A stretch of 64,000 nucleotides of DNA, from NCBI GenBank assembly GCA_051530055.1, contig CM121341.1:18578784-18642783 (forward strand), written 5' to 3'. A program made the translations under genes and the position numbers. How positions within the stretch are numbered: position 1 is the first letter of the stretch; each line of letters opens with the position of its first letter. The notes under the pieces are model-generated. The model was not told where the DNA came from. It saw only the letters and a list, made by a program, of their open reading frames with translations, and did not search any database. Below, piece after piece: positions 1 through 64,000 of this stretch. Origin of the DNA: Neoechinorhynchus agilis (taxonomy: Eukaryota > Animalia > Acanthocephala).

Positions 1-119
1 ATAAATGACTTAATCGAGATGAATATTGTCAGGAAAATTTTTGTCCCCAAAGTTAAATCAAAAATTATTACCCCTTCTCACATATGGATGATCGCCATAC
101 AAAATCCAATAATTTCCTT

Positions 120-210
120 CTTCATATCTCGCTCGCAGTACAACGAGGCAATGCTGCTAGGGGCCGAGGAAGGAGAGAAGCTAAGATTTTGCGGACGGTG
201 GTGATTGCAT
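120..210 (+). mobile_element. 3' tail of CRE-like non-LTR element
   Basis: Closely matches 39260-39356 (end of the CRE copy), including ...gccgaggaaggagagaagctaagattt.gcggacggtggtgattgca. Confidence 0.65.
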
Positions 211-218
211 AGTTAATA

Positions 219-1490
219 TTGGAATGTATCAAAGCATCGAATATAAAAATGGAAAAGCATTCCACACTAATCAGCTTTCTGGAAAGCAACAAAATTATTC
301 CCCGGTCTTTTCATGGCTTCATTTCGGGTCGTGGTGTTCACTCTTTTTTTACAGAATTGCACTTCCTTAATGAAAAATACGTGAATGTAAATAAATTTTT
401 AATTCAACTGGATTTGAATAAAGCATTCGACTGAATCGATAGACGACTATTGGATAAAGTGCTCTATTTTTTATAGTTCCAATGAATCTAATTTATAAAA
501 TAAATAATCTTATGGAAACAAAATCTGTTTATTATGGCATAGACCCTGGCCGTACTCGTTTTTTTCTCTAAATACGGTGTACCACCGCTCCACTGTCCCC
601 TACTCTGTTTCTAATTGTAATTATATATATTTTAAGAATATTGTGGCTAAATTAAAATCGGTCTACCTCCCTAATTTACGCAGATGACATTTTTATCTTT
701 TGTAAACACAAAAGTAGGACTTTCCTCTTAAATCATATAGATTCCTTTTTAATGAGGTTACAGAATGGCCTCAAGGAAGGTAATTTAGTCGTTAATCCAT
801 CAAAAACAGTTATCCTACCACTTACTAAATCTTACTCCTCTAGTGCTCAATTGAAAAAAGATCTAGCTGCGCATTCAACATTTTCAGCTTTTTTAGTCAA
901 GAAAAAACCGAATACTTGGCATACATTTTCCATCAAATAGGCAACGTCTTTTGATTAATTCCTCGCTCTCTGGAATATTTTATAAAGCAAGAAATCTCTT
1001 GAATCGTATGCTTTGCCTTGAGCTCACTACTAATTATATTTATAGAATTTTAATTACGCTTTTAGGAGGTTCATTGTGCTTCTTTGCAAGGGGGCGTAAT
1101 CCTGAATTTCGATTGGCCTTTTTTCAATTATTTTATTAAAAAACTGAAGAACATTTTAAAAAAGTCATCGTTCCCAAATCGAAGTCTCCTCTCTGTCTTA
1201 CACCTTATTTTTCGACTAAAATCAAGTATTATTCTCCTTATTTTCCAGCCAATATTTTTTGAAAAATGAAATTTATTTAGTCTCCTTAAAAGCGAGGGCA
1301 CTGAATATCAAACCTGATCCTATTCTGATAAAACTTAATCCCTCCAAAAAGCTTGACTTTTATATTTTATTCACTAATTTAAATCAAAAAGACAAACTCG
1401 AAAGTATTGTGCAATTGAATCTTGATTTTAGACTAGTAAGCAGGTTATTTTTTTCTATGGAGGAAAAGGAGGAATCCGGGGGGTACTGAG
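219..1490 (+). mobile_element. Degenerate non-LTR retrotransposon RT
   Basis: Broken frames containing HGFISGRG, LDLNKAFD, YGVP (~575), IYADDI (~675-690) and LVVNPSKT. Confidence 0.65.
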
Positions 1491-1724
1491 ATCTACTCTG
1501 ACTCGAGACTTTTCCTTTCTCTTCCTACTACTAACTTCTATATTTAGATATTTGGACAATGTATACAAATTTATGGATCCTTAAAAGACCTAATTAAAAA
1601 AAATCTACGATATAATACACCCGATAGACTTGATAAATTTTGAAGTTCCCTAAAATATCACATTAAGCTTTTATATTTTTAATTGTTATCTATAAAAAGT
1701 TGAATAATTTTTTGAACTCTATAT

Positions 1725-1990
1725 TCTGTACAATGTGTTGGCGAGAAGGAGAATGCCTTCTCTGGAAAGCCACATTCGTGGACGCACTCGCAGCCAGCAA
1801 CGGCCACTGAGGACGACACGAATTACAAAATACAGCGACCTGGGTCGAAATAATTATTTCGTTCCCTTTGGTGCCGAGACACTCGGGTCCTTTGGTACCG
1901 CGGCGCAGGACTTGATCAACAATTGTCTAAGATACTAAGACCAATCCCTGGCGATTCGAGATCAGAAGCATTCCAACCTTTCAGTGTTTC
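1725..1990 (+). mobile_element. CRE-like RLE 3' fragment
   Basis: KYSDLGRNNYFVPFGAETLGSFGTAAQDL, same family as 8600-8800 and 42380-42480. Confidence 0.75.
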
Positions 1991-3249
1991 TTATTTAAAA
2001 AATTCATGCCTATCCACTCGACTATAACAACCCAATACTGACACTGAACTTTCATTGAGTGATCTAAACCGAAAATCGATTTCTTATGAATGATCGATTA
2101 AATTTTGTTGAGCTACGTAAGAAGAAATAACGACTTTAATAAGTATTTAAAATTAGCTATTATGCTGTGGCACGATGCACCAATACTTGATATATTTTAT
2201 TATAAAGATCTGGAGTAAAAAAGTAATTAAAACTGTAATCATAACGATCATTTTCGATGATAATTGTACGGCACCTTCAATAAATGGTTTTAAAATAGAA
2301 TGCAGAAATTAGCATGTAAAAAATGACTTGTTGTGGTACGTGCCAATTCTTGTAATAGATTCCGTTCAGCGTTCGGTTTTGAATTTTGTAACATCAATCG
2401 ATTTCAACATTACGCCAAAGCAATGCAAAATAATTTATGAACACAAAGTTTCCGCGAATTTCAATTGCTTTCCAGTACATTTATTTAAAAAACAAAACTC
2501 GTGCCAAAAGTAGACGAATGAATGATTTCTAAATACAATACAGAAACAACAAAATTAGTAAACATGTATAATCGACAAAACCTTCTCAATATCAAGAGGA
2601 AACTCATAATATTGAACGGGTATCACAATCTTCTACTGAGTGTATAATTTTGATGAGCAAAAGTCAATAAAGAAAAAGAGGAGTCTCTCAAAGCATTACA
2701 GGTTTCAGCAAAGATTGCTCAAGACAACCAAAGAAGAAAAGCAAAATTTAGTACTTCAGCCTCTCACATGCAATTGCTGGCGGCTCAACGGGCTGCCGAA
2801 GACGATTTAGTCGAAATGCAAGTAATACTCATGTTTCAAGGCATCTCCGCAAATGAATTACGTGCAAGTCGAAAACGCAGAACAGTCCGCAGACCAAAGC
2901 AGGAAACTTCGGAAAATTGCAACGTCCAAAAAAAGAATAATTTTTATATTAAACAAATTAAGTTCGGCTGATTCAGGATTTATTAGCGATGAACATGGCG
3001 TTTTAAGCGAAGATTTTATTACTCGAGCACAAATATTGAAACTGCCTATACTAATTTGACTTATACTCAAAGGAAAATTCGTTCCCCCCAATGAGGAATC
3101 AAACGCTTCACATTGCGCATCGTTATTTAATAGCAGCGCAATGTTGTGGACGGCAACAGATTTCGAACTAGCGATCGATCGTGATACAACGATGTTAAAC
3201 TTATGGAAGAAATTTAGCTTGTGTTAGTGGTCAAACGCGTGGTTATATA

Positions 3250-4500
3250 AACACGTTTTATTGATTTAGAAAAACGATCAATACACTTGCCAGCACCTAT
3301 CTTTGCTGAAGTTGTCTGGATGTCAGATGTTGAGGCAGGGAGGTGGGATTTGTCTTTGGAGTTTTACAGGAGAATGGCCGATTGGGAGTCTTTCCTTGTT
3401 ATCCGGTTATTAAGGAAAGATTGGACTTGGGGGGAGAAGGATTTTTGGTAGAGGGTGGTACGAGCGAGGGGGGGATGAAAAAGGTTGGGGTTCCGGGTGT
3501 TTACTAGGGACGAGTATTTAGAGATGAAAGAAGAAAATTGTGTAGGGGGTTGAAGAAGACGGAGGACGCTTTGGAGAAAATGGAGTGGAGGTGGGCGTCG
3601 AGGGGAGGGAGTGAAGTCCAGCATATTCTCGCTGCTCCCTTGTGGAAGGTTTTGAGGGAATGGAGAGCATTGGTGGAAAGGGCGACGAAAGTGAGGTAGG
3701 CGTATGTAACGATAGGGAGGATGACAGAGAGATAAAAGTGGGCAAGGTGTTTAGGGGAAACGCCGAGACGCCGGAGGAGTTTGAGGAGGTAAAGACGAGG
3801 GTTTGCTTTAGAGAATGTAAATGAAATTTGGGTATCCCATTTAAGGTTTTCTTGTAAAATCACGCCCAGTATTCGGAGAGAAGAGGAGCGTTGGATGGGG
3901 AGAGGGAGAGCCGCGGGGACAAGGTTGCGTATGAAAATGTGGGGGACAAGCTCAAAAGATTTGGATAAATTTAGGGAGAGGTTTAGGGCGGAGAGCGAGG
4001 AAATGAGATGGTTGAGCTCGTTCATGGTAGTGGAGAGGGAGAGAGACGGAGATGCGATGGTAATGACTGTGAAGTCATCGGCATAGAGAAAATATTTTAT
4101 TAGGGGGGAGTGAGGGGATGGAGGTCATTTAGAAAAATGTTTAAGAGGAGAGGGGAAAGTACGGCGCCTTGGGGGACCCCTTTAAATATGGGCAGAGAGT
4201 AGGAGCAAGAAGTTCCGCATTGAATATATTGTTCGCGGTTGGAGAGGAAAGAGGAAATCCAAGCGAGTTGCCAGGTTGGGAGGCCAAAGGAAGCACATGC
4301 TTGGAGGAGAAGGGAGTGATCAACCGACTCAAACGCCCTGGAAATATCCAGTTGCACGAGACGGACGGTTGATTCTGGATTGGAATCTAGGCTGCGCACA
4401 AGCGTATCGTAGATGCAGAGGAGGGCATCAGAACAAGAGCAATTGGGACGGAAAGCGAATTGGGAAGGGGAGATGTTACTTTGCGCAAGTTAAAAGCGAT
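3250..4500 (-). mobile_element. CR1/L2-like non-LTR element, 3' RT half
   Basis: LDISRAFESVDH, GVPQGAVLSP, (Y)ADD, RILGVILQENLKW; reverse-complement match to 22735-23960. Confidence 0.85.
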
Positions 4501-5039
4501 GACTAATCGTCGTCGTAGAGAATCACATCCAAGGGATTCCCAGAGAAGCAAGGAATAGAAGGATGGAGTCTCCGCGTGAACAAAGGACTGTCTGCAGAAA
4601 CCAGTCCCAAGAGAACTTCGATTCCAGTTTCTGCCACATAGCACCGCTGTGGGAGACGGCCATGGATCCACCGGAACCTGCAACGGGCTGCCGAACACTC
4701 TGTCCGTCGAGCGTCGCCTTTACAGCTAGCCCGTATGGCATTGCCTTCTTCCGCTTTCTCTGCCGTGTTTAAGGAGTTTGTCCTAACACGCCAGATCCAC
4801 CGTTGAGGTCTTCACGTGCGTCCATCGGCAACAGGAATCGCTAGTGCGTTGTTACCGCCTTGCTTTTAACCTGTGTTTGCCTCCCCACGACGATGAGGTC
4901 ATTCCCAGAGGAATGGAGTCAGGCAGACTCTGGTCGACTCCGGCTTCGGGGAGGTGACTAATGGATAGATTTGGTAACTCACACTTTAAAATATCGAAAA
5001 GTGACTTATTGTATGTTTTGGAATACATAACCGTTTTAA

Positions 5040-5350
5040 TTTTTAAAAGTTGACTAAAGAGTGTAAATTACTGCGTCCATGGACCTTAAGAACTCCTGTT
5101 TTCGCCATGGAGGAAACTCCACCACAAACGTCACAAAATCCTGTTGAGGATCTCGGTCGTGTGGTATCCTTGGCTGATAAAATCGGAAGTGTAGCATTGA
5201 TGATGTTCTCTTCACTTGGCTGGCTTGGGATGGGTGAAGTTTCCATTTTCATATCGTTACCCAGCATTCAGCTTTCGAACCTCGAGTCGGTCGCGGTGAC
5301 GTCGATTGTGCTAACATCGGTGTCATTGATCCTCAATCAAACCTACTTCA
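5040..5350 (-). mobile_element. CRE-like element 5' remnant (N-terminal zinc finger)
   Basis: FCDVCGGVSSMAKTGVLKVHG; homologous to 40080-40200 and to CPVC...THG..C at 31110-31200. Confidence 0.6.
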
Positions 5351-5382
5351 TTGAACGATAAGTTGATAGTCCTTCCAAAATC

Positions 5383-5456
5383 GGCCGAGTAGCTCAGTCG
5401 GTTAGAGCGTCACGCTAATAACGTGAATGTCGTGGGTTCGAGCCCCACCTTGGCCA
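5383..5456 (+). tRNA. tRNA-Ile (anticodon AAT)
   Basis: Complete cloverleaf: acceptor GGCCGAG/CTTGGCC, D stem GCTC/GAGC, anticodon arm TCACG-CTAATAA-CGTGA, T arm GTGGG-TTCGAGC-CCCAC. Confidence 0.97.
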
Positions 5457-5814
5457 GAGCGGATTCCGACCTTAATCATCATCGGGGCAAAATCAAAGCG
5501 GGAGATCAGCACGGTGGGATTTTGGCTGCGTTGTGCAATTCAACAATCAATCTCCACTTGCGAATTGATTCGGAGGAAAGAAGGAAAGCAGCATTGCTAA
5601 TGCGCCGCGCACCTCAACAGAAATATATATACATCCGGTCGAGAAAATCGGCTGACAAATGCAACAAAAGATCAATCGATATTGGAAATTCAGTCCGGTT
5701 TCATCGGAGGATAGATCGCAAATATATTGTTTTCTTTTTTTAAAGATGCAACAATATCAATAATTATTAAGTTATTTTTTTAATTCAAATTTCACCATGC
5801 ATTTATTTCAGGTG

Positions 5815-6035
5815 CCTTTTATTAACTTTTCTTTACATTCACCACCTCCCACCAAATTCCAGCTTTTGTCCTTCCTCGACCGTTGCCATCACGCTGGCAG
5901 CATTGCCCCGTTGTACTGCCAGCGAGATATTTTGTCGAAGAAATAAGCCTGCTCTTGAGTCTCCGGTTGCCTCTCTCAATTTCTTCGAGAGATCCTTGAG
6001 CAGAGAGAGTGCCGAGCTGCCGAGCGCTCCATAAA
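5815..6035 (-). mobile_element. CRE-like 3' end (inverted copy)
   Basis: Reverse complement encodes ...ATGDSRAGLFLRQNISLAVQRGNAASV; inverse of 6383-6510. Confidence 0.75.
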
Positions 6036-6382
6036 TCTTTTAGTTTTCATTATATCCCTCATTCCGCGCCACTCCATTGGCTGTTGTTATCACGCTTTAT
6101 ATTGTTAAGTTGCTCAAGTTCGGAAGATGCAATGTAGATGTCGAATTGAAAATATATCCAGTCAGATGCTCAAAGACTTAAAGATTCCTTATGTTCTGCC
6201 ATCTTCAAGAGTTGGGTAATTATGATTTTTTACCACTAGAACAGGAAACGCGATTCATACCCATCAAATATTTATTCCGGGAGGAATCTTCTTTTGCTTA
6301 AGCGATTCTCTGCTCAAAACCGTTGGATGCTGCCGATATAATTTGTTTAGAAACACGTTATAAGAATTTAATTTAGTCATTC

Positions 6383-6510
6383 GTATGGAGCGCTCGGCAG
6401 CTCGGCACTCTCTCTGCTCCAGGATCTCTCGAAGAAATTGAGAGAGGCAACCGGAGACTCAAGAGCAGGCGTATTCCTTCGACAAAATATCTCGCTGGCA
6501 GTACAACGAG
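6383..6510 (+). mobile_element. CRE-like 3' fragment
   Basis: YGALGSSALSLLQDLSKKLREATGDSRAGVFLRQNISLAVQR. Confidence 0.75.
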
Positions 6511-6789
6511 GCCCCCCGTGATCTTACGGATGAGGTGAATTTTTCTAGGAACATACTCATATGGATTATTAACGAGATAAATAACTGAAGGACAAACAAT
6601 TATTTCCAGGCTCAACCTTTTCCCAAATCAAAGACAGTCTTGAGGCCATTCAAGAAATCACAATATCCACTTCATTTGATAGAGGAAAGTGAAAATTATA
6701 TCGGAGAATGAATCTTCGGGGCTTGTTCCGGGAATCACCGCCTTTTTATCATAGATTTGCTAATCGTGGTGTAAGCTCCTCGTTAATGA

Positions 6790-8870
6790 ATTTTCACTAT
6801 ATGAATCAAAAATGAATGTACATAAATTACAAATTCATTTGGACATAAATAAAGCGTTCAGGTGCGATATTTCGGCACAATTTTCTACCTTTATCAAGTT
6901 TTTTTGTGAGTTGATTCCTAAAGCAATTGAGCTATTTTTCGGCGCATCTTTGTGTGCCTTCGCGATAAAAAAAGGTGGGATTCGTTCCATTGCAATTGGA
7001 ATACTTCTGTGCCGCTTAAAAGCAAACATTTTAAAAAAAGGATCGCGGAAAAGTAGGGATGTTGCTTCGCCCTACTTAGTTATGCTGCTTCGCCCTACTC
7101 AGTTATGCTGCTTCATTCACGCTGCACGGTTATCACCGGAAACTCAAAGCCGTGCATGATCTTGAAATGTGGTTTTAAAAATGCATTTAACACAGTTAAC
7201 CGAGCAGATTTGCTCGAAGTAGTTAGAGATCGCGCACCAGAAGCATTTCGCTATTTCGTTAATGCATATGGGACTTCAACTCCCTTGTTGTTCAATAACC
7301 ACGTTTTGTGGTCAGAAAGAGCAGTTCAACAAGGGGATCCTTTAGGCCCAATAGCCTTCTCACTCGCAGTCAATCCCGTCGCGCACTCTCTCCAGTCCAG
7401 CTTTAACGGCTGGTACCTGAATGATGCTAAGCTCGGAGGTAACTTCTCTGTAGTACTGCACGATTTGGAGACACTTGTGAAGGAGACGGCGAAAATTGGT
7501 TGCGAAATGCGAGATTTTAGTGATGAAGGTGGAAGATGCGGCGTCCAGGCAAACTATCGTGGAAGATTTTCAGAAGCTGGCTCCCGAAATAGAATGGATC
7601 ACTCTAGACCAGTTGAGTCTTCTAGGAAGTTGCATTTTTGGTTATAATGTTGAAGCAGAGATTGCCAATCTTCAACCGCAACTTTCGGTGCTGTGCGAAC
7701 GAGTTGATGAATTTTCTTCAAACGAGGCTCTGTTCCTTATCAAGAACGCCCTCTTTATTCCAAAATTGCTGTATAAGCTACGCACAGCACCTTTTTTAGA
7801 CATAGGGATAAGCTGGCAGAATTAGACGAGACGGTAAAAACCTCTCTCGAGAAAATTTTAAATACTCAGCCGTCGGACGAGGCCTGGCGTCAAGCGTCCT
7901 TTACTGCGTCTGCTGGCGGTTTGGGTATCCGAAAAGCAGCCGATATTTCTCTGCCAGCTTATTTGAGATCGTATGAGCCGCAATATAGTTCAATCCGATT
8001 TTGGCGAGAATTACACTTTGGATGAAGATTTCGTGGAGGCTCTTAACCTTTGGTGTGGATATTCAGGCAGCGAGCAGGTCCCCGTCAATGGTTCCCAAGA
8101 ATCAGTTTGGGACTCACCCCTGGTAACGAAAATTCATAACTCTTTAATTTCAGATTCTCGTGACCTGGTGAACCGAACTCGATTGGCGGCAGTCTCCACA
8201 AGAGAATTGGGTGCTTGGCTCAACGTTTGCCCAATCGCTTCTGTGGGCATGCTTCCCGCTGATGAGACAGTAAGGATTGCAATGTTCCTGAGACTTGGGG
8301 TATCGATGTTCACATTCCATCGCTGCGTTGCGGAGCGACCATGGAACTATCGGGACGCCATGGTCTCGTCTGTCGGCAATCAGGCGGAAGGTACTCATAA
8401 CACGCCGAAATGAACGCGATTCTAAGTCATTCCCTGAATACTGTGAATGCGCCCAAAATCCAAGAGCCGGGCAATCTTTGCCGACTCAATGGCTGTAGAC
8501 CGGACGGTGTCACAGCATTCCCGTGGCGAGGGGAGGAAAATGCCTTCTCTGGGACGCCATTCCCAGCCAGCAACATAAAATTCGCCGCTGTTAAACCAGA
8601 AGGAGCAGCAACCGCCGCTGAGGAACGCAAAAAAACAAAATACAGGGACCTGGGTCGATATCGATATTTCGTTCCCTTTGGCGTCGCGACACTCGGGTCG
8701 TTTGGTACCGCGGCGCAGGACTTGGTCAAGCAATTGTCTAAAAGATTGAGACGAATCACTGCCGATCCGAGATCAAGAGTATTCCTCCTACAAAACATAA
8801 GTCTGGCTGTGCGACGGGGGAACGTGGAAGGCAGCCGAGTGATCCAGAGCGGTGGTATGAATGATTTCTG
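6790..8870 (+). mobile_element. Decayed CRE-clade non-LTR retrotransposon (RT + RLE)
   Basis: KKGGIRSIAIG, KCGFKNAFN, VQQGDPLGP, WYLND, GAWL...RLG, EP..LCRLNGCRPDG, KY.DL...FVPFG; multiple frameshifts. Confidence 0.85.
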
Positions 8871-9947
8871 CTCCGAGATTCTGAAGGTAATAAATTATTT
8901 AGTTAAAAAATAATTAAATTAAGTATTTGACGGAATATTACATTGAGTTCAGGAAGCTTTCTTTAAGGCTTCACATGCATCAGAATCCTAAGGATTCAAT
9001 TTTAAGATAAAACATAAAAGATGAAGGAATATCGGGTATTTATTCGAAGAAAATAAAGTAGTTAAACCACAACACTCCGACACGCAGTGCATTCTTACCC
9101 TTTGAGTTTTTCACAAAGAAAATCCGCGAAGCCAATTTTATGACCGTTGACAGAGCGTGTGAATAGGAAATGTATATGGCCGGTAATACTTTCTCATGAA
9201 CGCAAGCAACAATTATTAAACAACAATTGTAGAAATCAGTGTGGCAGCATCCGCCCCCACAAAGCGCCGACCAAAAGCGGCACCATGTTAAATCTTAAAT
9301 TAGAATTCTCCTGCGAATCGAAAATGTCCCATAGCGCAGCAACCGTGTGCAAGCGTCAAACTTTCAGTCTTAATGAAGGAAAGCGAAAAACAAATTTCTT
9401 AAAGAATTAAGCGCAATAGAACTTTCAAATTTGACCTAAAACATTTAATCGTCTGATTTCAAGCTCTTTTACTGCCATCAAAGACGGCAACTGATATTAA
9501 ACGAGATCATAATCACGAGATTTTTTCCTTTCTCGACGGGTGGCCCTCGGAACCACCAAAGTATTTAAAGTCTTTATCGCGCTTTGGCGTAAAGCCAAAG
9601 CTTACTGTTCGAAATTAGAGAATCTTAAATCTCGGGTTATGAAACGAAGGTGGTATCCTGCATTTGACACCTCCTTTTTGCTCCGTAACGAAAAACTACA
9701 TGATAAAAGACCATTTCGGCAAATATCATAGCGCGAGTGGAAATTACGGAAGCGGATTTGCGTCTTTGGGATCAAAAATCAAAATAACACAATTTTTCGA
9801 TTTATTTCGACTTCGAATGCACAGTCAAATTATCAGACTAAATGCATCCACAAATTCTATTCTCATAATGAACAATTTTTTTAGAGATTTCAGGACAAAC
9901 GCAACAAAAATAGAATTAAAGTTCTTTACTGAAATGGCAACTGAAAA

Positions 9948-10121
9948 TCATTTAATTTCCGGTTCATTATATTTGTTCCCATAGAATGGAATGCCTTTTG
10001 ATATTTCCATGATGTCCGTTAGATAAATGGCAAAGAGACCAGCAGTTGCTCCGTAAGTGAACATCGAAAAACGGTGATTCCTTAGAAAAGCCGAACTTTT
10101 CTTAGCCAAAGCTACCAGCAT
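9948..10121 (-). CDS. UQCR11: Cytochrome b-c1 complex subunit 10-like (57 aa from the internal ATG)
   Basis: SMFTYGATAGLFAIYLTDIMEISKGIPFYGNKY resembles the QCR10 pattern T(W/Y)GA..G.....TD......(V/I)P(Y/F)...K(F/Y), and the size is typical. Confidence 0.65.
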   Translation of the reverse strand: MLVALAKKSSAFLRNHRFSMFTYGATAGLFAIYLTDIMEISKGIPFYGNKYNEPEIK

Positions 10122-11444
10122 TTCCGAAAAATTATTACCGATCGAAGACGAGAGTAAACCAGGATTCGATTTGGCTCGCTTTCTTCCGTATAAAAACGAC
10201 AACAAACGGACGTTTGTCAACATGCGAAAAAATTGTCCCAGTGGTATTTTCGTTTAAAACAATAGTTCCTCACCTGGATTAATTCTGGGTTGCTCATATC
10301 GGCAAAATCCATCAGCATGGTAAATTTTGACTTGTGGTGAAGATAATTCCCGGTTAAAAATCTTGTTCCTTCCGCTCTCTTTCCACAAAATAAATGCCAT
10401 CAAAATCAACGTAAACGTTTTTATAAACAAAAACCATATTTAAAATCTTCACACTGCAATGAATTTTTATTAAAGACATTTCGAACCTCGTTGGGTTCGT
10501 CATTTCTTAGCTGGTACGTCTTTTTGATTAAAATGAAAGCGCCCATCCATAGGTCGTGTAACTTTACTAAGCTTCGAGGACGAATAGTTCCGAGTCTTCA
10601 ACGAAACCAAATAAGTTTGTGTGTTTGTGATTGAATTAAAACCCCCGTTTGGTTAATGCAACAGGTCATATGATTATTCTCATCATTGATGAACAGCGCT
10701 CTTTCGAAGTATACGTGCTCCGCAGACGATTTTTTGTTGGGTGGTCGGCAGTTACAGCTTTTAATTCCGCGGTTGGCTTTGTGGTATTTCGGGTAAACGG
10801 ATATTCGCTGTCATCATGGAGGAAGCGCTGCTCTTGATTGTCTTCGAGATTTTGTGTCGGTGACTGCTGGTTTGTCCAACAGTTCAATTCTCATTTCCAT
10901 TCGATTCCACAGCCGTTTCGTTAGAAAAGGTGGTTCTCGTGTTGTCCATTCGCTGATGCGATGCCGTGAGGGCATTTCTTGACGCGGATTATACACTTTT
11001 ACCGCCTTGGTAACGGCACGATATTGTGCCGAAACATCGGATTTAATAAATTCCTTAGTTGTCGTCGCACTTTGGATTCTTGTCCTCAAATCCATGATTA
11101 TCGGGAGGAATGATTTATTTGATCAGTTGTATGGGTGATTTTTAACTCAATTTTTTATTTGATGAGTATCATCTTAATAGTCGTTCTAACGATTGAGTAA
11201 CAAAATTTGATGCTTTGCTTATTTATCCCACATAAACATGAATTCTAAAATGCTTGTGCCACATTTTAACGAATAAATTTCCCAGTTTTTTACCGGTCAT
11301 TGTAATCGATATAAATAATAAATAGACAGTCTTAGAAGCTTGACCATCTTTTCGTGCAGAGGATGTCTTGTCTTCTTCAACGAATTAAAAATTGAAGCTT
11401 TATTGTAATGAGCACATCGCTGACAAAAAAACAGAAATAGGAGT

Positions 11445-11590
11445 AGACTGATACGAATCACTGGCGATCAGAGAGCAGGAGCATTCCTCCTACAAAACAT
11501 AAGTCTGGCAGTGTAACGGGGAAACGCTGCATCCATCCTTTTGACCGTTACACCAGGACGGCAGCTGAGTGATCCAGAGCGGTGGTGTAA
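11445..11590 (+). mobile_element. CRE-like 3' tail fragment
   Basis: Matches 8750-8860 and 42485-42620 (ITGD.RA..FLLQNISLAV; ...gtgatccagagcggtggt). Confidence 0.7.
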
Positions 11591-11732
11591 AAGATTACAT
11601 GACATTTGCGATATGTATCATAGTTCTAAAAACAATCAATATTTCGTGAATGTTCCATAACGATAAAATCAAAGTTTAGATCGAAGAATACTACAATCTG
11701 GATGTAAGAGCTCATTTTTCAATATTTCAGAT

Positions 11733-14700
11733 ATGAGCTGGCCGGTATTTTCCATATTCGACGTTGACAAAGACTTCCTTGCGATACCAGGATCGTCGAG
11801 TGTTATTTATACCTCTCTTGTGGACGAGAGTAGAATGCTTTATTGCCTTCAAAATGGCAAAATTCTTATTATTGATTGCAAAAATCAGTTGGATAGTTTC
11901 AATGCTTTTGAATTGCAGTTGGTGTGTGCCATTTACGATAAATCGTCGCAGGCATTAGTTACCATCGGTCAAGATAAAAAAGAATATATAATTTTTAAAA
12001 TCTTTAATTTGAAGAGGGAGCGCTGTCCACTTTGTATCCGCAGTGAAGAATTAAATGAGCATCCAACAGCGGTCTCTGTGGATTCTTTAAGCAATAGAAT
12101 GGCGCTAGGAATGGATGGCGGGTCGATTTTTATAACCAAGGGGTCAATCTATAGAGGAATCAAATCTCGTAAGGAATTGTCGGAAACGAAGTATCCAATT
12201 CGTCATTTATTCTTCGCAAAATCGACGGATAATCCATATATTCATCTGTTTGTCATTTCAGATTCGTCGGTATTTCTAATCAAAAATGCACTAACTCGGT
12301 CACTTACGCACGTTTTGATTGAAGATCGTAGTTGCGATGCTTGTTCCCTTTCTGAAAAACAAGAATTAATATTGGCCTCTGGAAACTTAATAACGATTTA
12401 CGAAGAAGATACTAGAAAAAACTCATTAGTCGTTGATAGGACTGTTAAATGTGTCTCTAAGAGTGGCGATTACCAACTTCTTGTCGGATTTGTAGATAAC
12501 ATATTCAGGATTTATGAATTGAAAGGAAAATTTATTGCTCTTGAGTGCAGTCTAAATGCTTGCATTATTCAACCTGTGTCGGAATCGAAATTCAAAATCT
12601 TGGACAAAAATTCTACAATATACACGATTAATCAAAAACCAATAGAAACTCGTTTGGCTATACTTTGCGGAAAAAACAAATCAGAAATTCGGACTGAAGT
12701 TTTTAGCACCATCTTTCACTTTCTATCGCCTTTTCATTTTATGCACGGCAGTTGTTCAAATTTATAGGTTTTTAAAAAGTAGGTAAACTCAATTCTTTGG
12801 TCAAAGGATGAATAAGGCCAGCATTAATTCGATGAAATTTCTGCTGCTCCCAAAGGTTTTATCATATAATTAAATTTCATGCAGGATCGCATTCAGTTGG
12901 AAAGATATTCCTTTTTAGCGGTTCAAACCCCGATAGGTTTTCATGTTATTTAATATTTCGTGGGCAAAATCCACCTCTTCAGATATCTACAAATATTGGT
13001 TATGTTATGGGTTATCTTAGGCTAAGGAGCGCGTGTTTGCCGTAGTTGACACTAGCTCCCCGAACCACGGGTACGGCAAACCCGCGCTCTTTGGCCTCAG
13101 GTAACCCATAAAATAACCAATATTGTAGATATCTGAAGAGGTGGATTTTGTCCACGAAATATCAAATAACATGAATACTTATTGGGATTTGAACCGCTCA
13201 ACAGGAATATAATTAAATAAGATTATAGATCATAGATATTGATGTTTGTTTCCCTGACTCGAAGATGTCCGCATTCTTGATGTAAATACGATTTGGCTAT
13301 CGAACATTGCAAAGCATCCGCTTCGTTAAATCTATTAAACCGAGTTTACTACAATTATGGGAACTATCTATTCGCGCGTGGCGATTATGCTGATGCAGTT
13401 GATCAATATTGTTTGTCGGGTGCCTTGAATGCAATCGCCTTTGATGCTATTGAAAAGTTCATAAACGTCGATCAAGCCAGTCACTTAATTTCGTTATTGG
13501 AAAGAAATATCGATTATCTAGATATAAGTCGTCGCTCGTTGTGTCAACTGTTGAGTCTTATGAGCGGTAAGTTAGCTGTTCACAACACACAGCCCCTCAG
13601 CGATCGGCTAGAGGAGTTGTCAAAAACCAGCAGCGAAGTGGATAATTTTATTGATTTAGTTATCTCAAATAAAGATGACGAAAAGGTTATCCGGACATCG
13701 ATGCAAAACCTTGAACGTCTCGTTCATGGACGACGATTTTCTGAATTGATCCTGCTGATCAATACTGGTCTAAGTGAAGAGTTCGGTGATGAAGTCGAAA
13801 AGGTCATGAAGACGATGGTCGTCTCCGAGTCACGCATTTTTGAACAAATTTTAAAGAATTTCCCTGGACTTAAATTAAAACTACCAACCTTAATGCAATT
13901 TGACCTCGAAACATTCGCTGATACATTAAAGCAAGGTCTTCAACTCATGCCAAATTAGGAATCGTTTCCAATGGCCTGATAGATTTTGCTGTTGATTGGC
14001 AGTTCGTGATAGCTGACGTCAACTAAGAACTTTTTAAAGGTTAACTGATATTTACACTTTAAATGATCAATCGAATTGCAATAACCGTTTATCAGGTATC
14101 TTTTTACGTTCTCAAATATTTTTTGCGTGATTGTTGAAGCTTTTAATGGTATAAGTTATCGCGTTCAGGTCAACACATCAACCTGCTAATATCCGCATAA
14201 AAATTTTGATTGAAGACTTTGCGGTAAGTGAATCCGCTATTGAATTGTCGAACGAAAATAAAAGCCATTATCTGCTAATGAATGAATTATTTACTCCATC
14301 GTCATTGGACGTTACGAAGGCGATCTATACGAATGCAGGATTGGATAGCGAACTCTTGGATGTGTTTATGGATAAAGGAAAATACAAAGAATTGATTGAA
14401 TATTTGCCAAATATAAATGAAAGACGTGATTGGATACGAGTTTTTAAATTTTTTTGCAATCATCTGGACGATGAGTTTTTTGATCGATTATAATTGAGTC
14501 AAAATTGCTAACTAGATCGGTGTAGTTAAATGCTACGAGCTGCTTTGAAATTGGGAATTTACTTTTTGTAGAATTTCTGCTTCCGCGTAAAAATTTGCCA
14601 TCTACTAGATGGAAACCGTAGTCCATCCTTTCCGAGAAATATTTGTTCTCCACTGCAAAGCAATTTAGGACTTCCTTGGTTTTTATTAGCTTTAGCAAAT

Positions 14701-15324
14701 GTATATTAAAAGTCAATTCTGGCTGTTTGAAGCTAACCATTTTGGATACAGCATTATTTTCCGACCAATACAGGTATTTCGCAATTAGCCCGAAAAAAAC
14801 GATTGCCAATAAGTATCGAAAACAATTTCGGCGGATATACTGATTTTCATATTCATGATTACTAATCCTTCCTTTTTCGCAACTTTGACCATCTTTATAT
14901 TCCTCAGTTATTGGACCTTAATAAGTTTATGAATATAATGACATTGAAGGATACAATCTCAATTTTAAGTGAATATGATGTTAATCTTGGACTGGTGCGT
15001 GAATACTTTGCAACAACACTCACTGAGTCGATCAATCAAATCAATGAACAACATGAAAACGTAAAGTCACTGGAGATATCTTTGGATGAAACCGATCTAG
15101 CGATAAATTTGATCGAAAGAGAAGGAGTTCAATATGAATGTAGGAATTGTCAAATATGTAACTCTGCCTTAGATCTTCCGTCGGTTCACTTCATGTGCCG
15201 ACATTCGTTTCATAAAGGATGCTTAGAAGCCTACTCAGAAGATCGCAAGTGTGTTTTGTGCTCAGATGAGCACAAAAAAGTGACTAATCGTGCAAAATCC
15301 TTGCTTCAGTTTTTGGAAAGATAA
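11733..15324 (+). CDS. VPS11: Vacuolar protein sorting 11 (HOPS/CORVET core), 4 exons; proposed join 11733-12679, 13286-13953, 14174-14486, 14883-15324 = 789 aa
   Basis: N-terminal beta-propeller-like region, LCGKNKYDLAI..YGNYLF.RGDY..A..QY repeat region, C-terminal RING CQICNSALDLPSVHFMCRHSFHKGC. Gene identity is strong; exact junctions are inferred (non-GT-AG). Confidence 0.9.
12680..13285 (+). other. Putative non-canonical intron 1 of VPS11 (AT...AA)
   Basis: ATCAGAAATT...TTGATGTAA. Homology places the junction within the duplicated AAAT, with no GT or AG there; an in-frame TGA precedes exon 2. Confidence 0.7.
12905..13210. repeat. Imperfect palindrome (~140-bp arms) of inverted PLE-type pseudo-LTRs, with a hammerhead core in each arm
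   Basis: The arms are reverse complements; CTGAAGA-G-GTGGA..TCCAC-GAAATATC at 13133-13163, antisense copy at 12950-12990. Confidence 0.85.
13954..14173 (+). other. Putative non-canonical intron 2 of VPS11 (AT...AA; an AT...AC end at 14182 is also in frame)
   Basis: ATTAGGAATC...TTCAGGTCAA, restores the frame. Confidence 0.5.
14487..14882 (+). other. Putative non-canonical intron 3 of VPS11 (AT...AA)
   Basis: ATTATAATTG...TCCTTCCTTTTTCGCAA, restores the frame and has a polypyrimidine tract before CAA. Confidence 0.5.
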
Positions 15325-17035
15325 AAAAGTGAAATCGATTGAATGGTAAATGTGATAGAGACGAACCACTCGAGACATTCCTTTTCGGGGTAACATGTAA
15401 AAAAGTACAATTCTCCTCATTGTAAAACACTGCTACCATCGACCGTGACTTGGAACTGAGGATGTCTAAATATGCCGCATTTATGTTCGTACGTTTTCTG
15501 ATGAAACAATCGGGTAAACGGAAATTGGTTGTCGTTGATTGAATTTGTCTCGCCGTCTCATTTAAACGAAATCTTCAATGATAAAATTAGCTATGCGATT
15601 AAGGGACCTATTGATTCGATCGAATAAGGCCCAGAGTGCATGTCCTTGCTGAATTGCATTATTTCAAAAAATGGCACCAAGTTGAAACAGTGCATTTTAT
15701 TGGGATTGGCTTACTGGCGTGCACGTGCAGTGACCTGCAGTTAATAATTTTTAGACTCTCGCGTAACTAGAAAATTTTTTAATGCCTAATAACAGTTCCG
15801 CAATGTTTATTGATTTCAAGCATTGCAAAGCTTATTCAAAACTTTTGCTTTTCACTCAATGCAACATCGCAATTTAGTGTTATCGTTCTTTTTTTCGAAA
15901 TACAATCTTTAATTTTAATTGGGTAGAATTTTAAATGGAGTTTACGTCTCGACAGTTTACCATAAGCCTAGATTCTCGTCACGGTTTTCTGATCATCCAG
16001 CTCTGCTATTATTTAGCAATTTTTGAATTTATAAAGATTTACCAAGATAAAAATAAACCTCACTTAATTTAAACTGTACTTGCTCTCAAGTTTCTGCATT
16101 ATTTGCTCCCATGCTATAAGGACAAATTATATTCTTAGTGAGACACTTTTTGCACCCAATGGCCCCTCGCGTAAAATTGGACTAACATTCCTTGAAAGTA
16201 ACTGTTACAACTAGCAAGCTTCTCCCTTTGCTTGACGCTAAATTTGACCACAGCACGCGGGATCGGATTACTACTTTTCCTAGATTTCAGGAAAAATAGA
16301 AGCTTACAACTAAACTTATTCTAAAAACACTTCCGATCTTCATCGTCCACGTCTGGTTAAACTCTCCGCCACCCAATATCATGGTAACCTCTGGTTCTTC
16401 ATGTACGTCCAACCTAATCAACCACATCCAACCCAATTAGATTGACTCTCCTTATTTGGATCTTCCGATAGCTAAAACATCACGAAAAAAATCGCTATGT
16501 TAATGTAGCTTCGCCTGAGTTTACAGCGACCAATGCCGAAATGGATGTGTCTGAAAATATGAATTTGGATAACAATGAGGTCTATGTGAAAAGAATCAAC
16601 CAAGGTTCTTTCGGATAGAGTACATGGTCTCTTTAAGGGGAGGATCGCGAAACGGGCATGAGATTGACCCTTCCATAAATGGTCTAATGCGATCATCAAA
16701 GCCACAGATTCGCATAACTTCCCCTTGCCACCACACCCTAATTTCATAGCCGGGTCTTTCACTTCCCCATACCTCGATTACTGCTTGTGGAGGAAAGCAT
16801 GATTTCTCAAACACACGGCAATATTACTAACGGCACTTTTTAGAATCTTATTATTTGGGACTTTGATAAAATATCCCTCTAAGAAACGAATCTAAATTGC
16901 CAGCGCTTAACATCAAGCTTTTTAATTCAGCAATCCAACTTTTTGTCGCTGTCACAGATTTGTTCCTTTCGGTTTGATTAACAACTTCCTCGCTGAAAGC
17001 ATTGTCTCCTTTCTCACGGCTACTAGCCGTATGAT

Positions 17036-17293
17036 ACCCAAGGTACTGATAAAATATGGTGAAGAAAATAAGAACTGAGAAATTCGATTTTTATTGTGAA
17101 TTTTCGGCCTTAGCGTAGGCCTTCTTCAGACTATTGTTAAAGTAGTGAGAGATAATAAAGTTATGTAGCTTTTTCGCAATGAAAGTTCGTTAGTTGCGAC
17201 CGAACATTCACAATACAAATCAAATTTCTCAGTTCTTATTTTGTTCACCATATTTTATCAGCAATGTTAAATATATATTCGACCCAAGGTACT
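17036..17293. mobile_element. pLTR fold-back element with 12-bp flanking direct repeat
   Basis: Inverted arms ~17046-17105 / ~17200-17260; ACCCAAGGTACT at 17036-17047 and 17282-17293; minus-strand hammerhead core at 17093-17135. Confidence 0.7.
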
Positions 17294-17299
17294 ACCGTT

Positions 17300-18100
17300 T
17301 TTGCGATAGGAAACTATATGCAGCTCGCTCTAAAGGTGATAAGGCCTCAACGAATTTCGGTCCTCTCTCTATTGGCCTTGTCGTACTAGGCGCCAAATCA
17401 ATCAAGACCGATCGAAAATATCGTCCTTAATGCCATATTCATCGTCCTGGTGGCATACTATAAACTGCCGTAAATTCCGATCCGCAGGTTCGTTGAACAA
17501 AAATGCTAAAAATGATACCGTTTTGGACTCGCTCATTTCACATCATTCCTCAGGTTGTGCTGTTAATCAGGGTGCTCCCAAGTTTATTTCGATTCTTCAT
17601 AGACGCTTCATCTGAAGGCTCTCTATCCTATCGTCACTTCTCTCCTTCCTAAACCAAACTCTTAAGAAAACGAGTCTTGCCGTCAATCCCAACAAGACCA
17701 AGTTTGTTCTTAAATCCAGTTCATAGGTAAGCGGAAAGTGACAGGGTTTGTTGCTCAATTTTACAATCAAGCGGATCTCCCGACTTTCAGGAAAATTGAT
17801 ATTTTAGGTTATACTTTTACTACGAACCTCACCCTGAAAGGCGACCTCAATAATTTTAGCAAATTGTTGAAAATCGCTTCTTCTAAAGCCAAGCGAGCAA
17901 TTAAGCTTGACGGAAATAGGGAAATCATTCGGCGGTCGATCTCGTATTATGCTGGTAAACTCAAGATCCAAGTTATCAATGCCAATTTCTCTAGTAATTT
18001 CAAAGATTTCGCTGTCAGCATGCTGCGACTCCGGTGTAACAATTTCGAGCGGAAATTATGACTCCACGTTTCTGGTTTTCCGGGCTATCTCCGGATATCG
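17300..18100 (+). mobile_element. Degenerate non-LTR RT remnant
   Basis: NQGAP, LAVNPNKTK and ILGYTFTTNL motifs in broken frames. Confidence 0.45.
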
Positions 18101-18129
18101 ATTTGTCCAACGGAGAGGAGTTTGAGCCA

Positions 18130-19670
18130 ACGTTCCGCTGTAGGATTCTATTTCTCAAATCGAGCAAAAATCGATAAAAATGATTCCTAGAGCAGTTATC
18201 AAGGCAAATGTGGACACAAGAAATAACTCACCTACAAAAGATGCTTTTTTCGAGGTATTGAGGTCAAGTTCAGTTCCAACGGCATTTCGAATCAAGACGA
18301 CTATCATTTTCCACGTTACAGCGGCTGTCACAAATGGGGGCACTGGTCCCAGAACTGTATTAACAAAACAATCGTTTCTCCGTTCTGCGCTCAAAATCAT
18401 TGTGGTGAAAAGTACCCTAAATCTGTGAAATTGTGTGCAAACTGCGGTAAATCTGGTCATTTCGCGTTTGCAAGATCTTGTACGGGGTTCAAGAAGTACG
18501 TTATATGGTCACCACAACAAATCTCGATAAAGACAACCTCCTCTTGTCTTCACCGTCCTGTTCCGTTGCGAGAAATTACTCAAACGGGTCCACTTTGCTT
18601 GGTCCACTTTAACAACGATGTTAATTCATCCTTAGACAAAATTATCTGACTTCACGTTTAAGATCCTAAAAATGGTAGATTTGCGAATTAATGCAGCTAT
18701 CCAACATCTAGAAGTACAGTTTTCTAAGCGTTTTGACTTGATGTTAGCAGCAGTTCCATGTTTTCTAAATCGAGCGGATTCGTATAATACGTTTAGTTCA
18801 CAGGTGTTTAAAAAGAGGGTTAAGAAAACTTATACGTCGGACATTATCGATTCCGCGACGGATGTCGATCTGGGCAACAACAAAGAGATTATCAAAAGAG
18901 TTATCGCTGAGCTAACAAAGGTTCTCGAAGGTCCAATACAAGTGTTCACCGAAGGAAATCATAATTTTGCCGACAAGCGCAAAGGCTGGGGCCGATAAAC
19001 GAGCAACGTAAGTTTAGCATTGAGCCATTCCTGAGAATGACACAATGGAATTCTGGTGGCCGAGTGGGAATTCTTAGATTACATGTTGAAATGTCAACAG
19101 GCGAGACAACATTTAATCTTCCTGTGGAGTTTGTTCCCTTATAAATCCATCCACTAGACAATGACTCCCAAGGGTTACTTTCAATGTTTAAAGTTTCCTT
19201 TTATCTTTAAAGATTTCAGAATTCACATCTCCTAACCTATCTTATGCCGTTTTTTCCATGCGCTACACCGGAATGAAAATATTGATCGGTAACGTTTATA
19301 TTCGACCCCGGAAAGATCACCTTCATCCGACTAAAGAAATATCAAAAAATCTGCTCAACTCCGAAGTGGATATGCTCTTTCGAAATTTTAACGGCCCTTC
19401 TCATAAATGGATCAGCGCTATTTGCAGATATACTGAATCACATGAACTTATTTTACCTCCGCATCTTACTTTTACTGCCAACCTGCGTTATTTATACCTG
19501 GATCTCTGTTTTTTCAAGAGGACCTTTCCCGTTAAAAGTGCCGTGGGACACGATCTGATCGCATGGAGCTTTGACAAAAATGTGCTCCTCAGCCGAAAGT
19601 TCAAATTATCTGATTTCAACATACAGCTTTTTAACTGCTGCACCAATTTTTTGAAATTACTGTAGGAATT
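18130..19670 (+). mobile_element. Degenerate non-LTR element: gag-like zinc-knuckle ORF1 plus apurinic endonuclease
   Basis: GCHKWGHWSQNC, CANCGKSGHFAFARSC; MTQWNSGG, IGNVYIRP, FN, TF...LDLCF. Confidence 0.7.
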
Positions 19671-19699
19671 CCTCCCTTAAAGAAATGAATAACTTTTTC

Positions 19700-20010
19700 T
19701 CCGCTACCAGTATGTCCTTTCTTGTTATAGTCCATCGTTCGACCTCTCCGGTTTCTGTTCTTTGATTAAGAGGGGTTCCTTAATTAAGCGTCGAAAGTTA
19801 TTGCGTTCACTTGCTGAAACCATTGCTTGGTCATAATTGAAAACCTGGCCAGTTTGCACCTCGTGTAGTGCAATATTCGAAGATACCACCTTCGGCCTCT
19901 GGCACTGTTTATGTTCTGTCAATCTCGTTTTCAGATTCCGGCCTGTTTATCCGATGTAACTGCTGTTGCATTAGCAACAAGAAACTTTGTAGACTACAGC
20001 TCTCCTTTCT
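19700..20010 (-). mobile_element. Penelope-like GIY-YIG endonuclease remnant
   Basis: VVYKVSCC*CNSSYIG*TGRNLKTRLTEHK...NIALH...RRLIKEPLLIK. Confidence 0.8.
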
Positions 20011-20289
20011 ACCTCCTGGTATTTCCGGGAAATGAAGTTTCCAATCAGCATAAAACGTTCAAAATAAAATTTGCATTTTATCGGCAGACCTCTGTTCTTA
20101 ATTACCTAGAAATTTTGCTACGCCAACAGTTGGTTTGGGTGCCAATGTCCGGCACTCCAATGCGTAGGTCAATTCGATTCATGTCCATGACTTTCTTTTG
20201 ATTAGGTGTTCCTCGCACATTCCACTTTCTCTCGCGCAGATGTAAGAACATCTTTGAAGTCACCCAACTTGCTGAAATTTCGTTTTAAC

Positions 20290-23200
20290 TGTTGGATTTC
20301 GTCATTGAGGCACTCCTCACTGCAGATGTTTTGAGCACGATGCAGAAAGCCTTTGAATATATTAACTTTTGTGCTTTTGTTGTGGACACTGTTCCAAAGT
20401 TAACAGAAACATGGCTTACCCCCTTCAACGTCGATTCAGTCATCCTTCCCGGGTACTCTTCCTTCCATACATACCGCGATGACCGCCCAGGGGGTCTCAA
20501 TTTACTTAAGGCAATCGCTACCTTACTCTTTATCTCTCACTGGCTCCCTTCAAAGCCCTGATTTAGAATTGATCGTAGTTCATTTCATAGTTCCTCTGAG
20601 AAACGGCCTTAGAGAATTTACAATTGCTGGCGTCTATCGCCCTCCGGCCTATCGACCTAGGTCCTCCTTGCTCCAAATTGACTCCATGATGGAGCTCATA
20701 AACTCTACAAATTCGCACCATTTCTTAATTGCAGGGAATCTCAATGATCTATTTCCTCTTCTACCCTTCTCCGAGTTGCGTCAATTTCTTGACTTCCCAA
20801 CTCGTCTTGACGCTCAATGATAAACGTGATCATCACATCTAAATTTTATAAAATTGTTCAACTCTAACATCCGCACATCTCACTCTGACAACACAAATGA
20901 CCCTTCCTTGGCCATGTCCTCACTAACCCCACTCATAGAAAATTCCCTAGCTTCGGCAATTCCCAAGAAATTCATTTGGATCTCCAACCGCGACTTTCCA
21001 TGGATAACCCCCATTCTGAAAATTCTACAAAGGCAAGCTTCTAAGGCCCATCGCAATAACTCCCCAGACTCTCCCCGTTTACAAAAAGCACTTACTAACA
21101 AAATATTACACTTTCGGTGAGAATAATCCCGGTAATTACATATTTTATTTATTCGAAATATTTCGCGAGGTATCCTCGCCTCTTCAGTCATTGTTAGTAA
21201 GTTTTACACTAAGTGTTTAGCGGTTACCCCGATTTTCTAGTAAAAAGCACACGCCCCTACCATCCTTCAACGACTACATTAAGCATCCCTCGCCTCGTAA
21301 ACTAACTCCTCCTTAACCCCTCTCATCCTTGCCTCCACTCATCTCTCATCTGCCTAAAACCACTAATCTGCACCCTACCAAATCTGGAAATTTTCGCTTC
21401 GCCCCTCAGAAGCGAAAAATACCTTGGACGCGAACACTACCTCACCTCTTACCACCACCTATTCAACTCCCAATATCTTCTTGCCCCCCCCCGAGTTCAT
21501 CCCGCATACGCAGTTCCCACCCTTATGGTCCCTACACTCAAATCACCCCTAACTACAGTGTCCACCCACGAATCCATTACCCCCGAACTACCCCATCGGT
21601 CAACTTCCATCCCCCCTCTCTCTACGCAGCTTCAACCCCCTCCGTCAGTGTCCACCCCTCATGTCCCTTCTAAACATCCCTTTCCAATAATCTTTTATTC
21701 TAACATCCGCAGCCTCCTCCCCCAACTCGTTACTTTCCCCACACGCTTCTCCTTCCGCCTTGATAAAATTTTCTCAAACATCAGGCAATGCTCGTGCACT
21801 ACCAAACTCCCCCCGATCGCCTCGTCTGACCATTGTTCCATCCTTCTCTCCCACTCATCACCTCAAAAACGTTCCTTCTCCGACCCCTACGTTGTCTGGG
21901 ATAAGCGTGATCATCATACACACGCCTTTGCTGCATGTGTTAATTCTCTTATCACGCAAAACCGCTTTACCATCTTTGGCACCGACCGCTCGATTGCAAT
22001 GGGCTCTTTGTCAAATCTAATAGAATCTGCGATGAAGGCCTCCATTCCGCGCAAAACTATACGAATATCAAACCGCGACCCTCCATGGTTCTCGCCTTTT
22101 CTTAAAACCCTTCAAATGCAGGTCACCAAAGTTTTCCGGTGAGGCAATCCCGCTTACCCCTCCCTCCACACTGACCAAACGCATCCGAATAGCCCGCAAA
22201 GTATTCCTCTCATCTCGTCTCTCGTCTGTTCCCAATCGAAACTGGTGGCGTGAAATAAAAAATGTCACTGATCGTGGTAGATCAGCCCCCTTCGCATCTC
22301 TCCCCAAATTTGATCTCTTCTCAATCCTCAACACCATGAATAAAAACCTCTGTCCTCCCCAAACCTCCTCTCCATTGTCCCAACCTCCCTTCTCACTTTA
22401 GGACCCGCCCATTCATACATGCCCTTCCTTAGTTTCCCTCTCGAAATCCTAGAGATCCTTAAACGCCTGACCCGCCATTCTTCCCCTATTTCGACTATCC
22501 GAAATTGGGCCATTCGTTTCATCATCCGGGAACTTATCGATCCTCAAACGCACATAACGAACCTTAGCTTTCTATTAAGCTCTTTCCATCGTGGCTTAAG
22601 GAAGCCAGTTTCGTCCCACTACCCAAAAACAATAAACGGATTTCCCCCACATCCTTTCGTCCCATTTCTATCCTCTCACCTTTCTCTAAAATCTTAGAAA
22701 AATGTTTTAAAACCCGCTTACTTCACTTCTTCCTCAAAAACATATAACCTTCCCAATTCGCTTTCCGTCCCAATTACTCTTGTTCGGATGCCCTCCTCTG
22801 CATCTACGATACGCTTGTGCGCAGTTTAGATTCCAATCCAGAATCAACCGTCCGTCTCGTGCAACTGGATATTTCCAGGGCGTTTGAGTCGGTTGATCAC
22901 TCCCTTCTCCTCCAAGCATGTGCTTCCTTTGGCCTCCAAACCTGGCAACTCGCTTGGGTTTCCCCTTTCCTCTCCAACCGCAAACAATATATTCAATGCG
23001 GAACTTCTTGCTCATCTTCTCTACCCATATTTAAAGGGGTCCCCGAAGGCGCCGTACTTTCCCCTCTCCTCTTTGACCTTTTTCTAAATGGCCTTCATCC
23101 CCTCACTCCCCCAACCAAATATTTTCTCTATGCCGATGACCTCACAGTCATTACCATTGCATCTCCGTCTCTCTCCCTCTCCACTACCATGGACGAGCTC

Positions 23201-23960
23201 AACCATCTCATTTCCTCGCTCTCCACTCTAAACCTCTCCCTAAATTTATCCAAATCTTTTGAGCTTGTCCCCCACATTTCCAAACGCAACCTTATCCCCG
23301 CGCCTCCCCCTCTCCCAATCCAACGCTCCTCTTCTCTCCGAATACTGGGCGTGATTTTACAAGAAAACCTTAAGTGGGATGCCCACATTTCATTTACATT
23401 CTCTAAAGCAAACCATCGTCTTTACCTCCTCAAACTCCTCCGGCGTCTCGGCGTTTCCCCTAAACACCTTGCCCACTTTTATCTCTCTGTCATCCTCCCT
23501 ATCGTTACATACGCCTACCTCACTTTCGTCGCCCTTTCCACCAATGCTCTCCATTCCCTCAAAACCTTCCACAAGGGAGCAGCGAGAATATGCGGGACTT
23601 CACTCCCTCCCCTCGACGCCCACCTCCACTCCATTTTCTCCAAAAACGCCCACCGTCTTCTTCAACCCCCTACACAATTTTCTTCCTTCATCTCTAAATA
23701 CTCGTCCCTAGTAAACACCCGGAACCCCAACCTTTTTCATCCCCCCTCGCTCGTACCACCCTCTACCAAAAATCTTTCTTCCCTCAAGCCCAATCTTTCC
23801 TTAATAACCGGATAACAAGGAAAGACTCCCAATCGGCCATTCTCCTGTAAAACTCCAAAGACAAATCCAACCTCCTGCTTCAACATCCGCCATCCAGACA
23901 ACTTCAGCAAAGATAGATGCTGGCAAGTGTATTGATCGTTTTTCTAAATCAATAAAACGT
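20290..23960 (+). mobile_element. CR1/L2-like non-LTR elements (two juxtaposed APE portions plus RT)
   Basis: LTETWL, GVYRPP, AGNLN, PTR..LDK, SSDH; RT ORF 22817-23815 with YADD; strongly C-rich sense strand. Confidence 0.85.
21118..21200 (-). mobile_element. PLE pLTR fragment with hammerhead core
   Basis: Reverse complement reads CTGAAGA-G-GCGAGG-ATA-CCTCGC-GAAATATTTC; same core as 46813-46846. Confidence 0.75.
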
Positions 23961-24658
23961 GTTTATATTTTTATCAACAGATCGTTAAGACAACAGATCG
24001 TTGATTTCACATCTTAGTACTACGATTTTAATGGAATGAATTTATTCAAAAATGATCAAGAAACTACATTTATTGTATCCGGAGTTTCACCGAATGTGGA
24101 CGATGAAGATCGAAAATGGATTGTAGATTCGAGAATAAACCGATAATCTACGGATTTAGCGTTCAATTTGCAGGCGAAAACGGATCAGAGAAATACATTG
24201 CAAGTCGCTTCGTCTGCATTGTTCGCGCTGGTGAAATTAATAAATTAGAAGCGCAAAATGAAAAATGCAACCATTGAAAATAACGTTGATTTGTGCGAGA
24301 ATTCAATTCATGGAAAATGCGACGCAAGAATGCAAACCGAAAAACGAAAAAAAATGCAATATCTTCCTTGGGATGAGATTTTATTAAATGTTATTGGCCG
24401 AAATAAATATAAATCAGATGGAAATTGACGGCAATTTCGATCTAAATGTTTTCCTTCGTTTTTGGAAATGGACTTGTGCCATCTTCAAATTCTGATCACT
24501 ATAAGACGAAAGGTCATAAGGAGACACAATACCAAATAAAAGACGAAAAAAAAGGGTTTTTAAAAATGCTCATTTTTCTCATTATGGGATTTATTTCTTT
24601 CGTGGGGATAATTGATGCCACCATTATTATCGATTGCAGATTAGCGAAAACATTTGAA

Positions 24659-26577
24659 ATGATTACTTGTACCGGCTTATCTCGACTGGTCCCTTTTAAG
24701 CTTCTCAATTTTAACAGTCTAAGATTCTCATTCAGGTTTGTTTGTGTTCGAATTTCTATGCCATCCGATATTTTAGTAGATTGTTATCGAAATTGGCGCC
24801 TACAAAATTTCCAGAGTGGAAAAGAGGCGTAGTAATTTTTCCGCAAAAAACCTCCGTTGAAGACCTCAGGAAAAACTTTCGGCCTTCAAAAGATGGCGGA
24901 TTCTACTACGATCACAGATTGATTGTTCGCGAGTATCCTGAGCGTTATACCATTGATGAATTGGACACAAGGCGAACTGGTGGCGCGGATCCCGATACGG
25001 GGCGAAAGCTTTTTCCTCGAATCGGAGGCGGAGTGAAGAAGACGTGGTTATGGGTGGATCTAAAAAGATTAGGACCGAAATATGGTGAACCTCTAATGCA
25101 GTCATTTTGGGACATTCTATTTTAGCTCTTAAAATGACAGCGATATGCGAGCGGGTCATTAAAATTGTAAAAAGCGATTGCCATACCGCATTCCTTGCCC
25201 TTGTTGGGCACGCTGATCAAGTTCGTTACTTAATCGCTACCGAAACGATGAAACCGGGGGATCTGATCAGAACTTATGGATATATTCCAGAAAAAGAAGG
25301 TTAGTATAGCGATGAACACTGGTAAAATTGCGAAGGAAATCTAAATAGATCACGATTGCACGATTGAGATTGATTTAGAAATTCCGTTAATCCCTGCAAA
25401 TGTCCGTAGATCAATGTTATACAAACATCTAAACCTTCACCTGAATTCCCAACAATTCTTGTACCATCAATTTCTAATGACCATACTCAAAGATGTTTGA
25501 ATTAAAATTTATTGTAAAGAAATTATTCATTATAGTTTCAGTTTCAATTAGCGATGTTTGATTCAGAAATAGATTTATCCTGAAAATTTTCGGCTTTTTC
25601 GTTGGCCTTCTTCAGTCAATCTACAATTTAAAAGAGGCATTGTCAAATAGTTTATCCCATGGGACTCGCAGGCTGAGTTTGTAGTCAGCTTTGTTGCCAA
25701 CAAAAGTACCTGTTTGCTGGATCATGATGACTTCCATAGTCACTCTGTCGCGTCTTACGTCACTCCTCGCATTGATGGCGTCGAGGTTCATGCGAGGAGT
25801 GACGTAAGACGCGACAGAGTGACTATGGAAGCCATCATGATCCACCAAACAGGTACTTTTGTTGGCAACAAAGCTGACTACAAACTCAGCCTGCGAGTCC
25901 CATGGGATAAACTATTTGACAATGCCTCTTTTAAATTGTGGATTGACTGAGGCCGAAAATTTTCAAGATGAATCTATTTCTGAATCAAACATCGCTAATT
26001 GAAACTAAAATTAAAATTTATTACTTCTTGAGATGAAATCTTACAACATCTTTTAATGCGCATGCCTTTCCACTTAGTTATTCCGAAAACGAATGATTGT
26101 TGGCCACTTGGAGCGTTACCGACCGGTACAACTGTTTGTTGTATTGAAGCGGAACCCGGCCAAGGAGCTCTGTACTCATGTCAAGCTGGTTCCTACTGTA
26201 CTATCGTATCCAAATCAGACGGTCGTTGCGTTATTAGAATGCCAAATCACATCAAAAAGCACCGAGGCGCTTTTGACATAAGCGTTCTGGAACAATGCAT
26301 GGCTGTGGTTGGGAGATGTTCTAATCTAGGTCACATGCACGAGCATTTGGGAAGCGCAAATGCCCTTCGTCATATTGGATATAGACCCAGGAGCGGACTC
26401 TTCCACAAAAAGACCGGCAGATTTGGAAAACGGAGAAGAGGACCTAAGCCAGTTCACGTCGTCAATCCTCTGAAACTGGAAATGGAAGAGGCATTTAAAG
26501 ACGATCCAAATTTCGTTCCATGCCCAGCAACAAAATCTGTTCGGTACACTTGGTATGATTTTAAGCTTGAAGAATAA
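24659..26577 (+). CDS. MRPL2: Mitochondrial ribosomal protein L2 (uL2m); exons 24659-24735, 24777-25084, 25126-25299, 26078-26577
   Basis: RRTGGADPDTGR..IGGG, LIATETMKPGD, PLGALPTGT...E.EPGQG, VGRCSN, RPRSGLFHKK; three GT-AG introns (41, 41, 778 nt). Confidence 0.93.
25536..26010. repeat. Near-perfect palindrome (~230-bp arms) of inverted PLE pLTRs inside MRPL2 intron 3
   Basis: Arms encode the GIY-YIG C-terminus (RDRVTMEAIMI); hammerhead core at 25581-25620 (-); possible TSD ATTAAAATTTATT at 25501-25513 and 26010-26022. Confidence 0.9.
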
Positions 26578-27449
26578 AGTTTTTAATGTAATTGCTGTAA
26601 GGCGAATGACGCTCAATCTTTAGTATTTCCACTGACAAATATGTAAGTTTCCGAGTCTACTAATCGTGATTGTCTCGAGAAAAACAGTGTCTTGTTCAAA
26701 ATAACATGTAGAAAATCAATATTGAATTTGTTCAATGTCCACTATGCAAAAATAACGTCAGTAAACTAAACGCTGTTCATACAATCATCCAAGACCAAAA
26801 AAGAATCGTTACTTTGATCTCCGAACCAGGAAGTTTTCAGCTTTATGCTTCACGGGGGGGTAAACTTTGACTGCTTATTAACCATATAATCAAGGATTTC
26901 GCATTTTAAGACATCTGTGAAAATTTATAAGAAATACATTACTTACATCCTCACAATTTTTTATTAAGAATTGTAATTTGTTCTTACTTTTGCTCTTCTT
27001 CCTACTCGTTCAGATTTTGCTTCCGGCTTTTGTTCAACTTTTACTTTTAACATCATTAAGTACTCGGGGATGCATATCCTCCGAGGATGGCACAAAATCC
27101 CTAACAATCGTCAAAGCATTCGCAGCCTTTTGAACATCAATCGTTTCCAATAATTCTTCGTTTGAGTTTGACTTATTGGTGGAATCTACCGTCTTTGAAC
27201 AGTTAGATTTTTCTCGTTGGGCTTCTTGATATCGACCAAATGTTTACTTCTAAGAGGTTCTTGTTCGCACTGAATATCCTCCGTAAAAATATCCTCAACT
27301 GTATTCATCACTTCAATCAATGAGTCCTTTAGAGTATCAGTAGCTTGTTCAAAACACTTCTTTGGTGCGACATCGATAAGAGCAGTCCCGTTCATTGATT
27401 TGTTTGTAAATTTTTACGGCGTGATCTCGTTCGTCTTTTTCATCTGGGT

Positions 27450-29180
27450 CTTCGCGTTGTTTGATTTCGATAATCTTCCTACATTACTATATCTCCTAGA
27501 CTTCGTCCAGTTAGTAAAATTTCCTACCCACCACAACTCACATCTCGATAAAATCTTTACTAACATCTACAAATATAAGGATGCTAAAAAACTACCTCCG
27601 ATCTCATCCTCAGACCATTGCGCAATAATCCTTTCTCCCTCCGCTCCTCCCCAACGTGTACGATCATCCCCCTTTACGGTCTGGAATAAGGAAGATCAAC
27701 ACATTTTCGCATTTATCGAATTAGTCTCGCGTAATCTTTCTTCACACAGAAAATCTATTTTTCACCCCAACCCCATGGAGACTGCTTTCTCTAACTAATA
27801 CACTCTCCTCTTGCATGACTGCAGCTATTGCTAGGAAACCCATTAGCCTTACAAACCGAGACTCTTGCACATAAACTCGCCTCCTCTCCCACTCACCTCT
27901 GGTGGAAAAACACGAAAAGCGCCCTACCAACCTTTCAAACTCCGACCTCCTTGCTGCACTAAACTCTATCGATGTGCAACTTTGTGACTCTCATTCGAAC
28001 ACAAACCAACCATCATCCCCTTCCAAATCTACACCGCCGTCCTCGGCTTCTGCAGCTTCACCTCACGCAAATCATCCCCCAACTCTCCCATTCCAAACTG
28101 GGCTCTCCACTTACCAATATAATCAACCAAAGTTTCAAGACCGGAATCTTCCCTAATTGCCTTAAAACAGCTCGCGTAACCCTGCTCCCGAAAGCAGGTA
28201 AACTTATACACACCTCAAGTTTTCGACCCATCTTTATCTTACCTTCCTTCTCTAAAGTCTTAGAGGGGTGCTTTAGAGCATAACTTCTGCCAATCTTCAA
28301 TCGAAAATTTTCACCCATTCAATTCGGTTTCCAGCTCGACCTTTCTTGTACATACGCCCTTCTTTGCATCTGCGATTCTCCTCTTCATAATATCGACGCA
28401 CAACCTTTATTTATCTCTCGACTCATCCAAATCGACATTCACAAAGCTTTTGGTTCCGTCGATTACAATCCTCTTCTTGATACACGCTCTAAATTTATTT
28501 CTGCCCCCTGGCAAATCAAATGATTGAATTCCTTTCTAAACATTAGATTACAATTTATCGAAATAGGGAGCATTGCATCGAACACCTTAGCAATCAACAT
28601 GGGAGTGCCACAAAGGGGTTGTTCTCTCCTTCATTCTTTTCAACATTTTCCTGAATGATCTTTTTCCATCTTCTTATTCTAAATACTTCTTGTATGCTGA
28701 TGATCTTACAATCATTACGCATGCACCAAATCCCCTCTCACACCCAGTTACTTCTAGAAATCGTCCCCTCAATCTCAAATAGCCATTCCGATCAGCCGCC
28801 CCTTCCTTTTCCTATCAATCGTGTCTCCTCGGTCCGTATACTTGATCTTCATTTTCAAGAAAATCTAAAGTGGGACAAGCGCATATCAATTTTGTTGAAC
28901 GAAGGATCCATTGAGCTCTATCTTCTTAAACGCCTCCGATACCTTTGGTTGTCATCCAAAAACCTTAAGCACTTTTATATGTCGCCATCCTACCAGCGCT
29001 CACCTACGCATATCCAACCTTCTGCAATTTTTCTTCTAATCTATTCAAAAACTTAATACATTTCACAAGAGGTGCACTCTAATCTGCTCCTCCAAACTCA
29101 TGCCCTTAGAAGAACACCTCTCTCAAATCTTTCAAAAGCACTCAAAGCGCCTTCATTCTCTTCCGCCTCAATTTTTGCCA
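27450..29180 (+). mobile_element. Decayed CR1/L2-like element
   Basis: FPTH..SHLDKIF, SSSDH, IINQSFKTG..P..LK.A.V, FRPI.ILPSFSKVLE, DIHKAF, GVPQ, YADDL, ILDLHFQENLKW. Confidence 0.8.
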
Positions 29181-29189
29181 CACATTTCT

Positions 29190-29296
29190 CCTTTTATTTG
29201 ATTGTACGTTGGCGAATCCTGTCACCGGTGTTGTCGTTACTCATTTTTTTATTTGAGAAATATTTCGCAAGGTTTTCCTTGCCTCTTCAGTCTCTA
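29190..29296 (-). mobile_element. Solo PLE pLTR fragment with hammerhead core
   Basis: Matches 29930-30036; core CTGAAGA-G-GCAAGG-AAAA-CCTTGC-GAAATATTTCTC. Confidence 0.8.
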
Positions 29297-29299
29297 GTC

Positions 29300-29600
29300 C
29301 CTAACTTTTCGGCCGGGATAGCTTCCGGCCAGGCGCCGGACCCCTTCGCAGAGCAAGCCTTGAGTCGCGAACGTAACCTCTCGTCCAGTTTGTCTAGAAG
29401 TGATTTGTGAACCCTCTGCACGATCGGTAAGTCCCACGATGACTGCTTTTGGCACTTCTTAGGTATTGCGGCTTGACCTACTTTAGAGGTCCATGAGGAG
29501 AAAGCATTATTAAACTGCTCTTCGTTGTACTCCGGATAGATCTTAAGGGAGTTCTCGAAAAGGGCCCATGTATCTTTGGGAACGCGTGAACACTCGAAGC
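29300..29600 (-). mobile_element. CRE-like pre-RLE fragment
   Basis: QSSWDLPIV...RSRLKACSAKGSGAW.EAIP. Confidence 0.7.
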
Positions 29601-29906
29601 TCCCAGGGGTCCTCATGAACACTCGAATTTGCAGTAGATCGATTTCAGGACATCTTTAAGATTCGTTGAGAGATTTGCAGAATTTTTTCGTAGGTAAGTT
29701 GACTATTGCCTATGTTTGGTAGAAATTGTTTTTTCTCTGTTAGTTGATTAATTGTTAGTTGTTGTCTTCCGTTCTTTCCTCCGAATCAATTTGCATTTGG
29801 AAGATTAAGCTGTGGGGAAGAAAGAGCGGAAGCAGAAATTAGTGCGAGGAACTGAAGGATGGAAAATGTTTGAGCGACGAGTGTTGTAAGTGGGAGTAAA
29901 AGGAGA

Positions 29907-30820
29907 AATGTCATATATCATTGTCCTCGGGGTAAATTTGATTGTACGTTGGCGAATCCTGTCCCAGGTGTTGTCGTTACTCATTTATTTATTTAAGAAA
30001 TATTTCGCAAGGTTTTCCTTGCCTCTTCAGTCGCTATCTAAAATGGAGACAATATAAACAGCATGCACAGCAGGTCATGTCTGGATCCTGCTGTGCATGC
30101 TGTTTACATTGTCTCCATTTTAGATAGTGACTGAGGAGGCAAGGAAAACCTTACGAAATATTTCTCAAATAAATAAATAAATAAATAAATAAACAAATAA
30201 ACAAATAAATAAATAAATGAGTAACGACAACACCTGGGACAGGATTCGCCAACGTACAATCAAATTTACCCCGAGGACAATGATATATGACATTAAGAAA
30301 CAGTATGGCGATAACTGTACCAAGAGCATTAGCCACTTATTAAAATGGAGATTAGGCTTCTTTGCATCAAACAAGATTCTAAATTCATACAGACATGTAG
30401 GGACGAGAACTTAACACCGAGGTGTGCCCGACTAAAATCAGGCATAATTGGATTCCACGGATCATTCCTACAGCGCTCCTTTGAAAGACAATTATTTAAC
30501 TTCGGCATTGTAGAGATGAGGAAACGCATATGTCACATTAAGAACGATTCCATGAGCACATGGGAATATCTTACACGCACTCTTGACTATGACGATATTA
30601 TGTGGCTAAATCCATACGTTAATGAACGAATCAATGCCCAAACACTGGAGATTAAGAAACGACATAACAAGAAGTTGGATCGACTGCGACCAAATATCCC
30701 TAAGGTACAACCATATTTCTTCAACAAATCTAAACGAATCTTCACGGAAGAGGAAGTTGCCTTGTTGAGCAAAGGCCATGATTACATTGTCAAACGTCGA
30801 ATATATGAAACACAGATATA
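29907..30820 (+). mobile_element. 3'-truncated Penelope-like element: inverted pLTR pair (29907-30294) plus ORF N-terminus
   Basis: Palindrome centred at ~30080 with hammerhead cores at 29994-30036 (-) and 30126-30166 (+); MIYDIKKQY...FIQTCRDENLTP..A.LKSG.IGF is homologous to the 47700-48140 N-terminus. Confidence 0.85.
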
Positions 30821-30829
30821 AGCAGTCGG

Positions 30830-31828
30830 CATGTCAACGATTCCACCGCCGTCCCATCGCTCCACTCGGGACTTAACTATCTCAGCAAACCACCATTCGC
30901 CGCACGTCGCACCGCCCACGCCAGACGCTGCTGACGCAGTCCCCTTAAACGTGCCACCTGTTAATCACGCAGATCACGAGAGGACCGGCGCTGCAAATTC
31001 ATAAAATCAACTTTGGTCCGAAGAACCTACAGATAGCAAGCGGCAAACGGAAATTTCAAGTACTCTGGGAGGTGAGGCCAATGCTACCCGATATCCGAGG
31101 GTCTCAACACATAATTGCCCGGTCTGTGACAAGCAGATCAAAATTACGACAGGGGGAGAATTTTGGACTCACGGTCCAAGGGATTCCCGATGTGTTGGTT
31201 CCGGCCTTCTGCTGGCAAGCTCTGCTCCTCAGCTCAGTGAACCTCGTCAGAACATCCGAAACATCGTACATTGCACCCCTTCGTTGCTGGAGATCGTGCG
31301 CATTTTGCCCAGAAACATCCTAAAGCGGATCCCGAAGGGCGCTCGATTTCAGGTAGCGAAGAGATATTCAGCCCTGCTGAGCGACTGTCTCGAGACAAAT
31401 ACCGAAGTATCTTGGACACGCTTTTTCGCATTGCCGAGACTGGTACTTTGTGCCGGAGGACCATCTGACGAGTCCCTTGTTACCCTCATCAAAAACAGGG
31501 TGTCCTCCTTCGACAACTCGTTTTGAGAGGTCCTACGCAAAGCTTGCGTTTTTAGGGGAGATTTCTCAAAGCCACCGAATCCGAGCCGAGTTTCAACCCG
31601 TTCAATGACCCAGAGAGTGTCTTCTAAACTCGCCGATGGTGATGTGAGAGGCGCGGTTCGCATTATATCCTCCACCAAAGAATTCGCAAGAGATGATACG
31701 AAAACTCTCTAACTTCTCAGCGAGAAACATTCTCGACACACTGGTCATCTAGAATATTTGGAGATGATCCCTCGTGCACCCCGTTAGAATTTTCGGTTGA
31801 TGTAGTTAGTAAAGCCATTTCTTCGTTA
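30830..31828 (+). mobile_element. CRE-like element 5' portion
   Basis: CPVCDKQIKITTGGEFWTHGPRDSRC zinc finger; ILKRIPKGARFQVA...W.RFFA.PRLVL; DGDVRGAVRI. Confidence 0.75.
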
Positions 31829-31829
31829 T

Positions 31830-33690
31830 GACGGCATAAGGTGTGACGCACACTTGTGCAACGTTGATATGTGAGTGTGTGTGGGTTTTAGTTAGTTTTT
31901 TGATTTGTTGGTTAACACATAAAATAATTGAAGAATCAAAGGATTTGAGCACGACATTTGGCGACGAGGGTGGGATTTTGATGATGCAGTCTCTCATTGA
32001 GAAACAACATGAGTTATTGGAACTAATGATAAAGCAAATGGGACAAATGAAGGGGAGCGATAACAAACGGCAACAGAATCATGGTGATATCCAAGTGTTT
32101 CGATCTTTCGATCCTGGTAGCAAGACGGGAAGATTATGAGGCTCAGTTGGAAAAACATTTGGAGTATTGTCGAGTAGAGACTCAAGAATTGATGCAAGCT
32201 TGTTTGTTGGCGTGGATAAGCCCGCAGATTTACGCAAAAGTCCGGAAAAGCTTGGGTACGAAGAAACCCAGTGACTGCTCTTTTGCGGAATTGAAAGATG
32301 CCACATCGAAGTTATATACCCAAGAAATACAGGAAGTAGCAGCGCGATACCGTTTCAGTAATACCCGAATGAAACCAAGGCAAAGCTACGATGATTGGAT
32401 AGCGGAGTTATGGGACGTTTCGAAAGGTTGCAACTTCTTCAAATCAGAAGTGCAAGATGAACAAAAAGCTACAGAGATCCAGATTGGAGACAGGGTGATA
32501 TTAAATAGTCCACACGAGGAAATACGAAGATCGGCTTTTCAGCACAAGAACTTGACACTCGAAAAGCTGCGAACCATCATCAACAGTTACGACGTCTCGA
32601 AGCAGGCATTGGAGATCGCACCGAAAATGGACAGTGTGAAGTCCTTTGTGCAGAAGATTTATCAAAACAAGTTCAAACGAGAGCATAATCGGAACGACTT
32701 TATAGCAAAATGCAAATATTGTGCAAGAAAACATTTGGAGGGAAAGACTTGCTGGGCCAGAAATGCTAAATGCTTCAAATGTGGGAAGAGTGGACATTTC
32801 GCTCGATGCTGTTTGTCGGCTACCGGTGCTAATCAAATTAAAGATGTAAAAGATGGCGAATCAGTGAGATGCGATGAATCAGGATATCATGAAGAGGATG
32901 ATGAACTTGAAAGACATATTTATACTATTCCGGGTAGGAAGAGAGCGGAGATTTCGGCATTCATAGAAGGGGTGAAGACAAAAATGGAGTTTGAAACGGG
33001 AGCCGCGGATTAAATTATAACAAGCGCGTCGTGGCATCGAATCGGAAAACCTAAATTAAGCGCAACAAATGCACTGAGAGCTTTTGGAGGAAGAGATCGA
33101 GAGCCTTGGAAGATATTCAATGAATGTGAAGCCAGGCAGGAAATGGAGATGAGTTGAAGCCGTTGTAGTACCACAATCAGGTAAATCATTGTTTGGACTA
33201 CCATGGATTTTGCAGTTTGGATAAAAAATTCCAGCGGAGCTCGTAGAGGTTCACAGGGTCAATAAGGAAGGAAGTGATAAAAGCGAAGCAATATGCGCAA
33301 AATTGAAGAAATCATTCCCTTCATTTTTCAACAATGAATCGGATCCGATAAAAAAAATTCCAAGCAAGCTTGGTGACGCCGAACAATGCGTATGTGGTGC
33401 GGGAAAGATTCCGTTTGCACTACAGGAACCATTAGAAGCGGAACTAGATCGGTTAATAAAGGTGAAAATATTGTCGTGTGTAGATGCGAATCAAGATAAA
33501 ATCGAATGGGTCACACAAATTGTAGTTGTTCGAAAGACCGGAGGAAACGTACGAATTTGTGGAGATTTCCGCGCAACTATCAATCAGCATCTCCAAGTTG
33601 ATTCGTACTGTATGCCCACTTTCGAAGAATTAACACAGAAGTTGGCGGGTGCTACGCAATATAGCACTTCCGGTGGACGATAAGACGAGT
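31830..33690 (+). mobile_element. Ty3/gypsy (Mag-like) LTR retrotransposon 5' fragment: partial LTR, PBS, gag, protease, RT start
   Basis: CFKCGKSGHFARCC knuckle, FETGA (degenerate DTGA), IVVVRKTGGNVRICGDFR; LTR ends ...ACGACA at 31956. Confidence 0.85.
31959..31976 (+). promoter_or_regulatory. Primer-binding site complementary to the tRNA-Ser(GCU) 3' end
   Basis: TGGCGACGAGGGTGGGAT, 2 nt after the LTR-terminal CA. Confidence 0.8.
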
Positions 33691-33729
33691 AAAATACTAA
33701 CGATCGCAACACCATACGGAGTGTAGGAC

Positions 33730-34148
33730 TGCCGATGTGTTATCCCGCCGTTGCCGCTGGGGTGCAAATGTGAATTCTTCGGACGTCATGGTCTCATCTG
33801 TAGAAAATCAGCCGTAGATTCGCACGACATGCCGAAATTAACATGGTGCTGAGCCGGGCACTTGTTACGATACATGCCCCCAATATTTTGGAACCTGCCA
33901 ACCTCTGTAGGGACGACGGGCGTAGACCTGATGGGGTGACCGTATTTCCGTGGCGGGAGGGTAAATGCCTCCTCTGGGACGCCACTTGTGTCGATACACT
34001 CGCGGCCACCAATCTCAAGTTCTCGGTGGTTCAAGCTGGAGGTGCAACGAGCGCTGCGGAGGGACGGAAAACGGCAAAATACCTCGACTTAGCCCGAGCC
34101 CATGTGTTTGCACCCTTTGGAGTTGAGATCTACGGATCTCTTGGTAGC
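33730..34148 (+). mobile_element. CRE-like RLE fragment
   Basis: EPANLCRDDGRRPDGVTVFPWREGKCLLWDATCVDTLA...AEGRKTAKY. Confidence 0.85.
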
Positions 34149-34390
34149 AAGTACCTTTAAAGTTCTATAAAAATTTGACAGAAGATTAAATTAAGTAATT
34201 GCTAAAAAAATGCTATTTTAAACTGCTGAATATTATGATGACCGATTTTTATAATTATTTTAAAATAAATTGTAAAAGCGAAAACCAGAACACCGAAATT
34301 TCTTAACCGGTAGTACGCCGTCAATATCAGAACGTATTTTCCGTTTGCACATTGCGGCACCGCTTCATTTTTGATCAGATTTTTGTAGCT

Positions 34391-35049
34391 CTACAGCAGT
34401 TTTTCCAACAATCCTTTGAACAGACGTTCGATAGACCATATAGGTTTCCTTCCACGCAGTTCCATATTTGATCTATTCGCCATCGTAATCAAGTTTGCAT
34501 CGCCTTCGCCATAAAATATCGAGTTCTTCGATAATCCAAGATTGTTTTCCTCAAAAGCCAATATTTCACCCAAATCACAAAAATACATCATATGCTCAAT
34601 TATTCTCGTCATCGGAAAATTATCCTCGTAAATGTAACTCTTAACATCACTTGTAAAATTCTCATAGTGAAATCGCTCTTCGGCGAGTACGTGGTCATGT
34701 TCGACTTCTGGTTCATCATACGGATCATTGGCGTATCCCCCAGTGGACCACCACGAATTTCACCTCTTTGTCTAAGTTTCTGTAATCGTTCCTCCTTTTC
34801 ATTTTGCTCTATGGCTTTCAAAAATAAATGATCCTCAAACGTTGGCGTGCTACATCCCATTCCCGGATGTTTTTCTTTAACAAATATATATTTAGCAATC
34901 TTGTCCTTGATCCATTCTGGGCCGTAGTTCAACGCCTTATTCCATATGAGCCATGATTTCCTCAGCACACCGATGCAGTATTTCATTATTATCCTCTTCG
35001 GAATATATACCAAGCTTCCTAACCACGAATTTAGCATCAGCCTAAACAA
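34391..35049 (-). pseudogene. Frameshifted protein-like sequence of unknown family (duplicated at 56884-57545)
   Basis: Protein-like segments in three different frames; no family recognised. Confidence 0.3.
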
Positions 35050-35400
35050 AAAGTGGGCAATGATAGCAAAAAGGATTCGGCGGAAATCTCGAGTAATCCC
35101 TCAAACGTTTATTTTTACTGTTCGCTGCAGAAAAACGGTCAGCTGGTAGTATATCAGGAAAACTAAAACTCGGTTCTCATCATGAAATTAAATTTAAATT
35201 TCAAGTACCGGCAAGCTTAATGCTAATCGACGAAAAGTTTTTATATGAACTCACGTGGTTGTTCCAAATGATTTACTGCTAAGGCATCAACAACCAACAT
35301 AGTAAACAAGAATGTTTGCCTTCCACAAATAACAGGTTCAAATGAATCGCTTCAATTTCGATATAAGCATTGCCATCTACAAGTAAAAAACGACTTTTCG

Positions 35401-36039
35401 ATGATATTGTTTTCAAGGATAGCTGTCGTTCTCCTTTTGCTCTTGAGCGTGTCAACAAGCTTCCAGTGGACTAATAACAGAATCCAATGGCTGCAAAATG
35501 GATTTCGAGAATTTCGACCTGTGGAGGAACAACAATACAATGCGGTTTTCTATCAGGGCGCCAAATCTCCAGTGAAAATTATCGGTAATCGCCCGAGGCC
35601 ACACCTCCATAGATTATTTGGGGATCCGTCTATTCAATTCGCCATTTTTGAAGCTCCTCATGTTGAGGGCGATGTAGAGCCGTTTCTAACGGAATTATCT
35701 TCAGATAGCAAGAATGTGGACGAGCAAGCTAAAGCGACTCACACAGAACATGACACACCTAAAAAAGAAATTATTGAAATACTTATTGAAGCTCTTAAGA
35801 ACATAAGAGACAATCACAACTGGACAGTTGCAACGGAAGTTTCCTCTGAAGGACAAGCCAGTATAGATGCGTTTACTTCACCCGAAGAGTACTACGAACC
35901 GAACGTAGAAGATTTGACAAGTCAGTGCGGATACGAGAATCGAATTCAAGTACTCAGCGATCTTCTTCGCCTAGAAGAACTTCGGTATCTCGCTTACCTT
36001 AAATCGCATGTTACAGATACCCAAAGGCAACATATATGA
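35401..36039 (+). CDS. Putative secreted protein, 212 aa, unknown family
   Basis: Intact ORF with signal-peptide-like N-terminus MILFSRIAVVLLLLLSVSTS; open in both duplicate copies. Confidence 0.6.
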   Translation: MILFSRIAVVLLLLLSVSTSFQWTNNRIQWLQNGFREFRPVEEQQYNAVFYQGAKSPVKIIGNRPRPHLHRLFGDPSIQFAIFEAPHVEGDVEPFLTELSSDSKNVDEQAKATHTEHDTPKKEIIEILIEALKNIRDNHNWTVATEVSSEGQASIDAFTSPEEYYEPNVEDLTSQCGYENRIQVLSDLLRLEELRYLAYLKSHVTDTQRQHI

Positions 36040-36699
36040 TACGCTGAAGGCAATACCCTACTTTAACACCTAAATGCCAATTTTAATTATCTTTAGTAAA
36101 AATCATTTTAATCTAGAGTTTTACAGGTCGCCAATGGATATTACATAAGGAGCTGTGCCCGAGCACGAAGCCTACCAGGTTGCTATCAAATATTGGTTTG
36201 AAATGTTGACTCAAATATTCGAGGTGTTCTAAAGTCCAAAGGATAATTTGATATTTGAACTATGTGGAGGAATTTTTATCGAAAATTCTTTGATAAAGTA
36301 ACAACAGGTAAAAATCGATATATTTCTGCGAGCAATACTAAAAATAGAACGGCAAAGCTAATATTTAAAGCTTCAAAAATACGGGCTTTTCTTATATCCT
36401 TACTAAATAATCTGTACTCGCTTTTGTTAACAATTTTCAGTCGGTGTAAGATTAAGTTATGAATTCTAAGCAATTTAATAGGAAAAACGAAAACAAGAAA
36501 TTCCTAACAAACGCCAAATTTTGCTATTAATAAGTATTGTAAAATATTATTGTTTGGAAGTGAGATGGAAGATGATAAAAATCACTTCACTTGTTTAACA
36601 AAAAAAGGTTCATGTTTGCTCCGAATTAAGATTATTCAAAATAGTTTTTTACACTATCCAATCAATTGCCATAAAACTAACACGCTGTAGCGGATCTGG

Positions 36700-39356
36700 T
36701 TCTTCACCACAATCAACCGATCTGTTTATGCCTGGGACTTCTCAGGTCACCACTGACTCAATTTCGAAACCTGATATCGTGCGGGTTCTGTCCAGGAATG
36801 CCCCGAAACGGATCCCAAAGGGCGCACGATATCAGGTCGCCAAAGCATTTACGGGTTTGCTCAACGATTGCCTCCAAAAGAACTGTGCGCCATCATGGAC
36901 ACGGCTCTTCGTATTCCCACGCTTAGTCCTTTGCACCAGCGATGATTCTTGGGTGTCTTTGACATCAACAATCAATGAAAGAGTGACCTCCTTCGAACAG
37001 ATATTTAACAATTTCGAATTGAAATTTCGCGAGGTTCGTAAGGAACGTCCGAAGGAAGGGTTTCGTTGCCGTTTTTCAAAGCGATCCCTGACTGAACGTG
37101 TTTCTTCGAAGGGGGCTGTTCGGTTATTGTTATCCTCCGACAGTTTTGCACAAGACGACAACGCTACACTACAAATACTCCGGCCAAAACACCCATGCAG
37201 TAGTGGCAGTTTTGAAATCCCACCTCCTCCCATACAAGACAGGACACCCATTCAAATTTCAGAATTTAAAAAGGCCATCTCATCTTTTGTAAATGGATCC
37301 GGCCATGGGCTCGGCGGGCTAAGGCCTCAGCACCTGGAGGACATGATGTCCTTTACAACTGGTGAAGCAGCTCCCTAGAAACTGCGCTTTCTTGGATAGT
37401 CGGCCGCCTGACTGGAGAGGACCTGAATCCCGTTGCAAAAGACCTATTTTTCGTAGCATCATTATGTGCCCTCACAAAAAAAGAAGGTGGGATTCGTCCC
37501 ATCGCCGTATCTTCGACGATACGCCGACTTGCAGGAAAAATTCCCTGTAAACGTATCACAGAGAAAACCGGGCAGCAACTTCGCCCAGTCCAACTGGGCT
37601 GCTGCACACCCTGCCGGAAGCTATTGTCCACGCGCTTCGAAACTTTACTACGAGGAGTTCAGAGCCGCGCGTGATTCTTAAGTGTGATTTTAAGAATGCC
37701 TTTAACTCTCTCAATAGAGAAATCATGTTTTGCGCTATTAGGGATCACGCACCAGAAGCCTTTCAGTATTTTCTCAATGTCTACGGGGCCACGATTGGCC
37801 ATCATTTGGTCCAAAAGAGAAGCGCAGCAAGGAGATCCTCTCGGTCCAATCGCATTCCCCTAAGTAAATCCAATCATTCCCATTCCAGCTTCAACGCTTG
37901 GTACTTGGATGACGCTACGCTCGGAGGTGATCCCTCCGTTGTACTGCGCGATTTGGAGACGCTGATTAGGAGATCTCGAGAATGGGCATTGAGCTCAATG
38001 CTGGAAAGTGTGAGCTCCTAATAGTAAATATCGAAGACGCCGCCAAAGTCAAGGAGCTAATGGATGGGTTCGAGGCCGTAGCTCCAGGTCTGAAACTCGT
38101 GACTCCAGAGCAACTCAGCCTCCTGGGTAGTTGCGTCTTTGATTCAAATGTGGAAGCTGAGATCGGCCGTGTCATGCCGAAACTTTCGTTGCTGTGCGAT
38201 AGGGTGAGCGCTCCCTCGGTTCATGAAGCGTTATTTCTGATAAAGAACGCACTCTTTATTCCCAAATTGTTATATAAGGTCCGCACAGCAACAATCTTAA
38301 AACATAAGGAAGGATTGGCTAAGCTCGACGACAAGATGAGGTCTTGTCTCGAGCGTATTTTACACGTCCAGCTCTCAGATGAGGCATGGCGACAAGCTTC
38401 ATTGCCTGTGTCATCTGGGAGATAGGGCATTCGGGCGCTAGTAGACCTTACCTTGCCAGCCTTTCTTGGATCGTCTGAGGGGAGTCAATCTATAGCGAAG
38501 AAAATTTTGAGGGAAAAGTTTTTTCTTGACCAGGACTTTGTGGTGACAGTTGAATGGTGCAAGCAGACAGGCGCTAACCATGTTCCCGTGAATGACCTCA
38601 GACAGTCGATCTGGGACAGCCCTCTCGTCGCTATAGCTCGCAGCTCCCTACTTTCAGGTTCTCGCGAATCGGGCGTGGTTGGAGGCTGTTCCTCTGGCAT
38701 CTGTGGGAAGTCTTCTCACTTGTGAGGTAACGAGGATCGCGGTGTCCTTAAGGTTTGGTCTCCCAATATGCACCCCGATCGCTGTCGATGTGGGTCTTTG
38801 GTTGAGGCTTTAGGCCGACACGGTCTCCTTTGCCGAAAGTCAGGAGGAAGGTGTCATTCTGAGATGAATAGCGTAATTTCTCAGGCGTTGACAACGACGA
38901 ACCTCACCAACATCTTGGAACCCGAACATCTTTGTCGACTAGACGGTCGTCGGGCTAGCCGAATTTAGGTCTTTCCGTATCGGGAGGGCAAATGCTTTCT
39001 CTGGGACGCCACGTGTGTGGACACCCTCGCAGTAAGCAACATTTCCTACTCTCTCAAAATCGCTGGAGGTGCAGCCAGTGTAGCGGAAGGGAGGACGGTA
39101 AGAAAATACAGGGATTTAGGAAGGGCCCGCTATTTTATCCCTTTCGGAGTAGACGTTTGGAGCGCTTGGCAGCTCTGCAATCACTCTGCTCCAGGATCTC
39201 TCGGAGAAATTGAAAGAAACGACCGGCGACACACGAGCAGGTGTATTCCCGCGACAAAATATCTCGCTCGCAGTACAATGAGGCAGTGCTGCTAGCGTCA
39301 TAGCGACAGCCGAGGAAGGAGAGAAGCTAAGATTTAGCGGACGGTGGTGATTGCAC
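36700..39356 (+). mobile_element. Near-full-length decayed CRE-clade element
   Basis: KRIPKGARYQVA, SGHGLGGLRPQHL, LKCDFKNAFNS, WYLDDATLGG, EPEHLCRLDGRR, WDATCVDTLA, 3' UTR. Confidence 0.88.
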
Positions 39357-39393
39357 GTTTTGTGCTTTATTATTGTAAAAGGGCATATTTCGT

Positions 39394-40330
39394 AAGAGCA
39401 AATCAAAGTAATGCTGGAGGCCTAACAAAGAACTGTCAGAAGAGGGTGTTCTTGATCCGGAACAGAGCCCCGTGTGAAGATAATTCATCAACTCGTTCGC
39501 ACAGCACCGAAAGTTGCGGTTGAAGATTATCAATCTTGCTTCAACATTAGAACAAAAAATGCAGCTTCCTAGAAGACTCAACCGGTCTGGAGTGATCAAT
39601 TCTATCCCAATGACCAGTTTCTAAAAATCTTTAACGATAGTTTGCCTGGACGAATCATCTTCTACGTTCATCACTAAAATCTCGAATTTCACAGCATCCA
39701 ATTCAATGCCAATTTTCGCTGTCTCATGCGGTCGAAAGGCATTGAGTAAAATTCTCGTCAAAAGAACTTATTCGCCCTTTTATTTTTGTGGTCAGAGATC
39801 CCTCAGAAACATCAACAGCGGAAAACAATAGTTTAGGGAACGCAAAGAGACGCATCCACGACAACTCTGAGCTAATCTCGATGCTGTCCGTCAATAGAGA
39901 GGTGAATCTCTTTGCGGCCTGATATTGCGCGCCCCTTGGGATTCTTTTCAGAACGTTCCTGGGTAGAACTCGCACAATATTCACTACAAATGGAATTTCA
40001 TTTTGTACTGGTGCACACCATCAATGGACTTAGGAGGTGAACTGGAACCATCCGCTTCGTGAATTACGGGATCCATGGCTCCTAAGAACTCCTGTTTTCG
40101 TCAGGGAGAAAATCCCATCACAAACCTCGAGGATGCTGTTGAGAAGCTCGGCCGTGTGGTACCCTTGGCTGATGAAGTTAGAAGTTGAGCAATGATGATG
40201 TTCTCCTCCCTTGACTTATTTTAGGCGGACAAGCTTCCCTCTTCATATTATGGTCTAGCATCAAGGTTCCGAGCGAAACGTGGAAACGGCATCGGTGTCG
40301 CCGGTAGTGCTGGCAGCCAGATATTCAATC
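39394..40330 (-). mobile_element. Internally deleted CRE-like remnant (duplicated at 54230-55168, + strand)
   Basis: Zinc-finger remnant, VLKRIPRGAQYQAAKRF, ITPDRLSLLGSCIF. Confidence 0.75.
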
Positions 40331-40448
40331 ATGAAAACAATCTAATATAGTCAACAAGAATTAAAGACCGAAAAATATTTCAGAAGACTAACTTCCGTCA
40401 AAAACAACCGACCTGATAAATAATCTTTAGAAAATAACGCTAAACCGT

Positions 40449-41045
40449 TCAAATAAAATCATTGTCTATACCGTACTCTTGTTTCAGACTGTTCATCCTT
40501 TCGAATACCTCATTTCTCACGCGAATTGGCTGTTTGAACGGTCGTGCATTGCCACCGAATCTCAGCTGTCCCGATTCCTTTCGACCACCCAAACCACCAC
40601 CAAACCTTCTTGGTCGCCATCCCGGTAGTCTGCCTCGACTAAACGCTTTCTCGGCAACCCAAACACGGTCCCCTAATACCTGCCGCCGAAATGTTGGATT
40701 CCTGCAAAACCTGTCGACATCCTTGAAACTTCTGAGCTTCACAAAAGCATATCTCCTGCTATGTCCGGTTACGAAGTCTCTTATTAAATCAATGGATTCC
40801 ACCCGCATGTGCCGGGAAAATACTTCCATCAAACATTTTTCAGTGTCGTTTAAATCCAATCTTCCAATAAATAATACTGGACCGAAGGCCCTTTCGTCAA
40901 CTGGAGGATGTGGTTTATGATTGTAAGCACGAGTTATGGCTTGATCATGAGGAATAAGTCCTGTGCTGTCAATAGTGCCAGCCATGAGTGGATCGTAGAA
41001 TCCAAACTGAGTGCAGCGGCTAGGCCAAAAACGGGACGAGATCAT
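40449..41045 (-). CDS. SNRNP35: U11/U12 snRNP 35-kDa protein
   Basis: YDPLMAGTID...PHD.AI.RA, RRM (LFIGRL...RDFVTGHSRRYAFV), GWRPRRFGGGLGGRKESGQLRFGG..RPFKQPI. Confidence 0.95.
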   Translation of the reverse strand: MISSRFWPSRCTQFGFYDPLMAGTIDSTGLIPHDQAITRAYNHKPHPPVDERAFGPVLFIGRLDLNDTEKCLMEVFSRHMRVESIDLIRDFVTGHSRRYAFVKLRSFKDVDRFCRNPTFRRQVLGDRVWVAEKAFSRGRLPGWRPRRFGGGLGGRKESGQLRFGGNARPFKQPIRVRNEVFERMNSLKQEYGIDNDFI

Positions 41046-41429
41046 CTTTTGAACTCACCTTGTACACTACCAATAAAAGAACAAGTTCTTAGACCAATAA
41101 GTACTAACCTTACAAAGTATTCCGCTGATTCAGGTATCTGGAACAATCTCAGCTTGGTTGTGACGTAAAAACTGATATCTTCCGGGTACATCTCTAATAC
41201 GTTATAAAAGTTTCACTGACCGACATGGAATATGAATTTTTAAATTTGCTGGGAATTTGAATATCTGAGTATTTTTTATCAGAGGAACGCTGACTCTGAT
41301 CCGCATTCACAATATTTGATTAATAATAAGTTTATTTGATCTTTGGGTCCTCATAAACAACAATGCAGTTATTGATTTTGGAGCCGATTACGGGTTCGGT
41401 AGAGTGGTAGGGTTGAGAGGGGTTTTGAT

Positions 41430-42620
41430 TGTTTAGGCATTTGGCGAGCTGAGGAAAATCAACTGCGCAAATCGATCGGACGACAAGCGCCCGGATGGCG
41501 TGACTATGGATCCGAGGAATATGCCTCCTATGGGACGCGCCTTGTACGGACACACCGGCAAAGTCAAACGCCAAAAGGAAAGGTTCGGGATCCGTGGTGG
41601 CAGCAGCGGAACAGACAGTCTAAGTGGGGATCACTTCGATATCTAAATTCTACTCAAAAAAGTATTTTTGGAGGGAGAGCAAATATTAACAGAAATATAT
41701 AAAATGACAAAAGGTTGAACTAACAATGTTATAACATTTGTCCTAAAGTATTCTTCGTTTATATCCGTATATCTGAGATATACAATCCTTTATGGACTCG
41801 TCGAGAATAATGGGTTTACAAGTCAATAGTGTTGGCTCTAAAATTAGTACAGTCATATTATTTGAATAAGAATATTTTGCTGTGTTACTGCAATTTTTGC
41901 AAAATATTATTTTGCTGAGATTGAGGCAGGTTGCAAACAATCAGTTTGGAACTCACTTCAGATTCTCGTGACCTGGTGAACCGAACTCGATTGGCGGCAG
42001 TCTGAACAAGAGAATCGGAATCTTGGCTCAACGCTATTCCAATCGCTTCTGTGGGCACCCTTCTCTCTGCCGAGACAGTAAGGATTGCAGTGACACTAAG
42101 ACTTGGGATACCGCTGTACACATCCCATCGCTGCCGTTGCGGAGCGACCGTGGAACCGTCGGGACGCCATGGGATCGTGTATCGGCAATCAGGCGGAAGG
42201 TACTCATAACACGCCGAAATGAACGCAATTCTAAGTCGTACCCTGAATACTGCTAATGCGTGTCGTAGACCGGACGGTGTCACAGAATTCCCGTGACAAG
42301 AAACGTTCGTGGACACGCTCTCCACCGTTAAACCAGGGAGCAGAGACCGCCGTTGAGGACCCAAAAAAGACAAAATACCGGGACCTGGATCGAAATCATT
42401 ATTTCGTTCCCTTTGGCGCCGAGACACTCGGGTCGTTTGGTACCGCGGCGCGGGACTTAGTCAACAATTGTCCAAGAGATTCAAACGAATCACTGGCGAT
42501 CCGAGGGCATGAGCATTCCTCCTACAAAACATCGGCATGGCCGTGCAACTGGAGAACGCTGCATCCGTCCTTTCGACGGTTACGCTAGGGCGGCAGCTGT
42601 GTGATTCAGAGCAGTGGTGT
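41430..42620 (+). mobile_element. CRE-like RLE fragments (41430-41620 and 41940-42620)
   Basis: RSDDKRPDGVT, LLWDA; GSWLNAIP..RLG.....HRCRCG; KY.DL..NHYFVPFGAETLG; 3' UTR. Confidence 0.75.
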
Positions 42621-42702
42621 TAATAATCTAACGTGTTATATAAGTAAAGAAAACATTTCCCCCATTAAGTTCTTAACATGTTTGCAAAAAGTATCGTTTT
42701 GA

Positions 42703-43941
42703 TCAATCATTAACGTTTTGGTACATGTCGTCCAATGGAAATATTCCGACTGTATCATTTTCATAGCTCTTGCTTTTTTTCATTTTTTGAATGTTTTGAT
42801 TTGCCATGAGCGGAATATGCTTTGCTCTCTTAGACAGATAATCCTCTTTTTTCGTATGCCGCAGAAACCAACATGCCGGACAAAAATATTCTAGACAAGC
42901 CCTACAAAGTACATTAAGATTAACGCTTTTGGGCAATTCATTTTTATGGTTTCCGTAATGGTTGCCGCATAAAGAGCACACATTGTACAGAACGAGTGGA
43001 TCGATTCTAAGTTTCGTATTGAATAATGGACGTCGTATAAAAATGAATTGAGTGTTTATAGCAAGTCGATAGCTTTCTTTAGTCTGAAATGCGACCACTC
43101 CATCACCGGTAGGATACTTATGTTGGTCAACTCTGATTTCTGCCTCAATTACCTCTCCAAAGATATCAGACATTGTTTGTGCCAAAAAAGTAGCCGAAAT
43201 TCTTTCACTAAGCCAGCTTAGCGACACTGTCCGTCTCTCTCGCTCATCTAATGTAAGTGTATTACCATTTGAAGCACTTTGTAAAGCATAGTGGGCGTCA
43301 TTGCAAATCCAAGGTACCACTTCAAGAACGATTTGGCATTCATTAAGTTTATATTCGAACAAATACCTGCCGACTTTATCTATAAAGCATAACCGCAGGA
43401 GGCGTCGCACTTCGGATTGGTTAGGAAAAATTCCAAATATGCCAATATTCTTTGCGTGTGAAGGAGATGACCATTCGATTGAGACATTCATTGGGGGATC
43501 AAGTGAACTGAAAATCTTGTGGATTTGGTGAATGTTTATTATTGAGCCAAACATGCGTAATAGAACTTTGGTTGATATTTCCGATTCCGTATTAATGACC
43601 GATGGAATTTCGTCGATTTTCCACACAAGTTCTTCTTCGACGTTCACATCCGTACCAAGTTGATATCGATTGAAAAGTTCGTTGATCACATACTTCTGGG
43701 CGCCATGCAAAACGTCCGGATCGTCAGATTTCTGTTTACTGACGATTCGAATCGATTCTATTATAGTAGAAAGTACCTCGTTCTCAACATTATTTGTATC
43801 ATTTGGTGGCGAAGTGCCGAAGCCAGGAGGAGGTGGCACACATACTTCATCGATATGATTGGTTATTTTTATAGATGATATGCAGTCTGGCAACCAATCT
43901 TTGAGCTCATCTACCGCCGTTTTCCCATGATCACCCATCAT
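42703..43941 (-). CDS. CPEB: Divergent CPEB-family RNA-binding protein (2 RRM + ZZ), intronless
   Basis: LEVVPW, RTV..., FGEV..A.I.VD.HKYPTGDG.V.F....SY..AI, C..C...CRACLEYFCPACW...H....H.PL. Confidence 0.85.
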   Translation of the reverse strand: MMGDHGKTAVDELKDWLPDCISSIKITNHIDEVCVPPPPGFGTSPPNDTNNVENEVLSTIIESIRIVSKQKSDDPDVLHGAQKYVINELFNRYQLGTDVNVEEELVWKIDEIPSVINTESEISTKVLLRMFGSIINIHQIHKIFSSLDPPMNVSIEWSSPSHAKNIGIFGIFPNQSEVRRLLRLCFIDKVGRYLFEYKLNECQIVLEVVPWICNDAHYALQSASNGNTLTLDERERRTVSLSWLSERISATFLAQTMSDIFGEVIEAEIRVDQHKYPTGDGVVAFQTKESYRLAINTQFIFIRRPLFNTKLRIDPLVLYNVCSLCGNHYGNHKNELPKSVNLNVLCRACLEYFCPACWFLRHTKKEDYLSKRAKHIPLMANQNIQKMKKSKSYENDTVGIFPLDDMYQNVND

Positions 43942-44565
43942 TTAGCGCACTCGAATGAAACTCGATCACAGGGAAATTCCGGCAGCCCCCAGAACTTTGC
44001 TATACGTGTTTTCGCACCAATGAGGATATCACGTTCTTCACCGATGTTGTAGATAATAGCGGTCCATTTATTCGTTCGTAAAACCAACCTTTTTGATTTT
44101 TCTATTGATAGATCATTCACACGTCTCGCCTTTAGACACCGTTTTAAACATCAGCAATTCGATTAGCTAAACGCAGTTCGAAAGGCGTGTAGTTTTTACC
44201 GCCTGACATATCAACATTCAACATGACTAGTTTTTAACTCACAAATTGAGCTATCTGGAAAAACAAGCGTGCTAAAATCTTCGTTCGCCAAATTTAGGCT
44301 CAGTAGGCTTCTACTGTCATCGGATTCATCGTAAATGGCGCATTTTCAGTTTTATTAGTCTTGATTACTTCTAGCTACGAATAGGTAAATATTTGCTTTG
44401 GTTACTATTTTGAACCAAGGCTCAAATTCCGACAAAAGAGGTGGAAACAATGCCACCGTGAAAACCAAGCATTTAACATGTTTTCTAGATAGTATTTTCG
44501 CATAATATTTCCGTCGAATCTTAAGCAACTGAACAAAATCAATTTATTTTTTAAGATTACGTCGA

Positions 44566-46582
44566 TTACTCCTCGACTTTTTGAATCCTAGCGGCCAACT
44601 TGACCTGCCTTTGTTTTTTCTTCCTCCGCCTTTTCTTTTCCATATTGGGCTTTCTTTTCACTTGATCTGTTTTCTTTTCATCAGCTTCCTTCCTCCTTGA
44701 AACCATTGTTACAGTCTTTTTTCTTTCCTTCTTTTTCGCATGAACAGCCTTCTTATATATCCGCTTTAACTTTTTTGGCATCATCGCCTCTCTTAGTTTC
44801 CGCTCTTCGGCGCCCATTTCCGCCAAGCCGTTTGCGCCACCGACCGACTTCCTATTCGATTCTACAAGCCTTTCGATTTCCTTATCTTCGATTCCAAGAA
44901 GTCGCAATTTGTCCGGTGAGACATATTCACCGGGTCTTTCATTAACAAATGGTGAAAAATGAGGTGGCAGTTTAAAGCCCGGTCGGTATTGCTCCGCTGG
45001 AACTAAGCGTCTAAAATTAATGCAATCAAACACCCACTGAGGTTGAACGTAATGGCGATTAATCACACGACTTTCAAACTCTATCGGTCTATCGATGAGT
45101 TGATGAGTTACAGATGGATCGTCTTCTGCAAACGTCTCCCCACAATGATGTCCACTCGGCCACGACACTTCACCTCCGCAGCTTCTAACAGCAAACGCAA
45201 ACACCTCCAGTGGCACTTCAACGTTCACGAATATCTTAAGACCTTCAAAAAGACCTGACAATGTCCTAAGAGCACTCGGACTGTTTAGTTTCTCATAAAA
45301 CAGTCTCTGAAGTTCGGGTAAATTGTCCAGATCTGCACTGGGAATAGCATCGTCGAAATCTCCAACATAGTCATCACCTGCGTTTTTGCGTTGAATATCC
45401 ATGTTAAACGAAGAAAGCATTTCTTCGAAAAATTCCTGCTGATTTATCATTCGTTCCATATTTGTGTCAGCATGGAATGAAAAAGATGGAGGGTACACGA
45501 GGCGAGCATCATTATAGAGTTTGAAATTAACAAACCCTAGCATCTGAACATAAAATTCGAGAAAGGTGCCCATTATTTTCAAATCGACTTTAAATGGCTG
45601 GGAGTATCCCACTTGGTGTGGCATTATCCATGTGACGTTCCTGCCTTGAATGCTGGCTTGAAGATAGAATCCTTTGAAGGAAATAAAGCATTTGCGAAGA
45701 GAACGAGTTGCCATCACATAGTTCATGAACTCAACCGTGAGTCGGCGACATGCGGCAACAAACTCCGAGTCCAAAATCTCATCCATCGGGTATGTCGCAT
45801 ACAGAATCACCAAGCAAAGACAATCGTCTAGGTCATTTAATGCGTCACTGAACTTTGGGTATCTGAAGTAATATTAGTCGGGAAAGGAGAAATTGTGCAG
45901 TTAACGCGACCGACCTTTCCAATATAATATGGTCGAGAGTCAATTGTGGCTTGCCGGCTCGTTCGATGCGCTCAAACTGAAATCGGTCATGCTTATGCTT
46001 GTATTTGTTTAATTTCCTCGAGTAAATCTGTTTAAATGTAGATTTGAATCAATTTTTCGAAATAAGGTAGAGGTGCTTTAATCAGATTATGACACGAAAT
46101 CTGACATTTTGCAAGAGTCGAAATACGGGAAAATGAAGTAGTCCATGGGTGCGAAATTACACTAATCCAAAGAAAATCTCAAAGATAAGGTTATACTGGG
46201 GACGTTTGAATACTAGAATCTTAAAATAGAAAATAATGCATAAGAGGTGTGCGACCGATTACATCGCCAATGGAAAGCACAAACCTTTAATTGCCGAAAT
46301 GTATTGATCACCGGTTCATGAAGTAGATATCGAATATCGTGCCGATGAAAAAACGTCCGCTGCTTTGGGGCGCCTTTTGATGCCTTTTTAAGACTACGTG
46401 GCTCAACGGGATAAACGCCTTTAAGAATGCATAACCTGCGAAAATCAGCTAATGAGAGCTGAAGTTTACGCAATGCTTTGTTGCGGGTCACATACACCTT
46501 TGCCGTGCCCGATGAATACTATAGGAAATTTGTCGTGATAGAACAAAATCACAAAGACTACCTTCTTTTTCATTTTACCCAT
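44566..46582 (-). CDS. PES1: Pescadillo homolog; exons 46582-46562, 46518-46285, 46027-45915, 45862-44566
   Basis: [65 protein letters not shown]; three GT-AG introns (43, 257, 52 nt). Confidence 0.97.
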
Positions 46583-46789
46583 TTTGAATTTATTGGAATG
46601 ATGAGATAAACTCGTAAATATACACGAAGAATCGACGGAAAAGAGCCGTCTACATGATACGGAAGAAGAAAACTACTACTCGTGCAAATGTATCCGGCTT
46701 TGAATAGATCTTACGCTTGAAATGACGCTCAATGTTCCAGTGAGATTCAGCATTTTGAAGGGTAGACTGGATGCAAAACTTCTACACTT

Positions 46790-46880
46790 GTATTTTCCTC
46801 TGCTGACAATGACTGAAGAGGCGAGGATACCTCGCGAAATATTTCGAATAAATAAAATATGTGATGACCGGGATTGTGTA
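46790..46880 (+). mobile_element. PLE pLTR fragment with hammerhead core, upstream of PES1
   Basis: CTGAAGA-G-GCGAGG-ATA-CCTCGC-GAAATATTTC at 46813-46846. Confidence 0.75.
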
Positions 46881-47129
46881 ATAAACAATTATCGTCTGAT
46901 GGCAAATTAATTGAAACGTATAGATTTGAACATAAAGCATCCTTTTAATCTTTAAATTCTTTTTATTTTATAGAGATTAATAATATAGATAGATTTTTCC
47001 AAAACGTTCCCGAGTACGATGTCTTATTTTGTTCGAATTTTCGCCGCTTCACGGCTTCTTCGAGGACTCTCCCTCGCTCTGAAAAGGTCAGAAAAGTGAT
47101 AAACTGTCTGACAATTCATCCTTCCGATT

Positions 47130-47464
47130 GAGTGACCCATCAGTAGGTGCCCCCGACCCTGCTACTCCTCCACGACCAATAAGCAGAGCCTCGGCAATGG
47201 AATGGTCTACAGGATCAGGTGCCCTGTAGAGAACCCCCACCCCAAGGCTGGGCTAACATTATTGTGGTGGTTAGCAAAATGGGTGGCCAACGGTGCTGAC
47301 ACGTACGACGGTGCGTGCGGGTTACGTGCATTACAGAAATGCTCAGTTACCCGCTGGTGTAGCCTCCGCTCCGTCTTTCCAATGTAGCTGCAGGATTTCC
47401 CCTGGTCCTTGCAATTGCCGCATGTGATCCGGTATACCACATTGCTCATCATACAGGCTCCCAT
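47130..47464 (-). mobile_element. Penelope-like GIY-YIG remnant (different family)
   Basis: VVYRITCGNC...SYIGKTERRLHQRVTEH. Confidence 0.8.
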
Positions 47465-47519
47465 CGGACTTCATCGTCCATCTTCATTGTCCAATTGACA
47501 TTGAGTGCATATAATGCAC

Positions 47520-47699
47520 TTTTTTGGACAATTCTCCTGATCCTCGTATCATTTTGTCGTTCCTCGAACGCTTGCTGGGTTGCCTCCTTGGATCGCGAGT
47601 CTGATCCTCTTAATGAGGAAGCTATGTTCTCTGCGATCTCCTTTGGCGGCAGTTAAGAGGCGGCCAAGTTCTTTGCAGAATTTGCGGGCTGCCGATTGT
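47520..47699 (-). mobile_element. CRE-like 3' end fused to PLE sequence
   Basis: ELGRLLTAAKGDRREHSFLIKRIRLAIQGGNPASVRGT. Confidence 0.75.
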
Positions 47700-50530
47700 C
47701 CTATATCGTTTTCTTTACGAATTCCCAGTTTTCTAAGCTTTTTGGCATGCCCGGCCTTGATTTTGTCTTCGTGTTTCTTACCACTTTTGTTGAAATGGTC
47801 CGTCATAAATTTTATGTCGTGTGATTCCAGTTTTCGAATGAGGAATTCCCATAATCTTAGTCGTTTTTCATTATAACCTGAATAACGTCCTCTCATTTCC
47901 TGGATGCCGAACCTGACCAGTCTCATTTCCATTTCTTTTCTGAGATTAGAATTATCGAAGCCGATCATCCCCGATTTTAATTTTGCGCAGTTAGGTATGA
48001 TGCTGTTTTCTCGGCATGTCTTCAGAAAGTCGATTCCCGATTTTATGCTGATAATCTTCTTTTCTATTGTCATGAGTTTACAAATATCCTTCGAGCATTT
48101 TCCGCTATACTGCTTCCTAATGTCATTCATTATTACTGTTGGGTGAAACGAGATTTGTCTTGTGCGGACACCCAGACGTTTTTTATTATGCAAATTTTCG
48201 GAGAGCAAAGTCTCCCTCTTCAGGCTTTTGGTCATCTGAAAAAATTATTGTCTTGAGAATCTCTTTTAAAAAATGCCTCTTGCCCGGTTGCATCCTGGAT
48301 CCTGGACCATGTTTTAACCTCTTTCGGCTGCAACATAAGCGTGACATTACTTTTGTTGCCCTCCATAAGGTGGTCTTCTTTTTTAATCATCAGGGCTTCC
48401 ATTGTCAACCTCCTCTCCAGGTTTTCTTCCTGCACTAGCATCCTGGCGCCCTCAAAATTGACCTCGTGGTCGTGTATGGAGATATGGTTGAAAATCGCTG
48501 ACGCGGTGTCTCCTTTTCGCACGTTATATTTGTGCTGTTGAATGCGTTTCTTCAGTCCCTGGATGGTCTGACCTATATAGACCGCATTGCAATCTTTACA
48601 CGGTATGCCGTATACCCCTGCGTCGTGCTTCCTTTCTGGCTTCCTCTTGAAGTACCCAGCAAGGGTTCCACCAGCTTTGGTATAAAACCTACAAGGAATC
48701 CCCTGGGTTGCCTTCCTAACGTTCGCCGTGCATACGTCGCTAATGAAGCGGCCTCCCAACCATATCGAGTTTTCTTTTACGCATTCCTTTTGATCTCCTT
48801 TTTTGATAGTTCCCCACATCTTCATCCTGGCTTGTTTAATAGATTGGTTAGGATATCCTTGTTCTCTTAACATTTTAGTAATTTTATCTTCTTCCACCTT
48901 GAAGCACGAAGCACTTGAACATATTTGTTTGGCTCTCGCATACAGTGCTTTTGCTGCCAATATTTTGTATGTCCTTGATTTGTGGCTTCTCCAATGTGGG
49001 CATCGCCAACTCAAATGTTCCTTTCTATAGAGACTTGTGTTTATTCTTCTTTTTCCTCGATTTACCATCACGTCTAGAAATGGAATTCTCCTGTTTTCCT
49101 CAAATTGAATGGTCCACTTTATGCTTGGGTCTACTTCGTTCAGCCTTTCCAAAAGGTTACATTTCCTAGGGTCTTCGTTAAGGACGATGAACACATCATC
49201 TACATAACGTATCCATTCCTTGATTTGGGGTATCCTATCTTTTATCTTCTCCTCCCATTTCCTCATGTAGATGTCCGCGAGCGCCGGTGCTATCGGTGAC
49301 CCCATAGCGACTCCATCTATTTGTTCAAAGACCCTTCCTTCAAAAGTAAACGCATTTTGTCGTGTGCACCATCGGATTAGGGTTAGCCAATCCTTGGCTG
49401 GGAGCGCTGGTGTCGTGCACTTTTCGGCAAGAAGGTTCGCTGCCATCCTGGATGCCTTCATAAGAGGGAGATTCGTGAACAGCGCCTCAACATCTGCTGT
49501 GGCATGCCAGGTTCCTTCTGAGCATCTTCCCCTTATTCTCTTAGAGAATTCTATTCCATCCTTGACCTTAGAGAACCAATCGTCTTCTGCAATGACTTTC
49601 ATTTGCATATTGATCATTCGCGCAAGGTTATGGTTGAATGATCCGTAATTTGCGATTATTGGGCGGAATTGTAGTTGGGGTTTATGTATCTTCGGAGACA
49701 GGTAGAGAAACGGTGTGTAGGACGATGTGGATTTGGTTTTGTAATAAAATTCCTCCGAAATCATCTTCCTACGCTTCAGATCCTTCAAAAACTCCTCAAG
49801 TTTCTTGCTCCTATTCTTTGTGGGATCTATCTCTAGCGTTTTAAATTTTCCTGACTGAAGAAGTATATCTCCTTGTTTTTGGTAATCTTCAGTGTTCACC
49901 ACTACGAGATTTCTACCTTTATCTGCTTTGCAGATCGTGATGGTCCTATCTTCCTTGAGCATTTTCAGAATTTTCTGCTGCTTCGATGTTATATTATGTT
50001 TTCCGCGACGGTTTTCAATTATGGCTCTAGTATCACAGGCAGCGACACGACTTTTGATTTCTCCTGATACTCTCTTCATCATAATTTCAAAATCGCATCT
50101 TATCTGAGAATCTTTCATTCGCTTAAAAGGTACGAATTCTGGTCCCAGATTGAGAACCTTCATTACATCTTCGCTTCGATTTTTCGATGATAAGTTAATA
50201 GCTTCGGGTCCTATATCGTTTTCTTTACGAATTCCCAGTTTTCTAAGCTTTTTGGCATGCCCGGCCTTGATTTTGTCTTCGTGTTTCTTACCACTTTTGT
50301 TGACATAGACCACCTTATGGAGGGCAACAAAAGTAATGTCACGCTTATGTTGCAGCCGGAAGAGGTTAAAACATGGTCCAGGATCCAGGATGCAACCGGG
50401 CAAGAGGCATTTTTTAAAAGAGATTCTCAAGACAATAATTTTTTCAGATGACCAAAAGCCTGAAGAGGGAGACTTTGCTCTCCGAAAATTTGCATAATAA
50501 AAAACGTCTGGGTGTCCGCACAAGACAAAT
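47700..50530 (-). mobile_element. Young Penelope-like element: inverted pLTR (50307-50530), 5'-truncated body, pLTR (48150-48370), start of a tandem copy
   Basis: pLTR copies look identical and are inverted; 47700-47793 duplicates 50209-50302; hammerhead cores at 48189-48226 (-) and 50454-50497 (+). Confidence 0.93.
48232..50523 (-). CDS. PLE reverse transcriptase-GIY-YIG endonuclease ORF (763 aa; first ~72 aa derive from the antisense pLTR)
   Basis: ICKADKG, PKIHK..RPII, ADVEALFT, GVAMGSP, RYVDD, FLDV; GVYGIPCKDCNAVYIGQT...RIQQH. Confidence 0.92.
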   Translation of the reverse strand: MCGHPDVFYYANFRRAKSPSSGFWSSEKIIVLRISFKKCLLPGCILDPGPCFNLFRLQHKRDITFVALHKVVYVNKSGKKHEDKIKAGHAKKLRKLGIRKENDIGPEAINLSSKNRSEDVMKVLNLGPEFVPFKRMKDSQIRCDFEIMMKRVSGEIKSRVAACDTRAIIENRRGKHNITSKQQKILKMLKEDRTITICKADKGRNLVVVNTEDYQKQGDILLQSGKFKTLEIDPTKNRSKKLEEFLKDLKRRKMISEEFYYKTKSTSSYTPFLYLSPKIHKPQLQFRPIIANYGSFNHNLARMINMQMKVIAEDDWFSKVKDGIEFSKRIRGRCSEGTWHATADVEALFTNLPLMKASRMAANLLAEKCTTPALPAKDWLTLIRWCTRQNAFTFEGRVFEQIDGVAMGSPIAPALADIYMRKWEEKIKDRIPQIKEWIRYVDDVFIVLNEDPRKCNLLERLNEVDPSIKWTIQFEENRRIPFLDVMVNRGKRRINTSLYRKEHLSWRCPHWRSHKSRTYKILAAKALYARAKQICSSASCFKVEEDKITKMLREQGYPNQSIKQARMKMWGTIKKGDQKECVKENSIWLGGRFISDVCTANVRKATQGIPCRFYTKAGGTLAGYFKRKPERKHDAGVYGIPCKDCNAVYIGQTIQGLKKRIQQHKYNVRKGDTASAIFNHISIHDHEVNFEGARMLVQEENLERRLTMEALMIKKEDHLMEGNKSNVTLMLQPKEVKTWSRIQDATGQEAFFKRDSQDNNFFR

Positions 50531-52053
50531 AAAACTTATAGTGAAAGCTGCAGATTTAAATAAAGTCAAAAATCTGTTCAATAAAGGGTACTTAGGTATT
50601 ATATCGACCACACCAATTTGCCGATGAGAGATCAACTTTATTTATCGGCTAAAAATATGAGCACCGCACAAACTTCTTGACGTTTAGAAGTTAGAACGTT
50701 CAGTAAAACGTTGTTGATGGAGTATGGAGGGTGTAATTTATAAGAAAATTAGGCGTGGTCGATAAAATATCTAAGTACCCAATAAAGTGTTGGATTGGTG
50801 TATCGAGAACTTGAATAGTTAACAAAGTGGGTCCAGCTGAAATATCTATGGTATAACCGATGGATCCAAACGTTTGACTTGAAGAAATTTTCTCCATATA
50901 AAATGCCATCCCATGGCATATCTGATAGTATGAAAATTAAAATCATAGATATTTTATTTTCCAGAGGTTTAAGCTGTGCCAATTTTTTATCTGATTAGTA
51001 AAGCGCCGTTAGACTCGATCATCGTTTTTCTGAAGCCTTTGCCAATCTCGCATCATTTTTCTTTAATATCTTCGATAAGCATGGAAATTCCATGGTTATA
51101 GCGGGATTAATGAACTATCCTAAACATCTAGTAATTGTAATTATGCACTTTCCGAAGGGGTCGCTGCAAAAAAAATTTCAAAATTGTCTCCAGAATCTAA
51201 TCTAGAAAGGACACCCGAACATCTTTGTGACCGAAGCTGCTTTAATAACTGTAACATTGATGGAAACCGAACCGAACATACAAAATAAGTATCTCATCGA
51301 CATTTGAAGAAAATCATATTCAATCAACATTTAAGTTTGTTTCAAAGTTTAACTAGTTCAAAGTATTTTTATTAAATTTCCGGAACTTCGCCGAATTGCA
51401 AGCTGACGCTCTCCTAAGAACCATAACTGTCTTTTGCAAAAGTAAACACTAATCCTTTATTTAGTGTTTCCTTCGTGGAATCTTAACAAGCAACAAGCAA
51501 CAAGTCATTAGATTTTTGCCTTCGCTGCATAACCTTTTTGGTAGTTTAACGATTTTGGATCCTATTGATTGGCCGAAACGATTCCCGTGCTATAATCATC
51601 GTGCCAAAAGAGATTTTCATTGGAAAAAGAGAAGAATATAAACCACGAAGCCTTTAATTGCGTATTCAAAGCCTCGAGTTCTCTACTTTCAAACAGTAAG
51701 TTTTTGCCGTAAGCCAAAACCCGATGAATACTGTAGCCACTTTCGTGGTTAAAAGCGTGATTCGTTAAGAAATGGAAAATATTCGAGTTTTTGTAACTGC
51801 GCTTCAAAATATGCCCTTATTTGCAGACGGTCAAAGCAACTAAATTAACCAATTGGTCAATCGAAATATTTGAAAATAAAGTTAGGGAGTGACAGCGAAA
51901 TGATGAATTTTACAGTAATCGAACTCCCCTGTGTTATAGTTAGAAGCTTTTGTAGCAACGGCAAAATTAATATTAATAAACAAATAAATATTAAAACCCA
52001 AAGAAAATCATGATGTGTTCATTTGCGGTTCCTGATCTTCTTTACGATCAATA

Positions 52054-52620
52054 TTGTCGCACACTCTCAGAGTGCAGGAATTCAACAGTTCATTGAAACG
52101 TAAACCTTCTTTTACGAGTAGATCCAATGAAGAGCAAATTTTTCAGCGAGTATGGGGATGCCAAGGATCCCCGCTTTTACCGACTCTATTTACTATTGTC
52201 ATGGCATTCTTAATGATAAGGTTTCTGAAACGCAAATTTGTTCATCATTTGATCGTTGCAGATGACGTTCCTATTCATTCGTCATAAGAAGGCGGAGATA
52301 GTTGACAATATGACTAGAAGCTCCTTCAGCACAATGAACAGTATTTTATCGAAGTCCAACCTGCTTTTAAACATGGGTAAATCAGTGATGATTCCCCTAA
52401 ACCACCATTGTGTTTCTCGAAATAGATCTTTTATCAATCGCTGAATTATAAAAAGGTAGTTGGGTTTTGGTCATAGATTTCCCATGCTACATATCTCTAC
52501 GCGTACATAATAAGTCTCTTCGAGGTATCCTTTTTAAACTAAAAGATCTTACCTCCAGACTCTCAAGATTAGGGTTAGCATCCAACCTTTAGGGTAAATA
52601 CAATAAAAACATTCGCCAGG
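52054..52620 (+). mobile_element. Degenerate non-LTR RT
   Basis: GCQGSPLLPTLF, VADDV, LLLNMGKS. Confidence 0.6.
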
Positions 52621-52674
52621 GTAACCTTCGTTTTTTATAGAAGGCCTCTTGATGAATGAAAAGAGTTTGGCAGC

Positions 52675-53075
52675 GTGATCGACCTCTCGTCGCAAGCGTT
52701 CAAAGCTCTTTTATCAGAGTTGGCAGTCTCCACTAGAAAATCAGGTGCTTGGTTAAACGCGGTCCCGCTGGCATCTGTGGGTACTCTCCTCTCCGACGAG
52801 GCAGTACGGGTCGAAGTTTCAATGAGACTAGGAATAGCGATGTGTCATCCCCACCGTTGCGGCTGTGGTGCAAATGTGGATTCGTCGGGACGTCGTGGTC
52901 TCATCTGTAGAAAATCAGCCGGCAGGGTGCTGACCCGGGCAATTGTTACGGTGCATGCCCCCAATATTTTTTAACCTGTAAACTTGGGGGTGACCGCATT
53001 TCCTTGGCGGGAGGGTAAATGCCTCCTCTGGGACATCACTTGTGTCGATACACTCACTTGTGTAGCTACACTCGC
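52675..53075 (+). mobile_element. CRE-like RLE fragment
   Basis: SGAWLNAVPLASVG..L.DE.VR...RLG...PHRCGCG...D..G..GLIC.KS.GR; PWREGKCLLWD. Confidence 0.85.
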
Positions 53076-53516
53076 GGGACCCAAAATTAACCTAAAGAAA
53101 GACCTTGCCAAGTTCTCCTGCAAACAATAACCGCCAACTTTCCCACAAGAATGCACTTCCAACCACCGACCGGATTTGCCCACTCTACCGAACCCGTAAT
53201 CGGCTCCAAAATCAATAACTGCATTGTTGTTTATGAGTACCCAAAGATCAAATAAACTTGGATCAGAGTCAGCGTTCCTCTGATAAAAAATACTCAGATA
53301 TTCAAATTCCCAGCAAATTTAAAAATTCATATTCCATGTCGGTCAGTGAAACTTTTATAACGTATTAGAGATGTACCCGGAAGATATCAGTTTTTACGTC
53401 ACAACCAAGCTGAGATTGTTCCAGATACCTGAATCAGCGGAATACTTTGTAAGGTTAGTACTTATTGGTCTAAGAACTTGTTCTTTTATTGGTAGTGTAC
53501 AAGGTGAGTTCAAAAG

Positions 53517-54113
53517 ATGATCTCGTCCCGTTTTTGGCCTAGCCGCTGCACTCAGTTTGGATTCTACGATCCACTCATGGCTGGCACTATTGACAGCACA
53601 GGACTTATTCCTCATGATCAAGCCATAACTCGTGCTTACAATCATAAACCACATCCTCCAGTTGACGAAAGGGCCTTCGGTCCAGTATTATTTATTGGAA
53701 GATTGGATTTAAACGACACTGAAAAATGTTTGATGGAAGTATTTTCCCGGCACATGCGGGTGGAATCCATTGATTTAATAAGAGACTTCGTAACCGGACA
53801 TAGCAGGAGATATGCTTTTGTGAAGCTCAGAAGTTTCAAGGATGTCGACAGGTTTTGCAGGAATCCAACATTTCGGCGGCAGGTATTAGGGGACCGTGTT
53901 TGGGTTGCCGAGAAAGCGTTTAGTCGAGGCAGGCTACCGGGATGGCGACCAAGAAGGTTTGGTGGTGGTTTGGGTGGTCGAAAGGAATCGGGACAGCTGA
54001 GATTTGGTGGCAATGCACGACCGTTCAAACAGCCAATTCGCGTGAGAAATGAGGTATTCGAAAGGGTGAACAGTCTGAAACAAGAGTACGGTATAGACAA
54101 TGATTTTATTTGA
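53517..54113 (+). CDS. SNRNP35: U11/U12 snRNP 35-kDa protein, second copy
   Basis: Identical to 40449-41045 except one M/V. Confidence 0.95.
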   Translation: MISSRFWPSRCTQFGFYDPLMAGTIDSTGLIPHDQAITRAYNHKPHPPVDERAFGPVLFIGRLDLNDTEKCLMEVFSRHMRVESIDLIRDFVTGHSRRYAFVKLRSFKDVDRFCRNPTFRRQVLGDRVWVAEKAFSRGRLPGWRPRRFGGGLGGRKESGQLRFGGNARPFKQPIRVRNEVFERVNSLKQEYGIDNDFI

Positions 54114-55893
54114 ACGGTTTAGCGTTATTTTCTAAAGATTATTTATCAGGTCGGTTGTTTTTGACGGAAGTTAGTCTTCTGAAATATTTTTCGGTCTTTA
54201 ATTCTTGTTGACTATATTAGATTGTTTTCATGATTGAATATCTGGCTGCCAGCACTACCGGCGACACCGATGCCGTTTCCACGTTTCGCTCGGAACCTTG
54301 ATGCTAGACCATAATATGAAGAGGGAAGCTTGTCCGCCTAAAATAAGTCAAGGGAGGAGAACATCATCATTGCTCAACTTCTAACTTCATCAGCCAAGGG
54401 TACCACACGGCCGAGCTTCTCAACAGCATCCTCGAGGTTTGTGATGGGATTTTCTCCCTGACGAAAACAGGAGTTCTTAGGAGCCATGGATCCCGTAATT
54501 CACGAAGCGGATGGTTCCAGTTCACCTCCTAAGTCCATTGATGGTGTGCACCAGTACAAAATGAAATTCCATTTGTAGTGAATATTGTGCGAGTTCTACC
54601 CAGGAACGTTCTGAAAAGAATCCCAAGGGGCGCGCAATATCAGGCCGCAAAGAGATTCACCTCTCTATTGACGGACAGCATCGAGATTAGCTCAGAGTTG
54701 TCGTGGATGCGTCTCTTTGCGTTCCCTAAACTATTGTTTTCCGCTGTTGATGTTTCTGAGGGATCTCTGACCACAAAAATAAAAGGGCGAATAAGTTCTT
54801 TTGACGAGAATTTTACTCAATGCCTTTCGACCGCATGAGACAGCGAAAATTGGCATTGAATTGGATGCTGTGAAATTCGAGATTTTAGTGATGAACGTAG
54901 AAGATGATTCGTCCAGGCAAACTATCGTTAAAGATTTTTAGAAACTGGTCATTGGGATAGAATTGATCACTCCAGACCGGTTGAGTCTTCTAGGAAGCTG
55001 CATTTTTTGTTCTAATGTTGAAGCAAGATTGATAATCTTCAACCGCAACTTTCGGTGCTGTGCGAACGAGTTGATGAATTATCTTCACACGGGGCTCTGT
55101 TCCGGATCAAGAACACCCTCTTCTGACAGTTCTTTGTTAGGCCTCCAGCATTACTTTGATTTGCTCTTGTCGATCATAAAATGGAAAAGGGATACATTTT
55201 AATTCAAAGTAATCGTTACTTCTATTTAGACAGATTAATGAGAAAAAGAGAAATTTGGCTTGGTTAAATTCATGTCATTGTTTTTTGTAGTCAATAAGAA
55301 ATATGTCCTTTTAATGTCAACTATTTCGATTAATCTTTATTCGGAGCAAATATGAACTCATCTTCCATCTCACTTCCAAACAATAAAATTCTACGCTACT
55401 TATTAATAGCAAAATTTGGCATTTGTTAGAAATTTCTTGTTTTCGTTTTTCCTATTAAATTGTTTAGAATTCATAACTTAATCTTACACCGACTGAAAAT
55501 GGTTACGAAAAACGGGTAATGATTATCTAGTAAGGATATAAGAAAAGCCCGTATTTTTGAAGCTTTAAATATTAGCTTTGCCGTTCTATTTTTAGTATTG
55601 CTCGCAGAAATATATCGATTTTTACCTGTTGTTACTTTATCAAAGAATTTTCCATAAAAATTCCTCCACATAGTTCAAATATCAAATTATCCTTTGGACT
55701 TTAGAACACCTCGAATATTTGAGTCAACATTTCAAACCAATATATGATAGCAACCTGGTAGGCTTCGTGCTCGGGCACAGCTCCTTATGTAATATCCAGT
55801 GGCGACCTGTAAAACTCTAGATTAAAATGATTTTTACTAAAGATAATTAAAATTGGCATTTAGGTGTTAAAGTAGGGTATTGCCTTCAGCGTA

Positions 55894-56532
55894 TCATATA
55901 TGTTGCCTTTGGGTATCTGTAACATGCGATTTAAGGTAAGCGAGATACCGAAGTTCTTCTAGGCGAAGAAGATCGCTGAGTACTTGAATTCGATTCTCGT
56001 ATCCGCACTGACTTGTCAAATCTTCTACGTTCGGTTCGTAGTACTCTTCGGGTGAAGTAAACGCATCTATACTGGCTTGTCCTTCAGAGGAAACTTCCGT
56101 TGCAACTGTCCAGTTGTGATTGTCTCTTATGTTCTTAAGAGCTTCAATAAGTATTTCAATAATTTCTTTTTTAGGTGTGTCATGTTCTGTGTGAGTCGCT
56201 TTAGCTTGCTCGTCCACATTCTTGCTATCTGAAGATAATTCCGTTAGAAACGGCTCTACATCGCCCTCAACATGAGGAGCTTCAAAAATGGCGAATTGAA
56301 TAGACGGATCCCCAAATAATCTATGGAGGCGTGGCCTCGGGCGATTACCGATAATTTTCACTGGAGATTTGGCGCCCTGATAGAAAACCGCATTGTATTG
56401 TTGTTCCTCCACAGGTCGAAATTCTCGAAATCCATTTTGCAGCCATTGGATTCTGTTATTAGTCCACTGGAAGCTTGTTGACACGCTCAAGAGCAAAAGG
56501 AGAACGACAGCTATCCTTGAAAACAATATCAT
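55894..56532 (-). CDS. Second copy of the 212-aa secreted protein
   Basis: Differs by one residue (H/R) from 35401-36039. Confidence 0.6.
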   Translation of the reverse strand: MILFSRIAVVLLLLLSVSTSFQWTNNRIQWLQNGFREFRPVEEQQYNAVFYQGAKSPVKIIGNRPRPRLHRLFGDPSIQFAIFEAPHVEGDVEPFLTELSSDSKNVDEQAKATHTEHDTPKKEIIEILIEALKNIRDNHNWTVATEVSSEGQASIDAFTSPEEYYEPNVEDLTSQCGYENRIQVLSDLLRLEELRYLAYLKSHVTDTQRQHI

Positions 56533-56883
56533 CGAAAAGTCGTTTTTTACTTGTAGATGGCAATGCTTATATCGAAATTGAAGCGATTCATTTGAACCTG
56601 TTATTTGTGGAAGGCAAACATTCTTGTTTACTATGTTGGTTGTTGATGCCTTAGCAGTAAATCATTTGGAACAACCACGTGAGTTCATATAAAAACTTTT
56701 CGTCGATTAGCATTAAGCTTGCCGGTACTTGAAATTTAAATTTAATTTCATGATGAGAACCGAGTTTTAGTTTTCCTGATATACTACCAGCTGACCGTTT
56801 TCCTGCCGCGAACAGTAAAAATAAACGTTTGAGGGATTACTCGAGATTTCCGCCGAATCCTTTTTGCTATCATTGCCCACTTT

Positions 56884-57545
56884 TTGTTTAGGCTGATGCT
56901 AAATTCGTGGTTAGGAAGCTTGGTATATATTCCGAAGAGGATAATAATTAAATACTGCATCGGTGTGCTGAGGAAATCATGGCTCATATGGAATAAGGCG
57001 TTGAAGAACTACGGCCCAGAATGGATCAAGGACAAGATTGCTAAATATATATTTGTTAAAGAAAAACATCCGGGAATGGGATGTGGCACGCCAACGTTTG
57101 AGGATCATTTATTTTTGAAAGCCGTAGAGCAAAAAGAAAAGGAGGAACGATTACAGAAACTTAGACAAAGAGATGAAATTCGTGGTGGTCCACTAGGGGA
57201 TACCCCAATGATCCGTATGATGAACCAGAAGTCGAACATGACCACGTACTCGCCGAAGAGCGATTTCACTATGAGAATTTTACAAGTGATGTTAAGAGAT
57301 ACATTTACGAGGAGAATTTTCCGATTACGAGAATGATTGAGCATATGGTGGATTTTTGTGATTTGGGTGAAATATTGGCTTTTGAGGAAAACAATCTTGG
57401 ATTATGGAAAAACTCTATATTTTATGGCGAATGCGATGCAAACTTGATTACGATGGCGAATAGATCAAATATGGAACTACGTGGAAGGAAACCTATATGG
57501 TCTATCGAACGTCTGTTCAAAGGATTGTTGGAAAAACTGCTGTAG
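56884..57545 (+). pseudogene. Second copy of the frameshifted unknown sequence
   Basis: Mirror of 34391-35049 with extra substitutions, a 3-nt indel and an extra stop. Confidence 0.3.
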
Positions 57546-58237
57546 AACTACACAAATTTGGCTCCCAAGCGAAAACTAACCATGTTTAGCATGGCCGATT
57601 CGATTGATCAAAAATGAGGCAGTGCTTGAATGTGCAAACGCAAAATACGTTCTGATATTGACGGCGTACTACCGGTTAAGAAATTTCGGAGTTCTGGTTT
57701 TCCCTTTTACAATTTTTTTTAAATAATTATAAAAATCGGTCATCATAATATTCAGCGGTTTAAAATAGTATTTCTTAGCAATTACTTAATTTAATCTGCT
57801 GTCAAATTTTTATAGAACTTTAAAGGTGCTTATTTCAGTTTGCTCAAAGTATCCGATGTAGCGTAAACTATTATAGTCATTGTGCATATGAGTGCTTTTC
57901 GCCAATTTAGATATTTGTATTTTGAGTGTCCTTGTTATATGTTTCTACTTATACTCACAGTGACCCACATTTGAGATCCATTATGATTAGTAGTGATTGC
58001 GGTATCTCTCTACTCAGATAATCAATGGCAATCAAATAAAGATGAAAAATCATCGCTAGAAAGAAAAGGTTCAGGTTTCATTTTCAGGTTGAAACATTTT
58101 AAGTGAATATATAAATTATTTGTGTGTTGCAAAAGCATGCATTTCACTTCTAAAAATAGCATCGAAATTTATGTCTCAAATTTCCCGATTTATCTATAAA
58201 AAAAGTCAGTTTTGCTGGAATGCACTTTTAATTTTAG

Positions 58238-58873
58238 ATGACTGAATATTACAATCAAACAATTCAATTACATCGGGACATCAGATCGATTTTGATTACA
58301 AGTCCAGTGGGGATGACATCCAAAGAAGTTGCTCAGATGTATTGGAATTTTATTGGACACAAACTTGATTACAAGTGTCAAGGTTACGCAACTTTGTCTG
58401 GATTATTGAAGAGTTTAGATTTTGTAAGATGCGATGAAGTTCAAGAAGAAGACGGACGGTATGTGGTTCGTTACAGCCTTTCTTCTTTCGATTGTGAAGC
58501 GAATCGGAAGCTTTATGAGCTTGTCAAGAAACAGAAGGTTGAATCCGGGAAGAAGAAAAGCGGGCGATATACCTACGCCGTTGACCGCATGTGTCCCAAA
58601 AACCCAACTGGACTCCGACATGTTCCAAAGTATTTAGCGGAATCCATGTTTGCGATTTTGAAAAATACGAATACAGACGGACTTACAATAGAAGAATTTT
58701 TGGACAATTTCGAAAGATATTATGGGCATCGTATAGTTCCGAAAACAATTGCGTTCAAGGACTACGACGAATTATTCTATTCTTTTGTGCACGAATTAAA
58801 AGATAGAATCGACGTGAGTATATTCACACGACGTGGATTGTTAACGGCCAAGAAAGTTGGAAACCCAGATTGA
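58238..58873 (+). CDS. Tandem LOTUS (OST-HTH) domain protein, TDRD5/TDRD7-like N-terminus; probably continues after a GTGAGT donor at ~58814
   Basis: DIRSILITSPVGMT....Y..FIGH.L.Y..QGY.TL..LL and AIL.....GLT..EF...F..YYG..I.P...F. Confidence 0.8.
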   Translation: MTEYYNQTIQLHRDIRSILITSPVGMTSKEVAQMYWNFIGHKLDYKCQGYATLSGLLKSLDFVRCDEVQEEDGRYVVRYSLSSFDCEANRKLYELVKKQKVESGKKKSGRYTYAVDRMCPKNPTGLRHVPKYLAESMFAILKNTNTDGLTIEEFLDNFERYYGHRIVPKTIAFKDYDELFYSFVHELKDRIDVSIFTRRGLLTAKKVGNPD

Positions 58874-59809
58874 ATTTCAGTTCTTCGATAATCAGTTAAT
58901 TATAAATATTTTTTGACTCGATTGTAACTATGAAAGGTAGTATTAGAAGAGAATCGGGATTTAAAAAATAGTTGATTATTATTTTGCTATCGATGTTTTC
59001 ATAAGTATCATTTAAGAATCCGTCTAAAGAGCTTATAAGTATCATTCGAGGCCGTTGTTTATCTTAAGTGCAATCGCGATCATTTTATTCCTTCGTCAAT
59101 TCACTTTGATCTCTTATCGCGACCAAATCTTGCCAAGTACAATTGCTTGAAATAAGTTTAAAAAATCCTCTAATTTACATGCTCCCTGCTGAAACAGCGA
59201 GAGTGTTAGTTAATTTAAGACACTCGGATACTCCTGATGAAACGCAAAATCTTCAGGTTAGTATGAATGAGCCACACGCAAGGACCAATGTATTTTTTGG
59301 GCCCTGGTGAACACTCGAAATTCGCAGGAGTCCTCACGAACACTCGCATTTGCTGGAGATTGATTTCGGGACTTCTTTTAGATTCGTTGAGAAATTTGAG
59401 GAATTTTTTCGTAGGTAAGTTAACCATGGTTGGTAGAAATTGTTTTTGCTCTGTTAGTTGATTTTGGTTGATAATTGTTAGTTGTTGTCTTCCGTTCTTT
59501 CCTTCGAATCAATTCACATTTGGAGGATTGATCGGTTAGGAAGAAAGCGCTGTAAAGATTTGTGCGGGGAACTGAAGGGTAGAAAATGTTGGACCGAAGG
59601 AGAAATGTGTGGTAGAAATTGAGACGGAAGAGAATGAAGGCGCTTTAAGTGCTTTTGAAAGATAGAGGGGTTTTTCTGAGGGTAGGAGTTCGAAGGAGCG
59701 GACACCTCTTGTGAAATGTATTATTTTTTTGAATAGATTAAAAGAAAAATTTCAGAAGGTTGGATATGCGTAGGTGAGCGTCGATAGGATGGCCATCCAG
59801 GGCTTCCTT

Positions 59810-60360
59810 CTTATATCTTTCTCCTAAGCTACACAAACCAACAATACAATACCGACCCATAATAGCTAGCTACAATGTCTTCAATCATCGTTTGGCCCGA
59901 CCCCGAACGCGACTGGAAAAGTGTGAACAGTGCAAATTCTTCACGGCCGACGTTACGTCGTTATTTACGAAGATTCCACTCCAGGAGACAATTCCCATAG
60001 CAGCTGAGCTTCTACACAATCAATGCGAAGAACCGCGTCTTTATCATAAAACGTGGATAACTCTACTGTAGTGGTGCACATGCAAGACCGTTTTTGAATT
60101 CGATCAAGTTTTCCATGAACAACGCGGTGCGGATCGAAGCCCCCACGCTTCGGGTATTAGCAAAATCCGTGGATCTGAGCCGCATCCAGACTAGACTTGC
60201 TGTGCACGCTGTCTATATCGTCTCCTTTGTAGATAGCGACTGAAGAGGCAAGGAAAACCTTGTAAAATATTTCGCAATTAATAACTGAGTATCGATAACA
60301 CCGGGGACCAGATTCACCCACGTACAGTAAAATTTACCCCGAGGAAAATGATGTATAATA
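59810..60360 (+). mobile_element. Internally deleted Penelope-like element (RT fragment plus pLTR)
   Basis: KPTIQYRPIIASY, TADVTSLFTKIPL; pLTR homologous to 30090-30290, with a mutated hammerhead core at 60240-60276. Confidence 0.8.
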
Positions 60361-60419
60361 TCCATGATGCGTTCACTTTCGGTCAATGAAGGCCCCCTTT
60401 CCGCGCAAAACAATACGAA

Positions 60420-62230
60420 TATAGAACCGCGACCCTCCATGGTTCTCGCCTTTTCTTAAAACCCTTCAAATGCAGGTCACCAAAGCTTTCCGGTGAGGCA
60501 ATCCCGCTTACCCCTCCCTTCACACTGACCAAACGCATCCGAATAGCCCGCAAAGTATTCCTCTCATCTCGTCTCTCGTCCGTTCCCAATCGAAACTGGT
60601 GGCGTGAAATAAAAAATGTCACTGATCGTGGTAGATCAACCCCCTTCGCATCTCTCCCCAAATTTGATCTCCTCTCAATCCTCAACACCATGAATAAAAA
60701 CCTCTGTCCTCCCCAAACTTCCTCTCCATTGTCCCAACCTCCCCTCTCACTTTAGGACCCGCCCATTCATACATGCCCTTCCTTAGTTTCCCTCTCGAAA
60801 TCCTAGAGATCCTTAAACGCCTGACCCGCCATTCTTCCCCTATTTCGACTATCCGAAATTGGGCCATTCGTTTCATCATCCGGGAACTTATCGATCCTCC
60901 AACGCACATAACGAACCTTAGCTTTCTATTAAGCTCTTTCCATCGTGTCTTAAGGAAGCCCGTTTCGTCCCCCTGCCCAAAAACAATAAACGGATTTCCC
61001 CCACATCCTTTCGTCCCATTTCTATCCTCTCACCTTTCTCTAAAATCTTAGAAAAATGTTTTAAAACCCGCTTACTTCACTTCTTCCTCAAAAACATATA
61101 ACCTTCCCAATTCGCTTTCCGTCCCAATTACTCTTGTTCGGATGCCCTCCTCTGCATCTACGATACGCTTGTGTGCAGCTTAGATTCCAATCCAGAATCA
61201 ACCGTCCGTCTTATGCAACTGGATATTTCCAGGGCGTATGAGTCGGTTGATCACTCCCTTCTCCTCCAAGTATGTGCTTCCTTTGGCCTCCCAACCTGGC
61301 AACTCGCTTGGATTTCCTCTTTCCTCTCCAACCGCAAACAATATATTCAATGTGGAACTTCTTGCTCCTCTTATCTACCCATATTTAAAGGGGTCCCCGA
61401 AGGCGCCGTACTTTCCCCTCTCCTCTTTGGCATTTTTCTAAAGACCTTCATCCCCTCACTCCCCCTACCAAATATTTTCTCTGTGCCGATGACCTCACAG
61501 TCATTACCATCGCATCTCCGTCTCTCTCCCTCTCCACTACCATGGACGAGCTCAACCATCTCATTTCATCGCTCTCCACCCTAAACCTGTCCCCCACATT
61601 TCCAAACGCAACCTTATCCCCGCGCCTCCCTCTTCCCATCCAACGCTCCTCTTCTCTCCGAATACTGGGCGTGATTGATGCCCACATTTCATTTACATTC
61701 TCTAAAGCAAACCCTCGTCTTTACCTCCTCAAACTCCTCCGGCGTCTCGGCGTATCCCCTAAACACCTTGCCCACTTTTATCTCTCTGCCATCCTCCCTA
61801 TCCTTACATACGCCTACCTCACTTTCGTCGCCCTTTCCACCAATGCTCTCCATTCCCTCAAAACCTTCCACAAGGGAGCAGCGAGAATATGCGGGACTTC
61901 ACTCCCTCCCCTCGACGCCCACCTCCACTCCATTTTCTCCAAAAACGCCCACCGTCTTCTTCAACCCCCTACACAATTTTCTTTCCTCATCTCTAAATAC
62001 TCGTCCCTAGTAAACACCCGGAACCCCGACCTTTTTCATCCCCCCCCTCGCTCGTACCATCCTGTACCAAAAATCTTTCTTCCCCCAAGCCCAATCTTTC
62101 CTTCATAACCGGAGAACAAGGAAAGACTCCTAATCTGTCGTAGACAAATCCCACCTCCCTGAAAACTTCAGCAAAGATAGATGCTGGCAAGTGCATGGAC
62201 CGTTTTTCTTAATCAATAAAACGTGTTTAT
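60420..62230 (+). mobile_element. CR1/L2-like element copy
   Basis: High similarity to 22065-23960 with frameshifts and deletions. Confidence 0.85.
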
Positions 62231-63184
62231 ACTTCTAGACAAATAAACAATTTACGTGACAACAAAAACTACGCCGAAAAAATCCAAGACACGACAGAAT
62301 CGAGTTTTAAAGCGCCTGTGGCCGAATGTTAACTTCATAACCAATGCTATCACCAACGCCGAAGTCAAAAGCGCGTTGTTCACAAATGGGGAATTGGAGC
62401 AGAACGAGGTAGAGAAAAGAAACGCGGAGAAAGAGATTCTCGAGAACTAGGATGTTGTTTCGCTGGAGTTTAGACGGCGCGTTCAACATGATCAATGGAA
62501 CGCTATTGTAAACAACAGTTCAACGCGAAGAAGGCGGAGGCAATGCAGCATTCCAAAATTATCTTTTGGGAGAATGTTCAGATCAGAGTTGGCGGATTGT
62601 CGACTGATTTCTCAACCGCATGTTGTCGTTTCAATCGTTGTTGGTTAAGCAATTTCCGCGGTTGAAGCAAATGTTTATTTTGTACCGATATTTCGGAGTT
62701 TTTTAACAAAAGACCGACAATCTATAAAGGTAGAGTTAGAACAAGGTAAGTGAGGAACTTTACTTATCTCTTTGGTTTAGCACAATAACTCGTCGCACGT
62801 TACCCGTCTCCTCTCCACGACCACACCGTTCAGTAGCATTTTTCGCCTCTTGCGAGATGCGCAGTGCTTCACCGAGCGAAAGGGTATCTGACTGCCGTAT
62901 CATTGACATTGTTGAAAGTGGTGTTTGGCCCATAGTGTCGGCATGTAGGATACCGCGTTTGGATTCAGTGCATTACGCACGTGTTTTGACATTCGCACAT
63001 GGAGGTCCTCTACGTTTTCCCAATATAGACGACTCTTGCCACCTTCCGCCAAGTAAAGTTGATGATATGCTGTCTTCAAATCTACCTTGCTATTGAATTT
63101 ATATTGCGATACCTTTTGGACAATAGTGTCGATATAAGGGAGGCCATTATCGATTACTAGTAAGTTGATTGTCGTACCGAAGTC

Positions 63185-63258
63185 GGCCGAGTAGCTCAGT
63201 CGGTTAGAGCGTCACGCTAATAACGTGAATGTCGTGGGTTCGAGCCCCACCTTGGCCA
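63185..63258 (+). tRNA. tRNA-Ile (anticodon AAT)
   Basis: Identical 74 nt to 5383-5456. Confidence 0.97.
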
Positions 63259-63299
63259 GAGCGGATTCGGAAATGAATCATTAGCGGATGAACGAACTA

Positions 63300-64000
63300 A
63301 TGATTTCGATCGCTACACCTTCAACCACAGGAGGCTCCCACTTACCGCACAATCTCGCCCGAACTGATATTTCCGGCTTGGACTTGCCACCATCAAAAGA
63401 TGCTTACCGCCCAATCAGGAATAATGCGCCACTTAAACAACAATGCACATACGAGGACACAAATGCGCACGGGTCCCCTCGCTTGCAGCACAACGAGGCA
63501 ATGCCACTAGCGTGATAGCGACAGCCGAGGAAGGAGAGAGAGCGCGACAATCTCATGGCTAAGCTCGACGACAAGGGAGGTCTTGTCTCGATCGTATTTT
63601 ACATGTCCAGCTCTCAGATGAGGCATGGCGACAAGCTTCATTGCCTGTGTCATCTGGGAGATAGGGCATTCGGGCGCCAGTAGACCTTGCCTTGCCAGCC
63701 TTTCTTGAATCGTATGAGGGGAGTCAACCGATAGCGAAGAAAATTCTGAGGGAAAGTTTTGTCTTGACCAAGACTTTGTGGTGGCAGTTGAAGAATGGTG
63801 CCAGCAGACAGGCGCTAACCATGTTCCCGTGAATGGCCTCAGACAGTCTATCTGGGACAGACCTCTCGTCGCGAGAGCTCACAGCTCTCTACTTTTAGGT
63901 TCTCGCGATGGATCGTCCGAGCAAGCTAGTTGGCAATTTCGACACGAGAATCGGGGGCGTGGTTGGCTGCCGTTCCACTGGCATTTGTGGGAACTCTTCT
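63300..64000 (+). mobile_element. CRE-like fragments (3' end to ~63540, then internal segment)
   Basis: AAQRGNATSVIATAEEGE; 63560-64000 matches 38320-38710. Confidence 0.75.

Follow-up and report, generated by a model that had tools for sequence, protein, structure and literature searches.

The VPS11 locus of Neoechinorhynchus agilis (Acanthocephala; chromosome CM121341.1), on the + strand at 11733-15324 of the 64,000-nt stretch of DNA analysed (the window), raises the question of how a gene that looks alive can be interrupted by sequence that no homology-compatible pair of GT-AG splice sites removes. A preliminary description of the locus recognized four open, VPS11-homologous segments separated by three stop-containing interruptions (inserts 1-3), and this architecture is borne out. 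Each segment carries residue-specific VPS11 homology (155, 56, 26 and 106 bits, in order), with the native score reached by 0 of 40 shuffles. Moreover, translation of the sequence joined as originally proposed confirms 2370 nt encoding 789 amino acids plus a stop, with no stop codon or frameshift among the 789 codons.

The encoded protein has the organization of the VPS11/PEP5 family, namely, an N-terminal beta-propeller, an alpha-solenoid and a C-terminal RING finger with eight zinc ligands. Pfam searches returned PF23341 (2.5e-24), PF23266 (7.6e-16) and RING hits, with PEP5_VPS11_N and VPS11_N matching residues 30-298, and every named protein among the 703 relatives found at E<=0.001 is VPS11-like. 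All eight zinc ligands of the RING finger fall in invariant alignment columns, and the other residues invariant in the orthologue alignment are also present. The central solenoid is poorly conserved and shortened, and with 789 aa and 20-22% identity to orthologues the protein as a whole is short and highly divergent. In GenBank the gene is split into P0001 (520 aa), which starts at the same position as our exon 1, and a separate 128-aa protein, P0003, corresponding to exon 4. No VPS11-like protein beyond these two pieces and a decayed fragment was found in the annotated proteome of N. agilis, and no VPS11 product from RNA-derived sources was found in the protein collections searched. VPS11 thus appears to be the single usable copy in N. 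agilis, and it looks functional. The features of the locus are listed in the table.

Features of the VPS11 locus, in window coordinates (^ marks an exon-intron boundary or, here and in the text, a join).
Feature	Position	Strand	Details and basis
Open segments	11733-12764, 13281-13955, 14155-14490, 14866-15321 + stop codon	+	
Exon 1	11733..12679	+	Start codon, beta-propeller, to ...LAILCGKN-K; Pfam, profile (154.7 bits, residue-specific), GenBank start
Insert 1	12680..13285	+	Stop-rich intervening sequence, 606 nt; exact ends ambiguous within AAAT direct repeat
Foldback	12905..13210		306 bp, MITE-like inverted repeat nested in insert 1; arms and self-hit
CCCTGACT	13252..13259	+	Branch-point-like motif in insert 1; 8-nt piece surviving in the decayed paralogue L001
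Exon 2	13286..13935	+	YDLAIEHCKA... to ...TLKQ; orthologue alignment A1, 55.5 bits; end at 13953 under the originally proposed join
Insert 2	13936..14155	+	Ordinary GT-AG intron as simplest reading, AAG^GTCTTC...TATAAG^TT; in frame, 220 nt
Exon 3	14156..14486	+	25.7 bits; 3' end uncertain, at least 14463 (...WIRVFKFFCNH) and at most 14490
Insert 3	14487..14882	+	Stop-rich intervening sequence, coordinates as originally proposed; GT-AG pair disfavoured
3' region of insert 3	14860..14907	+	Spliceosomal-looking; read from sequence
Exon 4	14883..15324	+	C-terminal region with RING finger, then TAA stop; 106.2 bits, RING Pfam; start shifts to 14908 if AG acceptor used

Junctions were scored with a profile built from 121 VPS11 orthologues. 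At junction 1, the 606-nt removal is the sole top-scoring solution (305.5 bits), whereas the GT-AG alternatives reach 259.2 and 283.2 bits, a cost of 22-46 bits, and the best join with any GT/GC donor or AG acceptor reaches 292.8 bits. The ten residues on each side of the insert contribute +19.6 and +16.7 residue-specific bits (0 of 100 shuffles reach the native values), and ...RLAILCGKNK^YDLAIEHCKA... aligns without gaps with 14 orthologues. The claim that a conserved motif fixes this junction at a place without GT-AG therefore holds, and no U2-type intron with GT/GC-AG ends accounts for insert 1 while keeping both the frame and the homologous residues. The AAAT direct repeat (12678-12681 and 13284-13287) allows five equivalent placements of the removed sequence, with the termini AA-GT, AA-TA, AT-AA, TC-AA or CA-AT; in all five, neither intron end is a G. 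Insert 1 displays no VPS11 homology in any frame, no Rfam match and no further copy in the 64-kb window. Its foldback has arms of 88 nt (91% complementary) and 53 nt (89% complementary) and a self-hit of 83.6% identity over 311 nt, and is internal rather than terminal; a GT-AG intron of MRPL2 likewise hosts a nested foldback. Towards the 3' end, CCCTGAC lies 28 nt from the boundary and the pyrimidine tract is weak, but because real local GT-AG introns also have weak tracts, the branch-point and tract test has little discriminating power.

At junction 2 the score landscape is flat, and a canonical GT-AG solution (303.2 versus 305.5 bits) keeps both frame and homology. Compared with the AT...AA placement proposed earlier (13954-14173, equally 220 nt), it merely exchanges GLQLMP, a stretch devoid of residue-specific signal, for VIAFRS. 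Its donor shares the AAG^GT exon end with introns of PES1 and MRPL2, and the predicted join is ...AAGCAAG^TTATCGC.... Insert 2 is thus most simply read as an ordinary GT-AG intron. The preliminary description had held that GT-AG splicing deletes homologous residues at all three junctions; this is true of junctions 1 and 3 but fails at junction 2, and because junction 2 has a good GT-AG solution, the non-canonical split is not gene-wide, as had been proposed.

The sole in-frame GT-AG pair at junction 3 (14440-14907) scores 280.7 bits, compared with 305-310 bits for many non-GT-AG joins. VFKFFCNH, which contributes +8.2 bits (native value reached in 0 of 100 shuffles), is lost with this pair, whereas LDDEFFDR contributes none. 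As with insert 1, no GT/GC-AG U2-type intron that preserves frame and homologous residues accounts for insert 3. Dozens of joins lie within 5 bits of one another, including GT(14475)...AA(14882) and TT, CG or TA...AG(14907), and the insert begins within 14464-14491 and ends within 14882-14907, with a length of about 390-440 nt. Its 3' region contains TACTAAT (14860-14866) followed by a pyrimidine-rich tract, CAA at 14880-14882 and the first downstream AG at 14906-14907; PES1 intron 3 ends similarly, with ACTAAT, a short tract and CAG. The minus strand of insert 3 is open throughout (131 of 132 codons, p<0.001), and no homologue was found; nor does the 64-kb window hold another copy of the insert. 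Overall, these scores support the view that a VPS11 that looks alive is interrupted by sequence no homology-compatible GT-AG pair would remove, at junction 1 and, less precisely, at junction 3.

The seven other introns inspected, three in PES1, three in MRPL2 and insert 2 of VPS11, are all GT-AG, as had been stated for the two neighbouring genes. The GTYAG consensus ascribed to ordinary introns here was not seen: local donors are GTAGTC, GTTTGT, GTCGGT, GTGAAC and GTTAGT, and their common feature is an exon ending in AAG^ or ATG^. The reported absence of the U12 5' consensus is correct. Indeed, the insert starts ATCAGAAAT, ATTAGGAAT and ATTATAATT match the U12 5' splice site at ~3 of 9 positions and leave the consensus ATATCCTT unmatched, (A/G)TATCCTT is absent from all three inserts, and ATATCC occurs in 0 of the 5 placements of junction 1. 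The U12 branch site TCCTTAAC, expected ~10-20 nt from the 3' end, is likewise not in the three inserts, the partial look-alikes being TCCCTGAC, 28 nt from the end of insert 1, and TCCTTCC in insert 3. A U11/U12-35K orthologue, pointing to the presence of the minor spliceosome, is encoded twice in the window (E=5.1e-32 to PDB 8r7n_C), and no minor-spliceosome snRNAs were found within these 64 kb. None of the inserts has terminal inverted repeats, no other copies occur in the window or in 12 kb of the decayed paralogue, and the boundary direct repeats are only 3-5 nt long (AAAT, CAA and TTTGA, where in-frame joins score at the top level), a combination that does not match DNA transposons or MITEs. 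Complementarity between the ends of insert 1 is imperfect (12 of 15 nt), and the end-pairing energies of the three inserts do not exceed those of 500 background pairs (p = 0.19, 0.49 and 0.38). A search of 12500-15000 for self-splicing group I/II introns or other Rfam elements returned only a sub-threshold SNORD61 (E=0.54). With their unique sequence, intron-like GC, nested foldback and TACTAAT plus tract, the inserts look like introns rather than transposons.

The preliminary description had allowed for an intact GT-AG VPS11 elsewhere; the only other copy found, L001, lies about 540 kb away on the same chromosome and is a decayed partial paralogue. In L001 both ends of insert 2 survive, together with 8 nt of insert 1, the exon-1-like and exon-2-like parts being joined as ...TTTATGAAT-CCCTGACT-GCAAAGCATCC; an 8-nt match of this kind somewhere in the 788 deleted bases has a calculated chance probability of about 0.01. 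Across the 388 codons compared, VPS11 and L001 differ by 16 nonsynonymous and 13 synonymous changes, giving a dN/dS of 0.34 (Fisher p=0.005); dS (0.053) is near the non-coding divergence (0.050), and coding divergence is 2.6% versus 5.0% in non-coding sequence (p=0.003). Only 29 substitutions underlie the test, and gene conversion could account for the uneven divergence along the locus (0.9% to 11%). A pseudogene, unless inactivated very recently, would be expected to show dN/dS of about 1 together with stops or frameshifts, unlike the values and the 789 intact codons seen here. Given the remnant of insert 1 in L001 and the dN/dS between the copies, the gene appears therefore to have been under selection while carrying insert 1: the comparison indicates that inserts 1 and 2 were in place at the time of duplication and that purifying selection acted afterwards, with the 8-nt remnant as the basis for dating insert 1. 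This dating covers inserts 1 and 2, and nothing in it bears on insert 3. On such a short timescale the open reading frame itself is weak evidence, because the decayed L001 is also free of small frameshifts over about 1.2 kb.

We tentatively favour, at a little under an even chance, the reading in which inserts 1 and 3 are non-canonical introns, specific to the lineage and removed from RNA, insert 2 being an ordinary GT-AG intron. Inserts 1 and 3 probably originated by insertion of unique DNA flanked by 4-5-nt direct repeats, at sites that the leech and locust orthologues do not share, and would be cut precisely from the pre-mRNA at non-GT...AG boundaries, neither end being a G in insert 1 and at least one end being non-canonical in insert 3. 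We infer that removal takes place at the RNA level and by the spliceosome. Against this reading stand the odd clustering of two such introns in one gene when the seven others are GT-AG, the existence of in-frame GT-AG pairs around inserts 1 and 3, one of which GenBank uses, and the absence of both the U12 5' splice-site and branch-site consensus. To our knowledge, efficient handling of an A...A (or T...A, or C...T) terminal pair by the major spliceosome has no precedent (cf. the G1/G-1 and A1/C-1 interaction).

Cryptic canonical splicing is an unlikely but credible alternative, in which the inserts landed in exons and the GT-AG pairs 12652-13314 and 14440-14907 are now used, giving a protein without about 20 and 24 residues, with the homologous codons beside the inserts left as intronic relics. 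Both pairs are in frame, P0001 uses the first, the donor GTTTGG is similar to GTTTGT, a genuine donor in PES1, AG 14906-14907 is the first AG after TACTAAT and the pyrimidine tract, and an origin by insertion would agree with the short direct repeats at the ends of the inserts; the predicted joins are GAAACTC^CATCCGC (12651/13315) and GGATACGA^TTATTGG (14439/14908). However, the first would delete the most conserved 20 residues of the region (-46 bits, of which 36 are residue-specific) and the second VFKFFCNH (-25 bits), in a gene with dN/dS of about 0.34, and the cryptic donors lack the AAG^ or ATG^ exon end present in 6 of 6 real local donors. Moreover, the codons said to be relics remain fully open and have kept their register. 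We regard as distinctly unlikely a dead or dying gene, in which this copy would have become a unitary pseudogene or a null allele only very recently, within a lineage of massive gene loss, and the inserts would simply be disruptions. Published work reports some 45% of metazoan BUSCO genes as absent from N. agilis (PMC12256650), the protein is short and has diverged strongly, retroelements and segmental duplications abound in the region, and a decayed partial copy exists that itself has no small frameshifts. Nevertheless, the low dN/dS and a coding divergence half that of non-coding sequence have accrued since a duplication already carrying inserts 1 and 2, and no other VPS11 was found in the annotated proteome. 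Two large non-transposon insertions without any small lesion, and no stops or frameshifts in 2370 nt, are also unlike usual neutral decay.

A single gene-restricted AT...YAA class for all three inserts, with terminal Gs replaced by A through altered specificity or A-to-I editing, is improbable. AT-AA does restore the frame at each of the three junctions, as was claimed, and terminal As read as Gs give ordinary-looking sites, e.g. TTTTTCGCAG^C after TACTAAT; AT-AA is also the commonest non-canonical terminus of minor introns (PMC10639083), and the U11/U12-35K gene lies in the window. Yet TC-AA parses all three too, which leaves little meaning in the shared dinucleotides; more than 100 types of dinucleotide pair fit at junction 2 and likewise at junction 3, a shared pair is expected by chance given this freedom, and junction 2 has a better canonical solution. 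The 5' ends differ from the U12 consensus, and no evidence was found for editing-created sites or an altered spliceosome, end pairing at background level leaving no long terminal duplex for editing. AT-AA ends are thus a permitted, not established, reading of the termini, and a distinct class is not supported by these sequences. Errors of a hybrid long-read assembly from pooled worms, affecting the inserts or the terminal bases, are very improbable. The assembly combined ONT, little HiFi and Illumina data from pooled individuals with MaSuRCA/Flye, purge_dups and Hi-C scaffolding (PMC12690905), and the locus lies in a duplication-rich region; however, remnants of inserts 1 and 2 occur at the independent paralogous locus, neighbouring genes have clean GT-AG introns, and 4-6 G-to-A miscalls exactly at intron termini are implausible. 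Finally, germline-limited inserts might be excised from DNA in somatic nuclei between the AAAT, CAA and TTTGA repeats, as ciliate IESs are. The 4-, 3- and 5-nt repeats allow in-frame joins that score equal to any other, and the source DNA came from whole worms. By contrast, the 3' signals of insert 3 are of spliceosomal type, the ends of insert 2 are canonical, repeats of this length could arise by chance, and no DNA elimination is reported for N. agilis in its genome literature, making this extremely improbable. We know of no precise intragenic DNA excision in animals.

If RNA confirms the precise removal of insert 1, it would be an animal intron without a terminal G and without minor-spliceosome signals in a gene under purifying selection, challenging the rule of G/G or A/C as first and last intron bases and extending non-canonical splicing past tunicates to Syndermata. 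It is conceivable, though about as doubtful as a dying gene, that acanthocephalans carry a hitherto overlooked class of nuclear introns without GT/AG ends or U12 signals, with short direct repeats at their borders and precise removal through a relaxed or novel mode of splicing. Should such a class be real, genes would be split or truncated in annotation, as VPS11 is, because standard predictors cannot model such introns, and part of the reported 'massive gene loss' in acanthocephalans would be an annotation artefact. The splitting and truncation of VPS11 in GenBank suggest re-checking acanthocephalan gene-content estimates with aligners that tolerate non-canonical junctions. Were the GT-AG models correct instead, the locus would exemplify exon insertions rescued by cryptic sites; were the gene dead, it would be a core trafficking gene caught during loss.

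Non-canonical introns are known from fast-evolving lineages, including tunicates (PMC13326754) and Amoebophrya, in which 3-5-nt direct repeats overlap intron boundaries (PMC7789003). U12-type AT-AA introns (PMC10639083) recall the AT-AA reading of the inserts, and N. agilis does encode U11/U12-35K, but their defining 5' splice site and branch site near the 3' end are missing here. Nonconventional introns of euglenids (PMC4770533) likewise have variable non-canonical borders, but belong to an unrelated lineage and are defined by a stable secondary structure that draws their ends together, a feature not found in the VPS11 inserts. New introns of Daphnia, formed by double-strand-break repair (PMC3020277, PMC3443670), are similarly lineage-specific, with unique filler and short direct repeats at their boundaries, but use GT-AG, in contrast to the homology-fixed boundaries of VPS11. 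The introns and introner elements of Amoebophrya (PMC7789003) share with the inserts the lack of fixed terminal dinucleotides, the ambiguity of ends created by boundary repeats and a parasitic host with rapid protein evolution; they occur as repeated families whose intron ends pair through terminal inverted repeats of 8-20 nt, whereas inserts 1 and 3 are single-copy in the available sequence and show end pairing at background level. In the appendicularian tunicates Fritillaria and Oikopleura (PMC13326754), the phenomenon is genome-wide (up to 95% of introns), with characteristic termini such as AG-AC or AG-AT and documented U2AF and snRNA changes, while in VPS11 it would concern one or two introns of a single gene, among nine inspected, with other termini. 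The tunicate non-canonical U2-type introns are spliced precisely; like the putative ones of VPS11, they lack GT/AG ends, lie in the nuclear genome of an animal from a fast-evolving lineage and are of a kind that standard predictors miss.

An exhaustive HMMER search with the joined protein from 11733–15324 returned 703 relatives, the named ones being VPS11/PEP5 from across eukaryotes, and Pfam detects the N-terminal propeller and C-terminal RING of VPS11. Identity to VPS11 orthologues is only 20–22%, and in a PDB sequence search the protein was too divergent for use. Homology is residue-specific in each of the four open segments, which contribute 154.7, 55.5, 25.7 and 106.2 bits, respectively, when shuffled in turn against a profile made from 121 VPS11 orthologues (native score reached by 0 of 40 shuffles in all four). 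As stated in the preliminary description, its three excisions give 2370 nt, that is, 789 codons and a stop. GenBank splits the gene into two models, P0001 ('hypothetical protein ACOME3_004457 [Neoechinorhynchus agilis]', encoded on CM121341.1 from 18,590,516 onward and matched by the joined protein) and P0003, leaving out exon 3. Beyond these and P0004, a fragment from a second locus, the protein collections hold no VPS11-like protein of N. agilis, and the supplementary material published with the N. agilis genome makes no mention of VPS11. The split annotation is a concrete case of non-canonical junctions, or of a broken gene, distorting the gene-content statistics of this species.

Coordinates of the VPS11 locus, its paralogue and other features (window positions unless a contig is given)
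Feature	Position	Strand	Description
VPS11 open segments (four)	11733–12764; 13281–13955; 14155–14490; 14866–15321		
GenBank model P0001	intron GT(12652)–AG(13314)		exon 1 + exon 2; ends at TAG within insert 2; 520 aa, truncated
GenBank model P0003			part of exon 4; 128 aa; separate RING protein in GenBank
Insert 2, GT-AG candidate	13936–14155		in frame; AAG/GTCTTC...TATAAG/TT
Foldback in insert 1	12905–13210		nested, MITE-like, 306 bp
ORF antisense to insert 3	14447–14917	minus	157 codons with flanks
Paralogue locus L001	CM121341.1:19,131,706–19,144,068 (L001 5071–8061 vs window 11106–15987)	reversed	partial and decayed paralogue covering the VPS11 locus as a whole
LINE-like retroelement, three copies	3245–4477; 22032–23968; 60386–62135		91–97% identity; reverse-transcriptase ORFs
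tRNA-Ile(AAU), two genes	5383–5456; 63185–63258		identical
Foldback in large GT-AG intron of MRPL2	25624–25947		long, MITE-like, unrelated to that in insert 1; arms give mirror-image ORFs (FIPWDSQAEF...)
Inverted segmental duplication	34379–41407; 53180–57557		large; 98.0–98.6% identity; flanks PES1/CPEB-like/Penelope-like element block
U11/U12-35K (SNRNP35) orthologue, two copies	40452–41054; 53508–54110	minus; plus	single-exon; one residue apart; within the segmental duplication
CPEB-like gene	42706–43941	minus	single-exon; RRM + CEBP_ZZ domain
Penelope-like retroelement, so it looks by translation reading	48235–50535	minus	directly upstream of PES1
OST-HTH/LOTUS-domain ORF	58238–58870	plus	

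Every in-frame join was scored against the VPS11 profile. At junction 1, across which ...TRLAILCGKNK/YDLAIEHCKA... aligns gap-free to the family motif KLExLFRKNLYxxAIxLA, the top join is a 606-nt removal (305.5 bits), compared with 259.2 bits for the GenBank intron, 283.2 bits for the other GT-AG pair and 292.8 bits for the best join using any GT/GC donor or AG acceptor, which bears out the earlier claim of a non-GT-AG junction here. Moreover, the ten residues on either side of insert 1 add 19.6 and 16.7 bits, both lost on shuffling (0/100 reach native). The removal has five equivalent placements within an AAAT direct repeat, with termini AA-GT, AA-TA, AT-AA, TC-AA or CA-AT. Judged from sequence, the position of insert 1 exactly between homologous codons, with neither end able to be a G, is solid. 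Precise removal would produce the exon join ...GGAAAAAACAA/ATACGATTTGG..., and the GenBank intron GAAACTC/CATCCGC.

Insert 2 has a GT-AG candidate equal in length to the excision proposed earlier, exchanging GLQLMP for VIAFRS. The profile landscape is flat here (303.2 bits for GT-AG versus 305.5 for the earlier join; maximum 306.8), GLQLMP carries no residue-specific signal on shuffling, and the donor carries the AAG/GT exon end found at the three introns of PES1 and at one of MRPL2 (ATG/GT at the remaining MRPL2 donor). We therefore treat insert 2 as a probable ordinary GT-AG intron, for which the predicted join is AAGCAAG/TTATCGC rather than ATGCCAA/CACATCA. The preliminary description held that GT-AG splicing would cost homologous residues at all three junctions; this is upheld at junctions 1 and 3 but not at junction 2.

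At junction 3, the sole in-frame GT-AG pair (14440–14907; join GGATACGA/TTATTGG) scores 280.7 bits and deletes VFKFFCNH, a stretch that conforms to the W-[IV]-x-[VA]-L-x-[YF]-F signature of the family and is worth +8.2 bits (0/100 shuffles reach native). Past ...CNH homology fades: LDDEFFDR has no signal and FDHLYIPQ only +3.3 bits (4/100 shuffles reach native). Many joins lie within 5 bits of one another, including the AT-AA join of the preliminary description (305.5), GT(14475)...AA(14882) (308.4), a TTTGA direct-repeat join (309.2) and TT-, CG- or TA-...AG(14907) (304–306). Towards its 3' end, insert 3 has a spliceosomal appearance, with TACTAAT at 14860–14866, a pyrimidine tract, CAA at 14880–14882 and the first downstream AG at 14906–7. 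Since no in-frame GT-AG pair spares VFKFFCNH, at least one end of this insert, 5' or 3', is probably non-canonical; the exons would then be joined in frame between 14464–14490 and 14883–14908. The antisense strand of insert 3 is open over its full length (131/132 codons), as in 0/1000 dinucleotide shuffles; this ORF has no Pfam match and no relatives in a 5.8-billion-protein collection. An orphan gene nested in the insert, or coding DNA captured by it, may account for the ORF, which does not show insert 3 to be a transposon.

An AT...AA parse does exist at all three junctions, as proposed, but it is not distinctive. The homology-tolerated ranges hold 133 types of dinucleotide pair at junction 2 and 105 at junction 3, and two of the five junction 1 pairs, AT-AA and TC-AA, occur at all three, so the shared AT-AA appears to be within chance, as the preliminary description half-conceded. 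Its local intron template, GTYAG...YAG, is not the norm among the local donors (GTAGTC, GTTTGT, GTCGGT, GTGAAC, GTTAGT and GTCTTC). Other parses were rejected: AT-AC makes a stop codon at junction 3, GC-AG breaks the phase, a twin-intron (stwintron) arrangement would need both outer termini to carry a G, GT-AG introns on the minus strand are displaced 4–12 nt from the inserts, and allowing for single-base homopolymer errors yields no GT-AG solution.

L001, found through P0004 (an 84-aa 'protein' annotated on it by GenBank), lies on the same chromosome ~540 kb from the window gene. It is 91–98% identical to the window in patches; four large stretches are deleted, and a LINE fragment stands in place of the sequence from exon 3 into exon 4. 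L001 keeps the two candidate ends of insert 2 and, between its exon-1-like and exon-2-like parts, the 8-mer CCCTGACT of insert 1 (window 13252–13259; probability by chance ~0.01 by our own estimate), which indicates that inserts 1 and 2 predate the duplication. The alignable coding sequence, 388 codons, differs by 13 synonymous and 16 nonsynonymous changes (dS 0.053, dN 0.018, dN/dS 0.34; Fisher p=0.005); dS matches the 5.0% divergence of non-coding sequence, compared with 2.6% for the whole coding sequence (p=0.003). Although the counts are small and divergence is patchy (0.9% to 11% between stretches), these values suggest that the window gene has been under purifying selection while bearing insert 1, which argues that insert 1 is taken out during expression.

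The inserts resemble local introns in GC content (0.33–0.37). They have no terminal inverted repeats, tandem repeats, Rfam matches or, in any frame, VPS11 homology or hidden VPS11 exons, and no further copies in the window or L001; catalogued RNA families and tandem repeats likewise offered no account of them. Pairing of their 5' and 3' ends does not exceed that of random pairs (p = 0.19–0.49), and end pairing like that of euglenid introns, introners or editing substrates was set aside. Inspection confirmed the noted lack of U12-type signals; the minor-spliceosome protein U11/U12-35K is kept in the genome (E=5e-32 to PDB 8r7n_C). The locust orthologue is intron-free in this region, and leech introns lie 3–11 codons from each junction, never at the same site or phase, a proximity expected by chance at one intron per 35 codons; the inserts therefore appear lineage-specific. 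Elsewhere in the window, strong negative GC skew at 20–24 kb and 60–62 kb is due to LINE-like copies. CPEB-like and OST-HTH/LOTUS families are typically germline RNA regulators.

Overall, we tentatively favour, at a little under even confidence, a gene in which inserts 1 and 3 would be non-canonical introns excised from RNA, the remainder being ordinary, with a GT-AG middle intron. Splicing at cryptic GT-AG sites, the choice made by the GenBank model, would cost conserved residues and seems unlikely, given that such joins score below non-GT-AG ones at junctions 1 and 3. Very recent disablement of VPS11 is less probable still: the lack of small frameshifts in L001 too means that an intact reading frame, taken by itself, says little over this span of time, but the purifying selection seen with insert 1 in place speaks against it. 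Nested within the favoured reading, AT-AA ends at all three junctions have a slim chance of being correct. An assembly artefact is decidedly improbable, and excision at the DNA level, rather than from RNA, even more so.

Introns and non-canonical splicing go unmentioned in both genome papers, and literature searches turned up nothing comparable for Syndermata and no relevant reports on non-canonical introns in acanthocephalans or rotifers. Lineage specificity and the AAAT and TTTGA direct repeats are consistent with new introns arising from DNA inserted as breaks are repaired (reviewed in PMC3020277, PMC3443670); inserts 1 and 3 share direct repeats with such introns but lack their canonical ends. 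Known parallels to non-canonical introns of this kind are those of tunicates (PMC13326754) and those of Amoebophrya, with boundary repeats of 3–5 nt (PMC7789003).
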